In this document: positions 1 through 64,000 of the stretch, piece by piece | Numbering within the stretch: the stretch's first letter is position 1 | How the letters are laid out: each line of letters opens with the position of its first letter | Source of the DNA: Candidatus Moraniibacteriota bacterium | Lineage (GTDB): Bacteria; Patescibacteriota; Minisyncoccia; Moranbacterales; GCA-2747515 | Assembly (NCBI GenBank): GCA_046116545.1 | Contig: CP175956.1 | Location: forward strand, 513,734 to 577,733 | DNA length: 64,000 nucleotides | Direction of reading: 5' to 3' | The notes under the pieces: generated by a model | What the model was told of the DNA's origin: nothing | Databases searched by the model: none | The model's input: the letters and a program-made list of their open reading frames with translations, nothing else | Translations under genes and position numbers: made by a program

Positions 1-600
1 ACAATCAGTTGCTCGTTGACACAAGTCAACATCTTCAAAATACAAAAAAAAGTCTTCATCAAAACCATTTAAGTCTCGTACAAATTTTGTAGTAGAAAAC
101 ATAGCAGCACCACTGACCCAGTCGGTAGTTATTATATCAGTAGATAACCATTTTTTTGTACATAAATTAAAATTATTTTTTAATGTTTGTTGTAGTGTTA
201 TTTTTTCACCAACTGACCAAGGCTCAGGTTGATTTTTTGTAGTTAAAATTTTTGGAGATACTATGGTATTAGAATTTTCCAGATATGTTGTAATTTTTGA
301 TAGATTTTTACAAAATTTTAAAGTGTCTGGATTTAAGAAACAAATAAATTTTGTAGTAACTTCATTCAATCCTATGTTACAAGCAGAGCCATAGCCAATG
401 TTTTTATTTATTTCGATAACTTTTTGATTTTTGAAATTGTGTTGAGATAAGCACACTGGTTTTTTGTCATTATTTACAATAATAACTTCAAATGAGGAAG
501 CATAATTAATTTTGCTTAAATCAGTTAAGCAAATGTTTAATTCGGTAGAGCTATTGTAGTTTACGATAATAAAGGTAATCGTATTATTTTCTTTTTTCAT
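1..600 (-). CDS. Family 2 glycosyltransferase (3' end truncated by window edge)
   Basis: Manual translation of the minus strand from ATG (rc of cat at 598-600): MKKENNTITFIIVNYNSS...FLNPDT...DEDFFLYFEDVDLCQRA, a typical GT2 fold signature. Overlaps the stop of the next GT2 by 17 nt. Confidence 0.6.
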   Translation of the reverse strand, partial: MKKENNTITFIIVNYNSSTELNICLTDLSKINYASSFEVIIVNNDKKPVCLSQHNFKNQKVIEINKNIGYGSACNIGLNEVTTKFICFLNPDTLKFCKNLSKITTYLENSNTIVSPKILTTKNQPEPWSVGEKITLQQTLKNNFNLCTKKWLSTDIITTDWVSGAAMFSTTKFVRDLNGFDEDFFLYFEDVDLCQRATDC

Positions 601-1414
601 AATTCATATATGCTTTATGTACCTGATCTGCTAATGGTTTGTTTTTTTTAAAATCATTATTATTTTTAAATTTACGCAGCGTAAAACGTAAATTAAACCA
701 TACTTTGGCAAGTCCGTGAGAATGTTTGTTGAAAAATAATAATCCAGATAAAACTAAAAAATATGTTTTTTGTGAATTTTCTGTTTCACTTAATTCTTTA
801 TGCCATGCATGAGCAGTTGAAATAATAGCTAATTTAAAACTAGCTTTATGAGCGCGTAATGAAAAATCAGCATCTTCATAATAAAGAAAGAATTGTTCAT
901 CAAAAAGACCTATTTTTTTAAATACATCTGGAGATACAGTCATGATGCAACCGCTGATGTAGTCAGTGGATTGTTTTTTGTGTGTTGCTCGTCCAGTGTA
1001 AAAAGAAATTTTCCCACCATCAAACCAAATAGAAGAAGATTTGTATTTATAGATTATTGGTGAAATTATGTCGGCAGTGCCATTTTGTATTGTGTCTGTA
1101 AGTGTTTTTATACAAGCCTTGTCTAAAATTGTATCAGGATTACAAAAAGTGACTGTAGCTGGATTTCGCTCAAGAGCGAATTTTGCACCAACATTAGCTC
1201 CAGCAGCAAAGCCTATGTTATGAGTGTTATAAATATAAGTAAGATTTGGGTATCTAGATTTGCAAAGTTCAAGGGAATTGTCTCTAGAGGCATTGTCGAC
1301 AATGATAATATTTACGACAACATTTTTGTTGCGCATAATACTATCAATACATTCGATGATATTGTTACCACCATTATAATTTACAATTATGAAGTAGTGT
1401 TTTTTTTGTTGCAT
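584..1414 (-). CDS. Family 2 glycosyltransferase
   Basis: 276 aa. IIVNYNGG...VDNASRDNS...FCNPDT...EDADFSLRA motifs (GT-A fold, DxD-like). Confidence 0.75.
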   Translation of the reverse strand: MQQKKHYFIIVNYNGGNNIIECIDSIMRNKNVVVNIIIVDNASRDNSLELCKSRYPNLTYIYNTHNIGFAAGANVGAKFALERNPATVTFCNPDTILDKACIKTLTDTIQNGTADIISPIIYKYKSSSIWFDGGKISFYTGRATHKKQSTDYISGCIMTVSPDVFKKIGLFDEQFFLYYEDADFSLRAHKASFKLAIISTAHAWHKELSETENSQKTYFLVLSGLLFFNKHSHGLAKVWFNLRFTLRKFKNNNDFKKNKPLADQVHKAYMNYEKRK

Positions 1415-1419
1415 ATAAT

Positions 1420-2832
1420 TTATGATCTTTTTGGTAATATATGCATTATATCATTACGTGTGATAACGCGAAAGGTAAGAAGTAATATAGAATAGATTAT
1501 TATAGAAAATCCTGCATTTATAAAGGGTGAAAAAGGGAAAAACAGGTAAACTAATATCATAGAGGCACCAGCAAATAGTATGAATGGTAGTCGGATAGTT
1601 GTTATTTCATAAGAAGTGTATTTGATAGCTAAGAACATAGTTATTAAAAATACAAAAACTTCAGTAATTACAGATACTACAGCAGCTCCTGTATATGAAT
1701 ATATAGGAATTAATATTATATTGGCACCAATATTTAGGATTGCAGCAATAATTAGCGCAAACATTAATTTTTTTTGCAGAGAGCCAGCTATGAGTATGTT
1801 TGTAAACAAATGTCCAAAAAATATACTAGCAAGTGCAAAAACAAGTATTTGTAGTACAGGAGCTGAATTTTCAAAACCAGGTCCACCCACAATTGCTATA
1901 ATATCAGGAGCTAAAAATACAACACTAATAACTAAAGGAACAACAATAAGTGTAAACATTTTCAATATTATATTTGAGATTTTGATAAACTTCTTTTTAT
2001 CGGTGAATATATATCTAGAAAAAAGTGGAAACATAAGTCCTATTACCATTGCTGGAAAAAAAATAAGAGTTTCTATGATTTTATAGGCCGCACTATAAAT
2101 TCCTACGGCGCTAGTTGTTGTGAAAAATGATAAAAGAATTATATCAATTTTGAAGTATAAAAATGTAACAAAAGCACTTACACCCATTGGAGCCGATTCT
2201 TTCAAAAACAATTTCCAGTAGTCACTATCAAATTTAATGGATATTTTGGTATACTTTTTAGAAAGAAAAAATAACCAAATAAAATTCCAAAACATTGCAA
2301 TAAAAATTGCTACTAATGTGTAAACAAAGCTTAGTTTGTAGTTTATAATAATGAGTAATATTATTACCTGTATTACTTTTCCAGAAAGTTCAACTAATGC
2401 AACTCTATCCATTGCAATATGCTTTTGGAATAATCCATTTAAAAGACCGTAGCTAGACGAAAAAAGAAAAGCTCCAGAAGCAATCAGTATACCAACCTTT
2501 ATATCTTGTTCGTAAGGTAAAAACCAAACAAATAAAGCAGTAAAGAATAATATAGTTAGTGATATTATTAATCTTAATGTAAAAATTCTACTTAAAATCC
2601 AAGATTCATCAGAATTTTCACGTGATATTTTTCTTGTAGCTATTGAGTATAATCCAAAATCTCCAACAGCTGAAAAGAACGCAAAAAAGGCTAAAACAGT
2701 AGCATATTTACCAAAACCATCTGTGCCTAAATATCTAGTAAGCATTCCAATACCAAAGAGAGCCAAAGCAATTGATAATACTTTGGCTATCCCGTTTACA
2801 ATAATGTTATATGAAATCTTTTGTGCAAGCAT
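1420..2832 (-). CDS. Polysaccharide biosynthesis protein / Wzx-like flippase (MOP superfamily)
   Basis: 470 aa with about 12-14 predicted TM helices and an N-terminal layout typical of PST/Wzx exporters. Adjacent to two GT2 genes. Confidence 0.6.
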   Translation of the reverse strand: MLAQKISYNIIVNGIAKVLSIALALFGIGMLTRYLGTDGFGKYATVLAFFAFFSAVGDFGLYSIATRKISRENSDESWILSRIFTLRLIISLTILFFTALFVWFLPYEQDIKVGILIASGAFLFSSSYGLLNGLFQKHIAMDRVALVELSGKVIQVIILLIIINYKLSFVYTLVAIFIAMFWNFIWLFFLSKKYTKISIKFDSDYWKLFLKESAPMGVSAFVTFLYFKIDIILLSFFTTTSAVGIYSAAYKIIETLIFFPAMVIGLMFPLFSRYIFTDKKKFIKISNIILKMFTLIVVPLVISVVFLAPDIIAIVGGPGFENSAPVLQILVFALASIFFGHLFTNILIAGSLQKKLMFALIIAAILNIGANIILIPIYSYTGAAVVSVITEVFVFLITMFLAIKYTSYEITTIRLPFILFAGASMILVYLFFPFSPFINAGFSIIIYSILLLTFRVITRNDIMHILPKRS

Positions 2833-2837
2833 AGTTT

Positions 2838-3323
2838 TTATAATGAATCCATGATGCTTTTTGGTTTTATAATGACCTTGCGTTCTTCTCTTTCACCGAT
2901 ACTTTCTGTTTCAACTCTATCATCACTATCAACTGTCATGTGAACAATTCTCCTTTCGTAAGCATTCATAGGACGTAGTACAATAGGCTTTTTCTCTCCT
3001 GAGGCTTGATTTGCGGCATCCTTTGCAATATTAGCTATCATTCTATCCTTATCTTCTTTATAGCCGTTTATATCTATATTAACTCTATCAGAGTAGCCAT
3101 TTTTATAAAGAATTGATCGAAGTAAATGTTCAAAGGCATATAAATTAGATCCATGTTGTCCTATTAAGAACCGAGAGTCTGTTTTTGTTGTGATGAAACA
3201 TGTAATATTTTTTCTATCCGTTTTTGTGTCCAATTCTTCTTTTATAGAACAATCGGCATCAAAGTCCATTAATTTTAATATTTTATTTACACTACTTTCT
3301 ATTGTCTCGTGTGCATTATCCAT
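2838..3323 (-). CDS. jag: Jag/KhpB-like RNA-binding protein (KH + R3H domains)
   Basis: 161 aa. C-terminal R3H-like segment ...LRPMNAYERRIVHMTV.... Conserved position downstream of yidC. Confidence 0.65.
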   Translation of the reverse strand: MDNAHETIESSVNKILKLMDFDADCSIKEELDTKTDRKNITCFITTKTDSRFLIGQHGSNLYAFEHLLRSILYKNGYSDRVNIDINGYKEDKDRMIANIAKDAANQASGEKKPIVLRPMNAYERRIVHMTVDSDDRVETESIGEREERKVIIKPKSIMDSL

Positions 3324-3437
3324 AATAATTACGTTATATTAATTACTTGTCATTTCGACTGTAGCAATTTAATAATTTTTTTATTAAAGCTACAGTTGAA
3401 ATGACCGTGTGGATAATGTTTATTTGTAAATTTAAAA

Positions 3438-4202
3438 CTATTTTGTTTTTGATTTTATTTCTTTACTATTCATCTTTTCTTTATATATAATATACCATTG
3501 TTGAGCAATCATGAAAACAGTTGATGTCAACCAGTACAAGGCAAGTCCAGAAGGAAATTTAATACCAATGAATAATGTCATAATAGGAACTATGAATAGC
3601 ATTTGTTTTTGCATGATAGTTGCAAAATCAGGAGCATCATCCTTTTTAGCAACCTCAGCTTTTTTATCTTCATTTGCTGCAGTTTTAGCTTGCATCATTT
3701 TTAATTGGTAGAACTGTGCAGCAGCTGTAATAACAGCTAGTAGTATACTTGGTTCAGCAAGGTTCATAATTCCTAGGAACATTCCATTGATAACTTCAGG
3801 AACAGGAATAAAAGAATAAAGATTTTCAGCATGTATTGTTAAAGCATCATTTTCAGCAAGATTGATAATAACACGATACATTGTTATGAAAATAATCATT
3901 TGTATAATAAGCGGCAAACAACCAGCTGCAGGGTTTATTTTGTGTTCTTTATATAGGGCCATTGTTTTTTTTGATAACTGTTCCTTGTCATCTTTGTATT
4001 TTTTTTGTAATTCTTTAATTTTAGGTTGCAATTCTTGCATTTCCTTCTGTGATTCAATTTGTTTTTTTGATAAAGGAACAAGTAATAATTTTATAGCAAT
4101 TGTCATAACAATTATAGCAATTCCAAAATCACCAAAAATGTCATAAAGACCAATAAGTATATTGTAAATAGGTTGATATATAAGTATAAATAAGATTTCC
4201 AT
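3438..4202 (-). CDS. yidC: Membrane protein insertase YidC/Oxa1 (short form)
   Basis: 254 aa multi-TM protein in the rnpA-yidC-jag context. Conserved YidC core helices (…LPLIIQMIIF…, …GLALYWLTSTVFMIAQQ…). Confidence 0.8.
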   Translation of the reverse strand: MEILFILIYQPIYNILIGLYDIFGDFGIAIIVMTIAIKLLLVPLSKKQIESQKEMQELQPKIKELQKKYKDDKEQLSKKTMALYKEHKINPAAGCLPLIIQMIIFITMYRVIINLAENDALTIHAENLYSFIPVPEVINGMFLGIMNLAEPSILLAVITAAAQFYQLKMMQAKTAANEDKKAEVAKKDDAPDFATIMQKQMLFIVPIMTLFIGIKFPSGLALYWLTSTVFMIAQQWYIIYKEKMNSKEIKSKTK

Positions 4203-4219
4203 AAGTATAATTAGTAGTT

Positions 4220-4564
4220 TTAATTAGATAATAGGGATATGTCATGCAGCATTGTTACTAAAATCTCGTAAGCCTCCTTATATGTTAGCACTTTATCACG
4301 ATTTGTATAGGATATAATGATATCAAAGCCAGGCTTTATTTGAGGGTATAGTTCTGTCATAACAGATTGTAATATTCTACGTTGTCTATTTCTATTAACT
4401 GCTAGTAATGAGTGTTTTTTACCAACAATAAATCCTATTCTAGAGCACTTTTCATGATTCACTCTAAAAGACAACAACACGCCACTGTGAAAGTGACGTT
4501 TGCCATGTTTGAATACTCGTATAAAGTCTTTGTTGTGTCGAAGTCGTTTAGTTCTGCCCAACAT
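4220..4564 (-). CDS. rnpA: RNase P protein component
   Basis: 114 aa basic protein (LRHNKDFIRVFKHGKR...). Sits immediately downstream of rpmH. Confidence 0.8.
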   Translation of the reverse strand: MLGRTKRLRHNKDFIRVFKHGKRHFHSGVLLSFRVNHEKCSRIGFIVGKKHSLLAVNRNRQRRILQSVMTELYPQIKPGFDIIISYTNRDKVLTYKEAYEILVTMLHDISLLSN

Positions 4565-4587
4565 GAAATTATATATATTATAGGTGT

Positions 4588-4722
4588 TTAAACAGAAAGT
4601 TTCGCACGACCTTTTTGTCGTCGTCTTTTCAAAACAAGCTGTCCAGATCGTGTCTGCATTCTTTTTAGAAATCCATGTACACGTTTCCGCTTACCTTTTT
4701 TAGGTTGGTATGTTCGCTTCAT
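4588..4722 (-). CDS. rpmH: 50S ribosomal protein L34
   Basis: Manual translation: [44 protein letters not shown] (44 aa), canonical L34. Not in the supplied ORF track (too short). Confidence 0.9.
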
Positions 4723-5099
4723 AACCGAAATAGTCATTAATTAAATATCCCAATAATCATAGCACTACATTGAACAAAAGTCAATAAAATGAAGGTGATT
4801 GGCAAAATAATTGTTTATATATGAGTGCATGTTGTGTGGTCTATGATAAAGTTATTAACATATACGCAAGTTCCTGTTAATAACTTATCCACATGTTATT
4901 AACTAACTGTGGATAACTCAACACATTTTGTTTATTTGTAGATAAATGCTATAATCCTTTAAGAAGAAATTAACTATATATTTACTATGTATGCATGTAT
5001 AGCATGTGGATAACTAAAGTAAGGTCAACTTGGTGTGAAGTGTCTGGTACATTAAGTATTGTTAGAAGGATTTGTATTTAATTTAATTAGCAATTTAAA
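4723..5099. other. oriC: Chromosomal replication origin (oriC) with DnaA boxes
   Basis: AT-rich rpmH-dnaA spacer. Perfect DnaA boxes: TTATCCACA at 4885-4893, TGTGGATAA at 4908-4916 and 5006-5014. Confidence 0.7.
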
Positions 5100-6512
5100 G
5101 TGATGAATAATTCAGAATTGTGGCGTTCAGTTTTGGGGAACATTGAATTGTCTATATCAAAAGCAAATTTTAGCACTTGGTTTAAAAACACAGCAATTTT
5201 ATCTATTGAAAATAATCATGTTGTGGTGGGAGTGCCTAATGGTTTTGCAAAAGAATGGTTGGAGAATAAATATCAATCATATATACTTCAAGCCCTTCGC
5301 AAGGAAACACCAGAAATACATAGTATGAGTTGCGCTGTTTATAATCCGCAAGAGATAGATAATAAGGAAAAATCTAAAGAACAATCTGAGGGAGTTAAAA
5401 ATGACATACAATCTGAAACAAAGAAAATCTCTAGACAAGTTAGCATGCAAAATAATACGACTAGCTCTGATAATTTTACGAAAAATAATATAAGTTTAAA
5501 TTCTAGGTATACATTTGATAATTTCATAGTTGGTGAACACAATGAATTAGCAAAAGCGGCTTGTCATGCAGTTTGTGAAGATGTGGGTAGAATTTATAAT
5601 CCATTATTTATTTATGGAAAAGTGGGACTCGGTAAAACACATTTATTACAATCAATTGGAAACCATGTTCGAGCTGCAGATGCTTCAAAAAAAATTGTTT
5701 ACACAACATCGGAGAGATTTACAGCAGAACTTGTTAATTCTATTAAAAATAACAGAGCAGATAAATTTAAGGAAGAATATCAAAAAGTTGATTTACTTAT
5801 AATTGATGATGTTCAGTTTTTAGCAGGAAAAGAAAAAACACAACAAGAATTTTTTCATATTTTTAATTCTCTATATAACTTAAATAAGCAAATTGTAATT
5901 TCAAGCGACAGACCACCAAAATCTATAAGCACACTGGAAGATAGGTTGCGCTCACGATTTGAAGGAGGGATGATTGTTGATGTTAGTCAACCTGATTTAG
6001 AAACTCGTATCGCAATTCTACGTACCAAGGCTGTTGAAAGAGGTTTCTATCTAAGTGATGATGTATTGCGGTTTATGGCAGAAAATATTAAAAATAATAT
6101 TAGAGAATTGGAGGGAGCGTTAAATAGGGTTATGGCAATTTGTGAGTTATATAAAAAAGAGCCAACTCAGCAAATGGTGGAACAAGCGCTTAGTGAAATA
6201 ATAAAAAGTAATAAAAAAACAGGGGTTCAAAGTAAAAATGTACTGGAAGTAGTTTCAGAATTTTATGAAGTTGATAAAGAAGAGCTATTAAAAAAAGGAC
6301 GTAAAAAGGAAATTGTACGACCTCGTCAGATTGCAATGTATATTTTGCGAGAGGAGATGAACATGTCATATCCAGGGATTGGTAAATATTTTAGTGGACG
6401 TGATCACACAACAGCATTACATGCTGTTGAAAAAATAAAAAGGGAGATTAAAGAAGATGAAAAATTTAAAGATGAAGTTGGATTTTTGAGAGAAAAACTA
6501 TATACGGTATAA
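5100..6512 (+). CDS. dnaA: Chromosomal replication initiator DnaA
   Basis: 470 aa. AAA+ Walker A GKVGLGKTHLL, box VII, C-terminal DNA-binding helix-turn-helix (…RPRQIAMYILREEMN…HTT…). Confidence 0.95.
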   Translation: MMNNSELWRSVLGNIELSISKANFSTWFKNTAILSIENNHVVVGVPNGFAKEWLENKYQSYILQALRKETPEIHSMSCAVYNPQEIDNKEKSKEQSEGVKNDIQSETKKISRQVSMQNNTTSSDNFTKNNISLNSRYTFDNFIVGEHNELAKAACHAVCEDVGRIYNPLFIYGKVGLGKTHLLQSIGNHVRAADASKKIVYTTSERFTAELVNSIKNNRADKFKEEYQKVDLLIIDDVQFLAGKEKTQQEFFHIFNSLYNLNKQIVISSDRPPKSISTLEDRLRSRFEGGMIVDVSQPDLETRIAILRTKAVERGFYLSDDVLRFMAENIKNNIRELEGALNRVMAICELYKKEPTQQMVEQALSEIIKSNKKTGVQSKNVLEVVSEFYEVDKEELLKKGRKKEIVRPRQIAMYILREEMNMSYPGIGKYFSGRDHTTALHAVEKIKREIKEDEKFKDEVGFLREKLYTV

Positions 6513-6551
6513 ATTAATTTGTCGGGGGATATAATCTTTTAATAAAAACTT

Positions 6552-7694
6552 ATGAAAGTAGTTTGCACATATGAAAATTTGAAGAATGCATTGCAAGAAA
6601 CAGAATTTGCAACAAGTAAAAGTGCTCAGTTATCTATTTTGAACAATATTTTAATAGAGACTGATGGAGGTCAGCTTTGTCTTTCGGCTACAAATTTGGA
6701 AATTGGAATTGTTAAAAAAATTCAAGCAAAAATTGATGAGCCAGGTAAAATTGTTGTATCCGCTAGTCTTCTGGGTAGTTTTTTAACAGCTTTAAGAGGA
6801 ACTGAGCATGTAAATATAAGTGTTGAAGGTCGTATTTTAACACTGGAAAGTGGAGCACATAAGGCAAAAATTAATGGTTATGATGTTGAGGACTTCCCGA
6901 TTATTCCTAGCAGCAATGAACAGGATATGATGGAATTATCATTACCTCAACTTAAAACAAGTATATCAAAGGTGTTAAACTTTACATCAAAAGCTGAGAC
7001 TAGGGTAGAGTTGACTGGTGTTTTCATGTCATTTGAAGAAGAATCGATTTGTTCTGTTGCAACAGATAGCTTTAGACTTGGGGAAATGTGTGTGCCATTT
7101 AAAGATTTGATAATTAATAAGGGAACAGGTAATGCTTTAACTGAAAATAATCAACAAATAATATTACCACAGCAATTGTGTGTATATATTAATAGACTCT
7201 CAGATGAACATAAGACAATTCAGTGTAGTATAGAGGAAAACCATTTGTTTTTAATTTGTGATGATCTATATATAACTGCGAGATTAATTGATGGAGCATA
7301 TCCTGACTATAAGCAAATTATACCAACTAGCTCAGTAACCAATGTAATTATAAAAAAAGATGCTTTATTGGAGGCTATGAAAGTGACAACTGTGTTTACA
7401 GGAAAAGAAAGCGGAGAAATACATTTTGATATAAATGAAGGAAAATTAAAAATCACAACAAGACAACAGGAAGTCGGTGAAAACACAACGGAATTAGATA
7501 TTGATTTAAAAGGGGATGCTCAAAATATTGTATTAAATCCTCGTTTTGTAATTGATGGTGTTGGTAAAATTGATGCCGAAAATATTAATATTGCAATAAA
7601 TGGAAATGCAGCGCCAGTTGTGTTTAGAGGTTTTGATAATGAGGAGCTTGATGAAAAGTATACTTATATAGTCATGCCAGTTAAGAGCGCATAA
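6552..7694 (+). CDS. dnaN: DNA polymerase III beta sliding clamp
   Basis: 380 aa immediately after dnaA. Three-domain clamp pattern. Confidence 0.9.
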   Translation: MKVVCTYENLKNALQETEFATSKSAQLSILNNILIETDGGQLCLSATNLEIGIVKKIQAKIDEPGKIVVSASLLGSFLTALRGTEHVNISVEGRILTLESGAHKAKINGYDVEDFPIIPSSNEQDMMELSLPQLKTSISKVLNFTSKAETRVELTGVFMSFEEESICSVATDSFRLGEMCVPFKDLIINKGTGNALTENNQQIILPQQLCVYINRLSDEHKTIQCSIEENHLFLICDDLYITARLIDGAYPDYKQIIPTSSVTNVIIKKDALLEAMKVTTVFTGKESGEIHFDINEGKLKITTRQQEVGENTTELDIDLKGDAQNIVLNPRFVIDGVGKIDAENINIAINGNAAPVVFRGFDNEELDEKYTYIVMPVKSA

Positions 7695-7699
7695 TATAC

Positions 7700-8002
7700 A
7701 TGAAAAACATAACAGATTATATTGCAAGCAAGCAAAAGAAGGTCAAAAAACAGAGAAAAAATAATGTGGAAATAGATTCTCAGACAGTGATGCATCTATT
7801 TTCTTTATCTGTTCGAGATGAATATGGTAGACAAGGCGAAAAGAATATAGTGCCAAAATTTTATAAAAATGGCATTATATTTGTTAGTATACAAAATTCT
7901 ATTTGGGCTCAAGAGTTATGGATGAATAGGAGTTTGTTTGTAAAAAATTTAAATGAAAAAATTGGTCGTGATGTTGTGAAAAATATTAAAATAGCAACTT
8001 AA
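7700..8002 (+). CDS. DUF721 (DciA-like) protein
   Basis: 100 aa. ...IIFVSIQNSIWAQELWMNRSLFVKNLNEKIGRDVVKNIKI matches the DUF721 signature (…V.v.ssaWaqEL.....l...lN..lG...i..I…) recalled from memory. Canonical position next to dnaN. Confidence 0.5.
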   Translation: MKNITDYIASKQKKVKKQRKNNVEIDSQTVMHLFSLSVRDEYGRQGEKNIVPKFYKNGIIFVSIQNSIWAQELWMNRSLFVKNLNEKIGRDVVKNIKIAT

Positions 8003-8017
8003 TTTGGAAGACTTGCT

Positions 8018-8056
8018 AAAAACCCACCCTATTTTTAAATATAGGGTGGGTTTTTA
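8018..8056. terminator. Rho-independent terminator (bidirectional hairpin)
   Basis: aaaaacccaccctat-ttttaaat-atagggtgggttttt: perfect stem flanked by A-run and T-run. Confidence 0.7.
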
Positions 8057-8082
8057 TAATAGTATATGTTGTAATTTAAGAC

Positions 8083-10770
8083 TTAATAAGCTACATCAAC
8101 TGTATTTTTAGCAGAGGCTGTATTTCCAGCATCATCAGTTAATTTAACTTCTATTTCAAGCGTTGAATTATTCTGGTCTTCGGGTATTTTATATTTATAA
8201 GTAGAATCTTTTGATTCATGAACTTTTTTACCCTTAACCCAATACTCTATTTTATCGATGTCATATTCAGTTTCTGGAGTTACTTTTATCGTGAGTGTAT
8301 CAGATTCAACTTTGCTTGGAACTGACAATGATATTTTTGCAGTATATTTTTCAAAATCATCCTTCTCGCAATCATCAGGTTCTTCGTCAAATATTATTTT
8401 GTCATCTTCTTCTTTCTTGTAATATTTTAGTACAGCTTTTTCCCAGTTTTTATACTGAGGATCATCTTTAGGATCATCTGGTCGTTCTCCTTGTGGATCA
8501 TCTTTAATTACAAAATATAAAATATTATGAACATCAGCAAAAATTCGTCTTTTCTTTTTGCTATCTGGACAGTATTTATTTGCTTTACAATACTCATCGT
8601 CATCGTCAGGAAGTTCACATACTTCTATTTTGTCCATAGCAGGTAATTCTCCATCCAAGATATCTTTATCTGTTTTATTTTCATCTTTATCATATTTTGG
8701 AAATTCTTTTCCAGATATTTCTGGATAAGCTTCACGTATAAAATCACGGAATATGGGTCCAGAGGCATTAGCTCCCACACCACCACTATTCATGGAGGAA
8801 TTGTCATTATTGCCACTCCAGACTCCAACAGCAACTTCTGGAGTATATCCCATGGTCCAAGCATCTCGATTTTCATTAGTTGTACCAGTTTTAGCAGCAA
8901 CTGGCCTATCATCAAATTTAAGAGGATTATTTGCACCAAATGCATCAACTCTATACTTATTTGTAGAAAGTATGTGTGACAGCATTCCGACATATTTTTC
9001 ATCAACTATACGTTCACCCTCTGAATCAGTAGCTTCTTCAATGAGTTCACCATTTTTATCTTCTATCTTTAGAATGGATCTTTTAGTTTGGCGCACTCCA
9101 TTATTTGCAAATACAGAAAAGGCAGCCGTGTGATCAAGTAGTTTAACTTCGCCTCCACCAAGAACAAGTGAAAGTCCATATCTATCAGGATCATTCAAGC
9201 TTGTTATTCCAAGTTGTTTTGCAAATTCAATAACCTCTTTTGAATTTGCTAAGTAAAGAGTTTTTACAGCTGGTATATTTAGAGACATTCCAAGTGCTTC
9301 TTTCATTTTTAGAGGTCCCCGGAAGGTTCCATCATAATTTTGAGGACTATAATCATCTTCACCATTGCTAAAGTTTGTTTCAACATCATAAAGAATTGTT
9401 TCTGGTGTATAGCCTTTTTTAAATGCATAAATATAGGCATAAGGTTTAAATGATGAGCCTGGCTGTCTATCTCTTACAGAAACATTTACTTGTCCATCTA
9501 TTTCTTCATCAAAATAGTCTCTAGAGCCAACCATTGTCACTATGTCTCCATTCGAAGGATCAATAGCTGTTAGAGCAGAGTTTTCAGCGTTATATTTTTC
9601 TTTATTTTCAAAGGCTTTATCATGAACAATTCTTTCAGCTATCTGCTGTTTATCCCAATCAAGTGTTGTAATAACTGTTAAACCTTCTTTTTCCAAATAT
9701 TCATTTCCATACTTTTCTTCCAAAAAATCACGTACGTACATTACAAAATGGGGTGCTTTAATATTTTCTGTATTTTTAGTTAGTTTTGCAAAAACATCTT
9801 CTTTTTTTGCACTTTCAGCAGCCTCTGGGGAAATGTATCCAAGACTAACCATTTGATCCAAAGCGTATTCTTGGCGAGTTTTTAAGCGCTCTCTGTAGGA
9901 ACCATAAGGAGAATATTTTGAAGGTGCTTTTGGTAGGGAAGCTAAAATAGTCGCTTCATCTAGTGTGAGGTCTTTTGCATGTTTTCCGAAAAATGTTTGA
10001 GCAGCTGCTTCAATGCCATATGCATTTGAACCATATGGAATTTCATTTAGATACATGCCTATTATGTCATCTTTTGAAAATTTGAGTTCAATTTCAACGG
10101 CAAGTATTAATTCTTTTATTTTTCTAGAAAGGCTACGTTCATTTGTAAGGATGGAATTTTTTACAAACTGTTGCGTAATGGTAGAACCACCACGTCCGCC
10201 TCCAATGTTAAACACATTTGATAAAACAGCATTAGCAACACCTTTAACATCAAAACCAGGGTGATTATAAAAATTATGATCTTCTAGAGAGATTGTTGCT
10301 TGTTTTGCAACGAGTGGAATTTCATCATGAGGAATGATAGTTCGCTTTTCTTCACCATGAATATCATAAAGAAGTACAGTTCCAGTGCGGTCATAAATTT
10401 TTGTGCTTTCATCAATTGTGCGTGTATTAACTTTTCCTGGTTCAGGTAAATCTTTTGCAAAATAAGCAAAAATACCAATAGCAGCTAGTAGTCCAATAGC
10501 AAATAAAACAGCAAAAATTTTTGTAGCTAGTAATGCCCATTTCCTCCAACTATTTTCAGTGTTATTTTTTCTCTTGTTTTTCCTTTTCTTTTTTATCATA
10601 GAAGTTTGAGAAATATTAAGTTGCGTAGTATTTGGATAAACTTTAGATTGTTCTTTTTTGAATTTACCAAAAAACAATGCAGTTGATTTTTTGCATTTAG
10701 TTACTAATTTAGTTACCGAATTTACTCGAGGTTTTTTATCAAAATCACGAGGAGAATACATTTTTTTCAT
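8083..10770 (-). CDS. Class A penicillin-binding protein (glycosyltransferase + transpeptidase) with C-terminal Ig-like extension
   Basis: 895 aa. N-terminal TM. GT51 motifs (EDHNFYNHPG, GGSTITQQ). Transpeptidase SSFKP and KTGTT motifs. Confidence 0.85.
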   Translation of the reverse strand: MKKMYSPRDFDKKPRVNSVTKLVTKCKKSTALFFGKFKKEQSKVYPNTTQLNISQTSMIKKKRKNKRKNNTENSWRKWALLATKIFAVLFAIGLLAAIGIFAYFAKDLPEPGKVNTRTIDESTKIYDRTGTVLLYDIHGEEKRTIIPHDEIPLVAKQATISLEDHNFYNHPGFDVKGVANAVLSNVFNIGGGRGGSTITQQFVKNSILTNERSLSRKIKELILAVEIELKFSKDDIIGMYLNEIPYGSNAYGIEAAAQTFFGKHAKDLTLDEATILASLPKAPSKYSPYGSYRERLKTRQEYALDQMVSLGYISPEAAESAKKEDVFAKLTKNTENIKAPHFVMYVRDFLEEKYGNEYLEKEGLTVITTLDWDKQQIAERIVHDKAFENKEKYNAENSALTAIDPSNGDIVTMVGSRDYFDEEIDGQVNVSVRDRQPGSSFKPYAYIYAFKKGYTPETILYDVETNFSNGEDDYSPQNYDGTFRGPLKMKEALGMSLNIPAVKTLYLANSKEVIEFAKQLGITSLNDPDRYGLSLVLGGGEVKLLDHTAAFSVFANNGVRQTKRSILKIEDKNGELIEEATDSEGERIVDEKYVGMLSHILSTNKYRVDAFGANNPLKFDDRPVAAKTGTTNENRDAWTMGYTPEVAVGVWSGNNDNSSMNSGGVGANASGPIFRDFIREAYPEISGKEFPKYDKDENKTDKDILDGELPAMDKIEVCELPDDDDEYCKANKYCPDSKKKRRIFADVHNILYFVIKDDPQGERPDDPKDDPQYKNWEKAVLKYYKKEEDDKIIFDEEPDDCEKDDFEKYTAKISLSVPSKVESDTLTIKVTPETEYDIDKIEYWVKGKKVHESKDSTYKYKIPEDQNNSTLEIEVKLTDDAGNTASAKNTVDVAY

Positions 10771-10869
10771 ATACCTTTATAATACACTTTTTAATCGTTT
10801 CTGAAAAATGATTGCGTATAGTATATATGAAAAATATGTAAATGTACAGTAATTATTTTTTAAGAGTAT

Positions 10870-11691
10870 TTAATTTTTTTCTGTAATATTTAGGGGGTGT
10901 CTTTTTGAAAGTAGATTGTCTAATAATACTTTTGCCAAATTAATATTGGTTTGTGTAAAATAACTATTGAATAAACATGTTCTATTTATTTCTATCAAAA
11001 AAAATCCAGATTCAGTAATTGCCAAATCTAGCCCAATAAGGTCAAAGGTGTTTTTTTTTATTATTTTTTGAGTAAAATTTAATATATCTAAGGATAATAT
11101 TTCTGAACCTATGACTTTAACTTTGGAGGTTAAAGTTTTTGAACTTTTAACAGTTGCCTCAGGTAATACCTCATTGCAAACTACATATATACGATATTCT
11201 TTTTGTATATGCATTTTATCTTGAATAATATATTTGTTTAAATTCATTTCATCCAATTCAGTTGAATCAAAGAAAATACCTTCAGCTCTACCAGAAATTC
11301 TTTCTTTTGTAATACGATTTTTATTATCTGCATCAGTGATCGAATTTAGTAATTGAGTTTTTGGCATAAAATCAGTAAATATTTGATATTGTAACCACTT
11401 ATCTTCAAAATAAATATCATCAATAGTTTTTAAATTATCAATAATATAGGCATCTTTTTTATTCTTTAATAAAATATCAAAAAGAGATGTTGCAGCATTT
11501 TTATCAAGAACACGGAAATGATATCCAAAGTATATGTAATCATAAGTGTTGTTAATTAATTTTTCTTTCAAATAAGTAGAGCTTTCATGAAAAAAATAAA
11601 AATCTATATCAACTACTGCTTGCATTTCTTGAGTTATATATAGAGGTAATGATAAATCGTTAATTCCAGTTATTAGCAGCATTTTTTTCAT
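10870..11691 (-). CDS. Divergent ATP-grasp-like ligase (hypothetical)
   Basis: 273 aa. C-terminal ...EYRIYVVCNEV...FDLIGLDLAITESGFFLIEINRTC... resembles the ATP-grasp C-domain (E/R..., GxD...lEvN). Last gene of the ATP-grasp block. Confidence 0.4.
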   Translation of the reverse strand: MKKMLLITGINDLSLPLYITQEMQAVVDIDFYFFHESSTYLKEKLINNTYDYIYFGYHFRVLDKNAATSLFDILLKNKKDAYIIDNLKTIDDIYFEDKWLQYQIFTDFMPKTQLLNSITDADNKNRITKERISGRAEGIFFDSTELDEMNLNKYIIQDKMHIQKEYRIYVVCNEVLPEATVKSSKTLTSKVKVIGSEILSLDILNFTQKIIKKNTFDLIGLDLAITESGFFLIEINRTCLFNSYFTQTNINLAKVLLDNLLSKRHPLNITEKN

Positions 11692-11837
11692 ATTGAGCTA
11701 TTTTAGTTATTTAAATAGGAAGTTAGTAGATATTATTGAATAAACTAGTGGGTTACTAGTATTTTTATGATTTCATTTGTAATATTCAATATTAAAAGTT
11801 TTTTGTAAATAAACTTTTTTAATTATAAATAATAGAA

Positions 11838-12788
11838 TTAAGATGAAAGTGTTTTTTTAAATAATTCTATAATAGCTGTATAAACCCGTTCTCTTTCCTC
11901 GAATTGTTTTTCAGTAAAAAATAAACCAGGCATACTATTTAATTCAATTAGCCAAGGCTTTTGATTTTCATCAAACATTAAATCTATTGTATATATTTTA
12001 TTTTTAAATGTAGAGAGTGTATTTTGTACATCAGTAACTAATGTGTTAACACTGGTAGGCAATTGTTCATTTTGTAGTATCTTCATTGAACCGCCCTGGG
12101 ATAAATTAGCAAGGAAAGATCCTTTTTTAGGAATTCTTATGTAACTATAAATCAAGTCATTTTCTATAAAAACGAGTCGCAAATCATGTACAGAATCTGT
12201 AATCCCAGTTATTCCATTAGTGCTGTCTATAAATTCTTGTGCCAAGATTGGAAAGGGTAGTTCAACATTATCGATTTCATTTTTTTGTAAAATATATACA
12301 TTTTTACCTCCACTATCTGAAGATGTTTTTAAAACAACCTTTTCAGTTTTAATGCTTTGAAGGATGCTTTTTAAATCAGTAATATTTAAAGCCTTATAGT
12401 GTTTTTTAGTGTGTTGTGGAAAAAGTAAGCTTGTAAATAATTTATTATCTATAAGATTTGTAAATTCAACATCATTTATAAGGGGAAATATTTCATTGAG
12501 TGATGATTTAAATAAATCAGTTTCAGATTTTGAGCTAGTTTTATCATAAATAAGATCTGGTTTTATATTATAATCACGTATCCAAGAGCCATTTTTATAT
12601 GTCCAAACATATAAAAAAATATTATTTTTATTATCATACCATTTATAAGAAGCTCTATATAATTGAATTCCATGTTGGTTAGCTAATTCATATAGATATT
12701 CATAACAAAGAGTATACCCACTAGTCATATCTGCAAAAGCTGGTCCATTCCAATCCTTTTCACCAAATAATATTAGTACTTTTTTCAT
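11838..12788 (-). CDS. ATP-grasp ligase (RimK/YheCD-like), paralog 2
   Basis: 316 aa. ...ILAQEFIDS...HDLRLVFIEND..YSYIRIPKKGSFLANLSQGGSMKIL...YTIDLMFDENQKPWLIELNSMPGL. Paralogous to 12793..13734. Confidence 0.65.
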   Translation of the reverse strand: MKKVLILFGEKDWNGPAFADMTSGYTLCYEYLYELANQHGIQLYRASYKWYDNKNNIFLYVWTYKNGSWIRDYNIKPDLIYDKTSSKSETDLFKSSLNEIFPLINDVEFTNLIDNKLFTSLLFPQHTKKHYKALNITDLKSILQSIKTEKVVLKTSSDSGGKNVYILQKNEIDNVELPFPILAQEFIDSTNGITGITDSVHDLRLVFIENDLIYSYIRIPKKGSFLANLSQGGSMKILQNEQLPTSVNTLVTDVQNTLSTFKNKIYTIDLMFDENQKPWLIELNSMPGLFFTEKQFEERERVYTAIIELFKKTLSS

Positions 12789-12792
12789 AGTT

Positions 12793-13734
12793 TTATTTAA
12801 AAAATGTTAATAAATTTTCATAAAATTCACTTTGATAAGGTGCTTCACTTTGTTCTAATGTTAATCCAGGTCTAGAATTCATTTCTATAAGCCATAAGTT
12901 ATTATCATTATCAAACATACAATCAATAGCATATATTTTATTTGTAGCATCAATATTTTCTACATTTTGTATAATTTTATTGATAAATTTGTTGATGTCA
13001 TTATTTTGTAAAAGTTCTTTTATTGGAATTACTTTTAGTGTAGCGCCTGTTGATACATTTGCAATACGAGTGTCTTTTTTTGGTATTCGAGCAAATGCGT
13101 AAAAAGGTGTTTGATTTCTAACTATAACTCGGATATCATGATATCCATCAATAAATTCATTCTTCGCTTTTGATGAATCCATAAATTCCTGAGCTAAAAT
13201 AGGGAATATATTGTTTGATATAATATCATTGGCGACAGCTTCTTTTTTTGAAATAAAAATACCAGAACCACCAGATTGACTTAGGGGTTTCACAATAATA
13301 TCAGATGTTTGTAGTGCTATAATTTTAGTTACTTCACTAGGCATATTGATAACAATTGTTTTTGCAGAAAATTCTTCAAAAAAATCAAATGTAAGTGATT
13401 TATTACTTAGGATTTTACTTAATGTCAAATTATTATAAAAAGTGTAATCAGTTGCTATTAATTGCCTAGTCAGCATCTCGCTGGAGTTAATGTAATAGGG
13501 CGATTTGTCATAGATTACATCTGGTGTTATGTTTTTTTTCCAAAGCCAGTTATCATTAATAAAAAATTGTGCTTGTGTAAATGAATTACTTTGAGTATCA
13601 TAATATGATATCGGTGCACGACACAGTATTATATTATTTTTTGCAAAGTATGTATATAAGGCGCTATAACCCAGAGGATCCTTTGTTGGAGATTTAGAAG
13701 GTTCTCCACCAAAAAGAATTAGTATTGTTTGCAT
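12793..13734 (-). CDS. ATP-grasp ligase (RimK/YheCD-like), paralog 1
   Basis: 313 aa. ...KPLSQSGGSGIF...ILAQEFMDS...HDIRVIVRN..FYAFARIPKKDTRIANVSTGATLKVI...YAIDCMFDNDNNLWLIEMNSRPGL. Confidence 0.65.
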   Translation of the reverse strand: MQTILILFGGEPSKSPTKDPLGYSALYTYFAKNNIILCRAPISYYDTQSNSFTQAQFFINDNWLWKKNITPDVIYDKSPYYINSSEMLTRQLIATDYTFYNNLTLSKILSNKSLTFDFFEEFSAKTIVINMPSEVTKIIALQTSDIIVKPLSQSGGSGIFISKKEAVANDIISNNIFPILAQEFMDSSKAKNEFIDGYHDIRVIVRNQTPFYAFARIPKKDTRIANVSTGATLKVIPIKELLQNNDINKFINKIIQNVENIDATNKIYAIDCMFDNDNNLWLIEMNSRPGLTLEQSEAPYQSEFYENLLTFFK

Positions 13735-13751
13735 ATTATTTTTTAAGTTTT

Positions 13752-15155
13752 TTACTTACTAACATCAACTAAAAATTGATGTAGATTTCGTTTGCCAATA
13801 ATTATATCATATTTCATATCACTTCTATCAATAATGTTTACTTGAGCAGGAATTATTTTTTTATCCATTGTAAATTTAGTCTTTACAATAGGGCGAATTG
13901 AGGAGCCACTTGATGCAAAAATTACTGCCACGTCAACTAAATCAGGGATTTTATTTTCAGCTAGAATAGCTTTTTTAATAGACTTTTCGTTTTTTGGAGT
14001 AATCTCGTATTTAGTTAAATCAATTTTATCAAATTCATTTATTACATGTTCAAATCCGAGTGATTTAGCAAGTTTTGTGTCTATTGATGTTGAATAAGCA
14101 CCAGTATCAATTTTTGCTTTTGTTTTAATCTCTGTATTATTTTTTCCGATAATTTTAATTTCTTCAATAGAGCCAATGACATTTTTACCAGACATTCCTT
14201 CAACCTCTTCTTCAATTTCACCACCAAAGAGATTTTTGCCAACAGCTGCTCCACGTATTGCAGATTTAATTTTTAGTCCTTCTACACGTTCAAGTCGACG
14301 TTTAAGTCCTGCCATATTTGCGACTTGGATAGAAAGTCCTGGTCGGGCATTAAGTTCAAGAAATACAGGTCCATTATCTCTATCAATTGCAACATCAGCA
14401 CCTAAAAAACCAAGTCCGGAGGCTTCTTGTGCTTTGATGGCGAGTATTAACATTTCATCCCAGTATGGAATTTTGATACCAGAAAGCAGTAAACGTGTTC
14501 CAGGTACATACTCTATAATTTTTGACTTTCCTTGTACGGCAGTTGTCGTTGTACCTCTAGCCATATCAATTCCAACACCAACACCACCTTGTTGTAAGTT
14601 TGCTTTACCTCCAGATTCTTTTGTGGGAAGTCGAAGCATTGCCATTACGGGTACTTTATTATATATAACAATACGAATATCTGGAATACCTTTATAGGCA
14701 TATGGACGAAACTCTTTTGATAATTTGAGACGTTCTTCAAAAAAAGCTATATCAGGGGTATTTGAAAGGGAATACTCACCATCTAAAATATGTCCTATAT
14801 GAGTTATCAAATCTTCTTTTGTGACTGTTTTGCCATTTCCTTTAATCCAGATGTCATCAGTTCCTTTTTTGCGACCATAAATAACTATAATACCATCACC
14901 ACCAAGACCTTTATTTGGTTTTATAACAAAACTTGGAGGTAGAATACTCCAATCAAAACTTTCTAATGTACGTTTAGAAGAAATTTGTGCAATAAGTCTT
15001 GGGACAGGGACGCCTGCTTTTTTGAGCATACGTTTCGAACGAATCTTGTCATCTGCAAGTCGCTTTGCTTTTTTAAGGTTGTGTGGGCGAATATATGTTA
15101 AATTTCGGGCATTCATCCCAAGTATGTTTTTGCTTGCGCGTATTGATTCAAACAT
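13752..15155 (-). CDS. ATP-grasp ligase (alpha-L-glutamate-ligase-related / ATPgrasp_ST-like) fused to C-terminal retropepsin-like aspartyl-protease domain
   Basis: 467 aa. N-terminal ILGMNARNLTYIRPHN motif, then an ATP-grasp core (...GGDGIIV...FEERL...DIRIVIY...RLPTKESGGKANLQQGGVGV...FLGADVAIDRDNGPVFLELNARPGL). C-terminal ~130 aa with KIDTGAYSTSID (D-T-G-A), compatible with a DUF785 / 'Zn_protease'-type retropepsin domain. Confidence 0.6.
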   Translation of the reverse strand: MFESIRASKNILGMNARNLTYIRPHNLKKAKRLADDKIRSKRMLKKAGVPVPRLIAQISSKRTLESFDWSILPPSFVIKPNKGLGGDGIIVIYGRKKGTDDIWIKGNGKTVTKEDLITHIGHILDGEYSLSNTPDIAFFEERLKLSKEFRPYAYKGIPDIRIVIYNKVPVMAMLRLPTKESGGKANLQQGGVGVGIDMARGTTTTAVQGKSKIIEYVPGTRLLLSGIKIPYWDEMLILAIKAQEASGLGFLGADVAIDRDNGPVFLELNARPGLSIQVANMAGLKRRLERVEGLKIKSAIRGAAVGKNLFGGEIEEEVEGMSGKNVIGSIEEIKIIGKNNTEIKTKAKIDTGAYSTSIDTKLAKSLGFEHVINEFDKIDLTKYEITPKNEKSIKKAILAENKIPDLVDVAVIFASSGSSIRPIVKTKFTMDKKIIPAQVNIIDRSDMKYDIIIGKRNLHQFLVDVSK

Positions 15156-15162
15156 GGGATTT

Positions 15163-15855
15163 TTATTTAATCTTATTTATAACATTGTGAAATCTTAGGT
15201 ACTCATTAAAACGAAGACCTGTCCATTTACCAATGAAAAGATTTATAGGAATAATTAATAAAACAGTAAGTGGGTGGACAAGTATAAGACTTATCATGTA
15301 TCTACCAATAGCAGTAGTTGGTGAAAGAATTGTATATCCAATAAGCGCTATAATTAGCGTTTCAACTGCTAATATAATTGCAGTTTTGTTTCCTTTTTCA
15401 ATTTGTACAGTAACAAATTTTTCAACAAGCATTATTATGATGATAATCGGGAAAATGGCAGTTGATGCAAAACCAGTCCTTCCAAAATATCCAGCAAGTG
15501 CAAGTGTTAAAAGGACGGAAAAGGATACTACAGTTAAGTTTATAGCAACTCTAGGAAGATAAAGTAAACGTAATTTTTTCAATACAAAACGCATACCCAT
15601 ACCAACACAAAGGACTATTGCATAAATAGCAACAGCATATTTAATATCCCAAAAGCTATCTTGTGCAATAAATACAAAAGCAATTGTAATAATAGATGGT
15701 GTATAAATACCAAATGCCTGTATACCAACTATTTGACGCAAAACAACAACGATTGTTATTACTATAGGAAATAACAATAGTAGAGTAATAGTATCTAGAT
15801 TAAGTTGTTGTGCGAGTAAAAATTGTATAATAGGACTGAAGTCAGTTACATTCAT
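15163..15855 (-). CDS. 7-TM integral membrane protein (7TM_transglut-like, no transglutaminase domain)
   Basis: 230 aa with seven hydrophobic helices. 8-nt gap to the ATP-grasp/protease fusion gene. Matches the 7TM partner of ATPgrasp_ST systems by context and topology only. Confidence 0.45.
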   Translation of the reverse strand: MNVTDFSPIIQFLLAQQLNLDTITLLLLFPIVITIVVVLRQIVGIQAFGIYTPSIITIAFVFIAQDSFWDIKYAVAIYAIVLCVGMGMRFVLKKLRLLYLPRVAINLTVVSFSVLLTLALAGYFGRTGFASTAIFPIIIIIMLVEKFVTVQIEKGNKTAIILAVETLIIALIGYTILSPTTAIGRYMISLILVHPLTVLLIIPINLFIGKWTGLRFNEYLRFHNVINKIK

Positions 15856-15882
15856 AGCTTTTGTTATTAAATAGTTATAATT

Positions 15883-16383
15883 CTATTTTGTAATTGTATT
15901 TAAATATTTTCTAGAATTAATGTGACATAGTGCTACAGCAAGTGCATCAGCTGTGTCATCGGGTTTTGGAATACTCTTTAATTTTAACACACTTTTTATC
16001 ATTTTTTGCATTTGCGTTTTGTCAGCTCGGCCATAACCAGTAAGTGATTGTTTTATCTGAAGCGGTGTGTATTCTGCAATTTTTAAACCATCTCTAAAGC
16101 AAGTATTCATAATGACACCACGGGCCTGTGCAACACTTATGACAGTTTTTGCATTTTTAAAATAAAACAAGTCTTCAACTGCAGCTTCAGCAGGTTTGTA
16201 TTTTTTTAAAATAGCAAGTACGTTATCAGTAATTTCTGATAATCTAACAACATCAGACAGTTCTTTTGCTGTCTCGATGTGACCGTATGCAATAACATTA
16301 TTTTTTGTTCCACTATCATTACAGTCAATTATACCCCAACCAACAATAGCAGTACCAGGATCAATCCCAAGTATTCTAATCAT
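15883..16383 (-). CDS. ruvC: Holliday junction resolvase RuvC
   Basis: 166 aa. MIRILGIDPGTAIVGWGII... RNase H-like RuvC start. Confidence 0.85.
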   Translation of the reverse strand: MIRILGIDPGTAIVGWGIIDCNDSGTKNNVIAYGHIETAKELSDVVRLSEITDNVLAILKKYKPAEAAVEDLFYFKNAKTVISVAQARGVIMNTCFRDGLKIAEYTPLQIKQSLTGYGRADKTQMQKMIKSVLKLKSIPKPDDTADALAVALCHINSRKYLNTITK

Positions 16384-16416
16384 ATTTTTATCTTAGAATG
16401 TAGTATTTTAGCACTT

Positions 16417-17124
16417 TTAGGCAACATTGTCAAAGATTTCATTAACATCATCTAGCTCTTCAAGTATTTCGTAAAGATCATCATATTTTTCTGTATCTTC
16501 AGTATTTAGAGTTACTTGTTGTGTTGGATTATATATTAATTTTGCTTCATTTATGGATTCAGCTTCTTTTTCAATTCCTTTTAAGACATTATGCAGACTT
16601 GTAGGACTAGTTATTATTGTTAGATTTGAGTTTTCTTCAAATACATCTTCAGCACCAGCCTCTATAGCAAGTAATTCAGCAGTTTCTATGTCTTTTGGTG
16701 TAATTGATATATAGCCAACAAAATCAAATTGAAAACTTACGCTGCCACTAGGCACAAATTTACCATTATTTTTTTTGAGTGCAGTTTTAACGTCTGTTAA
16801 AGCACGGTTAGTATTATCAGTTGCGCATGTGATAATCATCATTGCCCCACCAGGACCCATACCTTCATAGGTGACTTCTTCAATTCTAGCACTATCATCA
16901 CCAGAGCCTTTTTTCATAGCACGTTCGATATTGTCTTTTGGCATATTAGCTTTTTTTGCTTGGTCTATAGCTAATTTTAAAGCACTATTCATTTCTGGAT
17001 CATTATCTCCATTTTGTACAGCTACCATGATAGCTTTCGCAATACGAGAGAAAACTTTAGATCGTTTAGCATCTGTAACACCTTTTTTATGTTTAATTGT
17101 TGACCATTTACTATGTCCTGACAT
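16417..17124 (-). CDS. yebC: YebC/PmpR family DNA-binding transcriptional regulator
   Basis: 235 aa. MSGHSKWSTIKHKKG... canonical N-terminus. Confidence 0.9.
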   Translation of the reverse strand: MSGHSKWSTIKHKKGVTDAKRSKVFSRIAKAIMVAVQNGDNDPEMNSALKLAIDQAKKANMPKDNIERAMKKGSGDDSARIEEVTYEGMGPGGAMMIITCATDNTNRALTDVKTALKKNNGKFVPSGSVSFQFDFVGYISITPKDIETAELLAIEAGAEDVFEENSNLTIITSPTSLHNVLKGIEKEAESINEAKLIYNPTQQVTLNTEDTEKYDDLYEILEELDDVNEIFDNVA

Positions 17125-17288
17125 AAGTTAGTAGAAGATTAAATATTTTAAAAGTGATTATATCATCTCATTTTTTAGTACTTTTTGCAATTATAGTGTT
17201 GATTTTTTGGACATTATAGCATATGATGTATAATCAGTTTCTAAAAGGAATTATTTGTACTTGAAAAATTAAATAAGGGGAATGTGAG

Positions 17289-18047
17289 ATGAATAGAAAA
17301 ATTGGATTTTCAACAGGTGTTATGTTTCATGTATATAATGCAATGTCAGCTAATATTATTAATATCAGTTCTGATATAGGTTGTGCAGCGTTGGAATTAA
17401 ATGTTCATACATTTCCAGAACATGTTAATTCACTACTAGGACTAAGTGATGATAATGTTATGTTTCGACAACAGTTATCTTGTGCGAATATGGATTCTTT
17501 GTCGTGTCATTTGCCATGCAATATTAATTATATATGCAAGGTACATGATGATGTAATTAGTGCAAAAAGGTCCTTGCAAAATATCGGTATATTCAGTGGT
17601 GTAACAAAACTTGTTAATTATGTTGTGGTACATCCAGATCTTGTTGTGGATTGGGACATTTTTGATGATTTTCCAATTGCTGTAGCAATTGAAAATATGG
17701 ATAATCGTAAAAATACTTTTCGTACACTTCAGGAGTTGCGAGATTTTTTTCAAAAATATCCACAATTCAGATTAGTATTTGATGTACAGCATTGGGTTGT
17801 TAATGATGGTGCTATAAGTGATATCCCAGCTATTATTGCTGAATTTGGTGACAGATTAGCAGGTATTCACCTTAGTGGCGTAGGATCTGATAAATATCAT
17901 GTTCCTGTATGTAGAACGAGACAGCGAGACCTTGTAGAATCACTACAAAACTTGCCAGCACATATCCCAATCATTCTGGAAGGTGTTTGTGAGGATGTTG
18001 ATGAGATGAAGCGTGAATTTGCTTATGTAACAAATATTTTAATATAA
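17289..18047 (+). CDS. Xylose-isomerase-like TIM-barrel protein (AP endonuclease family 2 / Nfo-like)
   Basis: 252 aa. ...HLPCNINY..., IAVAIENMDNRKNTFRTLQELRDFF (cf. Nfo LENTAG...), ...HLSG...DKYHVPV...IPIILEG. Local GC looks higher than neighbours. Confidence 0.4.
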   Translation: MNRKIGFSTGVMFHVYNAMSANIINISSDIGCAALELNVHTFPEHVNSLLGLSDDNVMFRQQLSCANMDSLSCHLPCNINYICKVHDDVISAKRSLQNIGIFSGVTKLVNYVVVHPDLVVDWDIFDDFPIAVAIENMDNRKNTFRTLQELRDFFQKYPQFRLVFDVQHWVVNDGAISDIPAIIAEFGDRLAGIHLSGVGSDKYHVPVCRTRQRDLVESLQNLPAHIPIILEGVCEDVDEMKREFAYVTNILI

Positions 18048-18060
18048 GGAGGAGATAAAA

Positions 18061-18363
18061 ATGAACGAGCATGAAAAAAGCATGGAAGGTCTAGTCATCA
18101 GAGATGACACAGAGACGAGACTTGAGGGATCTAAGGCTAAAATTAAAATATTACAGAATCATATGGCAGATCAGGATGAGCAATTACGTCAGTTTGTTGT
18201 TGCGGTGCGGCACATTCGTGTGGTTCTGGGAAGTTTGCCAAAAGATTGGCATGCAAAGGTGAGTGTGGGTTTTTCTCCAGTAAAGCAAGTTGAGGAAATA
18301 GAAGATATCCTTTCTGAATTGAAGGCTGACAGTTCTGATTGGATACCTCCCAATGAAGATTAA
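18061..18363 (+). CDS. Hypothetical protein
   Basis: 100-aa ORF with a strong SD (aaggaggag) 8 nt upstream. Coupled to the preceding gene. Confidence 0.4.
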   Translation: MNEHEKSMEGLVIRDDTETRLEGSKAKIKILQNHMADQDEQLRQFVVAVRHIRVVLGSLPKDWHAKVSVGFSPVKQVEEIEDILSELKADSSDWIPPNED

Positions 18364-18390
18364 TATTTATTTAAAAGAAGATAGTATAAT

Positions 18391-18424
18391 AAACCAACAA
18401 AGATAAATCTTTGTTGGTTTTTAT
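18391..18424. terminator. Bidirectional rho-independent terminator
   Basis: aaaccaacaaagataaatctttgttggttttt hairpin between convergent genes. Confidence 0.6.
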
Positions 18425-21384
18425 TTACATAAGTCAAATTTTTGTGAAGTGGGTGTTGTAAAAAGATAGGGCTTTTCACATGGTTGGGTTGGTAAATCTA
18501 TTTGTGTAGGCGTATAAGAATATGCCAAGACTTGATTTAATTTCAATGTTTCAGAGAAAGATTGGGCTATTAGAATAGTTTTATGCAAAAGAGAGTTTAT
18601 ATTTTGCAGAAGTGTTACAAACAAGTTTGAATTTGTCTGTACAATATCTCGTGAAGTATTGTTGGAAGAATTGTAAACAGCATTTATGGCGACTTTATTT
18701 TCCAAAATTTGTTGAGAAAACATTTTTTCATTTTTAATTGCTTGAGAAATAATTTGTTGAGTTTGATGTTGTTTTTCTAAATTAACTGGAATGGTCCATG
18801 TCCAGATACCATCAATTTTTTCAAATGATGAATTGTCTTGTATAGATATGTCTTTATGACCATATTTTTGTTTATCGGCAACGGATCCATTTGGACGACG
18901 AATTTCTATAACACCTGTTTTGTTAGGGAGACTGATAGCTGTATATTTTTTGGTTATTTTTTTAGTTTTTCCAGGCTTTAATATTAATTTGTCATAAATT
19001 GGATGATTCACTAAAGTTTTTTCTTTTACTCCTGTGGCGATGCTCCAATTTTGGAGATTAATTTTTTCTTTACTTTCATTTTTTATAATAATATATTCAA
19101 CACCACTATCTTTTCCGCTAGGATTTGGAACTATTTTTGTAATTTCAATTTTGTGTTTGGGGTATTTTTTGACGGTAACAGTGAATTTTTTTATTATTTC
19201 TTCACTTTTATCTTGAATTCGTAGGTTGCCATGATAAGTACCAGTTTTTGTGTATCTGTGTCGAGTTTTCCATAAATAACTTTTACGACCATCACCAAAG
19301 TCCCAACGAACTTTTAATTTCTCGCTATCTTTGTCAGTAGCTTTTGTTTTAAAATTAGCATAAACATTTTTATAAGAATTTTTATCTATATCAAATTTTG
19401 TAATGGTTGGAAGATTATTAAAAACATTCTTTTTGCTAGGTGTTAAATATTTGCTCCATCGCCAACTTTTTGAATCAGTATTGTAATTGTAAGAAATATC
19501 TTCTCGGGATGATTTATAAGATATTGAGCTTACTATTTTTTCGTTTGGTGCTGTGAGTGAGACGGTTTCATTGCTATTATTTAGTGCAAAAGAAAAATTT
19601 TTCCTGTAAATTGTGAAAAATGATTTTGGTTCAATGTACTGTTTAGTTGGAAATGTGTAGGTGCCAGTCTTGGAAGAATCTTTTAGCATCCAATTTTTAA
19701 GGTTAATTTTAATGTTGTTTGGATTATAAATTTCTATAAATTCATCAGTTTTTTCAACACCACTTGGATTTGGAAGTATCTCATTTAATAATAATTTAGG
19801 ATATTTTATAGTGCGTGGATCAATTGCATTTTTTGTACCAGGAGTTGGTTCTGCATTATACCAATATTCAGCATAATTTATAGACTTGCCTTTTTGAGAA
19901 TCATTGTATTTGATTTGTGAAGTAATGGAACAGTTAGGTGCAATGAGTGAAATATTATCTCCAGAATTATTTAGAGTGAACCTGAAATGGTCTTTTGTAA
20001 GTTTGATATAAAGTAAGGTTGTGTCTGGGTTTTTGTTTTCTAATGTTCCAGAAATTGTTGAGGAATCTGTTAATTTCCAACCATCTAAAGATACTTTGTC
20101 AGGATTGTAAAGTTCAATAAATTCTTCTGTTTCTGTGCAATGGGGAGTATCTTTTTTGCAAGGATTAGGATAAATTTCATTTATACGAACAGTACTAGAT
20201 AAATTTGTAGGCAAATAATCACCAGGAAAAGGACATTTGTTTATATGAAAATCAGCTTTATTGTTGTCAGTGTCAATATATTTACCATCTTTTTTATTTC
20301 GCTCAATACTTTCATTTTTGTTTGGACTTTGAGTTGATGTTTCTTCATATAAACAAGTATTTCCGAAGCCAACTTTATCAATGATATTGTCGTTATCATC
20401 GTATAAAATAATCGTTGAATCATTAGTTATGGTAGCACTTTGACTAGAGAATGTAATACTATTAGTCCAAGCAGGCTTAGGATTATCCTTATGTGTGATT
20501 ATGAGATATTTGTGAGCTTCGATCACGCCAGTAAAAGCGCGTGAAGATATAAGATTTTTATCTTTTTTTATTTTATCACACTTATTTTTATCTGTTGTTC
20601 TAGTTATATTTCTTTTCAAACTATAACCATTGAGAATGATATTTTTATCAGTTGTATTATATAATTCTATGTATTCCTCATGATGTTTTGAGTTGGAGGC
20701 GGAAGTATCCAATAATATTTCAGTAATGAGGATAGTTTTTTCTATAATTGGAATATCTTCTAGTGGAATCTCAGATTTATTTTTTGTAAGAGGTTTTGTG
20801 ATAGTTTGTATAGTTTCTTTACTTGTACTTGTAGGTTCAAAATTTATGTCTGTATCACTAGCATCTTGTTTCATTGGAGGAGTTTCAGTATATGCCTCGA
20901 TAGAGTGCTCTGTAGAGATATCTTTTTGTTTAGGCAGGCTTTCTTTTGAAATAGATTCATTTTCAATAGTCTTTTCTTTTTCTTGTGATGTAGTAGATTC
21001 ATTTTGAGATGTGGAAATAGAGTCACAATCCGATTCTACTGTCTTTGTTTCAGATTTATCAGCAGTAATTTTTGTGGATTTGGAGGGTTTTTCATCTTTT
21101 GTAATCGATTTTTTATCTGTATCTTTTTTTGTAGTGGACAGACATGTCTGTCCACTACAGTTATCAACATCTTCTATGTCAGAAGTAGTTATGTCAGATT
21201 TGGATTTCTCACTATTTTTGGTAGAAATAGGCTTTGCATCAGTGGAGTTAGTGGTAGTCTCATCAAGAGAAAAAACACTATGTGAAAACAAAGAAAAAAG
21301 ACAAAATAATAATAAAATACCTTTAAGAAGTGTAGGGGATAATATGGTAAAAACTTTTTTCATACAAAAATAAGTTAGCAACAA
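18421..21384 (-). CDS. Large secreted surface protein with four lamin-tail-domain (LTD) repeats, a PKD domain and a Ser/Thr-rich low-complexity linker
   Basis: 987 aa. Signal peptide, then a long S/T/K/D/E-rich region. Repeated ...NEI(L/Y)PNP...(E/D)(F/Y)IE(I/L)YN(P/T)... (LTD) occurs four times. WDFGDGRKS...GTYHGNLRIQD is PKD-like. Confidence 0.7.
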   Translation of the reverse strand: MLLTYFCMKKVFTILSPTLLKGILLLFCLFSLFSHSVFSLDETTTNSTDAKPISTKNSEKSKSDITTSDIEDVDNCSGQTCLSTTKKDTDKKSITKDEKPSKSTKITADKSETKTVESDCDSISTSQNESTTSQEKEKTIENESISKESLPKQKDISTEHSIEAYTETPPMKQDASDTDINFEPTSTSKETIQTITKPLTKNKSEIPLEDIPIIEKTILITEILLDTSASNSKHHEEYIELYNTTDKNIILNGYSLKRNITRTTDKNKCDKIKKDKNLISSRAFTGVIEAHKYLIITHKDNPKPAWTNSITFSSQSATITNDSTIILYDDNDNIIDKVGFGNTCLYEETSTQSPNKNESIERNKKDGKYIDTDNNKADFHINKCPFPGDYLPTNLSSTVRINEIYPNPCKKDTPHCTETEEFIELYNPDKVSLDGWKLTDSSTISGTLENKNPDTTLLYIKLTKDHFRFTLNNSGDNISLIAPNCSITSQIKYNDSQKGKSINYAEYWYNAEPTPGTKNAIDPRTIKYPKLLLNEILPNPSGVEKTDEFIEIYNPNNIKINLKNWMLKDSSKTGTYTFPTKQYIEPKSFFTIYRKNFSFALNNSNETVSLTAPNEKIVSSISYKSSREDISYNYNTDSKSWRWSKYLTPSKKNVFNNLPTITKFDIDKNSYKNVYANFKTKATDKDSEKLKVRWDFGDGRKSYLWKTRHRYTKTGTYHGNLRIQDKSEEIIKKFTVTVKKYPKHKIEITKIVPNPSGKDSGVEYIIIKNESKEKINLQNWSIATGVKEKTLVNHPIYDKLILKPGKTKKITKKYTAISLPNKTGVIEIRRPNGSVADKQKYGHKDISIQDNSSFEKIDGIWTWTIPVNLEKQHQTQQIISQAIKNEKMFSQQILENKVAINAVYNSSNNTSRDIVQTNSNLFVTLLQNINSLLHKTILIAQSFSETLKLNQVLAYSYTPTQIDLPTQPCEKPYLFTTPTSQKFDLCK

Positions 21385-21449
21385 TATTCCCCTAAATATT
21401 AGTTATAAGAATAGCAAATTGTTTTGTATATGGTCAAATTTAATAATAT

Positions 21450-21478
21450 AAAACCACCAATTTGAATTGGTGGTTTTT
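21450..21478. terminator. Rho-independent terminator hairpin
   Basis: aaaaccaccaatttgaattggtggttttt. Confidence 0.6.
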
Positions 21479-21483
21479 GAAAT

Positions 21484-22029
21484 TTAAGTGGATGTGGCGT
21501 GAGTAGGGGACTTCTTTTTAATCTGAGCCATTATATAGCTTTTTGTTTTATAAGGGTCTCCTACAGAGCGAAATATAAAGTTTGATTGTTCTGCTGCTGT
21601 TTGTACTGTTACATCGCCATAATTTAGGATTGTTTGAAAAAATCCCTTAACATCTGTTGAAACATCTTGGACATGATTGTATTTTAATTCACTCACTTGT
21701 CGTGAAAACAACCCTTTTTGTTCTACGTTTACTATTCTGTCTGTAGTTATTATCCAGATATCTAAATAATAATCAAACCATATTATAAATCCATAAATCC
21801 AAATAAGCAGTAGGAAAAATGTTTGCAAAAAGAAAAATAGTGTTTTGCCACCACCACCTGCAAAATCTTCGAATATATAGGGGTACATTATCGTGCTTAT
21901 TGCCATGAGTGTTAGGAGTCCAAATATTGGAATATATTGGACAAACATATTAAACCAATGTCTGTGTATTATGTGTAGAATTTTTTCATCAGAATGTTGA
22001 GCTGAAAAATAAAAATCAAGGGATTTCAT
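21484..22029 (-). CDS. Membrane protein with bacterial PH (bPH_2/YdbT-like) domain
   Basis: 181 aa. Two N-terminal TM helices, then ...TDRIVNVEQKGLFSRQVSELKYNHVQDV...GDVTVQTA..., typical of a bPH_2 domain. Confidence 0.5.
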   Translation of the reverse strand: MKSLDFYFSAQHSDEKILHIIHRHWFNMFVQYIPIFGLLTLMAISTIMYPYIFEDFAGGGGKTLFFFLQTFFLLLIWIYGFIIWFDYYLDIWIITTDRIVNVEQKGLFSRQVSELKYNHVQDVSTDVKGFFQTILNYGDVTVQTAAEQSNFIFRSVGDPYKTKSYIMAQIKKKSPTHATST

Positions 22030-22034
22030 AATAT

Positions 22035-22262
22035 TTAGTAGTAAAGATTATTATTATAAAACAAATCATTAAATGGAACATTTAAAAACAGAATTACATT
22101 TGCGAGAACTAATGTAATAGTGACAACTATATAAACTGTTATTAAGGGTGTTGTGAATTTAGGATTTATGGAATATTTTTGTAGTCTAGTTATTATGAAA
22201 AAGCTAGCAAAAACAACTGCTAAAATAAACATAAAATAAAGTATAGCAAAGAGTACTAGCAT
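22035..22262 (-). CDS. Small membrane protein (hypothetical)
   Basis: 75 aa with two hydrophobic helices. Overlaps the ruvB stop. Confidence 0.35.
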
Positions 22263-23290
22263 AATTTTTTATTTAATTTTTCATAAGCGTATTCTGTAAC
22301 TACTCTACCACGAGGTGATCTAGCCAGGAAGCCTTGCTGCATTAGATATGGTTCATAGACATCCTCAATAGTTTGAACTTCTTCAGATAGAGCATTTGCA
22401 ATAGTAGAAACTCCTACAGGACCACCATCAAATTTATCTATAATTAGATTTAAGAATTCTCTGTCAGTTGGCTCTAACCCATGTTCGTCAATATCTAACA
22501 TGTCTAGAGTTTTATTAGCAACTATTTTATCAATTGAATCAATATCATGAACGTCAGCCCAATCCCGAGATCTCTTTAGAAGTCTATTTGCAATTCTAGG
22601 TGTTTGTCTGGCTGACCTTGCAATACAAGCTGCTCCCTCGGCGTCTATCTCACATTCTAGTATGGAAGCACTTCTTTTAATAATACTTTCTATATCATCT
22701 TGATTATAAAATTCTAATCTGTGAGTCACTCCAAACCGGTCTCTAAGTGGACCAGTAAGGGAGCCCATGCGTGTTGTTGCACCAATAAGCGTAAACTTAG
22801 GTAAATCAATTTGAAGAGCCTGAGCACTCGGTCCCTTTCCAACAACGAGGTCTAATTTGTGATCCTCCATAGCAGGATAAAGTACTTCTTCAACAGATTT
22901 ATTTAGTCTATGAATTTCATCTATAAATAACACGTCGCCATCTTGCATATTTGTGAGAATTGATCCAAGATCACCAACTCGTTCAATTGCTGGGCCAGAT
23001 GTTGTTTTAATATTTACGTTCATTTCTCTGGCAATGATATTAGCGAGTGTGGTTTTACCAAGTCCTGGGGGGCCATATAATAAAACATGTTCAAGTGGTT
23101 CGCCTCGTTTTTTTGCAGCAGCTAAAAATATTTTTAATTGTTTTTTGATTTTCTCTTGTCCAACATAATCTTCTAATTGTTGAGGTCTTAGAGTGTAATT
23201 AATGCTAAATTCACTAGAAGTTGATTCATCATCTAAATCTATTTTGTCATTTTGTACTTCTGGATCCTGCTCGTGAGTTATTAGTGTCAT
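22256..23290 (-). CDS. ruvB: Holliday junction branch-migration ATPase RuvB
   Basis: 344 aa. [18 protein letters not shown] Walker A and winged-helix C-terminus. Confidence 0.95.
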
Positions 23291-23663
23291 AATAGATTTT
23301 TTAGATTAATATGAAAGTTTTTTCTTTCCCTTGCGTAATATATTGTAGCACTACTTGACAAGATTTCAAAGGTGTGCTAAAGTAGTAAGTCGAGTAAGGA
23401 AGTCTTCAAAAAGCTTTATTTCGACACAATTTTATAGGTTGCTTTTAAAATTTGATATTTTTATGTCTGTAGGCATATTATGGGCTTTACTATCTTTTAA
23501 GCTCATACGGAAGTTATAATCCAGATCGGGTTCTTGTGGTTTCGGCTGCGGCTCTCCTCGATTTCTCTTCTCCCCGCATGAGTCATTGACCTTGCGGGTA
23601 TGCTGCCTACGGTTTTACCTAGGTTAGATGATTGTCTGCAGGCATAAAAATATCAAAACTAAT

Positions 23664-23699
23664 ATAAAAAACCTCTAGAGATAATTCTGGAGGTTTTTA
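23664..23699 (-). terminator. Rho-independent terminator of the PilB-like gene
   Basis: Stem cctccaga/tctggagg followed by a T-run on the minus strand. Confidence 0.65.
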
Positions 23700-23711
23700 T
23701 TTTTGTGGCCA

Positions 23712-26700
23712 TTATAGCGTCGTAACTCGCTTTACTTCTTCTAGTGTTGTTATGCCTTCGAGTGCTTTGAGAATTGCATCTTGTTCCATTGTGAGCATTC
23801 CATTTTCGACGGCTTTTTTCTTGATGTCTGGTGCTAATGATCCGTGAGCTATCATTTCTCGTAAATCATCATCCATTATAAATATTTCACTAATAACTGT
23901 TCTTCCTTTATAGCCAATTCCATTGCACTCCTCACATTTTCCAGGAGTATATAATTTGTCTTGTTGTGGTTGTTCTATTGTTACTTTTGGAGAAATACTT
24001 TCTAAAACGTTTGTAATTATTGATTTGTCAGTTTCAGATATAGGGGTTTCTATTTTACAACTACATAGTACACGGACAAGTCGTTGCGCGATAAACGCAT
24101 TTGTTGCGGTTGTGAGATCATCAGTGCTAACGCCTAGATTTATAAGTCTTTGAATTGCGCCGACAGCATCATTTGTATGTAGTGAAGATATAAGTAGATG
24201 TCCTGTAAGAGCCGCATTAATAGCAGTTGTGGCAGTTTCATCATCACGAATCTCACCAACTAACAAGATGTCAGGATCTTGACGTAATAGAGCTCGGAGA
24301 GCATTGCCAAATGTATAACCAGCTTCTTTGTCTATCTGCGTTTGCAATATGCCATCCAGTTGATATTCAATTGGATTTTCAATTGTAATAATTTTTATAT
24401 CGGGACTACTTATTTCACTTAGCACACTATAAAGAGTAGTTGTTTTACCAGAGCCAGTTGGTCCAGTATTCAACACTACACCATAAGGTTTTGTGACTTG
24501 AGACATTATTCTGTCTAGATTATATTTACGAATTCCTATTGAATGAATATCAAGATTAACGTTATCTCTATTTAACAGTCTAAGTACAATTGTTTCACCA
24601 TAACCTCCAACAATAATTGAAACACGAACATCAACATTTAATTCTGTTTCATCTTCTTTTTCATAATTAATACGAAAACGACTGTCAGAGACACCTTGAC
24701 GTATTGTTGTTGGGATATCACTTATGATTTTTACTTTACTTAATAACAGTGGGTAGCTCATAAGAGGTATTTTGGTGATTGATTGAAGTACTCCATCAAC
24801 ACGCATTCTGATATCAACATATTCTTCTTGAGGTTCTATGTGAATATCACTAGATTTAAGAATTGCTCCATAAGACAGTATTGTAGGAAGCATATCTTTG
24901 TCCTCAGTATCATTGATTGTTTTATTCATCTCATCAAAGTTGCCAGCATTTTCTTCAGCTAGTTTTTGTAGGGAGTATTTAACGAAAATACCACGAGATA
25001 GTGACTGAGACATTAGGTCATCATATAATGATTCGATTAATTCACCTTCGGTTGTAACTCGCATAACCTCTTCAATCGTAGTAACTCCTTCAAGTGCTTT
25101 TAGAACACCATCTTGCGTCATTGTTACGAAGCCTTCTTCGATAGCTTCTTTCATCATGTCGGTTTCACTGGCTAAGTCTAAAATAAGTTGTTCAATTTTA
25201 TTAGACATTGTTAGTATTTCAAAAATACCTATACGTCCTTTATATCCAGTTCCATGACATTTATCACAGCCAATAGCACGATAAATCTCCTTTATTTCTT
25301 TTGGAACAGTTAGCTTTGCCTTTGGAGAAATTAGTGAAATCATTTTCATGAAAGTGTTTTTTGTTTCTTGGGCTGGCTCATAAGATTCTTTGCAGTGTTC
25401 ACATAGAGTTCGTACAAGTCGTTGGGCCATGAAAATATTTGTTGCAGAAGGAATGAGCGTAGGCTTAACACCTAACTCCATCAATCTAGGGACAGTTGCA
25501 ATGGCATTATTTGTATGAAGTGTTGAAAGTACAAGATGTCCAGTTAGGGCAGCATTGATAGCCACATCAGCAGTTTCATCATCACGAATCTCACCAACTA
25601 ATACAACATCCGGATCTTGACGCACAACAGCGCGTAATCCCTTGGAAAATGTATAACCACGATCCTTTGCTACTTGAGTCTGTGATATTCCATCTAGTTG
25701 ATATTCAATAGGGTCTTCAATTGTAATAATTTTTGTTTCTGGAGTTTTAATATGATTTATTAGTGTGTATAGGGTTGTTGTCTTACCAGAACCAGTTGGT
25801 CCAGTTGTGAGTAGCATTCCAGCATTCTTAGCAATATTTTTTTGAATATCTTCAAATGCTTTCCCCTTTAATCCGAGGCTATTAATATCAACGGTAACAC
25901 TATCACTTCGCAAAAGTCGCATCACGAGACCTTCAAATTGTTTCCCAGGAATGGTAGATACACGAACATCAACACGTGTTTCAGGATTTAGCATAAATTC
26001 AAAATGTCCATCTTGTGCAAGATCACGTACATTTATTTTCATTTTACTCATTAACTTGATACGGTTGATGAGTAATTGATAGACATGTTCAGGTATCTCA
26101 ACAATTTTTTGTAAGACACCGTCGATACGATAACGTATGCGAACTGTTTCTCTCTGAGGCTCTATGTGAACATCACTAGCTCCAAGCTTTAATGCACCAG
26201 AAAATAGAATATTTAAAATTTCAGTAGTTGGTAAGGCATCAGCATTATCTTTTAGTTTTAATAATTTTCCAAGACTATCTTCAAAGGCTTCTAAATCCTC
26301 TCCTTCAAGAGTTAGTCGCATGGTATCAATGGAGTCTATAAAATACGCAGTTTTATATTGTCGCAATAATTTATCTTTAGAGGCTTCTGATATTACAAAT
26401 AATTCAGTTTGCCAGCCCTGCCGTGTTTCAAAGTCAGTTATAAAATCTTGCAATGTAGTGCTTTCAGGTGTAGAAGTTGCTAATTTTAACATTTTTCCAA
26501 TACGATGAAATACAAAAATATTATATTTTTTTGCATCATCTTCTGAAATTATAGACACATCTTCGTTGGCAACAGGTATAATATTTAAATCAATATAAGG
26601 AAGCTCAGCTTTTTTTGCTTTTCGTACAGCAAAATCTTCTTCACCTTTAGATTTGAGTTGTTTTAGTGTGCGATCAGTTTCTTTTGCATGCAAAGCATCA

Positions 26701-26735
26701 GTATTTCCTTTGTGTTGTTTTATTTTTATAACCAT
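23712..26735 (-). CDS. Tandem-duplicated type II secretion / type IV pilus assembly ATPase (two complete GspE/PilB modules in one polypeptide)
   Basis: 1007 aa. Two Walker A boxes (TTGPTGSGKTTTLYTL and NTGPTGSGKTTTLYSV). Two Walker B/Asp boxes (VLVGEIRDDETA and LLVGEIRDDETA). Two His boxes (LSTLHTN and ISSLHTN). Two tetracysteine clusters (CEHC...CDKC and CSCK...CEEC). Each module is preceded by a GspE N2-like domain. Confidence 0.8.
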   Translation of the reverse strand: MVIKIKQHKGNTDALHAKETDRTLKQLKSKGEEDFAVRKAKKAELPYIDLNIIPVANEDVSIISEDDAKKYNIFVFHRIGKMLKLATSTPESTTLQDFITDFETRQGWQTELFVISEASKDKLLRQYKTAYFIDSIDTMRLTLEGEDLEAFEDSLGKLLKLKDNADALPTTEILNILFSGALKLGASDVHIEPQRETVRIRYRIDGVLQKIVEIPEHVYQLLINRIKLMSKMKINVRDLAQDGHFEFMLNPETRVDVRVSTIPGKQFEGLVMRLLRSDSVTVDINSLGLKGKAFEDIQKNIAKNAGMLLTTGPTGSGKTTTLYTLINHIKTPETKIITIEDPIEYQLDGISQTQVAKDRGYTFSKGLRAVVRQDPDVVLVGEIRDDETADVAINAALTGHLVLSTLHTNNAIATVPRLMELGVKPTLIPSATNIFMAQRLVRTLCEHCKESYEPAQETKNTFMKMISLISPKAKLTVPKEIKEIYRAIGCDKCHGTGYKGRIGIFEILTMSNKIEQLILDLASETDMMKEAIEEGFVTMTQDGVLKALEGVTTIEEVMRVTTEGELIESLYDDLMSQSLSRGIFVKYSLQKLAEENAGNFDEMNKTINDTEDKDMLPTILSYGAILKSSDIHIEPQEEYVDIRMRVDGVLQSITKIPLMSYPLLLSKVKIISDIPTTIRQGVSDSRFRINYEKEDETELNVDVRVSIIVGGYGETIVLRLLNRDNVNLDIHSIGIRKYNLDRIMSQVTKPYGVVLNTGPTGSGKTTTLYSVLSEISSPDIKIITIENPIEYQLDGILQTQIDKEAGYTFGNALRALLRQDPDILLVGEIRDDETATTAINAALTGHLLISSLHTNDAVGAIQRLINLGVSTDDLTTATNAFIAQRLVRVLCSCKIETPISETDKSIITNVLESISPKVTIEQPQQDKLYTPGKCEECNGIGYKGRTVISEIFIMDDDLREMIAHGSLAPDIKKKAVENGMLTMEQDAILKALEGITTLEEVKRVTTL

Positions 26736-26825
26736 ATTTTTTGATTGTCTATTTATATCTTTAAAAAGTTATAAATAGCTTATTTATTTTATTTTAGTAT
26801 ATCATTTTATCTGTGTATTTGAAAG

Positions 26826-26857
26826 AAAAACTCATCTTTTTAGGATGAGTTTTTTTG
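26826..26857. terminator. Rho-independent terminator hairpin
   Basis: aaaaactcatctttttaggatgagttttttt. Confidence 0.6.
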
Positions 26858-26878
26858 ATTTATATATATTTGTAAAAG

Positions 26879-28096
26879 TTATTTTATTTGTTTTGTGTAT
26901 GGAGCTAATATACTGCAAATCTCTTTTGTTGCAGTAGGTATTGTTGTTGAGGCGAGGGGTAGTCTATAAGTCTTATTTGGAAGTTCTGAAATATTTTTAA
27001 TATCAGATTTATCTAAGTTTATATTAGATCTTTTCATATCAATAAGTGCGATTAATTTAGCCTTTTCATTTTCGTAAAATAAGATGAAGATTTGTCCTGA
27101 TGGATAATTTTCTTTCATTTTTTCTAAGATGGAATAAATATGATGCTTTTTAGCCTCAGTTTGTTCAATGTCTTTGTATGTAAGTGATGAAATGACAGTT
27201 TTTTCATTGTACTTTGATGTCGTAAAATTTTTCATAGCACGACCCCAAAGTTTCAATAGTGAAAAGGGAAGGTTTCTGTATAAATTTTGAATTATTGTTT
27301 GTTGACTTGCTCCAAGCTCTATTAATTTACTAGATAATGTCATGGATTTTGGAGTTGTTTTATTATTTTGAAAGCTGTGTGTTTCACTTATTATTCCAGT
27401 CAATAAACATTGAGCACAATCTTTTGATAAATTATCTTTTTGAAGTTGTTCAAAAATTTCAGCAACCACTTCAGATATAGAAGAAGCAATGTTACTAACA
27501 ATGTTGACTTGTCCAAATTGTTCATTTGAGCTTTTATTGTCTATATTAATAATGGGTAGTTCATAAAAAATATCAGGTATTTCTTCATACAATTTGCCCA
27601 TAGATTCTTTATCAGTTGCTCCAAGTGTAATAATTACATCAAATGGAAATTTGCCAGGTAAAAAAGAAAAATCACGTGAATCCACCATGCCTTTTTCAGG
27701 TGTTACGTATATTTTTAATTCTTCATTTAGGACTTCTGTTTTTACATCTAGAATTTTATTGTATTTTGTATTGAAAGATAGGATTAAATCACGAGTTCCA
27801 GATATTGAATGTGTAATTTTAGTACTAGTTGGTTTAGGTAAAAAACTAAAAAGTGAAATTTGTTCATAAGGGTCATTAAATGCGATTGTGGTTTTGATAC
27901 TTTTGAAGTCACAAAAATGAGCTATCGCAAGTGCTGCAGAAAACTGGTCACCTCTTGGATTTTCTGGAAGTAAAACTAAAACATGTTCACTATCAGTCAC
28001 AAGCTTTTCAAATTGTCTGATTTCCGATTTCGGCATGAGCGAATTTTTTCTTAACAGTTGATAGTGAACATTAGCAATACAAAAAGAAATTGTCAA
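26879..28096 (-). CDS. NrnA-like DHH/DHHA1 family protein with degenerate catalytic motifs
   Basis: 405 aa. Co-linear with B. subtilis NrnA (VLVLLPENPRGDQFSAALAIAHF vs HVRPDPDAYGS...). The DHH motif position reads IDNKS and the GGGH motif is not recognisable. Confidence 0.4.
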   Translation of the reverse strand: MTISFCIANVHYQLLRKNSLMPKSEIRQFEKLVTDSEHVLVLLPENPRGDQFSAALAIAHFCDFKSIKTTIAFNDPYEQISLFSFLPKPTSTKITHSISGTRDLILSFNTKYNKILDVKTEVLNEELKIYVTPEKGMVDSRDFSFLPGKFPFDVIITLGATDKESMGKLYEEIPDIFYELPIINIDNKSSNEQFGQVNIVSNIASSISEVVAEIFEQLQKDNLSKDCAQCLLTGIISETHSFQNNKTTPKSMTLSSKLIELGASQQTIIQNLYRNLPFSLLKLWGRAMKNFTTSKYNEKTVISSLTYKDIEQTEAKKHHIYSILEKMKENYPSGQIFILFYENEKAKLIALIDMKRSNINLDKSDIKNISELPNKTYRLPLASTTIPTATKEICSILAPYTKQIK

Positions 28097-28226
28097 TGAA
28101 TTTTGAAAATCTTAGAAAAGTACTCAATCGAATTGATTGACTTGGGATTAAAAAAATGATACATTTTTTTAATTAGTAAGTTCTTTGTAAAGATAGATTA
28201 AGTTTTTTCAAAAGGAGATTAATTTA

Positions 28227-28571
28227 ATGAATTTTTCAGTATCAGTGCAAAAAATAATAGCATTGCTGTCACTTTATGTGGAGGGCTACGTATTCGTTTG
28301 GGTATTAAATCATTTTTTTACATTACCAATTAGTAGTAGCATTGTGTATTTTATTGTTTTGCAATTTGGGGTTGTGTGGTTTGGTATTTTTGCCATAGCA
28401 ATTGCAGATGCGTATGATACAAGAAATAAAACATTGGATAACCTGTTTTATGGTCAAAAAGTAATTGTGGGAGGACCTAATTTTTTCATCGGAATTTTTG
28501 GTACAATAGCATGTATAATAGCTTTTCCTATGTTAATTATTTTGACTAATCTAAATTATGGAAAATCCTAG
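28227..28571 (+). CDS. Small integral membrane protein (hypothetical)
   Basis: 114 aa with 3-4 TM helices. Confidence 0.4.
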   Translation: MNFSVSVQKIIALLSLYVEGYVFVWVLNHFFTLPISSSIVYFIVLQFGVVWFGIFAIAIADAYDTRNKTLDNLFYGQKVIVGGPNFFIGIFGTIACIIAFPMLIILTNLNYGKS

Positions 28572-28582
28572 GGGTTTATTTT

Positions 28583-28616
28583 AGAGTGATGTTTATATAT
28601 AAACATCACTCTTTTA
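28583..28616 (+). terminator. Rho-independent terminator
   Basis: Perfect palindrome agagtgatgtttatat/atataaacatcactct followed by tttt. Confidence 0.7.
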
Positions 28617-29043
28617 AATTATTTTATTCTAGTGTCACCAGAAGTTATTTTAGAAATATCATTATATTACAAAAAAAATAAAAAAGGAGAAAGTAAATTT
28701 ACATTCTCCTTTTTAAAATTGTAGTATTTGAAGTTTTCAAAAAATGATTATTTTTAGCGGCTTATAAAAAGAGATTCCTTTATAAAAATCCTTTTTGGTG
28801 GAGCTACAGTAGGTGCCTGTATACAGAATCTATGTTGCTTCATGAATCTGTCACTATTGGACAAAATTGCTGCAAGATTAATCTTTGTTAAATCTAATTT
28901 TGCTTTTTTCATCAAGCTTCTCCCATATGTTGAAATTTATTCAAATGTTTTTAATAAACTAATCTACATTTATAATAGTTGGAAAATGAAGAAAACTCAA
29001 GAAATAATTGATTCTTTTGTAAAAATATCGTATTCTACAGGAG

Positions 29044-29505
29044 ATGAAAAATGCAACAACAGGCACAATAGAACAAACATATGAATTAGCTAGTGATTTT
29101 GTGAAAGAAATGGTTAATGGTGGTTTTTTAGTGTGTTTAGATGGTGATTTAGGTGCAGGTAAAACTACATTTACACAAGGTATTTTAAAAGAATTTGAAG
29201 CTCAGGGACCGTATACATCACCGACATTCAATATTATCAAAGAATATGATGTTAATAAATATGGTATTGAAAAAATTTATCACATAGATGCGTATAGAAT
29301 AGGTAGTGATGATATGGAACTCATAGGTTGGAGTGATATCATAGAAAATGATAAAGCACTTATTGTCATAGAGTGGCCAGAAAATGTCAGTGAAATATTG
29401 CCACAAAATAAATTCGTGATATCATGTGAATGGGTAAGTGAAAATGAAAGAAAATATAATTTTAACAGTGTCATTGCGAGGAGGCACAACGAAGCAATCT
29501 CGTAA
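29044..29505 (+). CDS. tsaE: tRNA threonylcarbamoyladenosine biosynthesis ATPase TsaE
   Basis: 153 aa. DGDLGAGKTTFTQGIL P-loop, canonical TsaE. The last 12 codons are encoded by a dispersed repeat. Confidence 0.8.
   Translation: MKNATTGTIEQTYELASDFVKEMVNGGFLVCLDGDLGAGKTTFTQGILKEFEAQGPYTSPTFNIIKEYDVNKYGIEKIYHIDAYRIGSDDMELIGWSDIIENDKALIVIEWPENVSEILPQNKFVISCEWVSENERKYNFNSVIARRHNEAIS
29469..29505. repeat. Dispersed ~37-nt repeat, family B (copy 1, single arm, inside the 3' end of tsaE)
   Basis: tgtcattgcgaggaggcacaacgaagcaatctcgtaa is near-identical to tgtctttgcgaggaggtacgacgaagcaatcttaaaa at 51017-51053. Confidence 0.6.
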
Positions 29506-29523
29506 AGAACAAAAAACAATAAT

Positions 29524-30306
29524 ATGAAAAAACCAATAGGAGTAGCACTCAGCTGCTGTGCATTTCTAGTATTGACGGGATGTCAGCAAGATAGTCAAAT
29601 AGCAAATAAACAAGCGCAACAGACCGAAAAAGCAAAGGGATATGTGAAAACATTGACTGATATAAATACGGAAGCAAAAAAGAATTTAGAAGATGCTGTA
29701 AATAAAGAAAATGATAAACTAGAAAAGGCACTAGAAGACACAATAGGAAAAGGAGACGTTGCAAATAAAGTAAATAATAATTCACAACAATCAAAAACTA
29801 TGGATAATATACCCCAGCAAATTAATATGGAATTTGCACAAACATGTAAAAGTGCAACATTAAAAACTAACAAAGGAGACATAACGATTAAATTTTATAA
29901 TGAAGACGCACCAGTAGCAGTTGCAAACTTCTGTACAATTTCAGATAAAGGTGATTATGATAATGTGGTTTTTCATAGAGTTATTAAGGATTTCATGATT
30001 CAAGGTGGTGATCCTGATGGGACAGGATTTGGAGGACCTGATTATAAGTTTGGTGATGAAATTCACTCAAATAACAAAAATAACGTAGGAACAATTGCGC
30101 TAGCAAATAGTGGACCAGGTACAAATGGTAGTCAATTTTTTATCAATACAGCACCAAATAATTTTCTAGATACAAAACACACAGTATTTGGTGAAGTTAC
30201 AGGAGGTATGGATGTTGTAACTACAATCGAAGAAGTAGAAGTAGGAGCACAAGATAAACCAGTTGAAGATGTGATTATTGAAAGTGTAGTATTGGTGAAA
30301 GAATAA
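29524..30306 (+). CDS. Cyclophilin-type peptidyl-prolyl cis-trans isomerase, probable lipoprotein
   Basis: 260 aa. Signal peptide with LTGC lipobox. ...VFHRVIKDFMIQGGDP...GPGTNGSQFFI cyclophilin motifs. Confidence 0.85.
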   Translation: MKKPIGVALSCCAFLVLTGCQQDSQIANKQAQQTEKAKGYVKTLTDINTEAKKNLEDAVNKENDKLEKALEDTIGKGDVANKVNNNSQQSKTMDNIPQQINMEFAQTCKSATLKTNKGDITIKFYNEDAPVAVANFCTISDKGDYDNVVFHRVIKDFMIQGGDPDGTGFGGPDYKFGDEIHSNNKNNVGTIALANSGPGTNGSQFFINTAPNNFLDTKHTVFGEVTGGMDVVTTIEEVEVGAQDKPVEDVIIESVVLVKE

Positions 30307-30333
30307 ATGTTGTACAAAATATGAGAATTTTGT

Positions 30334-30368
30334 AGTGGACGGTCATGACCGTCCACTATTTTTGATTT
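30334..30368 (+). terminator. Rho-independent terminator
   Basis: agtggacggtcatgaccgtccact + atttttgatttt. Confidence 0.7.
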
Positions 30369-30529
30369 TAATAATGTCGTTAAATGGATTAGTCCAGTGT
30401 ATTGGTATGCATGATATCTAAATAAAAAAGCCTTGACAAAACCTCTATTTTACTACATAATAGAGGCAAATAAAAGCTTCAAATTAAAGATGTATTTTTA
30501 GTAAGAATATTATTATTTATTACAATATT

Positions 30530-31006
30530 ATGAATATAATTGATAAAATCACAGGGATGATCTTTGGATTATTTGGGTCAATTATTGCAGGTTTTTGCGT
30601 ATCTCTAATAACATCCTTTTTAACAGACAATCAGTGGACTATATTATTAGCAGGTTTCATCATTGGAGTAACTAGTAGTTTTGCAAATGCATTTGGTCCT
30701 TTGGTATCTAGTTCACAAGTCTTAAGTGATAAAATTTATTCCAAAAGAGACATGGAGCAGGCAGTGGCATCATTTCTATTAACTTTTGTTGTGGTAAGTC
30801 TTCCGTTATTTCCTTATATATTAGTAAATGATCTAGTACTAGCTCGTATGATTTCTGTTATGACAGGATTAGTTTTACTATTTATTTTTGGAGTACAACA
30901 TGCTCAGTTGAAGCATTACTCACCATTACTATATGGATTCATGATGGTTGCTATAGGATTTGTTTCAGCATACATTTGTTCATATATTGCACATATTTTA
31001 ATGTAA
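30530..31006 (+). CDS. Integral membrane protein (hypothetical)
   Basis: 158 aa with 4-5 TM helices. Confidence 0.4.
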   Translation: MNIIDKITGMIFGLFGSIIAGFCVSLITSFLTDNQWTILLAGFIIGVTSSFANAFGPLVSSSQVLSDKIYSKRDMEQAVASFLLTFVVVSLPLFPYILVNDLVLARMISVMTGLVLLFIFGVQHAQLKHYSPLLYGFMMVAIGFVSAYICSYIAHILM

Positions 31007-31104
31007 ATAAAAGCCCAGAGAAAAAGCCCACAAATATTAATTTAATATATGTGGGCTATATTTCTGTAAATTGTAATGTTATACAATAAGTCCATTAAAC
31101 GTTT

Positions 31105-31413
31105 TTACTCTGAACAGGTGTGTAACGACCCATCTTTTTTGAAATAAGGCACTATAGCATTGCCTGAAGGATTTCTACTAGCTTTGCCTACGCGCAAATA
31201 CTGAACATCATTTACACATAAGATTTCAAAATAAATGTTATCTCTCCTGTCCTTTCTAGTATCAGTAGGGTGTGAAATGCGAGTGCCTACGATGTGGGTT
31301 CGTCCTCTTATAATTTTTTCTTTTGAGTGACATTGAGTACTAATTAATATTAATACAATAGCAATAGATAAAACTATAATTTTTTTCATGATCTTTTCCT
31401 CGATTTTTTTCAA
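31105..31413 (-). CDS. Small secreted protein (hypothetical)
   Basis: 102-aa ORF. Probable real start at the internal MKKIIVLSIAIVLIL signal peptide. Confidence 0.35.
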   Translation of the reverse strand: MKKIEEKIMKKIIVLSIAIVLILISTQCHSKEKIIRGRTHIVGTRISHPTDTRKDRRDNIYFEILCVNDVQYLRVGKASRNPSGNAIVPYFKKDGSLHTCSE

Positions 31414-31536
31414 GAGTTAATCTTCTGTTAACCTTTTTGTTAACTATGTAATATACCATAGCTATGAAAAAATAGTATAAAATGTGTTAAAGATGAAATT
31501 AAGGAAAAAATATACAGTTGGTTTTTTCCTTAAACA

Positions 31537-31565
31537 TTGACAAAACTAGCATATTTTACTATAAT
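31537..31565 (+). promoter_or_regulatory. Consensus sigma-70 promoter (TTGACA-17-TATAAT) for the trmB-like gene
   Basis: ttgaca (31537-31542), 17-nt spacer, tataat (31560-31565), about 30 nt before the ATG at 31596. Confidence 0.6.
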
Positions 31566-31595
31566 GAAAGTAATAACATAAATAATATCATTTTT

Positions 31596-32333
31596 ATGAA
31601 TAAGCTATATAAAGAACTCAAAATCTTTGGTTTAACTGAATACGAATCATTGGTATACATGGCACTTTTGGAGACGGGAGAAGCTAATATTGCGCAATTA
31701 ACTAAAAAATCAGGTGTAAATAGGAGTACTGTGTATTTAGCAATTGAATCTTTGAAGAAAAAAGGACTTATAAGTTCAGTAAAAAAACGAAAAACCTTAT
31801 TTTATGCTGAAGATCCGAGAAAAATGATCGATAATTTAGAAAGACAGAAAGAAAAGTTGGAAAAAGTTATGCCTAGTTTTTTAGCCATTTTTGCACTTCT
31901 GGATAAAAAACCAGACATTCGATTTTTTGAGGGAGAGGAGGGAATTAAAGAAATATATAAAGATATCTTAAAAACATCAAATCAAGAAATGCTCGCATGG
32001 TATTCCAATGATTACAAAGAATTTTTTGACAAAAGCTTTTTCTTTGATTTTTTTATACCAGAGCGAAAGAAAAATAAAATCTGGTTGCGAGCAATATATC
32101 CTGAAAATGAATCAATGAGAAATTTAGCAAGTAATAATGTAGAATCTTTACGACAGACTAGATTTATCAAGAATGACAAATTTAATATTGAATGTGAAAT
32201 TTGTTTATATGAAAATAATAAAATTGGAATTGTGTCATATAAAGATGAATTTGGAATTATTATAGCTAGCCAAAGTATTTTTAATACACTAAAATCCATC
32301 TTTGAAGTTATGTGGGATGGTGGTTCAGAATGA
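31596..32333 (+). CDS. TrmB-family transcriptional regulator
   Basis: N-terminal wHTH: MNKLYKELKIFGLTEYESLVYMALLETGEANIAQLTKKSGVNRSTVYLAIESLKKKGLI. Start moved from the ORF-track 31518 to 31596 because the promoter lies inside the 5' extension. Confidence 0.65.
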   Translation: MNKLYKELKIFGLTEYESLVYMALLETGEANIAQLTKKSGVNRSTVYLAIESLKKKGLISSVKKRKTLFYAEDPRKMIDNLERQKEKLEKVMPSFLAIFALLDKKPDIRFFEGEEGIKEIYKDILKTSNQEMLAWYSNDYKEFFDKSFFFDFFIPERKKNKIWLRAIYPENESMRNLASNNVESLRQTRFIKNDKFNIECEICLYENNKIGIVSYKDEFGIIIASQSIFNTLKSIFEVMWDGGSE

Positions 32334-32535
32334 TATTTATAGAAAATGTAGTCTTGATAATAAAGTATAAAGGGATAAGGTGAAATAGATGATAAGGCAA
32401 TGTTTAACCTTGGGACATTCAAAGGTTGGACCTTTTTTGCATACTGGGAGCAATGATACAAAAGCCCCCCATTCCTTTTAAAAGAGGAGGTTTTGGTAGT
32501 GGTAAGCAATATCAAAATTATTGAAGAATGTGGTT

Positions 32536-32570
32536 TAAACCCCCTCTGTCCTTCGGACATATCCCCCTTA
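32536..32570. repeat. Dispersed ~35-nt repeat, family A with UUCG-type hairpin (copy 1, intergenic)
   Basis: aaaccccctctgtccttcggacatatcccccttaa, compared with aaaccccctctgttcttcggacatctccccctcaa at 48994-49028. Contains the gtcc-ttcg-ggac tetraloop hairpin. Confidence 0.6.
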
Positions 32571-32765
32571 AAAAGGTGAGATGTTTATGGTTAATCTTTT
32601 ATGAAATAGCAATTAGATTACTAAACTTAGCTATCTAGTTGATATTTTTTGCGTAGATTGAGTAAGGGTTGTATTATTGTAGAGATAGGTTTTGTGTCTG
32701 TCCTTTAAGATGAAACATAAGACACCCACAAGGAGTGTCACTACAATTATTTATAAACAATTTTT

Positions 32766-35420
32766 ATGACAAAATCAGAAAAGAAAACTTTACTTTTACT
32801 TGATGGAAATGCGATTGTGCATCGGGCTTATCATGCTATTCCACCTCTTACCAATGACGAGGGAATTCAGACCAATGCTGTTTTTGGGTTTACTTCTACA
32901 CTTCTTACTGTACTTGAGAAATTTCAGCCGGATTATATTGTAGCTACCTTTGATTTGCCAGGGAAGAATTTTCGACATGATATGTACAGTGATTACAAGG
33001 CAACTCGCAAGGAAACTCCGGAAGATCTAATTCCTCAATTTGACCTTGTCAAAGATGTTGTGAGGTCAATGGGGATTGTGATTGCTGAGATGGAAGGGTA
33101 TGAAGCTGATGATGTGATAGGGACTATTGCAAAGCAGGCAAGTGGTGATAAAGTAGAGACAATTATTGTAACAGGTGATAAAGATACTTTGCAATTAGTA
33201 GATGATCATGCTCGTGTGTTTACAATGAGTCGAGGGATTCATGACATGGTGCTTTATGACAGAGAACTTGTAAAAGAAAAGATGGGAGTAACAGTTGAAC
33301 AAATTCCAGATTATAAAGGTTTGCGAGGGGATAGTAGTGATAATATACCGGGAGTAAAAGGTGTGGGTGAGAAGACTGCGATAGCACTACTCTCAGAATA
33401 TGGAGACCTTGATGGAGTGTATGCAAACCTTAATAATATAAAAGATGCATGGCGTAAAAAGCTTGAAACAGATAAAGAGAAAGCATTTCTCTCAAAAGAA
33501 TTAGGCATTATCAAAACTGATGTGCCAATAGAACCTATTAATTATGATTTTGCCAAAACTTCTGATATGACTTTTGATACTGCTCGTAAAATGTTTTTGC
33601 AAATGGGATTCACAAGTCTTTTGAAGCGTTTACCTGAAAATGGAGAAGATAAAAATAATGGAGAAGAAATAAAAATAAAAACATTGGAAGGGTCTCAAGT
33701 AAAAAAAACATTAGAGAGTTTAAAAAATAAAAAAACTGTTGTAGCTGTTGATTGTTCTGATGGCGTTATCTATGGTCTGGCAATTGTGGTTGATGATGAA
33801 TTGTTATATATACAAATTAATAAGGAGTCGAAGAACGTGTGTGTTGAGTTTTTGGAGGATGATAATATTAAAAAAATAATTTTTGATATTAAGGATATGA
33901 TGCATGAATTAAAAAAATGCAAAATTGTCCTAAAAGGTGGTGTACAGGATGTTTTGTTGCAGGCTTATATTACGCAACAAAACAAGAAGTTAAAGTTCGA
34001 TACATTGGTATTTGATGTGTTTGGTGTGATGTTGGAGAAAAAAGCCACAGGTGCACAAATGGCGTTGGAACTTAGGGATAATGATAATGAAAAACAAACG
34101 GTTTGTGAAAAAGTATATTATACAAATGGATTAGCTAGTCATTTTGATAAAAAAATTAGTGAAACGTTGAAAACTCAAAAAGAAAAAGCAAATATTCAAA
34201 CAATGCTGGATACTATGGAGATGCCACTCATTGAAATTTTGTTTAACATGGAGGAACGAGGGATTAAACTTGATAAAAATACGTTTAGTAAAATAGCAGA
34301 GTACATTGATGGAAATATAGAAGAATTATCAGAAAACATTTATAAGCATGCAGAAGAAGTATTTAATATTAACTCAACAAAGCAATTAAGAGTAATTCTT
34401 TTTGAAAAACTTGGAATTGATACGAAAGATATTAAAAAAACAAAAACAGGATTTTCAACAGCATCTAGTGAATTAGATAAAATTAGAGATGTTCATCCGA
34501 TAGTAGAAAATATTGAAAAATACAGAGAATTATTTAAACTTAAATCTACATATATAGATGTGTTACCGACTTTGACGGATAGTGAAAATAAAATTCATAC
34601 AACATTTAATCAAGCAGTTACTTCAACAGGAAGGTTGTCATCTTCTGAGCCAAATTTGCAAAATATTCCAATTCGTACAGAAGAAGGTCGGAAAATGCGT
34701 GATGGCTTTGTAGCGAGTGATGGATATGTATTTGTTAGTGCTGATTATTCTCAAATCGATCTGCGGTGCGTTGCACATGCAAGCGGAGATAAGACAATGA
34801 TTAAGGCATTTAATGAAGGTGCTGATATTCACACAACTACAGCCGCAACAGTAATGGGTAAAAATCCAGAAGAAATTACAAAAATTGAGAGAGCGAGTGC
34901 AAAAGAATTAAATTTTGGACTTATTTATGGAATGGGGGCACATGGATTTGCAGTAGCAGCTGGTATAAGTAGGGAAGAAGCAAAAGAATTTATAGCAACA
35001 TATTTTGAAAAATTTGCTGGTGTAAAGACATATATAGAAAATACAAAAAAAGAAGCGGCTGAAGTCGGGTATGTAGAAACATTATTTGGTCGTAGGAGAT
35101 ATGTGCCAAATATAACTGCAAAAAATTTCATGTTAAAAAGTGGAGCTGAACGTGCAGCAATTAATATGCCAATTCAAGGACTTGCTGCAGATATAATGAA
35201 ATTAGCAATGATAGCGGCAGATAGATATATTGCAAAAACATATAGTGAAGGAGACGTATACGCAATATTGCAAGTACATGATGAAATTATATTTGAGGTT
35301 AAAAAAGAAATTGTAGAAGAATTTAATAAAAATATAGTAAGAGTAATGGAAAACGTTTGTAAATTGTCAGTACCCTTAGTAGTGGATACGGAAAGCGGTG
35401 ATAATTGGGGAGAACTTTAG
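32766..35420 (+). CDS. polA: DNA polymerase I
   Basis: 884 aa. 5'-3' exonuclease N-terminus (LLLDGNAIVHRAYHA), polymerase motifs A/B/C (DYSQIDLR, RRxxKxxNFGxxYG, VHDEI). Confidence 0.95.
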   Translation: MTKSEKKTLLLLDGNAIVHRAYHAIPPLTNDEGIQTNAVFGFTSTLLTVLEKFQPDYIVATFDLPGKNFRHDMYSDYKATRKETPEDLIPQFDLVKDVVRSMGIVIAEMEGYEADDVIGTIAKQASGDKVETIIVTGDKDTLQLVDDHARVFTMSRGIHDMVLYDRELVKEKMGVTVEQIPDYKGLRGDSSDNIPGVKGVGEKTAIALLSEYGDLDGVYANLNNIKDAWRKKLETDKEKAFLSKELGIIKTDVPIEPINYDFAKTSDMTFDTARKMFLQMGFTSLLKRLPENGEDKNNGEEIKIKTLEGSQVKKTLESLKNKKTVVAVDCSDGVIYGLAIVVDDELLYIQINKESKNVCVEFLEDDNIKKIIFDIKDMMHELKKCKIVLKGGVQDVLLQAYITQQNKKLKFDTLVFDVFGVMLEKKATGAQMALELRDNDNEKQTVCEKVYYTNGLASHFDKKISETLKTQKEKANIQTMLDTMEMPLIEILFNMEERGIKLDKNTFSKIAEYIDGNIEELSENIYKHAEEVFNINSTKQLRVILFEKLGIDTKDIKKTKTGFSTASSELDKIRDVHPIVENIEKYRELFKLKSTYIDVLPTLTDSENKIHTTFNQAVTSTGRLSSSEPNLQNIPIRTEEGRKMRDGFVASDGYVFVSADYSQIDLRCVAHASGDKTMIKAFNEGADIHTTTAATVMGKNPEEITKIERASAKELNFGLIYGMGAHGFAVAAGISREEAKEFIATYFEKFAGVKTYIENTKKEAAEVGYVETLFGRRRYVPNITAKNFMLKSGAERAAINMPIQGLAADIMKLAMIAADRYIAKTYSEGDVYAILQVHDEIIFEVKKEIVEEFNKNIVRVMENVCKLSVPLVVDTESGDNWGEL

Positions 35421-35427
35421 AATAATA

Positions 35428-35463
35428 AAATCCTGATTGATATTTTATCAGTCAGGATTTTTG
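35428..35463 (+). terminator. Rho-independent terminator
   Basis: aatcctgattgatattttatcagtcaggatttttt. Confidence 0.7.
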
Positions 35464-35483
35464 AAAAAGTGATATAACAGTTG

Positions 35484-35849
35484 TTATAAACGGTATGCTT
35501 GCAAAAGTGCTGTAACTTCACGTAAGCGAATTGTTAATTCGTCAAGTTCAGTAGTTAAGTACCCAAATTTTTGTGCTAGTGCCTCATTAATAAGGTTATC
35601 ATCTAGTGACTGTGTCCAACCAGTGATGTCATAAGATACAAGTGGCATCCCTGCTTTATTGCAAATTTTGATAACGATACTATTACATTTATGATTTTTT
35701 GTTTTCATATAGACATGTATCAAAAGAAGATGTTTATCATAACACAGTAAAGTATCAAAAGTTTCTTGATGTGGAGTGCATAATCCTTTTAATTCTCTAG
35801 CTTTCGATTCAGACACACTATTTAAATTAATTTGAAATGTTACCGGCAT
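35484..35849 (-). CDS. Hypothetical protein
   Basis: 121-aa ORF. No recognisable motif. Confidence 0.3.
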   Translation of the reverse strand: MPVTFQINLNSVSESKARELKGLCTPHQETFDTLLCYDKHLLLIHVYMKTKNHKCNSIVIKICNKAGMPLVSYDITGWTQSLDDNLINEALAQKFGYLTTELDELTIRLREVTALLQAYRL

Positions 35850-36258
35850 TATTTTTCCTCCAAGTGGAAAATTTTATGAGACAATTTTTATTGTCATATT
35901 TAGTGTGTTCCGCAACCATAATCTATCCACCCATCTTTTTTGAGAAGATTTCGACAGGCGAAACAGATATGATATTTCATTTGTATGTTTTTTTTCATTA
36001 TGAAAAAATCACATATTTTTTTATAACACTCATCACAATTATTATCGTATTTAACAAGAAATGTTAACATAATAAGCCTCTTTTTTTAAAGAATAGTTAG
36101 TGTTTTCTGATTAGGAAATAATAATTTTATCACATGCTACTTGCATGAGTATTCAATGATTGCATATAAAGAATATTTTGTACATAGTTTGTTTTTTGGG
36201 TTATAGTTATTCAATGTGATATACTATAAAAAGTGTTAAATAATTATTTAGTAAATTT

Positions 36259-37461
36259 ATGAATAAAAAGTTTATTTCAACAGTTGGATTTGGCTGTATT
36301 GCAGTTGTGGCACTTGCTGGATGTGGGTGTAGTAAAGATAAAAAAGAGATAGCTCCAGTCGAGGAGGAAAAAGAAATGGTAGGACTTATACCGTATGAAG
36401 AACCAGAAAATGCTAGTGTCATAACTGGACTTGCTTGTGATAATAATGATAAGCGAGCTTTTTCTATAATGTATAGTGGTAGCATTGATGCTCGACCTTA
36501 TTGGAAAAATCTTGATAAGGCAGACATGGTTTTGGAGATGCCACATAGGATGCATAATGAGCCAAGATTGATGGGAACATTTCAATGTGAAACTCCTGAT
36601 GAAATAGGGCCGATGCGTAGTGGACGAGTTGATCATATGGCTGTAGCTGATTCACTTGGAGCTGTATTTGTAACATGGGGAAAGTCAATTGTAGCAGCAG
36701 CAGCAATGAACAAAGAACTTGCTGATAATCTAGAAGTTGGAAGTGGTACAACATCAAGTGATGGTACTCGGGCTGGATATATTGATCCAAATATTACATT
36801 TTATAGTGCTAACTCTGCATATGCTGATTTAAATGGGATAATAAAAATGTCGCAAGACAAGGGGTATGGTGGAGAAAATTTAACAGAGGGATTTAAACAT
36901 CAGGGTGAAATTGCAAGAGAAAATCGGCCAGAGCATGGAACGGTAGATGTAAAATTTGACACTAGTCAGCATCGTATTAAATATGAATATGATCCAGAGA
37001 CAAATTCATACAAAAGATTTCATAAGGGTGAGCCGAGTATAGATTATGCAAGTGGTGAACAATATGCACCAAAAAATATTATAGGAATTGTAGCCAAAAG
37101 AGATAGTTGGTTAGCAGAAAAAGATTATGTTGTGGATGGGTTATTGGATCCGTGGAGTGGAGTGCCTGAAGAAAAAATAGAGAGTAACCAATATCCAAAT
37201 ATGCAATTGGGAGATCCATGGTTTGATACTGTATTTGAAGGAGAGGCTGAATTTTATTTCAATGGACAAGAAATAGATGGTACGTGGAAAAGAGAAAAAG
37301 GAACTAACAAAACATTTGCATTTTATGATGAGAGTGGACAAGAAGTTCATTTTGTACCAGGACAAATTTGGATGCACGTTTTGCCACATGGTCAAAAAAT
37401 CAGTTATGAAGATGCAGAAGAATATCAAGATCGATTGGAGGATGAAAAAACTTTGCAGTAA
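36259..37461 (+). CDS. DUF3048 (YerB-like) family lipoprotein
   Basis: 400 aa. Lipobox LAGCGC. ...DARPYWKNLDKADMVLEMPH...EIGPMRSGRVDHMAV...VTWGKS matches the DUF3048 pattern (…ARPQsGL.kADiVyE……iGPvRSaR…hvGGs). Confidence 0.55.
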   Translation: MNKKFISTVGFGCIAVVALAGCGCSKDKKEIAPVEEEKEMVGLIPYEEPENASVITGLACDNNDKRAFSIMYSGSIDARPYWKNLDKADMVLEMPHRMHNEPRLMGTFQCETPDEIGPMRSGRVDHMAVADSLGAVFVTWGKSIVAAAAMNKELADNLEVGSGTTSSDGTRAGYIDPNITFYSANSAYADLNGIIKMSQDKGYGGENLTEGFKHQGEIARENRPEHGTVDVKFDTSQHRIKYEYDPETNSYKRFHKGEPSIDYASGEQYAPKNIIGIVAKRDSWLAEKDYVVDGLLDPWSGVPEEKIESNQYPNMQLGDPWFDTVFEGEAEFYFNGQEIDGTWKREKGTNKTFAFYDESGQEVHFVPGQIWMHVLPHGQKISYEDAEEYQDRLEDEKTLQ

Positions 37462-37483
37462 ATCAATTGTGATTTTTGCATGA

Positions 37484-37523
37484 AAAAGGTCCAACCTAAG
37501 GTTAACCCTAGGTTGGACCTTTT
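37484..37523 (+). terminator. Rho-independent terminator
   Basis: aaaaggtccaacctaaggttaaccctaggttggacctttt. Confidence 0.7.
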
Positions 37524-37580
37524 GATTGTTGTGATATAATAGAAATATAGCAGATATTCAGAATAATTATAATATTTTTT

Positions 37581-38525
37581 ATGATTTTATTTTTTTATGG
37601 TGAGGAAACTTATCAATCTTCACAAAAAGTAAAACAACTAAAGAAAAATTTTTTTGAAAAAAATCCAAACGGAGATGGTTTGGTTGAATTTGATTGTGAT
37701 GAAGATTGTAATATTGCAAATATTAAGCAGTCTTTTGGTGAGCAAAGCTTATTTGCTACAAAAAAATTAATAATTATACAAAATTTTTTTGCAAATACAA
37801 AAGCACCAGAACAAAAAGATATTATCGAACGACTTGAAAACAATATTGATGATATCATTGTATTTTTTGAAAATGGTAAAGTGAAAAAAAATGCTGTGTT
37901 GTTTAAGTGGTTAAACAATAATGCAGACACTATTAAAGAAAGTAATTTATTGGACGATTATACTCTGGAGGAATGGATTGGTAATCAATTTAAAAAAAAT
38001 GATACAAAAATTGAAAATGATGCGAAAAAAGAATTAATTTTGTTTGTTGGAAATGATTTGTGGAAGTTGTCACAAGAAATCGAGAAATTAATTTGTTATG
38101 TTAATAAAGGAACGGTTAAAATATGTTATGTGCATGAAATTGTAAAAGGAAAAATTGATGCTGATATGTTTGAGATGATAGAGGCAGTTGCATCAGGAAA
38201 TCGTGGAGTAGCATTAAAACTGTTAAATAAGCAGATTGCAGCGGGAGATGATAAATTTCATATCTTTAGTATGTATGCATATCAAGTAAGGACCTTGGTA
38301 AATGTGGGTAGTGCAATGGAGGATGGGTTGCGAGATAAAAGTATGATAGCTAGTAGCGTGAAACTACATCCGTTTGTTGTGCAAAAGTCTATAGGAATGG
38401 TTGATAGATTGTCATATGCAAAAATAAAACAAATGCATAAAATGTTGGTTAAATATGATTTTGATATAAAGTTAGGTAATTGTGATATTGATTCAGCTTT
38501 AGATTTATTTATTGTAAATTCATAA
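37581..38525 (+). CDS. holA: DNA polymerase III delta subunit
   Basis: 314 aa. N-terminal ILFFYGEETY... and overall size and helical C-terminus typical of HolA. Confidence 0.5.
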   Translation: MILFFYGEETYQSSQKVKQLKKNFFEKNPNGDGLVEFDCDEDCNIANIKQSFGEQSLFATKKLIIIQNFFANTKAPEQKDIIERLENNIDDIIVFFENGKVKKNAVLFKWLNNNADTIKESNLLDDYTLEEWIGNQFKKNDTKIENDAKKELILFVGNDLWKLSQEIEKLICYVNKGTVKICYVHEIVKGKIDADMFEMIEAVASGNRGVALKLLNKQIAAGDDKFHIFSMYAYQVRTLVNVGSAMEDGLRDKSMIASSVKLHPFVVQKSIGMVDRLSYAKIKQMHKMLVKYDFDIKLGNCDIDSALDLFIVNS

Positions 38526-38535
38526 TAAAATAATT

Positions 38536-39375
38536 ATGAAGAAGGTAGGTGTAATAATATTAAGTATACTGATTGTAGTGGCAACAATGGGATTAGCCTC
38601 TATGACACGTACACCTAATCATGACAGATCTTGGGAATTAGGTCATGATAAGTTGCCACAAATTCAAATATCCGGAGATAATATTACCATACAAAATATG
38701 CGTGATTTCACATGGAATGTTGATGGTGGGGCAGATGGTAAATATATTACAGATAAATTTAAACTTAGTGAAATGGACAGTGTTGATGTTATAATTTCAC
38801 ATTTTGATGATTTTCATGGACTAGCGCATATTTTCATTACATTTGGTTTTGAAAATGATGAATACATTGTTGTTTCAGTAGAAACTAGACGAGAAGAAAA
38901 TGAAGCTTTTTCACCATGGACTGGTTTATTAAATAAATTTGAACTTATCTATGTTGTCGGAACAGAAAGAGATATAATAGGAACACGTACAAATGTTCGT
39001 GGTGAAAAGGTTTATTTATATAATGTAGATGCTGAACCAAAAACTATACAAAAGTTATTTAAATTAATTGCAGAGGACATCAATGTTATTTATGATACTC
39101 CCAAATTTTATAATACGTTATCATGGAATTGTATAAATGCAATAACTAGAAGAGTGGAAGATGTTGCTGATGTTAATTTTCCAGTTACGTATAAAATGTT
39201 GCTACCAGGATTTGTTGATGAAGTTCTCTATGATATGGAAATAATTAGACAAAAAGGCACATTTGAAGAAATAGAAATGAAAGCAGAAATAGATAATGAT
39301 AGAGTAGATAGGGATAGTGAGGATTTTTCAAATCAAATTCGGACACAATTTAAAACACAGTTATCATCGACATAA
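38536..39375 (+). CDS. DUF4105 (Lnb N-terminal-like) domain membrane-anchored protein
   Basis: 279 aa. ...IQNMRDFTW...SVETRREENEAFSPWTGLLNKFELIYVVGTERDIIGTRTNVRGEKVYLY...PKFYNTLSWNCINAI matches the DUF4105 signature. Confidence 0.55.
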   Translation: MKKVGVIILSILIVVATMGLASMTRTPNHDRSWELGHDKLPQIQISGDNITIQNMRDFTWNVDGGADGKYITDKFKLSEMDSVDVIISHFDDFHGLAHIFITFGFENDEYIVVSVETRREENEAFSPWTGLLNKFELIYVVGTERDIIGTRTNVRGEKVYLYNVDAEPKTIQKLFKLIAEDINVIYDTPKFYNTLSWNCINAITRRVEDVADVNFPVTYKMLLPGFVDEVLYDMEIIRQKGTFEEIEMKAEIDNDRVDRDSEDFSNQIRTQFKTQLSST

Positions 39376-39405
39376 AAAAGTCATTGATGTGTATATTGAT
39401 AAAGG

Positions 39406-39432
39406 AAAAGGCAATATGGCATTGCTTTTTTT
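39406..39432 (+). terminator. Rho-independent terminator
   Basis: gcaat-atggc-attgc + ttttttt. Confidence 0.55.
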
Positions 39433-39507
39433 GTATATTTCTGTAATGATTGTGCAAAAGAGGAAAGAGATGTTCATGAACAATTAAATAGAGGAGAAGG
39501 CTGACTT

Positions 39508-40494
39508 ATGGAAAAGAAAAATATTGAATTACCACCAGTTATATTGGCAAGTGGTACGATGGGTTTTTTTGGTGAGGGTTATCCGTACCATAAATTTATC
39601 CAGCCGTTTGCATGGATTGCAAAAAAGTTATCGATGTTTGTAGTAAAAACAGTAACGGTTGATGCAGTGGTGGGAAATATGCCACTCAAAGACGATAGTT
39701 CACCATCGTCAATGCGACCAGATTGTATCTTTATAGATTTCAAAAGATGGTTGTGTGGTGGCATGCTCAATGCTGTAGGTTTGAGCAATTTTGGGGTAGA
39801 ATATTATCTCAAAAAAGGATTATGGCAAAAATGTAGAAAACCATGGGCACTTTCATTGATGTTGGTGAGAGGGACACGTGAAGAACGTATCGAAGAAGCG
39901 CGGGAATTTGTTGAAATTATGCGCAGATATTTGCATGAATTTAATATATTGCCAATTCTCAAATTAAATATTTCTTGTCCTAATACTTGTCATGATGTTT
40001 CTGGTTTGGTAGGGGAGCAACGAGAGATTTTGAGTATCTTGGCACCTCTGGAGTTAGAGATTGTCGTAAAAGTAAATGCACTTTCAGATATTGAAAGTGT
40101 ACGCAAGATTGCTGAGCATGAAGCTTGTAGTGGTATTTGTGTATCAAATACATTGCCATGGGCTGAGCTACCTGACTGGATTAAATGGGAGGTTTTTCCA
40201 GAATTTACAGAGTCACCACTTAAAAAGTATGGTGGTGGAGGATTTTCAGGAAAACAATTATTGAAATATGTAGTTGTATGGATTGCACGTGCACGGCAGG
40301 CTGGTATCACAAAACCAATTATTGGCGGAGGTGGTATTTTCACACCTTTGGGTGTATGGCAAATGTATCGCGCAGGTGCTAGTGCTATATCAATAGGTTC
40401 ACCACTGTTGTTTAGACCGTGGATGATATTGTTTAATATTCTGACAGCATTTATGTTGTTCAAGTTATTTCCAAAATGGAGGTGTGATTTATGA
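39508..40494 (+). CDS. pyrD: Dihydroorotate dehydrogenase-like flavoenzyme (class 1 type)
   Basis: 328 aa. ...ILASGTMGFFGEG..., ...LNISCPNT... (catalytic Cys motif), C-terminal IGGGGIFTP...AGASAISIGS. Confidence 0.6.
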   Translation: MEKKNIELPPVILASGTMGFFGEGYPYHKFIQPFAWIAKKLSMFVVKTVTVDAVVGNMPLKDDSSPSSMRPDCIFIDFKRWLCGGMLNAVGLSNFGVEYYLKKGLWQKCRKPWALSLMLVRGTREERIEEAREFVEIMRRYLHEFNILPILKLNISCPNTCHDVSGLVGEQREILSILAPLELEIVVKVNALSDIESVRKIAEHEACSGICVSNTLPWAELPDWIKWEVFPEFTESPLKKYGGGGFSGKQLLKYVVVWIARARQAGITKPIIGGGGIFTPLGVWQMYRAGASAISIGSPLLFRPWMILFNILTAFMLFKLFPKWRCDL

Positions 40495-41555
40495 AAGTAT
40501 ATACAAAAGGTGGTTTCACATATGGTGAAATAATTATGCCAAGTAATTTTCATGTACATTGGCGTGAAATCTCACAGTTTTTTTGGACAGTTGGATGGAG
40601 TGCTGTGCAGTTCCGTTATGCATTAGGTATGCTAAATACTAAAAAACCTTTAGCAGACGTAATTGATGCAAATAGTTATTGTATTGAAGCACAAACAGAA
40701 GGGAAATTGGTCAATAAGCAATTTCGACCTTTTGTAGCATTATATTTAACAGATGAAACTACAGTAGAAGATATTGATGCAGCGGTCAAATCAGCATACA
40801 TACTTGCAGCTAAGTTGTATCCTTGTGGAGCAACGACAGGCTCAGATTCTGGTGTGACTAATTTAAAAAAGATGTGGCCAATATTTGCTCGTATGGAGGA
40901 AAAAGATTTACCTTTGTGTTTGCATGGTGAAGTCACTAATCCAAAAGTGGCACTCTGGGATAGAGAACGTGTTTTTGTTGATATGAAATTATCTCTTATC
41001 CACGATGCATTTCCAAAACTTCGTATTATTTTGGAACATGTATCTACAAAAGAAGGTGTGCAGTTTATACAAAGTACACCACCTAATGTGGCTGCAACAG
41101 TTGCACCACAATATATGTTATTTAATTGTAATGATGTATATATGTGGCCAAGTCGCAATTGTTATCCAGTTATCAATTCTCCGACAGATCAAGAATCTGT
41201 AATTTCTTTAGCTGTTAGTGGAAGAAAAGATTGTTTTCTTGGAACAGATGGAGCATCACATGCAGATGAATATAAATTTTGTGATGGGGGTAATGGAGGA
41301 TGTTTAAATGAATTTTATGCAATACCTTTGTATTTAAAAGCATTTGAACACGCTGAATCAGTAAAAAAGTTTAATGATTTTGCGGGTGTGTTTGGTCCAC
41401 AATTTTACAACTTGGAACTCCCAACAGAAATTATGAAAGTATGTCGTACTCCTCATATTGTTGAGAGATGTACGCAGATAAGTTCTGATAAGTTTGGGAC
41501 ACCATTTTTAGCAGGTGAAGTTTTAGATTGGCAAGTGGATGAAATATTGTTATAG
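40491..41555 (+). CDS. pyrC: Dihydroorotase (E. coli-type class II)
   Basis: 354 aa. Co-linear with E. coli PyrC: HVHWRE..., ...LYLTDETT...AAKLYP.GATT.S..GVT..., ...LCLHGEV..., ...ILEHV.TK..., ...FLGTDGASHA..., ...FLAGEVLDWQV. Confidence 0.8.
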   Translation: MKVYTKGGFTYGEIIMPSNFHVHWREISQFFWTVGWSAVQFRYALGMLNTKKPLADVIDANSYCIEAQTEGKLVNKQFRPFVALYLTDETTVEDIDAAVKSAYILAAKLYPCGATTGSDSGVTNLKKMWPIFARMEEKDLPLCLHGEVTNPKVALWDRERVFVDMKLSLIHDAFPKLRIILEHVSTKEGVQFIQSTPPNVAATVAPQYMLFNCNDVYMWPSRNCYPVINSPTDQESVISLAVSGRKDCFLGTDGASHADEYKFCDGGNGGCLNEFYAIPLYLKAFEHAESVKKFNDFAGVFGPQFYNLELPTEIMKVCRTPHIVERCTQISSDKFGTPFLAGEVLDWQVDEILL

Positions 41556-41569
41556 TTCAAAAAAATATT

Positions 41570-41610
41570 TCCCAGGTATCATAAATCATGATACCTGGGA
41601 TTTTTATTTT
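41570..41610. terminator. Bidirectional rho-independent terminator (pyrC / rpsT)
   Basis: tcccaggtatcat-aaat-catgatacctggga + tttttatttt. Confidence 0.7.
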
Positions 41611-41677
41611 GTTATAAATAGAGTGTATGAATGTCACTTTAAAATAAAAACCGCTTTTGAAACCGCTTTTTGTAAGT

Positions 41678-41944
41678 TTATTTTTTTGCAGCTACAACCA
41701 TTTTATTTAGTCGTGATTTCTTGCGTGATGCTGTATTTTTCTTTAGTGCATTTTTTTGAACAGCTTTGTCCAAAGTTTTTTGTGAAAGTTTTAGATACTC
41801 ATCAATTTTTTTTGTATCTTTTTCAGCAACAGCTTTTTCTAGATTTTTGATAGCTGATCGGTAAGCTCCACGAATTTTACGGTTTTTTTCTGTGTTTTTT
41901 AAAGTAACCTTCATGTACTTTTTACCTGCATCTTTGATTGGCAT
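41678..41944 (-). CDS. rpsT: 30S ribosomal protein S20
   Basis: 88-aa basic helical protein. ...AYRSAIKNLEKAV...KNALKKNTASRKKSRL..., S20-like. Confidence 0.8.
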   Translation of the reverse strand: MPIKDAGKKYMKVTLKNTEKNRKIRGAYRSAIKNLEKAVAEKDTKKIDEYLKLSQKTLDKAVQKNALKKNTASRKKSRLNKMVVAAKK

Positions 41945-42163
41945 AATATTTTTAGTAAATTTTAGTAACTAATTGTTACTAGTTGTTAATTAATTGAGCA
42001 TCAATAAAAATTATTATTATAGAACTGAGAAATCCATAATGATAATCGTTTCTCTTTTATATCATATATATTGACTTTTGGCAATGCTTAGATAAGGTGT
42101 TACACTAGTTTGTATAAATGTATTACAGTGCATTTTTTGCAGCTAAATTATAAATGTTAGAAT

Positions 42164-42733
42164 ATGATAGGTTTTTTGAGTGGGAAAATAATAAATAAAG
42201 ATGAAGATAAAATAATAATAAATGTAAATGGTGTTGGATATGTTGTATATTTGACTGAATTAGGCCTTGAGCAGTGTATGGATGGGCAAGATGTTGATAT
42301 AAGTATTTATACGCATGTAAGAGAACAAGAAATCACATTGTATGGATTTTTGCAGGTTGAAGAACAGGAAATTTTTGAACTTCTCATAAGTGTATCGGGC
42401 ATTGGTCCAAAGGCAGGACTGAAAATTCTTGCAGTTGCAGATGTGCAGACAATTATTCTTGCGATTGCAAATGAAGATACTTCAATTTTAACGAAAGTTT
42501 CTGGCATAGGTCCAAAGATTGCAAAGAAGGTTGTGAATGAGCTCTCAGGTAAGGTAGTCGCACCAGTTGGTGCAGCTATAGGTGATGCATTGGCTCAAAG
42601 TGATGCTATTGATGCTCTTAGGTCTATGGGGTACACCGCAGCAGAAGCAAGGAATGCGTTGGATGGATTACCTAAAGATACAACAGATGTTGGTGAATGT
42701 GTTAAGTATGCTCTTAAAAACTTAGGAAAATAA
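42164..42733 (+). CDS. ruvA: Holliday junction DNA helicase RuvA
   Basis: 189 aa. MIGFLSGKI... OB-fold N-terminus, two HhH motifs (GIGPK x2), C-terminal domain III. Confidence 0.85.
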   Translation: MIGFLSGKIINKDEDKIIINVNGVGYVVYLTELGLEQCMDGQDVDISIYTHVREQEITLYGFLQVEEQEIFELLISVSGIGPKAGLKILAVADVQTIILAIANEDTSILTKVSGIGPKIAKKVVNELSGKVVAPVGAAIGDALAQSDAIDALRSMGYTAAEARNALDGLPKDTTDVGECVKYALKNLGK

Positions 42734-42737
42734 TTTT

Positions 42738-43418
42738 ATGAATAATGAAAAGGGAAAATTATATATAGTGGCAACACCAATTGGAAATTTAAGTGATATG
42801 ACTTTTCGTGCTATTGATATTTTGAATAGTGTGGATTTGATTGCATGTGAAGATACCAGAGTTACAAAAAAATTACTTGGACATTATGATATTGAAACAA
42901 AAACAATAACATATCATCAACATACAAAAGACAATAAGGCTCAGGAGATTATTGATGAAATAAATAATGGTAAGAATATTGCAGTTGTAACTGATGCAGG
43001 AACTCCAGGTGTTAGTGATCCGGGTAATAAACTGGTGTCTATTGCGGTTGAAAATGATATTAAAATTGAACCAATTCCAGGTGCATCAGCAATAAGTGCA
43101 ATTATGTCTATTGCTGGAATAGATATGCAGAAATTTACATTTTTAGCTTATCCTCCTCATAAAAAGGGAAGACAGACATTTTTTACTAATGTTTCAGAAA
43201 GTAAAATTCCTGTTATTTATTATGATAGTGTACATCGTGTTTTGAAAAATTTAAATTTATTGCAAGAATTAATGCCTGATGCAAAAATTGTTCTAGGTAG
43301 AGAACTTACAAAAATGCATGAAGAAGTTGTAAGAGGTACTGTTGCGGATGTCATAGAATATTTTGAAAATAATGCAGATAAAATAAGGGGTGAATTTGTT
43401 GTTGTAGTGTATACGTAA
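42738..43418 (+). CDS. rsmI: 16S rRNA (cytidine1402-2'-O)-methyltransferase RsmI
   Basis: 226 aa. LYIVATPIGNLSDMTFRAIDIL...IACEDTR tetrapyrrole-methylase fold. Confidence 0.8.
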   Translation: MNNEKGKLYIVATPIGNLSDMTFRAIDILNSVDLIACEDTRVTKKLLGHYDIETKTITYHQHTKDNKAQEIIDEINNGKNIAVVTDAGTPGVSDPGNKLVSIAVENDIKIEPIPGASAISAIMSIAGIDMQKFTFLAYPPHKKGRQTFFTNVSESKIPVIYYDSVHRVLKNLNLLQELMPDAKIVLGRELTKMHEEVVRGTVADVIEYFENNADKIRGEFVVVVYT

Positions 43419-43702
43419 ATTTGTTAGTTGTTTTAAAGAAAGAGTAAAAAGCATGACAAGAGAGATCTACATTATTTCATTGATGAGTTTTTTGCAATCT
43501 TATGTAAAATGTTAGGATACCATTTCTAACTATTACTTAGTGTAGTGGCGCGGTCTTGTACCCGCCATGTGTATATAATGCGAGGACAGCCACAAGGGCA
43601 TGTCCCTACAAGTGAATCATTGAGTAAGAGTTTATTGAAAAAGGTATTATTATTTATTATTTTTTTTGATAATTGTTTGAGTACTTATTAAGATACCTTA
43701 AT

Positions 43703-43740
43703 AAAAAAACCTCTCATATATGTGAGAGGTTTTAGTTTTG
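43703..43740. terminator. Bidirectional rho-independent terminator
   Basis: aaaaaaacctctcatatatgtgagaggtttt. Confidence 0.65.
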
Positions 43741-43758
43741 TGGTTTTAAATGTTCGTC

Positions 43759-44094
43759 CTATCGGCGTCTTGTGATAATAAGTGCAATGACAGCACCAAC
43801 TAATGCACCAACACCAGCAGCAATTCCAATTGATTTTTCTGGATTATCTTGTACATAAACTCGTGCATTTTCATGAGTTTCTACAGCCTTTGCTTTTGCA
43901 GCTTCAGCAGTATCAGTTACTTTTTGCTTTGCAGCATCGTATTGTACAGTAGCAGCATCTTTAGCAGCGTCATATTTTGCTGTAGCACCTTCTCGTACAT
44001 CTCCATATGCATCTGTTCCTTTTGCCAATAATTCATCAGCTTTTCCTGCAGCATCTGCAGTTGCTTTTGTGATAGGTCCTTTTTTCTTTGCCAT
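43759..44094 (-). CDS. DUF883 (ElaB/YqjD-like) C-tail-anchored membrane protein
   Basis: 111 aa. Helical N-terminus and C-terminal ...QDNPEKSIGIAAGVGALVGAVIALIITRRR, as in ElaB/YqjD. Confidence 0.55.
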   Translation of the reverse strand: MAKKKGPITKATADAAGKADELLAKGTDAYGDVREGATAKYDAAKDAATVQYDAAKQKVTDTAEAAKAKAVETHENARVYVQDNPEKSIGIAAGVGALVGAVIALIITRRR

Positions 44095-44122
44095 AATTAT
44101 TTTTATTAATTATTAATTAAAG

Positions 44123-44494
44123 TTAAATTTGTTTATTTTTTTGTAGTAGTCCAGCTATTAGTGCAATGATAAATACAATAGTACCAATTATCAAAAATCC
44201 AAACCAAGCTCCAAATCCACTAAGTTCTCCTAGCCATAGTGATAGACCAGTTATAGCAAATACAAATCCAATAAGTCCAAGTAAAATTATTGCAAATAAC
44301 ATCACAGCATTTTGAACAATTTGATTTACTGTTTGTTTTGCTTGCTCAAGCGTTTCACTAACTGTATTTTGAATACGTTCAACGATATTTTGTTGAGCTA
44401 TTTGTAAAAAAGAACTTACAATTTCTGAAATTGTGCTCATCAGAGTTGATTCAGCTTGCTCAACAATTTGCTCCTCTTGTTGTATATCTGACAT
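44123..44494 (-). CDS. YqjE-like (holin-X / Phage_holin_3_6-like) small membrane protein
   Basis: 123 aa with two C-terminal TM helices. Operon partner of the DUF883 gene, as in E. coli yqjD-yqjE. Confidence 0.35.
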   Translation of the reverse strand: MSDIQQEEQIVEQAESTLMSTISEIVSSFLQIAQQNIVERIQNTVSETLEQAKQTVNQIVQNAVMLFAIILLGLIGFVFAITGLSLWLGELSGFGAWFGFLIIGTIVFIIALIAGLLQKNKQI

Positions 44495-44601
44495 ATTATT
44501 TTTTTATCATTTATGATGCAAGTATATCATGAAAATATAAAAAATCAATAAAAAAATCAGCGCAACTACAGTTGTAGTTACGCTGATGAAGTTCAAGTAT
44601 A

Positions 44602-44994
44602 CTAATGTGATTGATTTCTGCGCATATTACGTAAGTGCAGAAATGTTTCATTAAACATTGCAAATGTTTCTATCATGAGTCTATTTTTTAAGATTTCATC
44701 ATGATAGTGATTGAATGCACAAATACATCCTTCCAGCGGGAAGTTTGCAAGCTTAAGCATGAAAAATACTGCTTTAGCAGAAACTGTCTTAGATTTAATG
44801 ACGGCTTTTATGATATGCATGTCATCGCGATTGATAGTACCAACAATATCCCAGGTAGTACTTTCTGTAAAAGAGTTTTTTTGCAATTCTTTGCAAAGAT
44901 ATTCTTCATAATCCTTGCCTGAAGTCATTAACACACAAACCTTGCCACAAATATCATAAGCAATCTTGTTTTGCAGTGGAAATTTTGAATTCAT
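44602..44994 (-). CDS. Hypothetical protein, paralog B of a tandem pair
   Basis: ORF-track entry 44602..45117. Start moved to the MNSKFPLQNK Met because the longer version overlaps paralog A by 104 nt. Shares about 30% identity with 45014..45511 (SG.DY...DI......DDh.lI..ilK(S/T)K(S/T)V). Confidence 0.4.
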   Translation of the reverse strand: MNSKFPLQNKIAYDICGKVCVLMTSGKDYEEYLCKELQKNSFTESTTWDIVGTINRDDMHIIKAVIKSKTVSAKAVFFMLKLANFPLEGCICAFNHYHDEILKNRLMIETFAMFNETFLHLRNMRRNQSH

Positions 44995-45013
44995 GACACA
45001 CCTCTGTGTAGTT

Positions 45014-45511
45014 TTATTGTCTGCATAAAGCTTTGCGCAAAATGCGTAACATTTCAGGATCTCCACCGACATTATTGCATAATTCAACGGCATCCATTTG
45101 AAATAAATGTTTTTCAAAGCATTTTGCTAACCCACGTCCTCTGTTAGCATTTTTTGCATAGGCACCGTAAATAAGGTTTTTTATAAACTTAGGATCTGTA
45201 GTGTGTGTTTCACCAGCAACAATGCATAACATTTCTGAAAAACCTATTTTTTCTAAGATGCTAAGTGCTTTTGTTGCAGGAACTGATTTGGTTTTGAGTA
45301 TTGTCATGATGAGTTTGTGGTCATCGGCGCAATAATCAAAAAAATCATCAATATCTGATGTAGTTAAATTCATTACAGAAAGATTTTCTGTTGCCAATGT
45401 AACATAATCATTACCACTCTGTTTTTGTGAAGTGATAACCGTTTTTAACACGTTGATGTTAATAGGTGTATGAGAAGACGTTGTTGTTTGCATAAGTTTT
45501 CCTCCATGCAT
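45014..45511 (-). CDS. Hypothetical protein, paralog A of a tandem pair
   Basis: 165 aa. Divergent from the GGDEF gene at 45707. Confidence 0.4.
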   Translation of the reverse strand: MHGGKLMQTTTSSHTPININVLKTVITSQKQSGNDYVTLATENLSVMNLTTSDIDDFFDYCADDHKLIMTILKTKSVPATKALSILEKIGFSEMLCIVAGETHTTDPKFIKNLIYGAYAKNANRGRGLAKCFEKHLFQMDAVELCNNVGGDPEMLRILRKALCRQ

Positions 45512-45706
45512 TTTTTAAAGTGCTGTGATTGATTTGTCGCATTAATTGCGAACTTATTACTATAGCAAAAAATAGTGATTTTGTCAAGCTTTTATGTAGG
45601 ATTTATGGATATTTGGTATATTGACAGTAGTTAATTGAGGGTGTATGTTAAATAACTGTGATAGTTATTTAAAAGTAATAGTTTTTACAAAGTCTACTGA
45701 GGAGGG

Positions 45707-46393
45707 TTGATGACGATGAAAACACAAAGTATGTGTGGTAGAACATGGTATTTTTTGTCACAAATCTTATTATTTTTTGGATCTGAAAAATTAGCTAATC
45801 ATAGTTTGGTAAAATGTGAAAAGGACAATTATGAATTAACTGTAGAAATAGCAGATTTAAGAGATACAGTGGAAAAAATAACAGAATACCTAGCAAAAGA
45901 AAAAGAAAAGAATAATAAAGATTTTTTGACAGGTCTTTATAACAGATCTTTTTTGCAGGAGACTGGTACGGAAATAATAAAAAATTGTCAAAGACAAAAT
46001 CAACCATGGGGAATAATATTTATAGATATTGATGACTTTAAATCGGTAAATGATACAATGGGTCATGATGTTGGTGACGGTGTCTTGGTAGAATTTGCAA
46101 AAGCATTGAGGAAATGCTCTAGGTCTGGAGATTTTTGCATTAGACTTGGAGGAGATGAATTTGTAGTATTGTTTTCTAATATAGATAGTTATGAAAATTT
46201 AGTTATATTTGCAAATAGGTTAAGTGATTTTGTAGAAGAAGCATTTGAAAAAACTTTTAAAATAACATTAAGTATAGGATGTAATTTTGTTGAAAAAGGG
46301 AGTCTTACGTCAATTGATAATGCTCTAAAAAGAGCAGATAAAGCAATGTATCATTCAAAAAGTAATGGTAAAAATCAAGCTCATTGCGCATAA
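45707..46393 (+). CDS. GGDEF-domain diguanylate cyclase with N-terminal TM/coiled coil
   Basis: 228 aa. ...GLYNRSFL...IFIDIDDFKSVNDTMGHDVGD...RLGGDEFVV... with an intact GGDEF. Confidence 0.85.
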   Translation: MMTMKTQSMCGRTWYFLSQILLFFGSEKLANHSLVKCEKDNYELTVEIADLRDTVEKITEYLAKEKEKNNKDFLTGLYNRSFLQETGTEIIKNCQRQNQPWGIIFIDIDDFKSVNDTMGHDVGDGVLVEFAKALRKCSRSGDFCIRLGGDEFVVLFSNIDSYENLVIFANRLSDFVEEAFEKTFKITLSIGCNFVEKGSLTSIDNALKRADKAMYHSKSNGKNQAHCA

Positions 46394-46396
46394 TAC

Positions 46397-46432
46397 AAAA
46401 CACTCAGATTTATTGAATCTGAGTGTTTTTTT
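46397..46432 (+). terminator. Rho-independent terminator
   Basis: aaaacactcagatttattgaatctgagtgttttttt. Confidence 0.7.
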
Positions 46433-46486
46433 CTTGCTTTAAGACCTTTTTTCATCTATGCTAATAAATATATTAATATTGAAATT

Positions 46487-47908
46487 ATGAATAAAAACTT
46501 TTATATCACAACAACACTCCCTTATGTGAATGCAGCGCCGCACATAGGTTTTGCAAGTGAAATTATTTATGCAGATGTGCGAGCACGGTTTGAAAAATCT
46601 ATTGGAAATAATGTGATTTTTAATACTGGGACAGATGAGCATGGTGCAAAAATTTGGCAAAATGCTAGTGATGCAGAAAGTGATCCTCAGGAATATGTAG
46701 ATGAATATGCAGCAACATTTGATGAATTGAAGCAAATGTTGAATTTGAGTTATACAAATTTTGTGAGAACTACAGATAAGAATCATATTACAGCAGCGCA
46801 AGAAATTTGGAAAAGAGTGAATGATAATGGATTTATTTACAAAAAACAGTATAGCGTAAAGTATTGTGTAGGTTGTGAATTAGAAAAAACTGATAGTGAT
46901 TTAGAAAAGGGAGAATGTCCATTGCATCCTGGTAAAGAACTTGAATTAATAGAAGAAGAAAATTATTTTTTCAAATTTAGTGAGTTTGGAGATAAACTAT
47001 TGGATTTGTATAAAGATAATCCCGAGTTTGTAGTGCCACAAAAAAGATTAAATGAAATTAGTGCATTTGTAGAGCGAGGATTACAAGATTTTTCAATTTC
47101 AAGAGTGGCTAGTAAAATGCCTTGGGGAGTGTCTGTGCCAGGAGATGATACTCAGGTTATGTATGTGTGGTTTGACGCACTTACAAACTATATTTCTACA
47201 CTAGGTTGGCCAAAAGATACAGAAAACTTTGAAAACTTTTGGGGGACTATAGAGAGTCCAAATGCAATCCAAATCGCAGGTAAAGATAACTTGCGACAAC
47301 AAAGTGCTATGTGGCAAGCAATGCTCATGGCTGCGGATTTACCAACAAGTAAACAAGTTTTTATAAATGGATTTATAGGTGTGGATGGGCAAAAAATGAG
47401 TAAATCAATAGGGAATGTAATAGCACCTAGTGAAATGGTAGAAAAATATGGAATAGATGGAACTAGATATCTATTGCTAACAAAAGGAACTTTTGGAGAG
47501 GATAACGATATATCTTGGGAAAAGCTTGATGCAAAATATAATGCAGATTTGGCTAATGGACTAGGAAATCTGACAGCAAGAATTATTACGCTTGCAGGTG
47601 ATATCGAATTTGAAAAACCAGAAGTTGATATAAAACAATTGGAAAGCAATATAAATAAAATGGCACTCAATAGTGCACTTGAAAGTATCTGGAAAATTGT
47701 AGAAATTGCAAATAAACATATAGAAGAAACAAAACCATGGGAACTTCGAAAAAATGATGAAAAGGAATTTGAAGTTGTAATGAAAAAGCTTTTAGTTGAT
47801 TTGAATACAATTTCAATTTTGATAGAATCATTTTTACCAGAAACGGCTCAGAGAATTCAGGATGCTTTGCAAAACCGTGAACGAGTAATTCTTTTTGAGA
47901 GGTTATAA
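46487..47908 (+). CDS. metG: Methionyl-tRNA synthetase (short form, no C-terminal tRNA-binding extension)
   Basis: 473 aa. PYVNAAPHIGF (HIGH-region variant), CxxC...CP zinc knuckle, KMSKS. Confidence 0.85.
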   Translation: MNKNFYITTTLPYVNAAPHIGFASEIIYADVRARFEKSIGNNVIFNTGTDEHGAKIWQNASDAESDPQEYVDEYAATFDELKQMLNLSYTNFVRTTDKNHITAAQEIWKRVNDNGFIYKKQYSVKYCVGCELEKTDSDLEKGECPLHPGKELELIEEENYFFKFSEFGDKLLDLYKDNPEFVVPQKRLNEISAFVERGLQDFSISRVASKMPWGVSVPGDDTQVMYVWFDALTNYISTLGWPKDTENFENFWGTIESPNAIQIAGKDNLRQQSAMWQAMLMAADLPTSKQVFINGFIGVDGQKMSKSIGNVIAPSEMVEKYGIDGTRYLLLTKGTFGEDNDISWEKLDAKYNADLANGLGNLTARIITLAGDIEFEKPEVDIKQLESNINKMALNSALESIWKIVEIANKHIEETKPWELRKNDEKEFEVVMKKLLVDLNTISILIESFLPETAQRIQDALQNRERVILFERL

Positions 47909-47933
47909 TAATTTAAGTCAGGCAAGTTTTGTT

Positions 47934-48527
47934 ATGAAAATAATTCAAATAGTAATTACAATTTTTGCACTATCTTTAGCAGCTGTTCATATATTTTTGC
48001 CAAATTTAAAAATTGATGCAATTACAATAACTCTTGTAGTTATTGCAATTATTCCTTGGCTTGCTCCATTAATTAAAACTTTGGAATTTCCAGGCGGCTG
48101 GAAGGTTGAATTTAGTGAAAAATTGAAAAAAGTTGAGATAGATGTGGAAAAAGCTGGTTTAATTGATGAACAACTGGTTGGGGATATTCAAAAGTATTCA
48201 TTTACAAATGTGGCTGATTCAAATGTAGCACTTATGCTTGCAGGTCTCAGAATTGAATTAGAAAAAAGTTTAAAGGTGTTGGCAAAGTGTCATAATATTG
48301 AACTACATAGATATAACAGTATCGCAGTCGTAATAATTAAATTACATAAATTAGATATTATTTCAGATGAGGAACAATATATTTTAAATGAAACAATAGG
48401 AATTTTAAATCGTGCTGTACATGGTGAATATATTGATTACCAAGAGGCACAAAGGGTTAAATCTGTTGGTTTAAAAGTGTTGGGTGAATTTGAAAAAAAA
48501 ATAATTGAAAATAAATTATGCAAATAA
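47934..48527 (+). CDS. Membrane-anchored hypothetical protein
   Basis: Two N-terminal TM helices, then a helical domain. Start set at MKIIQIV... instead of ORF-track 47895 to avoid overlap with metG. Confidence 0.35.
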   Translation: MKIIQIVITIFALSLAAVHIFLPNLKIDAITITLVVIAIIPWLAPLIKTLEFPGGWKVEFSEKLKKVEIDVEKAGLIDEQLVGDIQKYSFTNVADSNVALMLAGLRIELEKSLKVLAKCHNIELHRYNSIAVVIIKLHKLDIISDEEQYILNETIGILNRAVHGEYIDYQEAQRVKSVGLKVLGEFEKKIIENKLCK

Positions 48528-49360
48528 TAGACTCACACGCACATGTGCATGATAAAAAATTTGATGAAGATCGTGAAGCTGTAATTCAACGGTCTTTTGA
48601 TGATGGGGTGGAAAAAATTATTACTGTTGGCACAAATGAAAAGACATCTTTTGAGGCGATTGAACTTGCCCAGAAGTATGAAAATATTTATGCAACAATT
48701 GGGTTACATCCGTTGCACTTATTTGAGGCTAGTAATTGTGATCCTGAAGAGCAATTTGTAGAGGATTTTGATTATGATAAGTATTTGCAATTGGCAAAAA
48801 ATGAAAATGTTGTAGCTATTGGAGAAGTTGGGTTGGATTATCATCATTTTGGAGAAGGTGATGATGTGGAAACTATTAAAAAAGAACAACGGAGAGTTTT
48901 TATTGAGTTTATTAATATTTGTAAAGAGGTGAAAAAGCCTATTGTTGTGCATTGTTGGGATGGTTATGGTGAGTTGTTGGAGATTTTAGCACAAAACCCC
49001 CTCTGTTCTTCGGACATCTCCCCCTCAAGGAAGGGGAGAGGATATGGTGTAATTCATAGTTATATTGGTAGTTGGAAGAATGCGGAGAAATTTATTGAAT
49101 TGGGTTATAAGATTGGATTAAATGGAATTGCAACTTATGGTGAGTCATATGATAAGCTTATTAGAAATATAGATTTGAAGGATTTACTTATTGAAACAGA
49201 TGCTCCATATTTGCCACCACGACCCTTACTACGAGAAAATAGATGTGAGCCAAAGGATGTTAGATTAGTGGCAGAGAAAATTGCACAAGTAAAGGAAATT
49301 AATGTGGGAGAAGTCATCAAACAAATTACAAAAAATACTGAAGAATTATTTAAAATATAA
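48518..49360 (+). CDS. tatD: TatD-family metal-dependent DNase, with an in-frame repeat-derived insertion
   Basis: 280 aa. IDSHAHVH...(TatD motif)...GEVGLDY...; the segment NPLCSSDISPSRKGRGY is encoded by a repeat family A copy. Confidence 0.8.
   Translation: MQIIDSHAHVHDKKFDEDREAVIQRSFDDGVEKIITVGTNEKTSFEAIELAQKYENIYATIGLHPLHLFEASNCDPEEQFVEDFDYDKYLQLAKNENVVAIGEVGLDYHHFGEGDDVETIKKEQRRVFIEFINICKEVKKPIVVHCWDGYGELLEILAQNPLCSSDISPSRKGRGYGVIHSYIGSWKNAEKFIELGYKIGLNGIATYGESYDKLIRNIDLKDLLIETDAPYLPPRPLLRENRCEPKDVRLVAEKIAQVKEINVGEVIKQITKNTEELFKI
48994..49028. repeat. Dispersed ~35-nt repeat, family A (copy 2, in-frame inside tatD)
   Basis: aaaccccctctgttcttcggacatctccccctcaa. 32/35 identical to 32536-32570. 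Followed by the ggaaggggagag inverted partner of ctcccc. Confidence 0.6.
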
Positions 49361-49438
49361 AATAGGAAAATGCCTAAAATGAATGATGGAATAATAATTT
49401 TTTAGGACATGCTATAATATAGGCGGTTAATATTAATT

Positions 49439-50260
49439 TTGAATATTATGAACATGGAAGCAAATTTTTTTAATAATTCAAGTGAAGAAAAGGATTTGAG
49501 TGAAATTGAGAAAAAAAGAAAAAGAGTTGAACAACTAGGAGAGGCTGACACTTCATATGAAGATTCTAAATATGATCTTGCAAAAAGAGAGGGTGAAAAG
49601 AGGGAGAAGTTTGTAAAAATGGGGATTGCTACTGAAAATATTGAAGAATTAGCAGATGATTTTTCTGATGAAACTTTGATGGCTATGGAAAATGAAAAAG
49701 CAAAGGGTTTGGATGATTTAACAGGTTTGAAAAATAGGAATGCATATAACAATGACATTCCAACTTTTGTTGAAATGAGTAAAAGAGAGGGTCATGATAG
49801 TTCTTTTTTGATGCTTGATTTTGATCACTTTAAACGAGTGAATGATGAACATGGGCATGGAGCAGGTGATACGGCTTTGCAAAAAATATCAGCTATTATC
49901 AAAGATACTGTGAGGGGTTCAGATGTGGTATATCGTTATGGTGGTGAGGAGTTCGTTGTTTTTTTACCAGACACAGACTCACGTGGTGCACAGGAAACAG
50001 CTGAAAAAATAAGACGTGCCGTAGAAGATGCTGAGATTGTAGTTGTGGATAATGATAGTAATGAAGAAATTACTTTAAAAAAGACGATAAGTGTGGGATG
50101 CGTCGGCACGGATCAAATTGAAAATTGGAAAAACATTGATAGTGAAAAGTTTGCAGGTGTTATTGCTGGATATGCAGATCGTGCATTGTACGCCTCAAAA
50201 GAAAATGGAAGAAATCAAGTCACTATGTTTAGCGAGAGTTTGAAAGAAATAAAAAAATAA
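49439..50260 (+). CDS. GGDEF-domain diguanylate cyclase (GGEEF variant) with N-terminal coiled-coil region
   Basis: 273 aa. ...LTGLKNRNAY...LMLDFDHFKRVNDEHGHGAGD...RYGGEEFVV.... Confidence 0.85.
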   Translation: MNIMNMEANFFNNSSEEKDLSEIEKKRKRVEQLGEADTSYEDSKYDLAKREGEKREKFVKMGIATENIEELADDFSDETLMAMENEKAKGLDDLTGLKNRNAYNNDIPTFVEMSKREGHDSSFLMLDFDHFKRVNDEHGHGAGDTALQKISAIIKDTVRGSDVVYRYGGEEFVVFLPDTDSRGAQETAEKIRRAVEDAEIVVVDNDSNEEITLKKTISVGCVGTDQIENWKNIDSEKFAGVIAGYADRALYASKENGRNQVTMFSESLKEIKK

Positions 50261-50273
50261 ATACAAGATTCAA

Positions 50274-50308
50274 ATAAAAACACACTACATATAGTGTGTT
50301 TTTATTTT
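50274..50308 (+). terminator. Rho-independent terminator
   Basis: aaaaacacactacatatagtgtgttttt + attttat. Confidence 0.7.
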
Positions 50309-50389
50309 ATATTTATACAACTTGGGGTGTTGACGAAAGTTTGTGAAGTGATACAATTATAATCCAATAATTAATTAATAATATAAATT

Positions 50390-51010
50390 ATGGCAATGCA
50401 ATGTGAAGATGAAATGGTGTTTATGGAATCATGTTTCAACAATCATCCAGTGATTGGAGAAAAAGTTATTGATAGAGAGTTTGAAATTTTTCAAGGAAAA
50501 ACTTTCAAAAAAACTAAACTGTCAACTTTGTACAAAAATAAGTGGTTGGTATTATTTTTCTATCCAGCAGACTTTACTTTTATTTGTCCTACAGAATTGG
50601 AAGATCTTGCAGCGGCTTATACAAAATTGAAAAAACTTGGTGTAGAAGTTGTGACTGTATCAACTGATACAGTATTTACTCATAAAGCATGGCATGATTC
50701 TTCAGAAGCTATTGGAAAAGTAAAATACCCAATGGCAGCAGATCCAACAGGACAACTATGTCGTGATTTTGGAGTTATGATTGAAGATGAGGGATTAGCA
50801 CTTCGTGGTACATTTATTATCAATCCAAAAGGAGAATTGAAAGCAATGGAAGTACATGATAATAGTATTGGACGAGATGTTGATGAATTGATTAGAAAAA
50901 TTCAAGCAGCGCAATTTGTAGAAAAAAATAAAGGACAAGTTTGTCCTGCTAAATGGACTCCAGGAGCAAAGACTTTGAAACCTGGTATAAACTTGGTAGG
51001 AAAAATATAA
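50390..51010 (+). CDS. Typical 2-Cys peroxiredoxin (AhpC/Prx1 family)
   Basis: FTFICPTEL peroxidatic Cys motif and C-terminal GQVCPAKW resolving Cys. Confidence 0.85.
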   Translation: MAMQCEDEMVFMESCFNNHPVIGEKVIDREFEIFQGKTFKKTKLSTLYKNKWLVLFFYPADFTFICPTELEDLAAAYTKLKKLGVEVVTVSTDTVFTHKAWHDSSEAIGKVKYPMAADPTGQLCRDFGVMIEDEGLALRGTFIINPKGELKAMEVHDNSIGRDVDELIRKIQAAQFVEKNKGQVCPAKWTPGAKTLKPGINLVGKI

Positions 51011-51016
51011 TTTTAG

Positions 51017-51110
51017 TGTCTTTGCGAGGAGGTACGACGAAGCAATCTTAAAAAGTATTTATAAATACTACTGAGATTGCCACGTCGCTAAATGCTTCTC
51101 GCAATGACAT
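51017..51110. repeat. Repeat family B, palindromic copy (two inverted arms around an AT palindrome)
   Basis: Left arm tgtctttgcgaggaggtacgacgaagcaatc. Right arm gattgccacgtcgctaaatgcttctcgcaatgaca is its imperfect reverse complement. Central agtatttataaatact. Confidence 0.55.
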
Positions 51111-51186
51111 GTTTTATATACAAATAGGGGGCATCTGTTTAATTTACAGACAGTTGCCTCTTCTTTTGACCCTTAAAACATAAAAT

Positions 51187-53811
51187 ATGACAATAACAAA
51201 GATAAAAAAGAGAAATAAGAAAGTTGTGGATTTTGATAGAAATCGTATTGAGATTGCTATTGAGAAAGCTTGTACGGAGGTTGGAGAGATAGATAAGTCA
51301 TTTATCAAGCCACTTACAGATGAGATAATTCATGATTTAGAATATTCTTTTGAAGATGATTGTAATGAGATATCACCAACTGTTGAAGATGTCCAAGATA
51401 TTATAGAGAGACATTTAGTAAGTGCAAACAAATATGAAGTAGTAAAAGCATATATTTTGTATAGGGCAGGACGAGGTGAAGAACGTGCTGAAAAAGAACA
51501 GGATTTGAAAGAGCAATTTGAACAACACACTTTGAAGGTTATTAAAGATGATGGTTCAAGGGAAAATTTCAATAATAACAAGATAAAAAAAGTACTTGAT
51601 AGAGCGACTATTGGATATAAGAGACAGTGTACATTTAAAGTTTTTACGCAAGCATTTAAGAAAAATATTGTAGAAGATATTAAAACTTCAGACATAAACA
51701 AATTGATGATAAAAACTTGCATTGATTTAGTTAGTGTCGAAAATATACATTGGCAACATGTAGCTGCTCGTATTTTTGTAAGTAATTTGTATAAACAAGC
51801 TACTAGGAATAGGGATATGTCAATGAAAGAGCTTTATACACCAGAAGCATATAAAGATTTATTTGATGAATACATTGAAAATGGATTATATTATAAAGAT
51901 TTTTATAAATATTATTCAGAAGAAGATATTTTAAAAGCTGGAAAGTTGCTTAGTGAAAATACTGATAAGTCTTATGAATACACGACTGTATTATCATTAG
52001 AAAAAAGATATCTATTAAATCCAAATGGAGTTGTAAAAGAATTACCTCAAGAATTATACATGTCTGTTGCACTTTTTCTGGCTATTCCAGAGTCTGATGA
52101 GAATAGATTAAAATTTGCTATGAAGCTATATAAGCATTGCAGTGAGCAGAGAATTTCTCTACCTACTCCAACACTATTAAATGCTAGAACGAACTACAAT
52201 CAACTCTCAAGTTGTTTTAAAGCTAACGTAGATGATGATTTGCGAGCTATTTTTCATAGTTTTGAGAATATGGCACAAATATCAAAATTTGGTGGTGGTG
52301 TAGGTGTTTATTGGGGAAATATTCGTGCCAGAGGGGGATCTATTAGAGGTGTTTATGGAGCAAGTGGAGGCGTGAATCCTTGGATAAAAATTGTAAATGA
52401 TACAGCCATTGCTGTAAATCAGTTAGGTTCTAGACTCGGTGCTATTTCTGTGACTTTGGATGTATGGCATTTAGATATACATGACTTTTTAGATTTGCAG
52501 ACAGAAACAGGGGATATACGATCAAAAGCTTTTGATGTTTTTCCAGCTGTTTCAATGCCTGATATTTTCATGAGGAGAGTGCAAAATGATGAGGAATGGA
52601 CACTTTTTGATCCACATGAGATCAATGAAAAATACGGCAAAAAATTACAAGATAATTTTGGGGATGAATTTGAAAAGTTTTATGAAGAACTTGAAAAAGA
52701 TGATGAGCTAAAAATGAAAAAAACAGTTTCTGCAAAAGATCTATTTAAAAAGTTTATGAAGATAGCTGTTGAAACGGGTATGCCCTATGTGTTTTTTCGA
52801 GATACTATAAATGCAGTGAATCCAAATAAGCATGCTGGAAATATTTATAGTTCACAACTTTGTACTGAAATTTGTCAAAATACTTCTCCAACTAAATTTA
52901 TAGAAGAGGTAATTGAAGATGGAAAGATTGTTATAAGATATGAGCCTGGAGATTTTGTAGTTTGTAATCTTGCTTCTATAAATGTTGCGAAGGTTTATGA
53001 AGAAAAAGTAATTGCAGATGTGATACCAACTGTTATGCGAGTTTTGGACAATGTGATAACGCTTAATTATTATCCTATAAAAGAAGCAGAAAGAACTGCT
53101 ATGAGATACAGAAGTGTTGGTTTGGGATATTTAGGACTTGCTGAGTATTTGGCAACTAGAAAAATAGCGTATGAAACACAAGAAGCGCGTGACGAAGTAA
53201 ATAAGTTATTTGAAAAATATACGTATCATACATACAGAGCTTCTGCAGATATTGCAATTGAGCGAGGTGCGTATCAATTGTGGGAGGGAAGTGAATATAG
53301 TAAAGGAATATTATTAGGAAGAAAACAGGCTTGGTATACAAAAAATACTGGTAGAGCAGCTGAGTGGAAAAAGCTTTTTACAGATATAAAAAGCACTGGT
53401 GTGAGATTTGGATATCATACAGCGCCTGCACCAAACACTTCAACCGCGGGATTAGTTGGAACTACTGCAGCACTGCTTCCAATTTATAAAAGATATTTTG
53501 TGGAAACAAATTTGTCAGCGCCAACTGTAAGAGTTGCTCCTAAATTGGATAAGGAAAACTTTTGGTATTACAAAGAGTATGTATCAATGGATATGAATGA
53601 TGTAATTGATATGATGAGCGTGATTTATCAATGGGTTGATCAGTCAGTTAGTTTTGAATGGATGATAGATCCATCACGCACAAGTCCAAAGAAATTATAT
53701 GAATATTATATGAATGCATGGGAAAAGAAAATTAAGACAGTGTATTATGTAAGGAGTTTGTCAGGAGAGGTTCAAAAGACAGATAATGTATGCATCAGTT
53801 GTTCAGGTTAA
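51187..53811 (+). CDS. nrdA: Ribonucleoside-diphosphate reductase alpha subunit (class I) with N-terminal ATP-cone
   Basis: 874 aa. ATP-cone VVDFDRNRIEIAIEKA. Catalytic ...SQLCTEI..., C-terminal CxxC tail. Confidence 0.9.
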   Translation: MTITKIKKRNKKVVDFDRNRIEIAIEKACTEVGEIDKSFIKPLTDEIIHDLEYSFEDDCNEISPTVEDVQDIIERHLVSANKYEVVKAYILYRAGRGEERAEKEQDLKEQFEQHTLKVIKDDGSRENFNNNKIKKVLDRATIGYKRQCTFKVFTQAFKKNIVEDIKTSDINKLMIKTCIDLVSVENIHWQHVAARIFVSNLYKQATRNRDMSMKELYTPEAYKDLFDEYIENGLYYKDFYKYYSEEDILKAGKLLSENTDKSYEYTTVLSLEKRYLLNPNGVVKELPQELYMSVALFLAIPESDENRLKFAMKLYKHCSEQRISLPTPTLLNARTNYNQLSSCFKANVDDDLRAIFHSFENMAQISKFGGGVGVYWGNIRARGGSIRGVYGASGGVNPWIKIVNDTAIAVNQLGSRLGAISVTLDVWHLDIHDFLDLQTETGDIRSKAFDVFPAVSMPDIFMRRVQNDEEWTLFDPHEINEKYGKKLQDNFGDEFEKFYEELEKDDELKMKKTVSAKDLFKKFMKIAVETGMPYVFFRDTINAVNPNKHAGNIYSSQLCTEICQNTSPTKFIEEVIEDGKIVIRYEPGDFVVCNLASINVAKVYEEKVIADVIPTVMRVLDNVITLNYYPIKEAERTAMRYRSVGLGYLGLAEYLATRKIAYETQEARDEVNKLFEKYTYHTYRASADIAIERGAYQLWEGSEYSKGILLGRKQAWYTKNTGRAAEWKKLFTDIKSTGVRFGYHTAPAPNTSTAGLVGTTAALLPIYKRYFVETNLSAPTVRVAPKLDKENFWYYKEYVSMDMNDVIDMMSVIYQWVDQSVSFEWMIDPSRTSPKKLYEYYMNAWEKKIKTVYYVRSLSGEVQKTDNVCISCSG

Positions 53812-53836
53812 TTTTTAAAAAAGTATTAAATAGATT

Positions 53837-54877
53837 ATGACAAAATTAAAAAAGAGACCAATATTTAATCCAAAAGGAAATGATGATGTAGAAAAGCGTA
53901 CTATTATAAATGGAAATACTACAGGTTTATTTCAATTGAATGCTACAAAATATCAGTGGGCAACTGCATTGTATCCTGTGATGATTGGAAACTTTTGGGT
54001 TCCAGAAAAAGTATCAGGACTCAAAGATGATGCGCGTATGTTTCAAAAAGATTTAACAAAAGAAGAACAAGAAGCATATAAAGGGATTCTTTCTTTTTTA
54101 ATTTTTCTTGATTCTATTCAAACTGTAAATCTGCCAAATTTTTCAGATTACATAACTTCTCCTGAAGTAAATTTGATTTTATCAATCCAAGCATATCAAG
54201 AAGCAATTCATTCTCAGTCATATGCAACAATTTTAGAGACTGTTGTAGACGGGGAGGATAGGGATGATATATATTATTATTGGCGTGATGATAAAATTTT
54301 GTTGAATAGAAATAAATACATAGGACAAATCTATCAAGATTTTATAGATAATCCAAATGATAAAACTTTTTTCAAAGGTATTGTAGCTAATTATTTATTG
54401 GAGTCGTTATATTTTTATAATGGGTTTGCATTTTTTGATACTCTTGTAGATCATACAAAAATGTTAGCAACTGGTAGAATGATAGCTTATATACGTAGAG
54501 ATGAATTAACGCATGTTACATTATTTGCTCACATTATAAAAGAAATTCAACAAGAGTTTCCAGATATTTATGATGAAAAGGTGATACGTGAAATGACTAA
54601 AATTGCAGTAGAGCAAGAGATTGAATGGAGTAAGCATATACTTGGAAATAAAATACCAGGACTTAACAGTAGGACGACAGTAGATTATACAAGATGGTTG
54701 GCTAATCAAAGAATGGAGTTATTAGGATTGACACCATTATATCCAGAGGCAATTGAAAATCCATATAAACATCTAGATAGACTTCAAGATACAAATAGTG
54801 ATAAAGGAAACTTCTTTGAGTCAACAGTTGTGAATTATACACAATCAAGTAGCATGAATGGAAGTTGGGATTTTTAA
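53837..54877 (+). CDS. nrdB: Ribonucleoside-diphosphate reductase beta subunit
   Basis: 346 aa. Di-iron ligand motifs ...QEAIHSQSY..., ...ESLYF.., ...DELTHV.... Confidence 0.9.
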   Translation: MTKLKKRPIFNPKGNDDVEKRTIINGNTTGLFQLNATKYQWATALYPVMIGNFWVPEKVSGLKDDARMFQKDLTKEEQEAYKGILSFLIFLDSIQTVNLPNFSDYITSPEVNLILSIQAYQEAIHSQSYATILETVVDGEDRDDIYYYWRDDKILLNRNKYIGQIYQDFIDNPNDKTFFKGIVANYLLESLYFYNGFAFFDTLVDHTKMLATGRMIAYIRRDELTHVTLFAHIIKEIQQEFPDIYDEKVIREMTKIAVEQEIEWSKHILGNKIPGLNSRTTVDYTRWLANQRMELLGLTPLYPEAIENPYKHLDRLQDTNSDKGNFFESTVVNYTQSSSMNGSWDF

Positions 54878-54907
54878 GAACGTATAATAATATCTGTGAA
54901 AATGAAA

Positions 54908-54950
54908 AACACCCTCAGCTCATTATGAGTGGGGGTGTTCTATATTTTTT
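54908..54950. terminator. Bidirectional rho-independent terminator
   Basis: aacaccctca-gctcattat-gagtgggggtgtt + tatattttttggg. Confidence 0.65.
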
Positions 54951-54961
54951 GGGACAATGAC

Positions 54962-55321
54962 TTAGTGCGTTGATTTACTGACAAGTGCATGAAATAATGA
55001 TTGTCCAATATTTTGAGTCAGTCCTTGTGCGTAACTAGTAAAATCACGACGTGTCATATTTGATTTGTGTATAACTCGAAGGGCTTTGTGATGTGTATCA
55101 CCTGACTGGTTAGTGAGGAAAATAAAGATAAATCCGGTAACACGACGAGTTCTTTTGGATTTTCCGTTTGATTTTTTATACATGTAACGTTGATGATAAC
55201 TGCGAATCTCACAATGTGTCCATTGGTTAAAGTTTTGTGCAAGTTCTTTTGGAATTTCTGGTTTTACTCGATGTATAGCAGCTTTTTGTAAAGCAACGTT
55301 TACGGTAGCACGTTTTTTCAT
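54962..55321 (-). CDS. Highly basic hypothetical protein next to tRNA-Leu
   Basis: 119-aa K/R-rich ORF. No confident family assignment. Confidence 0.3.
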   Translation of the reverse strand: MKKRATVNVALQKAAIHRVKPEIPKELAQNFNQWTHCEIRSYHQRYMYKKSNGKSKRTRRVTGFIFIFLTNQSGDTHHKALRVIHKSNMTRRDFTSYAQGLTQNIGQSLFHALVSKSTH

Positions 55322-55415
55322 ACCAAACCTCTCTTTTTGGTTGAATTAATAAAAAGAACTATGTAAAAACAAAACAAAGCAATCTTAACTGTAAAATCAC
55401 TTTGTTTTATTTTTG

Positions 55416-55500
55416 TGCTGAGGAGAGGACTTGAACCTCCACGGGATTAACTCCCACTAGGGCCTAAACCTAGCGCGTCTACCAATTCCGCCACCCCAGC
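55416..55500 (-). tRNA. tRNA-Leu (anticodon UAG)
   Basis: rc: GCTGGGGTGGCGGAATTGGTAGACGCGCTAGGTTTAGGCCCTAGTGGGAGTTAATCCCGTGGAGGTTCAAGTCCTCTCCTCAGCA. Anticodon loop tTTAGgc, long variable arm, T-loop GGTTCAAGTCC. Confidence 0.85.
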
Positions 55501-55590
55501 AATATTACCTAGTATACGCATTTGTCAGCATTTTGCAATGTTGACAAAAATCATTAAATGTGCTATATTAATATATTACGATAGATATGA

Positions 55591-56355
55591 TTGTTATTTA
55601 ACAACAAAAATACCAGGAGGTATATTATGAAGAAGATTACAATTACAGTATTGTTTTGTGTATTATTTGCAACACCAGTATTTGCAAATACTTTTCATAT
55701 AGCAGAAGGAACTTTGCTAAGAAGTAGAGTTGATGCAACTTTGATGAATTACGAGGGCAATGAAGATCAAGTTATGGATTCCAGAGGTGGAGTCTATACA
55801 GTGCAGCTGTATAACTGGTCTGGTAATTGCAGAGAGGCTAGAGTATACGCGCCTAATGGAGCTGTTGCGCAAACTAGTATTTGTGTCCAACGGCCTCAGA
55901 CTAACAGAGTAAGTCAACGGCCAGTAAATCAAAGGTCTCAGTATAACATTCAGTATCAAGATGCAATGCGTAATAAGCAATTACATCTTGCGCAAGCTCA
56001 GAATAATGTAGGACAACAATCCAGTGGTTGGTTTGCTGACAAGCCTGGATTACAGTTTGGTATTCGGGGCAATCCGGATTCACCGTTTCAAGCAGTGGAC
56101 ACACAGCATGTTCCTCTTAATCAAATTTATGCAATGAGTGATGAAGATTTTGCAAGGTTTAGAGAGAGAACGGACTGGGCAACTAGTAGTTATATTCCAC
56201 AAACGATTCAGAACAGTGGAGATGCTGCTGAGGCTGGTACACGGTGGACTAGTGGTAATTATAATAATAGTTACCAACAAAATGCAATTCCAGAGGCATT
56301 TAATCAAGGTTTTGCTGATATTATTAATAGAGGATTAAGTAATATTTTCAATTAA
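55591..56355 (+). CDS. Secreted Q/N-rich hypothetical protein
   Basis: Signal peptide MKKITITVLFCVLFATPVFA (probable true start 55627). Low-complexity N/Q/S-rich C-terminal half. Higher local GC. Confidence 0.4.
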   Translation: MLFNNKNTRRYIMKKITITVLFCVLFATPVFANTFHIAEGTLLRSRVDATLMNYEGNEDQVMDSRGGVYTVQLYNWSGNCREARVYAPNGAVAQTSICVQRPQTNRVSQRPVNQRSQYNIQYQDAMRNKQLHLAQAQNNVGQQSSGWFADKPGLQFGIRGNPDSPFQAVDTQHVPLNQIYAMSDEDFARFRERTDWATSSYIPQTIQNSGDAAEAGTRWTSGNYNNSYQQNAIPEAFNQGFADIINRGLSNIFN

Positions 56356-56513
56356 ATGGGATGAAAATGAGAAAAATATTATTAATAGCAGTCAAAATCA
56401 TAGACCACGTCAACAACAGTGGCAAGAAGGATGGTAACAACATCTTTCTATAAAAAATAAACAGCGTTTCACTTTAACATAAGCGAAACGCTGTTTTTCT
56501 TTTTTGATATTAG

Positions 56514-56810
56514 TTATTTCACAATACTTTTAATCCTAGCAGCTTCTTGATCTAATGCTGGAGACTTTTCATATTCTCCATGATGTCTTGTATCATTGCC
56601 ATAGGTGTGTTTTTTTTGATCAAGGTGAAAACTAATTTGTACATTGCGACCTTCGGTTTTTACATACATATGAAATCGAGGATAGCCAGCTCGTGCTTGT
56701 GGATTAATAAAGCTCATTTCACCTTGGTCTGTTTTGTGTTGATATTGGTAACCAGCTCTTCTGAGTGCTGTTACAGGATTTGTTGATAAATTTTCAATTG
56801 TGAATCTCAT
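56514..56810 (-). CDS. Hypothetical protein
   Basis: 98-aa ORF. No recognisable motif. Confidence 0.3.
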   Translation of the reverse strand: MRFTIENLSTNPVTALRRAGYQYQHKTDQGEMSFINPQARAGYPRFHMYVKTEGRNVQISFHLDQKKHTYGNDTRHHGEYEKSPALDQEAARIKSIVK

Positions 56811-56970
56811 ATATTTTTAATAAAAAATTTATAAATTATATCATTTTGAACTTGAGTTAGAATCTAAATTAGACTATTTATATGAACAATGTAGATCCCG
56901 GGTCACAGCCCAGGACGTCTTTCTCTTGAACAGAGTTCAATTCACCTTGAAGCCCGGGATGACAAGTGTA

Positions 56971-58428
56971 TTATTTGACCCAGTGTTTATCTTTTATCTT
57001 TTCTTCATCACACATTCGTTTTTCTTCTATTTTATCTTTTGCTAAATTTTGCAATGTATCCAGGTCTTCATTTTTTAGTAGCAAGGCTCTTTTTGATAAA
57101 TGTTTTAGTGTATTTTGGGAGGGGTCTTCAATTACTTCAGCTAATAGTACATTTAGGATCGCACCAATTTGAGGTCCTGGTGTAAAATCTAAATCCTGTA
57201 ACATTATATCTCCATTTAACTTTAGCATCTTTACGCTGATTGGGTCAGTAGATACTTTGTCTACCATATATTCAAAATGTCGGAGTTTATAAGGCTTTGC
57301 TTTTGGAGTGTTTGAGCCAAGTCTATCTCCAATACGTACAGCCATTAAGTCTTTCATATTTTCAAGTCCAACTTTTTTGATAAGTCTGCGGACAGCTGTT
57401 TCTGTTACTTCATCAACGCTATAATAAAACATGTGATTTTTTACCAATAGTACAGTTTTATCAATAATTTTTTTGGAAAATTTCATTCTATTCATTATCA
57501 CGCCAGTCATGCGAGCACTTATATATTCATGATTATGAAAGGTGCAATCACGACCACTACCTTGTTTTGATTCTGGTTTTCCTATGTCATGAAAAAGTGC
57601 AGCAAGACGCACTTCTAGTTTTTTGCTTGGACATTTATCAGCAGCTTTTAAGTTGTGTTCCCAAACTGTGAGTGTATGATGATGGTTTTGTTCCACTCCT
57701 ATGCCGTATTCTAATTCTGGCAAAAAATGTGTCAGCAGGCCAGTGTCACAAAGCATTTGAATGCCATGTTGGGGGTGGTCGCTTAAAACTATTTTTACAA
57801 ATTCATCACGTACTCTTTCTATGGAAATGTTATTAAGTAGAGAATCTTTTTGAGTTATTGCCATGGATGTTTTTTCTTCGATTGTAAAATTGAGCTCCGC
57901 AGCAAATCTCACAGCACGCATCATGCGAAGAGCATCCTCATCAAAACGTTCAATAGGATTCCCCACTGCTTTTATAAGTTTTTTTGAAATATCATCTTGA
58001 CCGTTAAAGGGGTCTATAAGTGTATTATTTATATCAAGCGCCAGAGCATTCATTGTAAAATCTCTACGGGACAAATCTTCCGCTAGAGTTTCTGCAAACT
58101 CTACTTCATCAGGTCGTCTGTTATCTGAGTAGGTAGATTCAATTCTATAAGTAGTAACTTCGACAATATCATGTTCACGATCTTTTTTTCCAACAGATAA
58201 AAATGGTTCAACTTTTACACCAACTGTACCAAAATCATTTTCATAAAAACTATCGGGAAAAATTTCTTGCACTTGCTCAGGCTTTGCATTTGTCGTGACA
58301 TCCCAGTCTTTAGGTATGCGGTCAACAGTTAAGTCACGCACGCAACCACCAACAATATACGCTTCAAAATCAGCATCTGTAAGCGCTTGTAAAACTTCTT
58401 TTACTTCGTTAGGAATTGAATTTATCAT
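56971..58428 (-). CDS. cca: CCA-adding tRNA nucleotidyltransferase with C-terminal HD domain
   Basis: 485 aa. GGCVRDL...DWDVTT pol-beta nucleotidyltransferase head. HD motif (LFHDIGK). Confidence 0.85.
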   Translation of the reverse strand: MINSIPNEVKEVLQALTDADFEAYIVGGCVRDLTVDRIPKDWDVTTNAKPEQVQEIFPDSFYENDFGTVGVKVEPFLSVGKKDREHDIVEVTTYRIESTYSDNRRPDEVEFAETLAEDLSRRDFTMNALALDINNTLIDPFNGQDDISKKLIKAVGNPIERFDEDALRMMRAVRFAAELNFTIEEKTSMAITQKDSLLNNISIERVRDEFVKIVLSDHPQHGIQMLCDTGLLTHFLPELEYGIGVEQNHHHTLTVWEHNLKAADKCPSKKLEVRLAALFHDIGKPESKQGSGRDCTFHNHEYISARMTGVIMNRMKFSKKIIDKTVLLVKNHMFYYSVDEVTETAVRRLIKKVGLENMKDLMAVRIGDRLGSNTPKAKPYKLRHFEYMVDKVSTDPISVKMLKLNGDIMLQDLDFTPGPQIGAILNVLLAEVIEDPSQNTLKHLSKRALLLKNEDLDTLQNLAKDKIEEKRMCDEEKIKDKHWVK

Positions 58429-58635
58429 ATATTTTATAGTAGCGTAAAATCATAGTTTTTGCTAGTTTATAGAATACTTGTTATTATGAACATATGATAA
58501 AAATACATACAAATAGTATGGCATGTTGTTGCAGCTCTTATTGTGAGAGTTGTTGATTTTGTGTAAATAAGTCAGGAATAGTAACTCTCAAATCCAATGA
58601 GGGTTTTTTATTTTAAAAAATTTAATTAAAAATAT

Positions 58636-59532
58636 ATGATTTACAATAATGTAATAGAAATGATTGGTAATACACCAATGATAAAATTAAATAATATAAC
58701 TAATGATGAAAAAGTAGAAATATTTGCAAAACTTGAAGGACAAAATCCTAGCGGTTCAATAAAAGATAGAATTGCACTTGCAATGATAGAACAAGCTGAG
58801 AAAGATGGCAGTCTAACAAAAGATAAAATAATTATAGAACCAACATCAGGTAATACTGGAATAGCGTTGGCTATGATTGGAGCTGTAAAAGGGTATAGAG
58901 TACATGTTGTGATGAGTAAAGCTGTTTCAATGGAGAGGAGAAAAATGATTGAAATTTTTGGAGCAGATGTAATTTTGACTGATGGAAAAGATGGTACAGA
59001 TGGAGCAATAAGAAGAGCTCATGAAATAGTTCAAGAAAATTCAGAAAAGTATTTCATGCCAAATCAATTTTCAAATGAGTATAATAAATTAGCACATTAT
59101 AAGACAACAGCTAAGGAAATTTGGGAACAAATGGATGGAAGAATTGATTACTTTGTGTCAGCACTCGGAACATCAGGAACTATTATGGGAGTAGGAAAGG
59201 GATTAAAAGAATTTGATAAAGATATAAAAATAGTTGAAGCTCAGCCAGTAAGGGGGCATTATATTCAGGGATTAAAAAATATGCAAGAAGCAATAGTTCC
59301 TGAAATTTACGATGACAGCCAAATTGATATAAGTATAAAAATTGATTCAGAAAACGCTTTTAAAATGGCTAGAAACATAATGAAAAAAGAAGGAATATCA
59401 GTTGGCATGAGTAGCGGAGCAGTGATGGATGCAGTGACTCAATTATTTGAAAATATAAAGATAAATAGTCGAATAGTTGTAATATTTCCAGATAGAGGTG
59501 AAAAATATGCAAGTACAGTACTTTTTAATTAG
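58636..59532 (+). CDS. cysK: Cysteine synthase (O-acetylserine sulfhydrylase), PLP-dependent
   Basis: 298 aa. GNTPMIKL, NPSGSIKDR (PLP-Lys), TSGNTGIALA, GTSGT motifs. Confidence 0.85.
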   Translation: MIYNNVIEMIGNTPMIKLNNITNDEKVEIFAKLEGQNPSGSIKDRIALAMIEQAEKDGSLTKDKIIIEPTSGNTGIALAMIGAVKGYRVHVVMSKAVSMERRKMIEIFGADVILTDGKDGTDGAIRRAHEIVQENSEKYFMPNQFSNEYNKLAHYKTTAKEIWEQMDGRIDYFVSALGTSGTIMGVGKGLKEFDKDIKIVEAQPVRGHYIQGLKNMQEAIVPEIYDDSQIDISIKIDSENAFKMARNIMKKEGISVGMSSGAVMDAVTQLFENIKINSRIVVIFPDRGEKYASTVLFN

Positions 59533-59567
59533 ATAGGATATTTTACTAGTTACGAAGTTAGTATAAT

Positions 59568-59598
59568 AAAAAACCGTTACGCCCCGTAACGGTTTTTT
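59568..59598. terminator. Bidirectional rho-independent terminator (cysK / infB)
   Basis: aaaaaaccgttacgccccgtaacggtttttt. Confidence 0.7.
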
Positions 59599-59617
59599 AT
59601 GATGAGATGTAGTGGAA

Positions 59618-61387
59618 TTACAGTTCTTTAGGTTTTAGTATCTCTGTGTAGAGTTGTAAGTTGTCACCAAGCTTGATTTTAGTTTCACCTTTGAATGTTA
59701 AGCCACATTCTTTATCTTTTTTCACTTCGTCTATGTCAACTTTATTGTGTTGCAAGTTTGTTAATTCACCAGTTCCAATTTGATTTTCTTTTCTGAAAAT
59801 ATCAATCTTTACATCCTTAGCAACAATTTTACCTTTAGTTACTTTACCGCCAATAATCATCCTATCTTTTTCTGTAAAAAATACACCAAGCACTTCAAGT
59901 TCTCCGATATCAGTTCGCTCTATTTCGTCAGGTAGCATAGCTACTAGTCTTTCCTTTATATCATCAACTAATTCATAAATAACTTTGTATGTTGATATTG
60001 TAACTTCAGCATCAGTAGCCATTCGTCCTGCAACTGGACTTACAGAAACATTAAATCCATAGAGGATAGCTTCAGAACTACTAGCCATACGTACATCTGA
60101 TTCTGTTACATTTCCAACTCCAGTATCTATATAATTTACAGCAACTTTTCCTTGGGGAATTGCACCAAGTATTTGGGCTATAGCCTCAATAGATCCTTGA
60201 ACATCTGATTTTATAATTATATTTAATTTTGGAATACCATCATTGTCAGTAATGCTTTTGACTTGTTTTTTATCACCAGTCAATTTACTAGCAACATTTT
60301 GAGATTTAAGACGAGCGCTCCTCTTTGCGTTGGCAACTTGGATGACATCATTTGTTTCAGCAGTATCAGTAAGTCCAAATATTACAACTGGAGTTGATGG
60401 AGGTGCTTTTTCCATAGGGTCACCTCTGTGATTTTCCATTCTTCGTATACGACCATAAGTCTTTCCAGCATTTACATCTTGACCAACTTTCAAAGTTCCA
60501 GTTTTCACAACTGCAGTAGCAACAGGTCCTTTTTGAGGATCTTTATGAGATTCAAGTATAATAGCTAATCCATCACGAGTAGAATTTGCTTTGAAGTCTT
60601 CTACTTCGGCAAGTAATAAAATACTTTCAAGTATATCAGTTACACCAATATTATTTTTAGCACTTATTTCATTGCAAATAACTTTTCCACCCCATTCTTC
60701 TATCATAATGTCATGTTCAGCTAGTTCTTGCTTTACTCTTGCTGTGTTTGCATTGGGTTTGTCAATTTTATTTATAGCGACAATTGTTGGAATTTTCTTT
60801 GCTGTTAAATATTTGATGACCTCTTTTGTTTGTGGACGTACGCCATCGTCAGCAGCAACAACTAATACAGCAATATCAGCAATAGAAACACCTCGTTCAC
60901 GCATAGCAGCAAATGCTTCATGTCCTGGAGTATCAATAAATGTAATGTGCTTTCCTCGTTTTTTTACTTGATAAGCACTAATATGTTGAGTTATTCCTCC
61001 TGATTCACTACTTGCAACAGATGCTTGTCTTAATGTATCTAGTAGTGTTGTTTTACCATGATCAACATGTCCTAGGATTGTAACAATCGGAGGACGACTC
61101 TCTAATTTTTCATCAGATCTTTTTTCTTTTTCACAAATATCAAGAACTTTTTCAAGTGTCATCATTTCATCATCACCAACTTCTAAGTCTTCGCTAACAG
61201 AGTAACCCATATCTTCGGCGATTATAGCAGCTGTATCATAATCTACCTCTTCGTTAATAGTTGCCATGATGCCATTTTGCATAAGTTCAGTAATAAGTTC
61301 TGTTGCAGGAATATCAAGAATTTCCGCAAACTTTTTTACAGTTACAGTTGATGGTATTTTAACAGCTTTAATTTCTTCTTCAGTCAT
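59618..61387 (-). CDS. infB: Translation initiation factor IF-2 (short N-terminus)
   Basis: 589 aa. GHVDHGKTTLLD G1, DTPGH, NKID G4, C-terminal beta-barrels. Confidence 0.9.
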   Translation of the reverse strand: MTEEEIKAVKIPSTVTVKKFAEILDIPATELITELMQNGIMATINEEVDYDTAAIIAEDMGYSVSEDLEVGDDEMMTLEKVLDICEKEKRSDEKLESRPPIVTILGHVDHGKTTLLDTLRQASVASSESGGITQHISAYQVKKRGKHITFIDTPGHEAFAAMRERGVSIADIAVLVVAADDGVRPQTKEVIKYLTAKKIPTIVAINKIDKPNANTARVKQELAEHDIMIEEWGGKVICNEISAKNNIGVTDILESILLLAEVEDFKANSTRDGLAIILESHKDPQKGPVATAVVKTGTLKVGQDVNAGKTYGRIRRMENHRGDPMEKAPPSTPVVIFGLTDTAETNDVIQVANAKRSARLKSQNVASKLTGDKKQVKSITDNDGIPKLNIIIKSDVQGSIEAIAQILGAIPQGKVAVNYIDTGVGNVTESDVRMASSSEAILYGFNVSVSPVAGRMATDAEVTISTYKVIYELVDDIKERLVAMLPDEIERTDIGELEVLGVFFTEKDRMIIGGKVTKGKIVAKDVKIDIFRKENQIGTGELTNLQHNKVDIDEVKKDKECGLTFKGETKIKLGDNLQLYTEILKPKEL

Positions 61388-61407
61388 GATGCAATGATAT
61401 TAGTTGA

Positions 61408-61902
61408 TTAGTTAGCAGTTGCTATTACGGTTTTTTCTTCTTCAGTGAGTTCATTTTCTACAGGTTGTCCACTTGAAATTTCTTTTGTGTAAATTCTAGT
61501 ACCTTCTCTAGTATGCAGTGATGATAGAACTATTCCATCATCAGCACTATTTAGTAGTGCTAATGCAAAGCTTTGATTGCCAGCTCGCTCACCAAATGGA
61601 TTAAATCTTACTAGCCCAATCTTGTTAAGGCCTTTGTGAGATTGTTTATTTATGGTATTTGAAATATTGAAAAGTTCTTGTATTTCAGTGTCGAGTGTAA
61701 TGAGTTTTTTATTATTATTTAATAGAATTTCTTCCAGATCAACTCCTTTTTTGCCAGAAAATAATATGGCAATTTCTTTTTGAAGTTTAGTTATTCGAAA
61801 AAAATTTATTATAGAAATAATAAGTGTAACAAGCAATAATATTATTGCTATAACGCTTAATATTGCAATAATGCTTTGATTGGAAGAATAAAATTCAGTC
61901 AT
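61408..61902 (-). CDS. Membrane-anchored hypothetical protein (DUF4446-like)
   Basis: 164 aa. N-terminal TM plus coiled coil. ...VRFNPFGERAGNQSFALALLNSADDGIVLSSLHTREGTRIYTKEIS resembles the DUF4446 signature (recalled from memory). Confidence 0.35.
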   Translation of the reverse strand: MTEFYSSNQSIIAILSVIAIILLLVTLIISIINFFRITKLQKEIAILFSGKKGVDLEEILLNNNKKLITLDTEIQELFNISNTINKQSHKGLNKIGLVRFNPFGERAGNQSFALALLNSADDGIVLSSLHTREGTRIYTKEISSGQPVENELTEEEKTVIATAN

Positions 61903-61957
61903 ATTACTATTGAATAATTATTAAAAATAATAGCATCAAAAACATGTCTTGTAAAGG

Positions 61958-61984
61958 AAAAAGCGCTTGTAAAGCGCTTTTTTA
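61958..61984. terminator. Rho-independent terminator hairpin
   Basis: aaaaagcgcttgtaaagcgctttttt. Confidence 0.6.
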
Positions 61985-62004
61985 TTATTAGTGTTTGAGC
62001 TTAA

Positions 62005-62784
62005 TTATTCTTGAAATAATATATCTAGATATTCCCAAAATTTAACACCACCACCAATTTCACCTATACATTCAGCAGCTTCTGATTTTGTACGTGCATT
62101 GGGATGAAGTCCGTCAATTGGGAAGTGACGAAATACCCATTTTACATCATCCTTATAATCTCCCATTAAATTCAGTGTAGATGTATGAAATTTCTTACAA
62201 AAAGGACAGTCTACATCAGAGTATTCTATTACAGTTATACGTGCATTCTCACCGCCTTTAATCCAGTCATCAGCAGTTACAGTGTCAATTTCTCTGTCAT
62301 TACTAATATCTTTTGCTTGTGGATCATTGCCAGCTAGTAAGTCATCAAAAAACTCTCTGATGCCTTTTTCTGTTTGTGCACCTGGTATTTCATAGATAGC
62401 ATCATCAATCAATACAAAACTATGAGGAGTTCCTTGTACACCAGCTTTTTTACCACTATCAATATCAGATTGTACAGCATCAGCATATCTTTTTTCTTCC
62501 ATGCATATATCAAATTCTTCTTTGTTTATATCCATAGAAACCAATGTTGCATCTAATGATAATTTAGGAACTGATTTTTTAGCTACAACTTTAGTTTTTT
62601 GTATAGGCGCTTGTTTTGGATTGAATTTACCAAACGATATCTTATTTGTAATTGTTCCGATTAATAAAAATAAGAGAACTATAGCAAGAGCACACATAGC
62701 ACCAAACCAAAATGAATGCCAATGTGTTCGGTAGCCAGTATCTTTATTTGAGCTTTCTTGAATTTTTTCTTTTTGTTTATCCAT
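62005..62784 (-). CDS. DsbA/BdbD-like thiol:disulfide oxidoreductase, membrane-anchored
   Basis: 259 aa. N-terminal TM. Thioredoxin-fold CPFC active site (DVDCPFCKKFH). Confidence 0.7.
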   Translation of the reverse strand: MDKQKEKIQESSNKDTGYRTHWHSFWFGAMCALAIVLLFLLIGTITNKISFGKFNPKQAPIQKTKVVAKKSVPKLSLDATLVSMDINKEEFDICMEEKRYADAVQSDIDSGKKAGVQGTPHSFVLIDDAIYEIPGAQTEKGIREFFDDLLAGNDPQAKDISNDREIDTVTADDWIKGGENARITVIEYSDVDCPFCKKFHTSTLNLMGDYKDDVKWVFRHFPIDGLHPNARTKSEAAECIGEIGGGVKFWEYLDILFQE

Positions 62785-63084
62785 AAAAATTTTATTAAAT
62801 TAAATGTAATTATATAGTAAGTATTTTTGAGATATTGTGCAAGAGTGAAATAGTAAAGTACTCTATTTGTAACTATTCAGATTTATTTAAGAACTATCGT
62901 TTTTGCGAACAGAAGTCATATTGTTTGTGCCACGTGAAGCAATCTTTGATAGATAATCAATAATCTCAAAGAGATTGCGTCGCTTAACTACATGAAATAT
63001 CTCAGCTACTCGCAAGGACACTTATATTGCAGAAAATTGAAAATTCTTTTATTATGTAAATTATAAAACATAAATTAAAAAGAT

Positions 63085-63789
63085 ATGATTTCACAATATA
63101 CAGTTAATCTAATAGAAAAAAAGGAAATAGCAGAAAATACCTTTCAACTTATACTTACGAAACCAAAAGATTTTTCTTTCAGTCCAGGACAGTTTATGTT
63201 TCTTGATTTCCCCAATCCAGTAAACACTGACGATAATCCAACATTTCGAGCAATGTCTATAGCATCTTCACCATGTGAAGAAAACTTGATGTTTATAATG
63301 AGGGGGAGCGAAAGTGCATTTAAGCAAAATATGGAAGCAATGCAAATAGATGATCCAATCATAGTAAAGGGGCCAATGGGACACATAACACTTCCACAAA
63401 ATATAAATCAACCAATGGCATTTATAGTTGCTGGAGTAGGAATAACACCAGCAAGAGCAATGATAAAGCATGAAGAACATCAAAAAGTAGACAGGCAAGT
63501 AACACTTTTATATGCTAGTAAAACAAAAAATTCAATAGCCTTATTTGACGAATTAAAAAATGTAGAATTAAAAAACTATAATCCTGTATTTACGCTAACT
63601 AGAGAAGAAGGTGAATGGGATGGTGAAACAGGACGTATAAATGAAGAGATGATAAGAAAATATGTTGACGAGATAGAAAAAACAATGTACTATATTGTAG
63701 GTACGAAAGCATTCACTGAATCCATGAAAGAAATATTGGAAAATATGGGGATAGCAAAGGAAAACGTACAATTTGACAATTTTGGATAA
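63085..63789 (+). CDS. Ferredoxin-NADP+ reductase-like FAD/NAD(P)-binding oxidoreductase
   Basis: 234 aa. RAMSIASSP (RxYS FAD motif), GPMGH, FIVAGVGITPARAM (NAD(P) binding). Confidence 0.6.
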   Translation: MISQYTVNLIEKKEIAENTFQLILTKPKDFSFSPGQFMFLDFPNPVNTDDNPTFRAMSIASSPCEENLMFIMRGSESAFKQNMEAMQIDDPIIVKGPMGHITLPQNINQPMAFIVAGVGITPARAMIKHEEHQKVDRQVTLLYASKTKNSIALFDELKNVELKNYNPVFTLTREEGEWDGETGRINEEMIRKYVDEIEKTMYYIVGTKAFTESMKEILENMGIAKENVQFDNFG

Positions 63790-63810
63790 GGAACAGCAGT
63801 CAAATTGACT

Positions 63811-63883
63811 GCGGGTATAGTATAACGGCTCATTATGTCAGCCTTCCAAGCTGAAGATGCGGGTTCGATTCCCGCTACCCGCT
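63811..63883 (+). tRNA. tRNA-Gly (anticodon UCC)
   Basis: GCGGGTA acceptor pairs with TACCCGC. Anticodon stem tcagc/gctga with loop cTTCCaa. T-arm GCGGGTTCGATTCCCGC. No encoded CCA. 3-bp D stem and 4-nt variable loop. Confidence 0.8.
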
Positions 63884-63894
63884 CATTTTTCTAC

Positions 63895-63925
63895 AAAAAC
63901 CGCTTGCTTAAGCGGTTTTTGTTTT
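63895..63925 (+). terminator. Rho-independent terminator
   Basis: aaaaaccgcttgcttaagcggtttttgtttt. Confidence 0.7.
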
Positions 63926-64000
63926 GTGATATAATGAAGTATATAAATATAAAATAAAAACATGCATAGACAAATGTCAACTATAAAAGGTCTCGGGATA

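Follow-up and report, generated by a model that had tools for sequence, protein, structure and literature searches.

The locus and its neighbours

In the window, by which we mean the whole 64,000-nucleotide stretch of DNA that was analysed, a block of five ORFs on the minus strand is flanked by ruvC and by the gene for a class A PBP (Table 1). The ORF coordinates were checked, and the five co-oriented genes stood downstream of ruvC exactly where the original prediction had placed them. From ruvC downward the true intergenic gaps are 27, 7, 17, 4 and 146 nt; the earlier values (27, 8, 18, 5 and 147 nt) were right for the first gap and off by one for the others, which is immaterial. The predicted domain assignments all held: the profile HMMs PF14402, PF14397, PF05618 and PF08443 scored above their cut-offs, and the fourth ligase was recognised with AF2 and Foldseek.

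Table 1. Coordinates of the block, its domains and motifs, and the flanking genes (positions in the window).
Feature	Position	Strand	Basis
Core gene 1, 7-TM membrane protein, 230 aa	15163..15855	-	PF14402
Core gene 2, ATPgrasp_ST ligase and retropepsin-like protease in one 467-aa chain	13752..15155	-	PF14397, PF05618
ATPgrasp_ST (RloC-type) ligase domain, aa 17-292	14280..15107	-	PF14397, TIGR02291
N-terminal motif ILGMNARNLTYIRPHN, aa 11-26, just upstream of the ligase domain	15078-15125	-	invariant
Acidic linker FGGEIEEEVEGMSG, ligase-protease junction	14187..14228	-	translation and conservation
Retropepsin-like (RloA/RimB-type) domain, aa 326-466	13758..14180	-	PF05618
K-I-D-T-G-A catalytic motif of the fusion protease domain	14097-14114	-	
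Accessory ligase cassette 1, RimK/GshB-like ATP-grasp, 313 aa	12793..13734	-	PF02955, PF08443
Accessory ligase cassette 2, RimK-like ATP-grasp, 316 aa	11838..12788	-	PF08443
Accessory ligase cassette 3, divergent ATP-grasp, 273 aa	10870..11691	-	AF2 model and Foldseek
Class A PBP (transglycosylase and transpeptidase), conserved downstream neighbour, context only	8083..10770	-	
yebC and ruvC, conserved upstream neighbours, context	15883..17124 (ruvC 15883..16383)	-	

Conservation was assessed by comparing 80 loci of related Moranbacteria. What lies between the fusion gene (core gene 2) and the PBP gene forms a variable island, complete in 66 of them. Of 71 loci, 66 had RuvC no more than 1.5 kb upstream. 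The PBP gene followed the fusion gene in 59 of the 61 loci whose flank was long enough, sharing its strand in 56, and was present as well at the more distant CPR loci L087 and L091. The dnaA and dnaN genes adjoin the PBP1A gene. At L085 and L091 the block sits between ruvC and ruvA; L085 carries the system without PBP1A, and at L091 a FemAB gene lies just past the island.

The core pair

The 230-aa membrane protein scores 91 bits against PF14402 (7TM_transglut, cut-off 25). It aligns only to positions 312-506 of the 508-position NCBIfam RloB model, and the transglutaminase part is therefore absent from the 7-TM protein, as had been predicted. Orthologues measure 214-257 aa, apart from one truncated call of 50 aa, and in all 80 loci the gene sits immediately upstream of the fusion gene. 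The conserved motifs RQ..G..AFGIYTP, LYLPR, EKF...QIE.G and GKW.GLR..E..RF would, by the positive-inside rule, be located in cytoplasmic loops. The 7-TM protein of L087 has an N-terminal extracytoplasmic PKD domain at the place where RloB has its transglutaminase.

The ligase part of the fusion (residues 17-292) matches PF14397 with 226.6 bits (E 4e-67) and TIGR02291 with 292.5 bits (E 3e-87), the latter below the cut-off of 314. Residues 326-466 reach 42 bits against PF05618, the RimB/RloA-type retropepsin family (cut-off 27), and the protease domain matches the RloA3 model with E 6e-11. Profile matches also include the RloA crystal structures 9g59 (5e-6) and 9g58, and Legionella 2pma. Together, the Pfam match, the structure-profile matches and the invariant catalytic residues provide evidence that the C-terminal domain is retropepsin-like. 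Since it is joined to an ATP-using domain without a signal peptide, the protease is placed in the cytoplasm.

Catalytic and substrate-channel residues are conserved. Invariant positions of the ligase domain include K79, E140, R161, D254, E267 and N269, and those of the protease domain, in 71 fusions, are K348, D350, T351, G352, A353, R421, P422, R444 and G454. By motif and spacing (K-x-D; R...R 23 residues apart), K348, D350, R421 and R444 are the counterparts of RloA K46, D48, R114 and R137. The N-terminal motif ILGMNARNLTYIRPHN is invariant, yet has a pLDDT below 50 in the monomer AF2 model. In the linker FGGEIEEEVEGMSG, residues F310, G311, G312, E315, E316, E319, S322 and G323 show no variation across 71 sequences; the motif is retained in most fusions at 37-48% identity and is missing from the stand-alone RloC-like proteins compared, and residues 315-322 have a pLDDT below 50. 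The AF2 model of the fusion has an overall pLDDT of 83, with the ATP-grasp part nearest to RimK, cyanophycin synthetase and ArgX.

The joining of ligase and protease, singled out in the original prediction as a departure from known systems, is not peculiar to the window. More than 7000 homologues were found, the best 120 matches were all fused, nearly all of them at full length (~467-470 aa), and hundreds of 50%-identity clusters make the fusion the usual arrangement among Moranbacteria and in other CPR bacteria.

The accessory ligases and the variable island

The two middle ligases were correctly predicted to be paralogues (31% identity, E 2e-49). The 313-aa protein scores 44.7 bits against PF02955 and 43 bits against PF08443 RimK (cut-off 21); its best relative among the 80 loci shares only 55% identity with it, and the closest genome carries a replacement. 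The 316-aa protein, named 'RimK family alpha-L-glutamate ligase' at NCBI, scores 46 bits against PF08443 (cut-off 21) and has 280 homologues, for which all source-given names are Moranbacteria, Patescibacteria or uncultured bacterium. The 273-aa protein fell under every Pfam cut-off. Its AF2 model (pLDDT 90), which matches ArgX, LysX, PsnB and RimK in Foldseek (E 1e-13 to 1e-11, TM ~0.7) and is also near MdnC, shows a predicted ATP-grasp fold. The K/R/E and D..E.N residues are kept in this rare family of only 19 homologues found, with K129, R131, E165, R167, D222, E234, N236 and R237 invariant. Its gene, after the 146-nt gap, may have its own transcription.

The original prediction treated the five genes as a single system, a claim that did not survive the neighbourhood comparison. 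The five genes are not one fixed system; the invariant unit is the 7-TM and fusion pair only, which was constant in 80/80 loci, and the expected co-conservation thus extended to this pair and not to the accessory ligases. Islands hold 0-3 ATP-grasps per locus, drawn from about 20 subfamilies, and cassettes are swapped between genomes that share 81-93% identity in their flanking genes. In the closest relative, with a fusion protein 92% identical, other genes, no more than 34% identical, stand in place of both middle ligases. Of the 66 complete islands, 63 contain one or more accessory ATP-grasps; because these ligases are so variable and three complete islands have none, they are not essential to core function. 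Other island genes encode MATCAP-type peptidases (paired with an ATP-grasp in 19/66 islands), glycosyltransferases (GT1, GT2), YdjC, GNAT and a Mur ligase. No conserved Glu-rich or small precursor ORF was found in the islands.

Such turnover could mean that only the 7-TM and fusion proteins form a system, and that the three ATP-grasps are unrelated genes gathered by chance in a recombination-prone spot near the replication origin. Replacement of cassettes between well-conserved flanks, dnaA and dnaN beside PBP1A, and the 146-nt gap before the 273-aa ligase gene all fit this reading, as does the distribution of that ligase, whose orthologues occupy the island solely among the nearest relatives and whose more distant homologues stand alone elsewhere in unrelated contexts. 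We nevertheless regard it as very doubtful. An ATP-grasp of the same broad family recurs in almost every complete island, the same layout holds at distant CPR loci where the fusion is only 43-48% identical, and two of two homologues of the 316-aa ligase, picked at random and looked up independently, lay in this type of locus. In other CPR bacteria, moreover, a second ATP-grasp (P0168), a MATCAP domain (P0151 and many others, including ATPgrasp_ST-MATCAP fusions of ~790 aa) or YdjC (P0141) is part of the core polypeptide itself, and the island families therefore belong with the core.

Cassette turnover is also reminiscent of defence islands. The R2K clade of ATP-grasps has been linked to conflict systems, and relatives of the 273-aa ligase match R2K-clade models weakly. 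A conflict, defence or toxin system in which hypervariable ligase cassettes modify invader or self proteins is barely credible, however: PADLOC matched none of the five proteins, the core is universal at a fixed chromosomal position amid housekeeping genes, and the island has no mobile-element genes.

Relation to known ligase-protease systems

The predicted kinship to ATPgrasp_ST/7TM/retropepsin systems and to RimK-RimB was correct. RloABC of Pseudomonas aeruginosa, a stress-tolerance operon (Lormand et al., mBio 2025; PMC12239564), comprises the same three families: ATPgrasp_ST/TIGR02291 (RloC), the PF14402 7-TM protein (RloB) and the PF05618 retropepsin (RloA). RloA cuts poly-glutamate and needs K46, D48, R114 and R137, most strongly R114 and R137; the rloA1-3 deletion is suppressed when rloB or rloC is deleted as well; rlo mutants have cell-shape and beta-lactam phenotypes; and a link to peptidoglycan homeostasis was proposed (PMC12239564). 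The genes are likewise adjacent and co-oriented here, and the protease keeps the catalytic and Glu-coordinating K/R residues. RloA, in contrast, carries a signal peptide and is secreted as a protein of its own, whereas the protease here is the C-terminus of a cytoplasmic ligase; RloB has a periplasmic inactive transglutaminase domain that the 7-TM protein lacks; and the locus adds a variable island with 1-3 extra RimK-like ligases, and with MATCAP, GT or YdjC in relatives. The host also differs, being a CPR bacterium: RloB sequence matches are reported to be 96% proteobacterial, and the rlo operon is described as broadly conserved among Gammaproteobacteria (PMC12239564).

In the second system, RimK makes poly-alpha-Glu, RimB cleaves this polymer and also stimulates its production, and a RimBK ligase-retropepsin hybrid is experimentally active (Little et al., J Biol Chem 2025; PMC11957791). 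What the locus would share with it is the pairing, or fusion, of a cytoplasmic ATP-grasp that ligates Glu with a retropepsin-like endopeptidase able to cleave poly-Glu. RimBK is a precedent for the fusion. The protease is N-terminal in RimBK and C-terminal here; the fusion ligase belongs to the ATPgrasp_ST/RloC family, not to RimK (rimK_fam 49 vs 143 bits, PRK10446 14 vs 331); and the Rim system has no 7-TM partner, while its known target RpsF is not implicated here. With scores also under the NCBIfam cut-offs for RloA1-3 and RloB, profile comparison places the locus outside strict membership of either RloABC or RimK/RimB/RimBK. Judged by its domains, it is a fused, stripped-down relative of the Rlo operon.

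These comparisons also raise a cytoplasmic cycle of protein-tail modification, of the kind that RimK-RimB runs on ribosomal protein S6 and TTL-MATCAP on tubulin, in which the ligases would extend the C-terminus of a specific protein, the retropepsin or MATCAP would remove the added residues, and the 7-TM protein would be a regulator or anchor. The TTL/MATCAP cycle and bacterial ATP-grasp/DUF1704 (MATCAP, TIGR02421) pairs combine a ligase with a metallopeptidase that removes C-terminal residues, as relatives' islands do; MATCAP-type carboxypeptidases recur there and as fusions, although the window has no MATCAP gene and the tubulin substrate has no counterpart. A cytoplasmic retropepsin like RimB and the active RimBK hybrid fit the same picture. 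So do the structural neighbours ArgX/LysX and RimK, which modify protein C-termini. The top matches of the 273-aa ligase, LysX/ArgX of the LysW amino-group carrier system and the RiPP ATP-grasp macrocyclases PsnB and MdnC (Foldseek E 1e-13, TM 0.73), act, like RimK, on carboxylates of a peptide, protein or carrier protein, but are only 12-15% identical to it in sequence, and neither the island nor its surroundings yielded a gene for a precursor peptide or LysW-like carrier. We consider the protein-tail cycle unlikely: every member misses the RimK and RimB family cut-offs by far (RimB 14 vs 200 bits), the 7-TM partner never varies, the sugar-handling enzymes and Mur ligase of the islands fit badly with tail modification alone, and no candidate target was identified.

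A proposed peptide-building module at the membrane

We give an about even chance to the reading that the locus represents an Rlo-type peptide ligase-protease module in its Moranbacteria/CPR version, working by the mechanism set out below. In its favour are the homology to the Rlo families, the match between invariant protease residues and those that RloA needs to cleave poly-Glu, the precedents of RimK, RimB, RimBK and the rlo deletions, the linkage of core and accessory genes, and the nearness of the 273-aa ligase model to enzymes acting on peptide or protein carboxylates. The module probably assembles a short acidic peptide at the membrane and trims it; ribosome-independent ligation and trimming at this site had been predicted in general terms, and that general idea fits the characterised homologues RloA, RimB, RimK and RloB/RloC. 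The cytoplasmic ATPgrasp_ST domain would dock on the 7-TM protein at its conserved cytoplasmic loops and, using ATP, add amino acids, most likely glutamate, to a carboxylate acceptor, giving a short acidic peptide. The fused retropepsin domain, as an active dimer, would cleave acidic runs so that the chain is limited, released or recycled, a step modelled on RimB with RimK and on RloA with the RloB/RloC product. Further residues would be added or removed by the 1-3 RimK/GshB-like accessory ligases, and other strains would use MATCAP-type carboxypeptidases, glycosyltransferases, YdjC, GNAT or a Mur ligase for this editing too. Since the accessory enzymes differ between strains, the proposed product would differ as well. 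Because the protease is cytoplasmic here and RloA is secreted, the site of trimming would differ from the Rlo model. Against this reading speak the work of 273-aa ligase homologues in other contexts, the variability of the accessory ligases, and the islands' want of a conserved Glu-rich or small precursor ORF.

A more specific version of an envelope role would make the accessory ATP-grasps ligases for the side chains or cross-bridges of peptidoglycan, comparable to Ddl-type enzymes or the D-aspartate ligase Asl(fm), that work with the neighbouring PBP1A while the 7-TM and ligase-protease pair tunes wall synthesis. Cross-bridge composition varies between strains of Gram-positive bacteria, in keeping with this proposal. 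PBP1A adjacency across divergent lineages, the Mur ligase of some islands, FemAB beyond the island in L091 and the homeostasis link proposed for Rlo (PMC12239564) point the same way. The Ddl models, however, reach only ~13-21 bits against a cut-off of 243, L085 has the system without PBP1A, and the adjacency may be inherited synteny, which makes this version distinctly improbable.

For the Rlo-type module proposed above, the product's destination is most likely on or in the cell envelope. Against an envelope reading, the PBP1A adjacency may be inherited gene order in one lineage, and L085 lacks PBP1A. Hints in its direction are PBP1A next door in 59/61 loci, the GT1, GT2, YdjC and Mur ligase genes of the islands, the cell-shape and beta-lactam phenotypes of rlo mutants, and the extracytoplasmic domains that 7-TM proteins carry elsewhere.

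A conserved two-gene core beside PBP1A

The gene block comprises five open reading frames on the minus strand, encoding proteins of 230, 467, 313, 316 and 273 aa in gene order, in a window with a G+C content of ~30%. It is flanked by YebC and RuvC before and by a class A penicillin-binding protein (PBP1A) after, and since YidC, DnaA and DnaN lie immediately past PBP1A, the cluster adjoins the presumed replication origin. The intergenic gaps are 27, 7, 17, 4 and 146 nt; the original prediction had the first of these right and gave 8, 18, 5 and 147 nt for the others. A promoter and terminator scan returned counts no higher than those in shuffled sequence and was silent on operon structure. The domain description of the five genes, that is a 7-TM protein (gene 1), an ATPgrasp_ST ligase fused to a retropepsin-like domain (gene 2) and three accessory ATP-grasps (genes 3 to 5, here G3 to G5), was borne out by Pfam and NCBIfam scores and, for G5, by AlphaFold2 and Foldseek. 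These families were reportedly first described in the amidoligase paper of Iyer and colleagues from 2009.

Comparison of 80 loci, one genome per species, recast the proposed five-gene system as a two-gene core with exchangeable cassettes. The 7-TM gene lay directly upstream of the fusion gene on the same strand at every one of the 80 loci, with core identities of 57-92%, while RuvC was found upstream in 66 of 71 and PBP1A downstream in 59 of 61. The co-conservation expected in related genomes therefore held for the 7-TM and fusion genes (80/80) and failed for genes 3 and 4, which were swapped. Such strong conservation of a small core, in bacteria whose genomes are minimal, speaks for an important function. 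Homologues of the fusion numbered more than 7000 at E < 1e-10; the best 120 of these were nearly all fusions of 455-490 aa, 63-100% identical and, where named, from Moranbacteria or Parcubacteria. HMMER, run in full over 1.84 billion cluster representatives, gave 434 clusters at E < 1e-30, many of them full-length fusions at 37-51% identity. The fusion is thus the usual state in this portion of the CPR, and nothing peculiar to the window.

Positions of features in the window and at compared loci (L numbers)
Feature	Locus	Positions	Strand	Remark
Five-gene block	window	10870-15855	-	
YidC	window	3438-4202	-	beyond PBP1A
DnaA	window	5100-6512	+	beyond PBP1A
DnaN	window	6552-7694	+	beyond PBP1A
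K-I-D-T-G-A catalytic motif	window	14097-14114	-	in fusion
Acidic linker FGGE-I-E-E-E-V-E-x-x-S-G-K	window	14187-14228	-	between ligase and protease; conserved, low model confidence
987-aa LTD/PKD protein	window	18421-21384	-	
RuvB	window	22256-23290	-	several genes upstream of yebC
1007-aa T2SSE protein	window	23712-26735	-	
G5 homologue and MATCAP peptidase gene	L083	4912-7027		
DUF3541 (PF12060) gene	L085	10672-11607		inside island
DUF3541 (PF12060) gene	L091	6949-7860		inside island
PKD-PKD-7TM protein	L087	1870-5876		in place of bare 7TM; span also given for the MATCAP fusion

The core is a rearranged relative of the Rlo system

In Pseudomonas aeruginosa, the RloABC operon encodes a secreted retropepsin (RloA), a 7-TM protein whose transglutaminase domain is inactive (RloB) and a cytoplasmic ATP-grasp (RloC); it contributes to tolerance of hypo-osmotic stress and influences biofilm formation, cell shape and sensitivity to beta-lactams, and its authors suspect a link to peptidoglycan homeostasis (Lormand et al., mBio 2025, PMC12239564). 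Residues K46, D48, R114 and R137 of RloA line a poly-Glu channel, the substitutions R114A and R137A abolish complementation, and a triple rloA mutant is suppressed by loss of RloB or RloC (PMC12239564). RimK synthesizes poly-alpha-Glu and glutamylates RpsF, its partner protease RimB stimulates it, and a RimB-RimK hybrid that carries RimB N-terminally is active (Little et al., J Biol Chem 2025, PMC11957791); in the window's fusion, by contrast, the ligase precedes the protease. All three Rlo families, and the channel residues of the protease, recur in the window's module. However, RloA is a stand-alone secreted protein with a signal peptide, whereas the window's protease is fused to the ligase and cytoplasmic; RloB has a transglutaminase domain that the window's 7-TM protein lacks; and the window's module carries a variable island of ligases and peptidases. 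Its scores lay below the equivalog cut-offs for RloA, RloB, RimK and RimB. Literature searches combining Moranbacteria or Patescibacteria with ATP-grasp or RimK found no paper on the CPR form, and a search on MATCAP with ATP-grasp in bacteria gave nothing relevant.

The protease assignment rested on several lines of evidence. PF05618 scored 42 bits (cut-off 27) over a region making up the C-terminal third of what is otherwise a cytoplasmic ATP-grasp protein, while the RloA1, RloA2 and RloA3 models gave 25-42 bits against cut-offs of 210-280, RloA3 being the best NCBIfam protease match, and the RimB model NF052261 gave 14 bits against 200. A profile of 15 fusion proteins matched the crystal structures of RloA orthologues 9g59 and 9g58 and Legionella 2pma over residues 326-468; single-sequence phmmer searches of PDB sequences with the fusion, G3 and G5 gave no match, and the profile search alone succeeded, for the fusion. 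K348, D350, R421 and R444 of the fusion do not vary across 71 sequences; in the alignment they fall on the K-x-D-T-G-A, R-P-V and D-R motifs of 9g59, and the two arginines are 23 residues apart in both the fusion and RloA. From these motifs we infer that the four residues correspond to K46, D48, R114 and R137 of RloA. Clan AA retropepsins are single-lobe proteins defined by D-T/S-G-A and a second signature of the G-R/K-D/N type and are active as homodimers; DTGA and IIGKRNL (G454) are invariant in the fusions, and the C-terminal domain was modelled as beta-rich with a pLDDT of ~90.

Gene 1 is a PF14402 '7TM_transglut' protein (91 bits, with the match covering positions 55-247). Of the NCBIfam RloB model, the C-terminal 7-TM half alone aligned to it (312-506 of 508), with 76 bits against a cut-off of 900. 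Orthologues at the 80 loci are 214-257 aa long, apart from one truncated call of 50 aa, and at these lengths none carries a transglutaminase domain. By the positive-inside rule the N-terminus, the site of transglutaminase or PKD domains in other lineages, is predicted outside, and all four conserved motifs are predicted on cytoplasmic loops. Other CPR bacteria (e.g. L087) have a PKD-PKD-7TM protein.

The ligase domain matched PF14397 ATPgrasp_ST with 226.6 bits (cut-off 31.4) and the alpha-L-glutamate ligase-like model TIGR02291 at E 3e-87 over model positions 9-313 of 317, its 292.5 bits lying slightly below the equivalog cut-off of 314.2. It fell below both RimK family models, with 48.9 bits for rimK_fam (cut-off 143.4) and 14.4 for PRK10446 (cut-off 331). 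The AlphaFold2 model of the whole fusion had a pLDDT of 83, and the Foldseek matches listed for it were all ATP-grasp proteins (RimK, cyanophycin synthetase, ArgX). The invariant N-terminal motif ILGMNxRN has low confidence in the monomer model, as would suit a docking element. Most fusions down to 37% identity retain the acidic linker, which stand-alone RloC-like proteins lack; it might serve as a pseudo-substrate or a self-processing site, or simply form a structural strand. We considered FGGEIEEEVE as a self-cleavage site after the manner of retroviral polyproteins. Since RimB needs runs of at least 5-6 contiguous Glu (PMC11957791) and RloA at least 8 (PMC12239564), and the linker has only three, this idea was unsupported.

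Accessory ATP-grasps and turnover of the island

G3 and G4 are RimK/GshB-like ATP-grasps, 31% identical to one another. Like the fusion they exceed Pfam ATP-grasp cut-offs, and with 37 bits for rimK_fam against 143.4 they reach the level of the Pfam RimK-like domain only. G5 fell under every sequence cut-off (R2K_2, 17 bits against 26.2; E 0.0055 and 0.021 for PF18299 and PF14243 of the R2K clade), a few of its homologues carry precomputed R2K_2 or R2K_3 matches, and pairwise comparison with G4 gave no similarity. An AlphaFold2 model from its 18-sequence family (pLDDT 90) matched ArgX, LysX, PsnB, MdnC, RimK and Ddl at Foldseek E 1e-13 to 1e-11, and K129, R131, E165, R167, D222, E234 and N236, the ATP-grasp Lys/Arg/Glu and D..E.N residues, are invariant in the family. 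Only 19 G5 homologues were detectable; those at 36-52% identity stand alone in unrelated neighbourhoods, one adjoining a MATCAP gene. This last homologue (L083, 36% identical) lies directly upstream of the peptidase gene and overlaps it in an otherwise unrelated context, and the two may be an independent minimal ligase-peptidase pair.

The island between the fusion gene and PBP1A spans 396 to 6299 bp. At least one RimK-like ATP-grasp was present in 63 of 66 complete islands (none in 3, one in 20, two in 25 and three in 18), and the island ATP-grasps fall into ~20 subfamilies at 38% identity. Other island genes encode MATCAP/DUF1704 peptidases and a distant MATCAP-like HExxH family (19 loci together), YdjC (14), GT1/GT4 (13), GNAT (5), a probable further ATP-grasp (5), Mur ligase (3) and GT2 (1). 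Many arrangements occur, and the window's, in which the rare 273-aa type comes after two members of the commonest ATP-grasp subfamily, is just one of them. In L089, the nearest relative, the fusion is 92%, the 7-TM protein 93%, PBP1A 84%, RuvC 81% and gene 5 84% identical to the window's, whereas the ATP-grasps at the gene 3 and 4 positions are at most 34% identical, one being undetectable as a relative. The best matches of gene 4 (70-71%) and gene 3 (55%) came from genomes in which the fusion is only 66-70% identical. As read from these identities, the turnover of genes 3 and 4 is non-orthologous replacement inside a conserved frame. The intergenic gaps of the island were searched at 81 loci for a small conserved ORF that might encode a precursor or carrier peptide, and nothing convincing emerged; the few clusters found were antisense to the PBP1A start. 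A DUF3541 gene sits inside the island in two divergent lineages.

Distant CPR loci, with fusions 43-48% identical, keep the window's layout. L087 reads YebC, RuvC, PKD-PKD-7TM, [ATPgrasp_ST + retropepsin + MATCAP], ATP-grasp, ATP-grasp, MATCAP, ATP-grasp and PBP1A, and L085 reads YebC, RuvC, GalT, 7TM, [ATPgrasp_ST + retropepsin + ATP-grasp], RimK-like, DUF3541, RimK-like, RuvA and RuvB. Island families also occur as Rosetta-stone fusions onto the core polypeptide, namely MATCAP (dozens of clusters, ~790 aa), YdjC (protein P0141) and a second ATP-grasp (P0168). The ~790-aa MATCAP fusions, with or without the retropepsin, come from other CPR (P0151, P0159, P0167 and others); DTGA is undetectable in many of them, so the ligase has apparently been fused recurrently to one type of peptidase or the other. 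Two independent look-ups of gene-4 homologues both returned the same type of locus. The conserved layout, the fusions and the look-ups together indicate that the island genes belong with the core, and it is quite improbable that they are unrelated neighbours gathered at a hot spot. The picture is of a fixed core with a periphery that appears functionally linked and interchangeable.

Proposed function

In the mechanism we propose, the 7-TM protein would hold the ligase at the membrane and the ligase would build an acidic peptide; the fused retropepsin dimer would trim or release this peptide, and accessory ligases and peptidases would change its ends strain by strain. With the envelope as destination, we regard this scheme as about evenly balanced between right and wrong; pointers to that destination are PBP1A synteny, the presence of sugar and Mur-type enzymes in the island and the Rlo phenotypes. 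The biochemical theme of the original prediction, peptide ligation and trimming at the membrane, stands, but its five-gene unit does not, and the fusion it singled out is common and has precedent. A cytoplasmic protein-tail cycle is rather unlikely, and peptidoglycan cross-bridge ligases, beside a penicillin-binding protein, are improbable as an explanation. PADLOC models gave no match to the five proteins at E <= 0.01, which speaks against a conflict system, a reading we hold very improbable.

In the CPR variant, nature has in effect dissected Rlo. Fused to the ligase, the protease would act in the cytoplasm. Judged from this variant, the transglutaminase domain is dispensable, and the links to MATCAP, further ATP-grasps, YdjC, glycosyltransferases and PBP1A point to a putative envelope-tied peptide with a processed C-terminus. 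The module is chiefly valuable as a naturally occurring variant by which the action of Rlo-type systems can be constrained, and for the cassette turnover beside the core, which clearly exemplifies how CPR genomes diversify locally. Knowing the product would open both the CPR system and Rlo to biochemical testing.

More speculatively, the 7-TM protein and ligase-protease pair might be a platform common to Moranbacteria and related CPR, on which lineage-exchanged ATP-grasp, peptidase and sugar-enzyme cassettes form a combinatorial non-ribosomal assembly line for strain-specific peptide or glycopeptide decoration of the envelope beside PBP1A. We think such an assembly line doubtful; if it existed, these episymbionts might use the surface 'bar code' in attaching to hosts or escaping phages, and it would also reveal what Rlo makes.

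Other observations at the compared loci

The dnaN-dnaA neighbours are present likewise in L089 and L090. In L085 and L091 the whole block from 7TM to PBP1A has ruvC on one side and ruvA/ruvB on the other, as though a yebC-ruvCAB operon had received it as an insertion. A typical Moranbacteria locus was found in many metagenome-assembled genomes titled 'uncultured Bdellovibrionales', 'Micavibrio sp.', 'Pseudobdellovibrionaceae' or 'Bathyarchaeia archaeon' (L006, L007, L014, L025, L027 and others, L076), records that are probably mislabelled or mis-binned. The window's 987-aa protein has four lamin-tail domains (LTD) and a PKD domain and is probably a surface protein; such a protein also lies upstream of yebC in relatives L090 and L091. 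The 1007-aa protein contains an MshEN domain along with two stretches of T2SSE (PilB/GspE-type) ATPase, and resembles a secretion or pilus ATPase duplicated in tandem.

Follow-up and report, generated by a model that had tools for sequence, protein, structure and literature searches.

Three adjoining genes of a Candidatus Moraniibacteriota bacterium are predicted, from sequence conservation and modelled structure, to encode three different ATP-grasp carboxylate-amine ligases, each with an intact catalytic set. They occupy a variable cassette between a core resembling the Rlo system of Pseudomonas and the gene for a penicillin-binding protein, PBP1A; we put at about one half the probability that they act with this Rlo-like core and PBP1A to build a species-specific envelope peptide. 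ATP-grasp enzymes spend ATP on activating a carboxylate as its acyl-phosphate, which an amino group attacks to yield an amide, ADP and phosphate. Stepwise or combinatorial amino-acid ligation on an envelope-related peptide is the best reading of the locus: the ligases probably lengthen a short non-ribosomal peptide or decorate it, and the make-up of that peptide varies by species.

Gene frame and fused core

The window (the whole stretch of DNA analysed, 64,000 nucleotides) carries the locus on its minus strand; in the direction of transcription, the features are as follows.

15883..17124, minus strand: YebC and RuvC genes, the upstream frame (gene-order table and Pfam labels on related loci)
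15163..15855, minus strand: 7TM membrane protein with an RloB-type seven-helix domain (PF14402)
13752..15155, minus strand: ATP-grasp/retropepsin fusion with an RloC-type ligase (ATPgrasp_ST and Zn_protease)
12793..13734, minus strand: ligase A, 313 aa (Pfam GSH-S_ATP, RimK)
11838..12788, minus strand: ligase B, 316 aa (Pfam RimK)
11692..11837, no strand: AT-rich spacer, 146 nt, 17% G+C
10870..11691, minus strand: ORF3, putative RimK/LysX-like ATP-grasp ligase (family profile and predicted structure)
8083..10770, minus strand: class A penicillin-binding protein PBP1A (Pfam Transgly, Transpeptidase)

The three ligase reading frames lie where a preliminary description of this DNA had placed them, on the minus strand. 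The frame YebC-RuvC-7TM-fusion-PBP1A, with zero to six genes between the fusion gene and PBP1A, is kept in 67 complete Moraniibacteriota loci. Among all 84 loci, the 7TM gene was found in 82, and PBP1A closes the cassette in 67, being absent within the stretch examined in the rest. RuvC and YebC are probably not functionally part of the system. The genes are tightly packed from 7TM through the fusion and A to B (gaps of 7, 17 and 4 nt); Shine-Dalgarno motifs are missing upstream of every gene of the run, and are therefore uninformative on translational coupling. PBP1A (Transgly 6.7e-59; Transpeptidase 2.2e-17) is co-directional with ORF3 and starts 99 nt past it.

The fusion gene, a fourth ATP-grasp gene upstream of the other three, and the 7TM gene were both absent from the preliminary description. 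The fusion protein matches Pfam ATPgrasp_ST (PF14397) at 4.4e-67 (226.6 bits; cut-off 31.4), Zn_protease at 1e-10 and RloA3 at 6e-11; it reaches 292.5 bits with TIGR02291, slightly under the cut-off of 314.2, and 48.9 bits with the RimK family model, against a cut-off of 143.4. Its C-terminal retropepsin domain (RimB/RloA-like) spans residues 322-466, with a DTGA motif in the translation. No N-terminal hydrophobic segment is visible in the translation, and the fused retropepsin appears, by sequence, to be cytoplasmic. Relatives of the fusion gene occur in 256 species genomes. The 7TM protein (230 aa) matches PF14402 at 9.2e-26 over profile positions 55-247 of 248, and the RloB model NF052267 only over positions 312-506 of 508 (76 bits; cut-off 900): it corresponds to the seven-helix part of RloB alone, without the transglutaminase-like domain.

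Judged by these profiles, the 7TM and fusion proteins form a putative variant of the RloABC system of Pseudomonas and of RimBK systems. With RloABC of Pseudomonas aeruginosa they share an RloC-type ligase (ATPgrasp_ST/TIGR02291), an RloB-type seven-helix domain and a retropepsin-like protease, all components lying in one co-directional cluster. The differences are several: the Moraniibacteriota protease forms the C-terminal part of the ligase polypeptide, with no signal peptide visible, whereas RloA is secreted; the membrane protein is devoid of RloB's inactive transglutaminase domain; a hypervariable cassette supplies further ATP-grasp ligases, from one to several (three in the window); PBP1A adjoins the locus; and the host is a candidate-phyla-radiation (CPR) bacterium, RloB having been reported as 96% proteobacterial (PMC12239564). 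The Rlo parallel is incomplete because the retropepsin appears cytoplasmic in one system and is secreted in the other. RloA and RimB both cleave polyglutamate, and defects of the protease mutant are suppressed by loss of RloB or RloC (PMC12239564). The RimK-RimB(-RimA) system of S6 polyglutamylation is a second relative: it likewise pairs a RimK-superfamily ligase with a cytoplasmic retropepsin of the polyglutamate-cleaving RimB type, and RimK is nearest to B and ORF3 by both fold and profile. It differs in that no gene of the window reaches the RimK family cut-off, and in that the window locus has a 7TM partner and several ligases, not one.

Three different ligases

A and B are full-length paralogues, alignable over their whole length (E 2e-49, with 31% identical and 52% positive positions), and the motifs earlier claimed for them are present: ILAQEF, HDxR, RIPKK, IDxMFD and WLIExNSxPGL. 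They had been called tandem paralogues; local duplication is not borne out, since the two sit in deeply separated clades, which by their sequences would be ancient and not the outcome of recent duplication. The A clade is narrow (9 homologues in a word-indexed search), and eight of eight members stand at cassette position 1, directly after the fusion gene; the B family has more than 280 homologues, in Moraniibacteriota and Parcubacteria. The window and six other genomes or contigs (L015, L019, L039, L052, L091 and L092) have A directly after the fusion gene and B next, the gaps being -4 to 7 nt. Six of the seven then have a third ligase, of the RimK-like kind; the L092 contig ends too early to show whether one follows there.

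Both proteins exceed Pfam gathering cut-offs: B for RimK (46.1 bits, cut-off 21, 5.5e-12), A for GSH-S_ATP (44.7 bits, cut-off 23, 1.3e-11) and RimK (43 bits, cut-off 21, 5.1e-11), and both for TTL. The lack of significant ATP-grasp profile matches, which the preliminary description named as the result that would overturn it, is thus not what was found. The ATP-grasp catalytic set consists of a linker lysine, a strand-2 lysine, an ExR-type arginine, a magnesium-binding aspartate and the ExN motif (PMC4431377); K116, K154, D202/R204, D269 and E282/N284 are invariant in A and B in an alignment of 44 sequences. Direct sequence search of the PDB with A, B and ORF3 gave no match, and profiles and models were required. 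The family profile that includes B finds RimK as its best PDB match (6.7e-8), and the AlphaFold model of B (pLDDT 93.4) has RimK (4iwx, 3.8e-15) and GshB (1gsa, TM 0.73) among its top Foldseek matches. The models of B and ORF3 bear the three-domain ATP-grasp fold (pre-ATP-grasp, RAGNYA and kinase-like), with about 290-335 columns aligned to RimK, ArgX and GshB at TM 0.66-0.73; the same fold is assigned to A through its full-length alignment to B.

Clade-specific conserved differences between A and B adjoin the catalytic ExN motif and fit, as far as sequence can indicate, different substrates. Together with the A-B order and the third ligase, they are consistent with serial or divided-labour ligation by the predicted enzymes. 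To that extent the preliminary description holds: several distinct, predicted-active ATP-grasp ligases lie within one co-directional gene run.

ORF3 had been taken for a degenerate gene retaining C-terminal ATP-grasp features only. That description fails on both counts: the catalytic residues are all invariant (K98, K129, R131, E165, R167, D222, E234 and N236, in 18 sequences), and the model superposes on its relatives with the N-terminal domain included. ORF3 alone is sub-threshold (R2K_2, E 0.0055; TIGR00768, 2.7e-5), and BLASTP shows no similarity to A or B; as a family, 16 of the 18 members match ATP-grasp models, the best being RimK at 8.6e-9. The ORF3 model (pLDDT 90.1) superposes on ArgX, LysX and RimK over about 290 columns (ArgX 3vpc: E 8.8e-14, TM 0.73), and hhalign pairs the ORF3 family with the RimK-like family g304 over 264 columns at a probability of 99.1% (E 8.4e-19). 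The family numbers 121 cluster representatives at E <= 1e-30, and ORF3 is the final cassette gene ahead of PBP1A in close relatives. From conservation and model together, ORF3 is predicted to be a complete, active three-domain ATP-grasp enzyme, a divergent member of the RimK/LysX-like group.

Two other identities for ORF3 were rejected. Against a decayed copy of A or B stand the absence of BLASTP similarity and a family that is conserved, complete and akin to a different RimK-like family. Enzymes of the R2K clade are missing the linker lysine, have instead a second K/R after the strand-2 lysine and, in R2K.3, carry ExGD for ExN (PMC4431377); membership of that clade is rejected because ORF3 has the linker lysine, its invariant K98 (EDKW) aligning with linker lysine K112 of g304. 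ORF3 also keeps the standard ExN and scores 17 against Pfam R2K_2, below the cut-off of 26.2.

The structural neighbours of ORF3 include the graspetide macrocyclases PsnB, MdnC and AMdnB, which its model and profile match about as well as ArgX, and the cassette might on that account be imagined to modify a ribosomal precursor peptide (RiPP). This is highly improbable: the whole of ORF3 is alignable to RimK-like ligases. The gap between B and ORF3 has no ORF of 20 aa or more; that between ORF3 and PBP1A holds only a 48-codon ORF on the opposite strand, mostly overlapping the PBP1A start; and of the small ORFs past the ORF3 homologue of L088, at least one is a piece of a MATCAP-type gene, not a precursor.

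None of the three proteins comes near the curated cut-off of any characterised ligase family. For TIGR00768 (RimK family alpha-L-glutamate ligase; cut-off 143.4 bits) the scores are 37.0 for A, 36.8 for B and 23.7 for ORF3, unlike the c19 cassette family of sister loci, which reaches 174 bits; for the glutathione synthase model NF003573 (GshB; cut-off 272 bits), A scores 45.6 and B 23.9. NCBI names A and B RimK family alpha-L-glutamate ligase. For the three genes that name is over-specific, as 'hypothetical protein' is too empty.

These same matches bear on a further perspective, in which the ligases make a small molecule: a di- or tripeptide such as a glutathione-like thiol or peptide osmolyte, or a glutamylated cofactor. 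A matches glutathione synthase models best (NF003573, 4e-12), B matches MptN (1.4e-10), proteins of the A/B family carry JGI and NCBI labels of the glutathione synthase/RimK type, and the Rlo system has been tied to osmotic stress (PMC12239564). We think small-molecule synthesis quite improbable, however, as the scores are 41-46 bits where the cut-offs are 272-350; PF02951 (the GSH-S N-terminal domain) is not among the Pfam matches for A or B at the reporting threshold, and beyond the genes of the run no ATP-grasp gene of the window was detected with the profiles used. Cassette mosaicism, a fused endopeptidase and a membrane partner would also be unexpected for a housekeeping metabolite.

An exchanged segment in a mosaic cassette

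The spacer between B and ORF3 exists as described, at a length of 146 nt, not 147. The special role suggested for it finds no support: four ORF3 homologues lie only 6-8 nt after the preceding gene, and in L008 the gap is 100 nt. ORFs of at least 20 aa, Rfam matches and terminators are all absent from 11692-11837; its sole promoter-like site scores 9/12, a chance level for such composition (the scanned region gave 44 sites, and shuffled sequence 37 +/- 7). What the spacer does coincide with is a recombination border, the left border of a swapped segment made up of A and B. The closest relative found, L008, is homologous to the window at the DNA level over 4885-11692 (77%) and 13738-17129 (81%); between these, from 11693 to 13737, no DNA similarity could be detected, and homology to both L008 and L005 ends at 11692/11693. 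G+C content is 26.9% in the A+B segment, a value within the lowest 3% for window stretches of equal size. A g328 ligase replaces A-B in two independent close pairs (the window and L008; L019 and L020), and in close relatives a cyanophycin-synthetase G-domain-like ligase fills the A+B slot wholly or partly. These comparisons indicate, from sequence, that A and B are a unit exchanged by recombination.

The cassette as a whole is highly mosaic, with 51 architectures among the 67 complete loci and at least one extra ATP-grasp gene in 65 of them. ATP-grasp ligases occur there alongside cyanophycin-synthetase-like domains, glycosyltransferases and peptidases of the MATCAP type; individual families comprise CphA G-domain-like (295 bits) and M-domain-like genes, a near-full CphA-like protein, true RimK, MATCAP/QEGLA peptidases, YdjC, GT1 and GNAT. 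By their sequence matches, the families found elsewhere are predicted builders and erasers of polymers or peptides. A literature search found nothing relevant on this locus in CPR bacteria, or on the association of MATCAP and ATP-grasp genes in bacteria.

Two known systems illustrate how such a set of enzymes might be organised. In cyanophycin synthetase (CphA), an ATP-grasp G domain makes the backbone and a Mur-ligase-like M domain the side chain; sister cassettes carry stand-alone G-domain-like, M-domain-like and near-full-length CphA-like genes at the same position, and the logic of several amide ligases on one polymer is the same, although A, B and ORF3 are not themselves CphA-like and the N domain is absent. 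In the tubulin code (TTL/TTLL and MATCAP), labour is split among several paralogous ATP-grasp ligases, and MATCAP-family peptidases are paired with ligases in sister loci also; this is an analogy only, with no tubulin-like target, and the window has no MATCAP gene by tblastn.

The tubulin comparison leads to another possible function, the addition of residues to a protein encoded elsewhere, at its C-terminus or on its acidic side chains, with peptidases as erasers. Models for such tailing are RimK on ribosomal protein S6, LysX and ArgX on LysW, and the tubulin ligases with MATCAP. B and ORF3 best match RimK, ArgX and LysX, all enzymes of protein C-termini, and the A/B family profile weakly matches TTLL6 (E about 3e-4); ORF3 homologues adjoin MATCAP-family genes, intact in L005 and L007 and reduced to remnants in L088; and the fused protease is RimB-like and appears cytoplasmic. 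Protein tailing is nevertheless unlikely. No target or carrier gene is found in any cassette, and none with an acidic C-terminus within the locus; the 7TM, fusion and PBP1A proteins have no acidic C-terminal acceptor tail, 7TM and fusion ending in basic residues. The window's lack of a MATCAP gene counts against tailing as well, and the 7TM partner, together with the glycosyltransferase, YdjC and cyanophycin-synthetase-like genes of sister cassettes, argues against a soluble target.

PBP1A and the predicted product

The penicillin-binding protein suggests another perspective, that of peptidoglycan tailoring: the cassette ligases would add to the stem peptide or build a cross-bridge (on lipid II or UDP-MurNAc-peptide), and cassette diversity would mirror diversity of peptidoglycan chemotypes. 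ATP-grasp ligases of the cell wall are known, namely Ddl and the D-aspartate ligases of Gram-positives. A co-directional PBP1A lies immediately downstream in all 67 complete loci, some cassettes contain Mur-ligase-like genes, and the Pseudomonas Rlo phenotypes (cell shape, ampicillin sensitivity, hypo-osmotic sensitivity) resemble cell-wall defects, the authors suspecting peptidoglycan enzymes (PMC12239564). Yet the Mur-like genes score 209 bits with the cyanophycin-synthetase M domain and a far lower 78 bits with MurE; A, B and ORF3 match Ddl models weakly (13-22 bits); retropepsins and MATCAP-type carboxypeptidases are not known as cell-wall tailoring enzymes; and one locus, L022, has an empty cassette. 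Tailoring of peptidoglycan itself is a doubtful proposition. The PBP1A linkage has a counter-reading of its own: dnaA, dnaN and dciA lie at 5100-8002, placing PBP1A near the replication origin, where its neighbourhood could be passive synteny.

The reading we prefer, an envelope peptide built by the cassette ligases, would run as follows. At the membrane, the core ligase would make or prime an acidic chain, either a peptide or a poly-amino acid; A and B would work on this chain as a coupled pair; the RimK-like ORF3 would add further residues or a cap, giving a species-specific peptide; and the fused retropepsin would trim the chain or fix its length. The product would then work in or on the cell envelope with PBP1A.

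A bolder version, which we think less likely than not, sees the whole locus as a recombining island for a 'peptide code', in which a fixed Rlo-like core and interchangeable cassettes of amide ligases, peptidases and glycosyltransferases would yield a non-ribosomal polyamide or glycopeptide, particular to each species and working with PBP1A in the cell envelope. If this is true, the trio of A, then B, then a RimK-like ligase is one allele of the code, and the PBP1A linkage is the first comparative-genomic clue to the substrate pathway of an Rlo-type system.

In Pseudomonas, Rlo-type systems influence cell shape and beta-lactam sensitivity, as well as osmotic tolerance and biofilm formation. The Moraniibacteriota version is a stripped-down, fused Rlo-type locus beside PBP1A, equipped with a natural library of alternative ligase cassettes; for CPR biology it offers a rapidly diversifying trait, probably envelope-related. 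The source bacteria (Moraniibacteriota) are uncultured and tiny, and CPR bacteria, whose genomes are small, are thought to depend on other cells. The fusion protein, A, B and ORF3 make up a concrete, testable set of enzymes with which the product might be found.

A fixed frame around a mosaic cassette

The three ATP-grasp genes, A, B and ORF3, stand in a longer run of genes read in one direction (distance to the next gene in brackets):

16417-17124, minus strand: YebC (33 nt)
15883-16383, minus strand: RuvC (27 nt)
15163-15855, minus strand: 7TM protein (7 nt)
13752-15155, minus strand: fusion protein, 467 aa (17 nt)
12793-13734, minus strand: ligase A (4 nt)
11838-12788, minus strand: ligase B (146 nt)
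10870-11691, minus strand: ORF3 (99 nt)
8083-10770, minus strand: PBP1A (end of the run)

The gene immediately upstream of A encodes a fourth ATP-grasp ligase, of RloC type (ATPgrasp_ST, 4.4e-67; TIGR02291, 3.2e-87), fused to a RimB/RloA-like retropepsin domain with a DTGA motif; upstream of this fusion gene lies a gene for the RloB seven-helix domain without its transglutaminase-like domain. Both genes were absent from the preliminary description. The window probably includes the chromosomal replication origin, a few kb from the ligase locus, since yidC, rnpA, dnaA, dnaN and dciA lie at 3438-8002; a PBP1A, dciA, dnaN, dnaA, rpmH, rnpA neighbourhood is seen again in related loci. Within 8083-17124 no recognisable Shine-Dalgarno motif precedes any of the nine starts inspected. 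The top promoter-like site of that region (TTGACA-17-TAAAAT with extended TG, 11/12) is at 16433-16405, just upstream of ruvC.

Relatives of the fusion protein were found in 256 species-level genomes, nearly all from Moraniibacteriota or Parcubacteria, with a few records otherwise named. The best 80 of these were taken for comparison of loci, and genes were called and clustered in 84 loci. Many records titled Micavibrio, Bdellovibrionales, Pseudobdellovibrionaceae or Bathyarchaeia (L014, L017, L022, L026, L028, L030, L031, L034, L038, L042, L043, L049 and others) carry a typical Moraniibacteriota locus, and are likely mislabelled or contaminated bins.

The 84 loci define a frame, YebC-RuvC-7TM-fusion-[cassette]-PBP1A; in its middle lies a combinatorial cassette, with genes both for making and for breaking amide bonds. 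In 67 of these loci the stretch between the fusion gene and PBP1A is complete; their cassettes have from 0 to 6 genes and show 51 architectures; by a conservative count, at least one further ATP-grasp gene is present in 65 (one in 18, two in 30, three in 17). Besides the A/B family, its families include a stand-alone ligase resembling the G domain of cyanophycin synthetase (g328; 295 bits, CphA positions 160-471), a stand-alone M-domain-like Mur-type ligase, true RimK-family ligases, RimK fused to DUF3541, MATCAP/QEGLA peptidases, YdjC, GT1 glycosyltransferases and GNAT; one member is a nearly full-length CphA-like protein. The largest cassette seen, on a metagenome contig (L091, 308-7539), places A, B, four further ATP-grasp genes and a DUF3541 gene between the fusion gene and PBP1A; that is, six ATP-grasp genes excluding the fusion gene, with two ligase genes on the opposite strand. 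At the other extreme, PBP1A directly follows the fusion gene in L022, the cassette being empty, and in L018 the genes after the fusion gene are on the opposite strand and the stretch examined contains no PBP1A. Extra ligases are therefore not needed for the core to occur. Mosaicism of the cassette holds at short evolutionary distance: of 17 locus pairs whose fusion proteins are at least 85% identical, only 4 have the same architecture, and of 45 pairs at 75-85%, none.

A pair of ligases exchanged as a unit

A and B align end to end (31% identity, E 2e-49), so that their description as a paralogous ATP-grasp pair stands. They are not recent duplicates: a neighbour-joining tree of 51 family members from related loci puts them in deeply separated clades. 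Each exceeds the Pfam cut-offs of several overlapping ATP-grasp families (RimK, GSH-S_ATP, YheCD, TTL); all curated NCBIfam cut-offs lie far above their scores, as for RimK (~37 bits; cut-off 143.4) and glutathione synthase (45.6 bits at best; cut-off 272). The closest solved structure to the family profile is Pseudomonas RimK (6.7e-8), and the model of B (pLDDT 93.4) matches RimK, ArgX, the synapsin C domain and GshB. An alignment of 44 members shows the ATP-grasp catalytic residues K116, K154, G160/G161, H201-D202-x-R204, D269 and E282-x-N284 to be invariant. Some positions are fixed within each clade but differ from clade to clade, among them the residue that follows ExNS in the ExNS-x-PG motif (R for A, M for B, Q or T for two further clades) and position 216 (F for A, Y for B, H or L elsewhere); from the proximity of these residues to the catalytic motif in the sequence, we infer that they may affect substrate choice. 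Each of the eight A-clade genes comes first after the fusion gene. The B family has more than 280 matches, A nine by the same kind of search.

The two genes are a swapped unit. When the window is compared with L008, whose fusion protein is 91% identical, DNA homology covers 4885-11692 (77%) and 13738-17129 (81%), and no alignment is found over 11693-13737, the exact extent of A, B and the spacer that follows them; L008 fills this slot with a g328 gene plus a member of the A/B family from another clade. Comparison with L005 gives the same break. A more distant contig, L092 (fusion protein 83%), has kept A at 60% identity and B at 71%, and an independent pair, L019/L020 (90%), has a single g328 gene in place of A-B. 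At 26.9% G+C, the A+B segment falls within the lowest 3% for stretches of its size in the window, whose overall G+C is 31.9%.

The order A then B, directly behind the fusion gene and with -4 to 7 nt between genes, is found in the window and in L015, L019, L039, L052, L091 and L092. A third RimK-like ligase (ORF3, c56, g304 or a 294-aa RimK-type protein) comes next in six of these seven; the L092 contig ends before that position. The trio of the preliminary description is thus a recurring module, and each of its parts is also found without the others.

A complete third ligase and the gap before it

ORF3 had been taken for a degenerate gene. Searched alone, it has ATP-grasp matches that are all sub-threshold, and BLASTP finds no similarity to A or B. 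It is nevertheless a complete enzyme. A word-indexed search gives 19 homologues; exhaustive HMMER gives 121 representatives of 50%-identity clusters at E <= 1e-30, nearly all of 250-280 aa. Scanned members match R2K_2 (16 of 18) and RimK (10 of 18, best 8.6e-9), and the family invariants include a linker lysine (K98), a strand-2 lysine (K129), E165-x-R167, D222 and E234-x-N236. Membership of the R2K clade was rejected because the linker lysine is present, and ORF3 thereby fails that clade's defining test. The AlphaFold model (pLDDT 90.1) has the full fold, superposing on ArgX, LysX and RimK over ~290 columns (TM ~0.7), Rossmann-like N-terminal domain included. In profile-profile comparison, ORF3 aligns at full length with g304, a RimK-like family of sister cassettes (264 columns, 99.1% probability, E 8.4e-19); its match to the A/B family is confined to the catalytic core.

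Relatives with at least 59% identity to ORF3 close the cassette on the PBP1A side in the window, L005, L008, L088 and L089; more distant relatives occupy other genome locations. In four of these homologues 6-8 nt separate the gene from the preceding one, and in L008 100 nt, so that no such gap seen is longer than the 146-nt spacer (11692-11837), which coincides with the recombination border. A search of the spacer found no ORF of 20 aa or more, no RNA family and no terminator, and a promoter match at chance level only.

An intact MATCAP/QEGLA-family metallopeptidase gene follows the ORF3 homologue in L005 (8804-10087) and L007 (5654-7027). At the same place in L088 (3287-3863), a 49-aa ORF resembles by eye the N-terminus of the L005 protein, which suggests a decayed MATCAP gene; there is a second small ORF there as well. 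None was found in the window, whose lineage appears to have lost the gene wholly. No mention of MATCAP with ATP-grasp in bacteria was found in the literature searched.

Relation to RloABC and a possible product

ATP-grasp ligase clusters in general are already known, and the RimBK and RloABC systems have been described. RloABC, reported from Pseudomonas aeruginosa in 2025 (PMC12239564), shares with the window locus the RloC-type ligase, the RloB-type 7TM domain and the retropepsin; the window differs in the ligase-retropepsin fusion and in a 7TM partner devoid of the transglutaminase-like domain. RloA cleaves polyglutamate in vitro; the defects of a mutant null for the protease are suppressed once rloB or rloC is deleted; phenotypes concern cell shape and sensitivity to ampicillin and to hypo-osmotic conditions; as to the physiological substrate, the authors suspect peptidoglycan enzymes (PMC12239564). 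The candidate-phyla-radiation (CPR) variant is characterized by the fusion, the 7TM-only partner, strict PBP1A linkage and the hypervariable ligase cassette, and no description of it was found in the literature searched.

The preferred reading of the locus starts from four contiguous, predicted-active ligases, one carrying a fused protease whose family is known for cleavage of polyglutamate, together with a membrane partner and a PBP1A neighbour that are both conserved. The core enzyme would make or prime an acidic peptide at the membrane, to be extended, branched or capped by the cassette ligases (A, B and ORF3 in this window) and trimmed by the protease; the product would be envelope-related. 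This reading has a probability of about 0.5. The same enzymes might tailor peptidoglycan, or add a tail to a protein encoded elsewhere, two proposals that are unlikely to a similar degree; synthesis of a small metabolite is distinctly improbable, and macrocyclisation of a RiPP hardly to be expected.

The PBP1A itself has a lysine-rich N-terminal extension of ~85 residues before the membrane helix, and an acidic, Cys-containing C-terminal region with an Ig-like domain at the end; C-termini differ among relatives, frequently with an aromatic last residue. On the far side of YebC, 18421-21384 (minus strand, TTG start) encodes a 987-aa protein with four lamin-tail domains and a PKD domain; similar proteins are also encoded upstream of YebC in L002 and L005.

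Follow-up and report, generated by a model that had tools for sequence, protein, structure and literature searches.

A gene fusing an ATP-grasp ligase to a retropepsin-like protease in Moranbacteria, with likeness to the Rlo/Rim polyglutamate systems

One gene in the window (the whole 64-kb stretch of DNA that was analysed) encodes a single polypeptide in which an ATPgrasp_ST ligase is joined to a retropepsin-like aspartic protease. This fusion, which an earlier note on the same DNA had proposed, is genuine, and the Pfam families PF14397 and PF05618 are both matched above cut-off. The host belongs to Moranbacteria, in the candidate phyla radiation, and has a tiny genome. We consider it fairly probable (roughly 60%) that the gene product combines both enzyme activities in the cytoplasm as part of an 'add and trim' system of the Rlo/Rim type. 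Rather than a new kind of system, it represents a cytoplasmic, fused version of the polyglutamate add-and-trim systems recently described as Rlo and Rim. The domain identities, the intact catalytic and substrate-channel residues, the conservation of the fusion and of its 7TM neighbour, and the cytoplasmic location were established here.

The fusion gene and its ligase domain

The features of the fusion gene, all on the minus strand, are the following.

13752..15155, minus strand: ligase-protease fusion gene (RloC-like ATP-grasp plus RimB/RloA-like retropepsin), from the ORF, a read of the DNA, Pfam and NCBIfam
14280..15107, minus strand: ATPgrasp_ST ligase domain, aa 17-292, from PF14397, TIGR02291 and a fold match
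14199..14228, minus strand: conserved Glu-rich interdomain linker F310-G-G-E-I-E-E-E-V-E319, from the alignment and the model
13758..14180, minus strand: retropepsin-like (PF05618, RimB/RloA-type) aspartic protease domain, aa 326-466, from PF05618, profile and Foldseek matches
14097..14108, minus strand: predicted catalytic motif D350-T-G-A353, with K348 ahead of it, from a read of the DNA and the alignment

The ORF runs from ATG to stop over 467 aa, and reading the DNA revealed no frameshift or internal stop. Profile matches set the domain boundaries at aa 17-292 for the ligase and aa 326-466 for the protease, and all of the motifs quoted in the earlier note were located: GGDGIIV (aa 84-90), DIRIVIY (aa 159-165) and GADVAIDRDNGPVFLELNARPGL (aa 252-274) in the ligase, and KIDTGAYSTSID (aa 348-359) together with the second hydrophobic-Gly segment IIIGKRN (aa 451-457) in the protease.

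The ligase domain matches PF14397 (ATPgrasp_ST) over profile positions 2-277 of 278 with E 4e-67 and 226.6 bits, against a cut-off of 31.4. The NCBIfam model TIGR02291 ('alpha-L-glutamate ligase-like') matches aa 8-310 over profile positions 9-313 of 317 and is by far the closest family, with a score of 292.5 bits that falls just short of equivalog level (curated cut-off 314.2). The match to PF08443 (RimK) in Pfam is short, covering the 42 residues aa 234-275. Judged by these profile scores and those of the protease domain given below, the domain matches are far beyond chance. ATPgrasp_ST and 7TM_transglut were reportedly defined by Iyer et al. in 2009.

ATP-grasp ligases carry a central-strand Lys and a triad, Asp ... 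Glu-x-Asn, with an Arg after it. When residue invariance was counted over 81 sequences (species), K79, D254, E267 and N269 were found in all 81 and R271 in 79 of them; we take these five residues to be the ATP/Mg-binding set, the roles being assigned from general knowledge of the fold. The nearest solved folds to the modelled ligase part are RimK, LysX and ArgX, RimK being the closest, and all three ligate amino acids onto peptide or protein C-termini.

Given that the window is probably metagenome-assembled, two neighbouring genes might have been merged by an error in sequencing, assembly or gene calling, and nothing else favours such an artefact. The ORF is uninterrupted, and a database search for the same architecture found the full-length fusion in 80/80 loci (the best 80 GTDB species-representative matches), in each case as a single ORF of 464-530 aa in a species-level genome, the genomes coming from many separate studies. 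Of the 120 closest 90%-identity clusters, at least 118 had the same architecture, and the fusion also recurs in more than 110 independent protein clusters. An assembly artefact was rejected on the grounds of this recurrence as one ORF, and merged genes have a negligible chance of being the explanation. The fusion, with its active sites intact, is kept across an entire order of reduced-genome bacteria.

Protease domain, linker and the question of self-processing

The C-terminal domain matches PF05618 over profile positions 1-130 of 138 with E 1e-10 and 42.1 bits (cut-off 27). PF05618 is the RimB-like family and was earlier named 'Zn_protease' or DUF785. The NCBIfam models for RloA1-3 (NF052262-4) match aa 322-466 with 42.3, 28.3 and 25.5 bits, all far below their cut-offs of 210, 250 and 280. 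A phmmer search of the whole fusion protein against PDB sequences gave no match, and the RloA structures were reached only by profiles built from homologues, which match 9g58 (2e-8) and 9g59 as well as 2pma.

An AF2 model of the C-terminal domain (pLDDT 86, pTM 0.80) was compared with solved structures using Foldseek, and all 35 matches with E <= 1e-3 (ranks 1-35) were retropepsins, with TM-scores of 0.43-0.68 normalised by target length. These include RloA (9g58), RloA2 (9g59), Lpg0085 (2pma), Ddi1, ApRick and the HIV and foamy-virus proteases. Thus a retropepsin fold was modelled and the Asp of DTGA is invariant, in agreement with the class of protease suggested earlier. The region D359-G417 was modelled as helices, whereas RloA has a beta-hairpin flap there, and for this reason substrate access may differ from that in RloA. 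Each chain of the fusion protein carries one DTG, so the retropepsin domain must pair with a second copy.

The DTGA of the fusion aligns with K-L-D-T-G-A of RloA, and K348, R421 and R444 align with K26, R94 and R117 of 9g58. Their offsets from the catalytic Asp (-2, +66 and +89) equal those of K46, R114 and R137 of P. aeruginosa RloA, residues that bind polyglutamate and of which the R114A or R137A substitution abolishes function (PMC12239564). The D, T, G and A at 350-353, R421, R444, and G454 in the C-terminal I-I-G motif (in which the hydrophobic residues are kept conservatively) are invariant in 81/81 sequences, and position 348 holds K in 76 sequences and R in the other 5. Invariance of DTGA, R421, R444 and G454, with conservation of K348, at a mean domain identity of only about 51% is the pattern that would be expected for a working active site.

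An alternative is that the retropepsin domain is mainly non-proteolytic and acts as a dimerisation, product-binding or ligase-activating module. RimB cuts polyglutamate tails and also stimulates RimK (PMC11957791), its binding raising RimK ATPase activity and polyglutamate synthesis, and many more distant fused relatives retain both domain and linker although their DTG has given way to DTS, DPG, NTG, NLN or another sequence. These decayed relatives are mostly forms of about 790 aa with an added MATCAP peptidase (PF08014) after the retropepsin-like domain. Since these relatives lack the DTG, a non-catalytic function is evidently open to the domain as well, as far as its sequence indicates. For the fusion described here we judge this alternative unlikely, considering the invariant or conservatively kept residues in 81 species at 51% domain identity, the retention of K[IV]DTGA in 118/120 close clusters and the activity of the isolated RimB domain of RimBK.

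The earlier note had also suggested that the protein might process itself, i.e. that the protease cuts the Glu-rich linker to give a free ligase and a free protease. Retroviral proteases do excise themselves. The LFGGEIEEEVE linker is acidic and strongly conserved (F310, G311, G312, E315 and E319 are invariant in 81/81 sequences), and the low pLDDT of aa 315-329 in the model makes it probably flexible. However, the longest contiguous Glu run in the linker is three, whereas RloA needs at least eight contiguous Glu (PMC12239564) and RimB at least six (five in one context). Judged by its composition, EIEEEVE does not qualify as a polyglutamate site. The linker also persists in the relatives with a decayed catalytic motif and therefore cannot be a cleavage site only, and RimBK was purified and assayed as a hybrid protein. 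Self-processing is thus unsupported and in our view very unlikely. The linker motif occurs only in fused relatives; the idea that it represents a self-glutamylated tail end of unfused RloC-like proteins was rejected, as the ends of those proteins are without the motif.

Neighbouring genes and the cell envelope

The fusion gene lies in a module with the following neighbours, also on the minus strand.

15163..15855, minus strand: 7TM half of RloB, 230 aa (PF14402), without the inactive transglutaminase domain, from Pfam, NCBIfam and hydrophobicity
12793..13734, minus strand: second ATP-grasp ligase, 313 aa, RimK/GSH-S-like, 17 nt downstream of the fusion gene, from Pfam and NCBIfam
11838..12788, minus strand: third ATP-grasp ligase, 316 aa, paralogue of the second (31% identity), from Pfam and NCBIfam
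10870..11691, minus strand: fourth, divergent ATP-grasp-like gene, 273 aa, with weak R2K/RimK similarity and uncertain membership of the module, from weak profile matches

The 7TM gene is located directly upstream of the fusion gene with a gap of 7 nt. Its product has multiple hydrophobic segments and matches PF14402 over profile positions 55-247 of 248 (E 9e-26, 91.3 bits, cut-off 25), but the RloB model NF052267 is matched only at positions 312-506 of its 508, scoring 76 bits where the cut-off is 900. The same gene order was found in 79 of the best 80 GTDB loci and also ahead of two more distant fusions (L084 and L086), and fusions of a 7TM protein to ATPgrasp_ST occur as well (P0253). The fusion protein itself has no hydrophobic segment (maximum 1.44 in a 19-residue Kyte-Doolittle window), no signal peptide and no Cys, and the enzyme is predicted to be cytoplasmic.

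Between zero and three additional ATP-grasp ligases follow the fusion gene across the loci. A homologue of the second ligase (type AG2, AG3 or AG4) is found downstream in about 59 of the 80 related loci and a homologue of the fourth gene in about 15. The fourth gene matches PF18299 below cut-off (E 0.0055) and TIGR00768 with E 2.7e-5, and searches of the second and third ATP-grasp proteins against PDB sequences gave no matches. The promoter scan gave 49 promoter-like sites against 42.5 expected, and the terminator scan gave none between the module genes.

The window was searched for a polyglutamate substrate, and no ORF in any frame had a run of at least four Glu or at least six acidic residues. 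Similarly, no small precursor-peptide ORF, of the kind a graspetide-type reading calls for, was found in the intergenic gaps of the operon, and a graspetide survey covering CPR bacteria does not mention the module.

In most of the 80 loci the module lies between RuvC and a class A PBP (Transgly plus Transpeptidase), and in one locus (L001) FemAB and Mur ligase genes are near. These flanks are compatible with a module that works on the cell envelope, in which a short peptide on a precursor linked to the wall or membrane would be assembled or altered by the ligases and edited by the protease. The cell-shape, ampicillin and hypo-osmotic phenotypes of Pseudomonas Rlo mutants point the same way, and the several different ATP-grasp ligases per operon suggest that residues of more than one type are attached. 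On the other hand, adjacency to the PBP may simply reflect gene order conserved within a single taxonomic order, the module of L086 adjoins ribosomal protein genes and MreB instead, and the protease keeps the residues that bind polyglutamate in RloA. A role confined to the envelope appears to be an improbable alternative to the add-and-trim enzyme.

Proposed mechanism and relation to known systems

In the add-and-trim mechanism that we favour, the RloC-like ATP-grasp domain would consume ATP in ligating amino acids, with L-glutamate in alpha linkage the likeliest, to a carboxylate acceptor and so give an acidic oligo- or polypeptide chain. Counted against glutamate ligation is the finding that RimBK did not glutamylate P. 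fluorescens RpsF (PMC11957791). The retropepsin domain would dimerise with that of a second copy, a pairing that oligomerisation of the ligase could aid, and the dimeric protease would cut such acidic chains, presumably the product of its own ligase, setting their length or releasing them. The co-transcribed 7TM protein probably either holds the enzyme to the membrane or moves the product through it, and up to three further ATP-grasp ligases would act from the same operon.

A broader proposal, which we regard as possible though doubtful, is that the cluster of 7TM protein, ligase-retropepsin (with or without MATCAP) and multiple ligases represents a vertically inherited, Patescibacteria-wide 'writer-eraser' that makes and edits an acidic peptide of non-ribosomal origin at the membrane. 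The peptide would be an exported polymer or else a tail attached to a protein or to a component of the envelope. In that case the fusion might serve as a Rosetta stone showing that the Rlo/RimB retropepsins act physiologically on the product of RloC, and the secreted arrangement of Pseudomonas might be derived from a cytoplasmic one.

The rloABC operon of P. aeruginosa and P. fluorescens (Lormand et al., mBio 2025, PMC12239564) encodes the same three families as the module described here, namely an ATPgrasp_ST/TIGR02291-type ligase (RloC), a PF14402 7TM protein (RloB) and a PF05618 retropepsin with DTGA (RloA), and the polyglutamate-binding Lys and Arg residues align. In contrast to rloABC, ligase and protease form one polypeptide here and additional ATP-grasp ligases follow. 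RloA is secreted, with a signal peptide and a conserved disulfide, whereas the protease here is predicted to be cytoplasmic and has neither feature. The 7TM protein lacks the N-terminal periplasmic inactive transglutaminase domain of RloB, and the host is a Patescibacterium, outside the main Rlo host phyla named in the survey (PMC12239564). Given that TIGR02291 is matched below cut-off and the RloA and RloB models far below theirs, orthology to the Rlo proteins is not established by these scores.

In Pseudomonas, Rlo is important to osmotic tolerance, sensitivity to antibiotics and the formation of biofilms. The effect of losing the RloA proteases is suppressed when rloB or rloC is lost as well, and by this result the ligase, the membrane protein and the protease belong to a single pathway. 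It is puzzling how a ligase in the cytoplasm and a protease that is secreted can share a pathway. A natural fusion of the same types of ligase and protease argues that the product of the ligase is the substrate of the protease. The 'obligate coupling' of ligation and proteolysis that the earlier note drew from the fusion is likewise a reasonable inference. A 7TM protein without the transglutaminase domain and one soluble bifunctional enzyme also make a compact two-gene system for biochemical reconstitution.

RimK and RimB, which with RimA act in polyglutamylation of ribosomal protein S6, similarly comprise a cytoplasmic ATP-grasp ligase and a physically interacting cytoplasmic retropepsin; there, however, the genes are separate, the RpsF C-terminus is a defined substrate and no membrane partner takes part, and the ligase here resembles RimK in Pfam over aa 234-275 only. 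The eukaryotic TTL/TTLL ligases and the MATCAP or CCP carboxypeptidases offer an analogy only, with an ATP-grasp ligase adding tail residues and a dedicated peptidase removing them; the ligase families are different, the fusion protein here has no MATCAP domain, and homology of substrates is not implied.

The earlier statement that ligase and protease are separate genes in described systems is outdated, since the hybrid RimBK (D. psychrophila DP2392; also Flavobacteriales and Rhodobacterales) was published in 2025 (JBC, PMC11957791). RimBK is likewise one cytoplasmic polypeptide with a PF05618 retropepsin and a peptide-ligating ATP-grasp domain, and its protease is active on polyglutamate tails (PMC11957791). 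Its protease is N-terminal (aa 1-163) and not C-terminal as here, its ligase is of RimK type and not of ATPgrasp_ST/RloC type, and no 7TM partner was reported for it. Because the taxa differ as well, the fusion described here is evidently independent of RimBK, and ligase-retropepsin fusions would have arisen at least twice.

An intact gene joining a ligase to a retropepsin domain

The fusion gene, at 13752..15155 (-), is a single open reading frame of 467 aa running from ATG to stop in uninterrupted DNA (the G+C content of the window is about 31%), and all the motifs quoted in the earlier note were found in it. Pfam matches above the curated cut-offs placed an ATPgrasp_ST ligase domain at residues 17-292 (PF14397, E = 4e-67) and a retropepsin-like domain at residues 326-466 (PF05618, E = 1e-10; now named RimB-like, earlier DUF785 or, by a misnomer, ATP-dependent zinc protease). 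The ATPgrasp_ST and 7TM_transglut families were reportedly defined by Iyer et al. in 2009. The best NCBIfam matches included TIGR02291, "alpha-L-glutamate ligase-like protein" (292.5 bits, residues 8-310), and the RloA3, RloA2 and RloA1 retropepsin models (residues 322-466). The identity of each half is thereby clear, the intact reading frame and the two Pfam domains confirm that ligase and retropepsin form one polypeptide, and the domain-level reading made earlier was correct. The protein has no hydrophobic segment and no cysteine, indicating that it is cytoplasmic.

The window protein was aligned with 80 species representatives (n = 81). In the ligase K79, D254, E267 and N269 were invariant and R271 was found in 79/81, and in the protease D350, T351, G352, A353, R421, R444 and G454 were invariant within a domain whose mean identity to the window protein was only 51% (minimum 35%). 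Residue 348 was Lys in 76 sequences and Arg in 5. Among solved structures, a profile of the C-terminal domain matched RloA (9g58, E = 2e-8; 9g59, 8e-8) and Legionella Lpg0085 (2pma, 9e-6), with Ddi1 and ApRick as weak sequence matches only (E 0.035-0.23). In the profile alignments K348-x-D350 aligned with K-L-D of RloA, and R421 and R444 with the arginines that lie 66 and 89 residues after the catalytic Asp (R114 and R137 in P. aeruginosa RloA); these RloA residues coordinate polyglutamate, and R114A and R137A abolish function (Lormand et al., PMC12239564).

The AlphaFold2 model of the protease domain alone was confident (pLDDT 86, pTM 0.80), and its Foldseek matches in the PDB were all retropepsins (RloA, 2pma, RloA2, Ddi1, Rickettsia ApRick, and the foamy-virus and HIV-1 proteases). 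The stretch D359-G417 is predicted to be helical; the equivalent part of RloA is a long disordered flap. The earlier note had made its claim of a fused protease domain depend on an aspartyl-protease fold with a conserved catalytic Asp; given that profile and model both matched retropepsins and that the catalytic residues, D350 among them, are conserved, the claim held. The full-length model was moderate (pLDDT 73, with low confidence in the linker, residues 315-329), and its ligase part most resembled RimK, LysX and ArgX, which attach amino acids to the C-terminal carboxylates of proteins.

Conservation and gene neighbourhood

When 5.8 billion clustered proteins were searched, the matches listed included at least 120 relatives (63-100% identity), nearly all about 469 aa long, containing both Pfam domains and, where the source was named, from Moranbacteria or Parcubacteria metagenome-assembled genomes. 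K[IV]DTGA was present in 118 of the 120 listed, the exceptions being a truncated sequence of 338 aa and a full-length protein of 470 aa lacking the motif. When GTDB was searched with one genome per species, each of the best 80 loci encoded the fusion over its full length (57-91% identity across query residues 1-467). Most were labelled Moraniibacteriota or Patescibacteria, and the closest (91%) was a Candidatus Moraniibacteriota genome, which makes this group the most probable source of the window. The presence of the same full-length fusion in these 80 loci and in the listed protein clusters rules out an error of assembly or gene calling. Some records (L009, L010, L016, L021, L029, L079 and others) were labelled "uncultured Micavibrio", "Bdellovibrionales" or "Bathyarchaeia archaeon"; their contigs showed Moranbacteria-type synteny with fusion genes 59-77% identical, and the labels are probably taxonomic bin mislabels.

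The genes of the region are packed on the minus strand:

16417-17124 (-), YebC
15883-16383 (-), RuvC
15163-15855 (-), 230-aa 7TM protein, 7 nt from the fusion gene
13752-15155 (-), fusion gene, 17 nt from ATP-grasp 2
12793-13734 (-), ATP-grasp 2, 4 nt from ATP-grasp 3
11838-12788 (-), ATP-grasp 3, 31% identical to ATP-grasp 2, 146 nt from the divergent gene
10870-11691 (-), divergent ATP-grasp-like gene
8083-10770 (-), class A PBP

The 7TM protein matched PF14402 and RloB over their membrane half alone and lacks the inactive transglutaminase domain. Its gene lay directly upstream of the fusion gene in 79 of the 80 GTDB loci, the one exception being cut by a contig end, and the partnership is obligate. 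At least one further ATP-grasp gene followed the fusion in about 59/80 loci, and the YebC-RuvC ... PBP1A frame was retained in most. The 7TM and fusion genes thus make up the constant core, with the extra ligases as variable accessories. In five loci (L040, L052, L057, L061 and L066) the accessory genes downstream formed one double-length reading frame (592-663 aa), which appears to join two ligases in tandem. On a 1.5-Mb Moranbacteria contig (L003, 14512-17407) a distance of just some 5 kb separated the module from dnaN and dnaA, which places it near the replication origin region.

Relation to known systems and possible function

In the rloABC system of Pseudomonas, described in 2025, RloA is a secreted dimeric retropepsin with a signal peptide, a disulfide and DTGA that cleaves at least 8 contiguous Glu, RloB is a membrane protein with an inactive transglutaminase and a 7TM domain, and RloC is a cytoplasmic ATP-grasp protein; a triple protease mutant is rescued by deletion of rloB or rloC (PMC12239564). 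RimB, a cytoplasmic retropepsin, stimulates RimK and removes the polyGlu tails that RimK adds to RpsF; the minimum it requires is 6 contiguous Glu (5 in one context) (PMC11957791). The assertion in the earlier note that ligase and protease are separate genes in described systems is out of date, because a proteolytically active natural hybrid, RimBK, with the RimB domain N-terminal of RimK, was published in 2025, mainly from Flavobacteriales and Rhodobacterales (PMC11957791). Domain order, ligase family and membrane partner all set the window protein apart from RimBK, beside which it stands as a second kind of ligase-retropepsin fusion, evidently of independent origin. Unlike RloABC, it is fused and cytoplasmic and its 7TM partner lacks the transglutaminase domain; it is a cytoplasmic, transglutaminase-less, fused variant of the Rlo-type module. 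The architecture is already visible in public domain annotations, and as far as our literature search reached, no paper describing or discussing an RloC-type ligase fused to a retropepsin was found.

When 1.84 billion cluster representatives were searched exhaustively, 2159 relatives were found at E <= 1e-3, and 83 of the best 150 carried a retropepsin-like domain after the ligase. Architectures included the two-domain form (about 430-500 aa), a triple fusion of about 790 aa in which these domains are followed by a C-terminal PF08014 MATCAP metallocarboxypeptidase (the family of tubulin tyrosine carboxypeptidase), forms with an added YdjC domain or a second ATP-grasp domain, and 7TM-ligase fusions. 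P0253 (538 aa), in which Pfam found the PF14402 7TM domain joined directly to an ATPgrasp_ST ligase without a protease domain, is independent fusion evidence that membrane protein and ligase work together; P0264 (576 aa), judged only from the position of its ligase match, probably has the same layout. The triple fusions P0132 (L084, 3474-5876) and P0140 (L086, 5498-7864), from more distant CPR relatives, directly follow a 7TM gene, and the L084 cluster also holds a stand-alone MATCAP gene and three additional ATP-grasp genes.

Among the distant fusions P0138-P0212, DTG has decayed in many, mostly the MATCAP-bearing triple forms (to DTS, DPG, NTG, NLN and others), and the domain is still kept. 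Such domains are probably inactive and serve another role; the domain can thus be retained when catalysis is lost. This is the basis of the main alternative, that the retropepsin domain is mainly a non-proteolytic module for dimerisation, product binding or ligase activation; for the window protein and its 80 aligned relatives, the alignment indicates that catalytic and channel residues are intact and under purifying selection. Self-cleavage at the Glu-rich linker, raised earlier as possible self-processing, has a low probability. The linker motif LFGGEIEEExE is strongly conserved (F310, G311, G312, E315 and E319 in 81/81). Unfused RloC-like proteins lack it and terminate at variable points shortly beyond the ligase core. 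The motif is also kept in the DTG-decayed fusions and never holds the 6-8 contiguous Glu required by characterised enzymes. A structural or regulatory interdomain element is more likely than a cleavage site; one speculation is that the acidic segment docks in the basic protease channel.

Most likely, with a probability of roughly 60%, the fusion protein is a bifunctional writer-eraser. The ligase would extend an acidic chain, probably alpha-glutamyl, as the name of the family and the conservation of polyGlu-binding residues suggest. With one DTG per polypeptide, two copies would pair their retropepsin domains to form an active site and cut this acidic chain; that the ligase's own product is cut is suggested by the fusion itself, by the precedent of the Rim enzymes and by the genetics of Rlo. 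We infer that the 7TM partner would anchor the enzyme or pass the product on. A search for candidate substrates found no reading frame in the 64-kb window with a run of at least 4 Glu and no precursor-like small reading frame in the operon. The fusion provides Rosetta-stone evidence for an uncharacterised pathway, and the module a compact experimental system for it.

Other genes in the window

Two plus-strand reading frames at 17289..18363 (+), between the LTD gene and YebC, encode 252 aa (weak match to a xylose-isomerase-like TIM barrel) and 100 aa (no match). Since the same interval in the related loci L001 and L003 held only short, unannotated, opposite-strand reading frames without a TIM-barrel counterpart, the pair may be a lineage-specific insertion. 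The LTD gene, 18421..21384 (-), encodes a probable surface protein of 987 aa with a TTG start, a hydrophobic N-terminus, a PKD domain and four lamin-tail-domain stretches; LTD/PKD proteins lie in synteny with it in L001 and L003. The 1007-aa protein at 23712..26735 (-), with two T2SSE (PilB/GspE-type secretion ATPase) stretches and an MshEN domain, resembles a secretion or pilus ATPase duplicated within a single polypeptide, and L001 holds a counterpart of 1005 aa.
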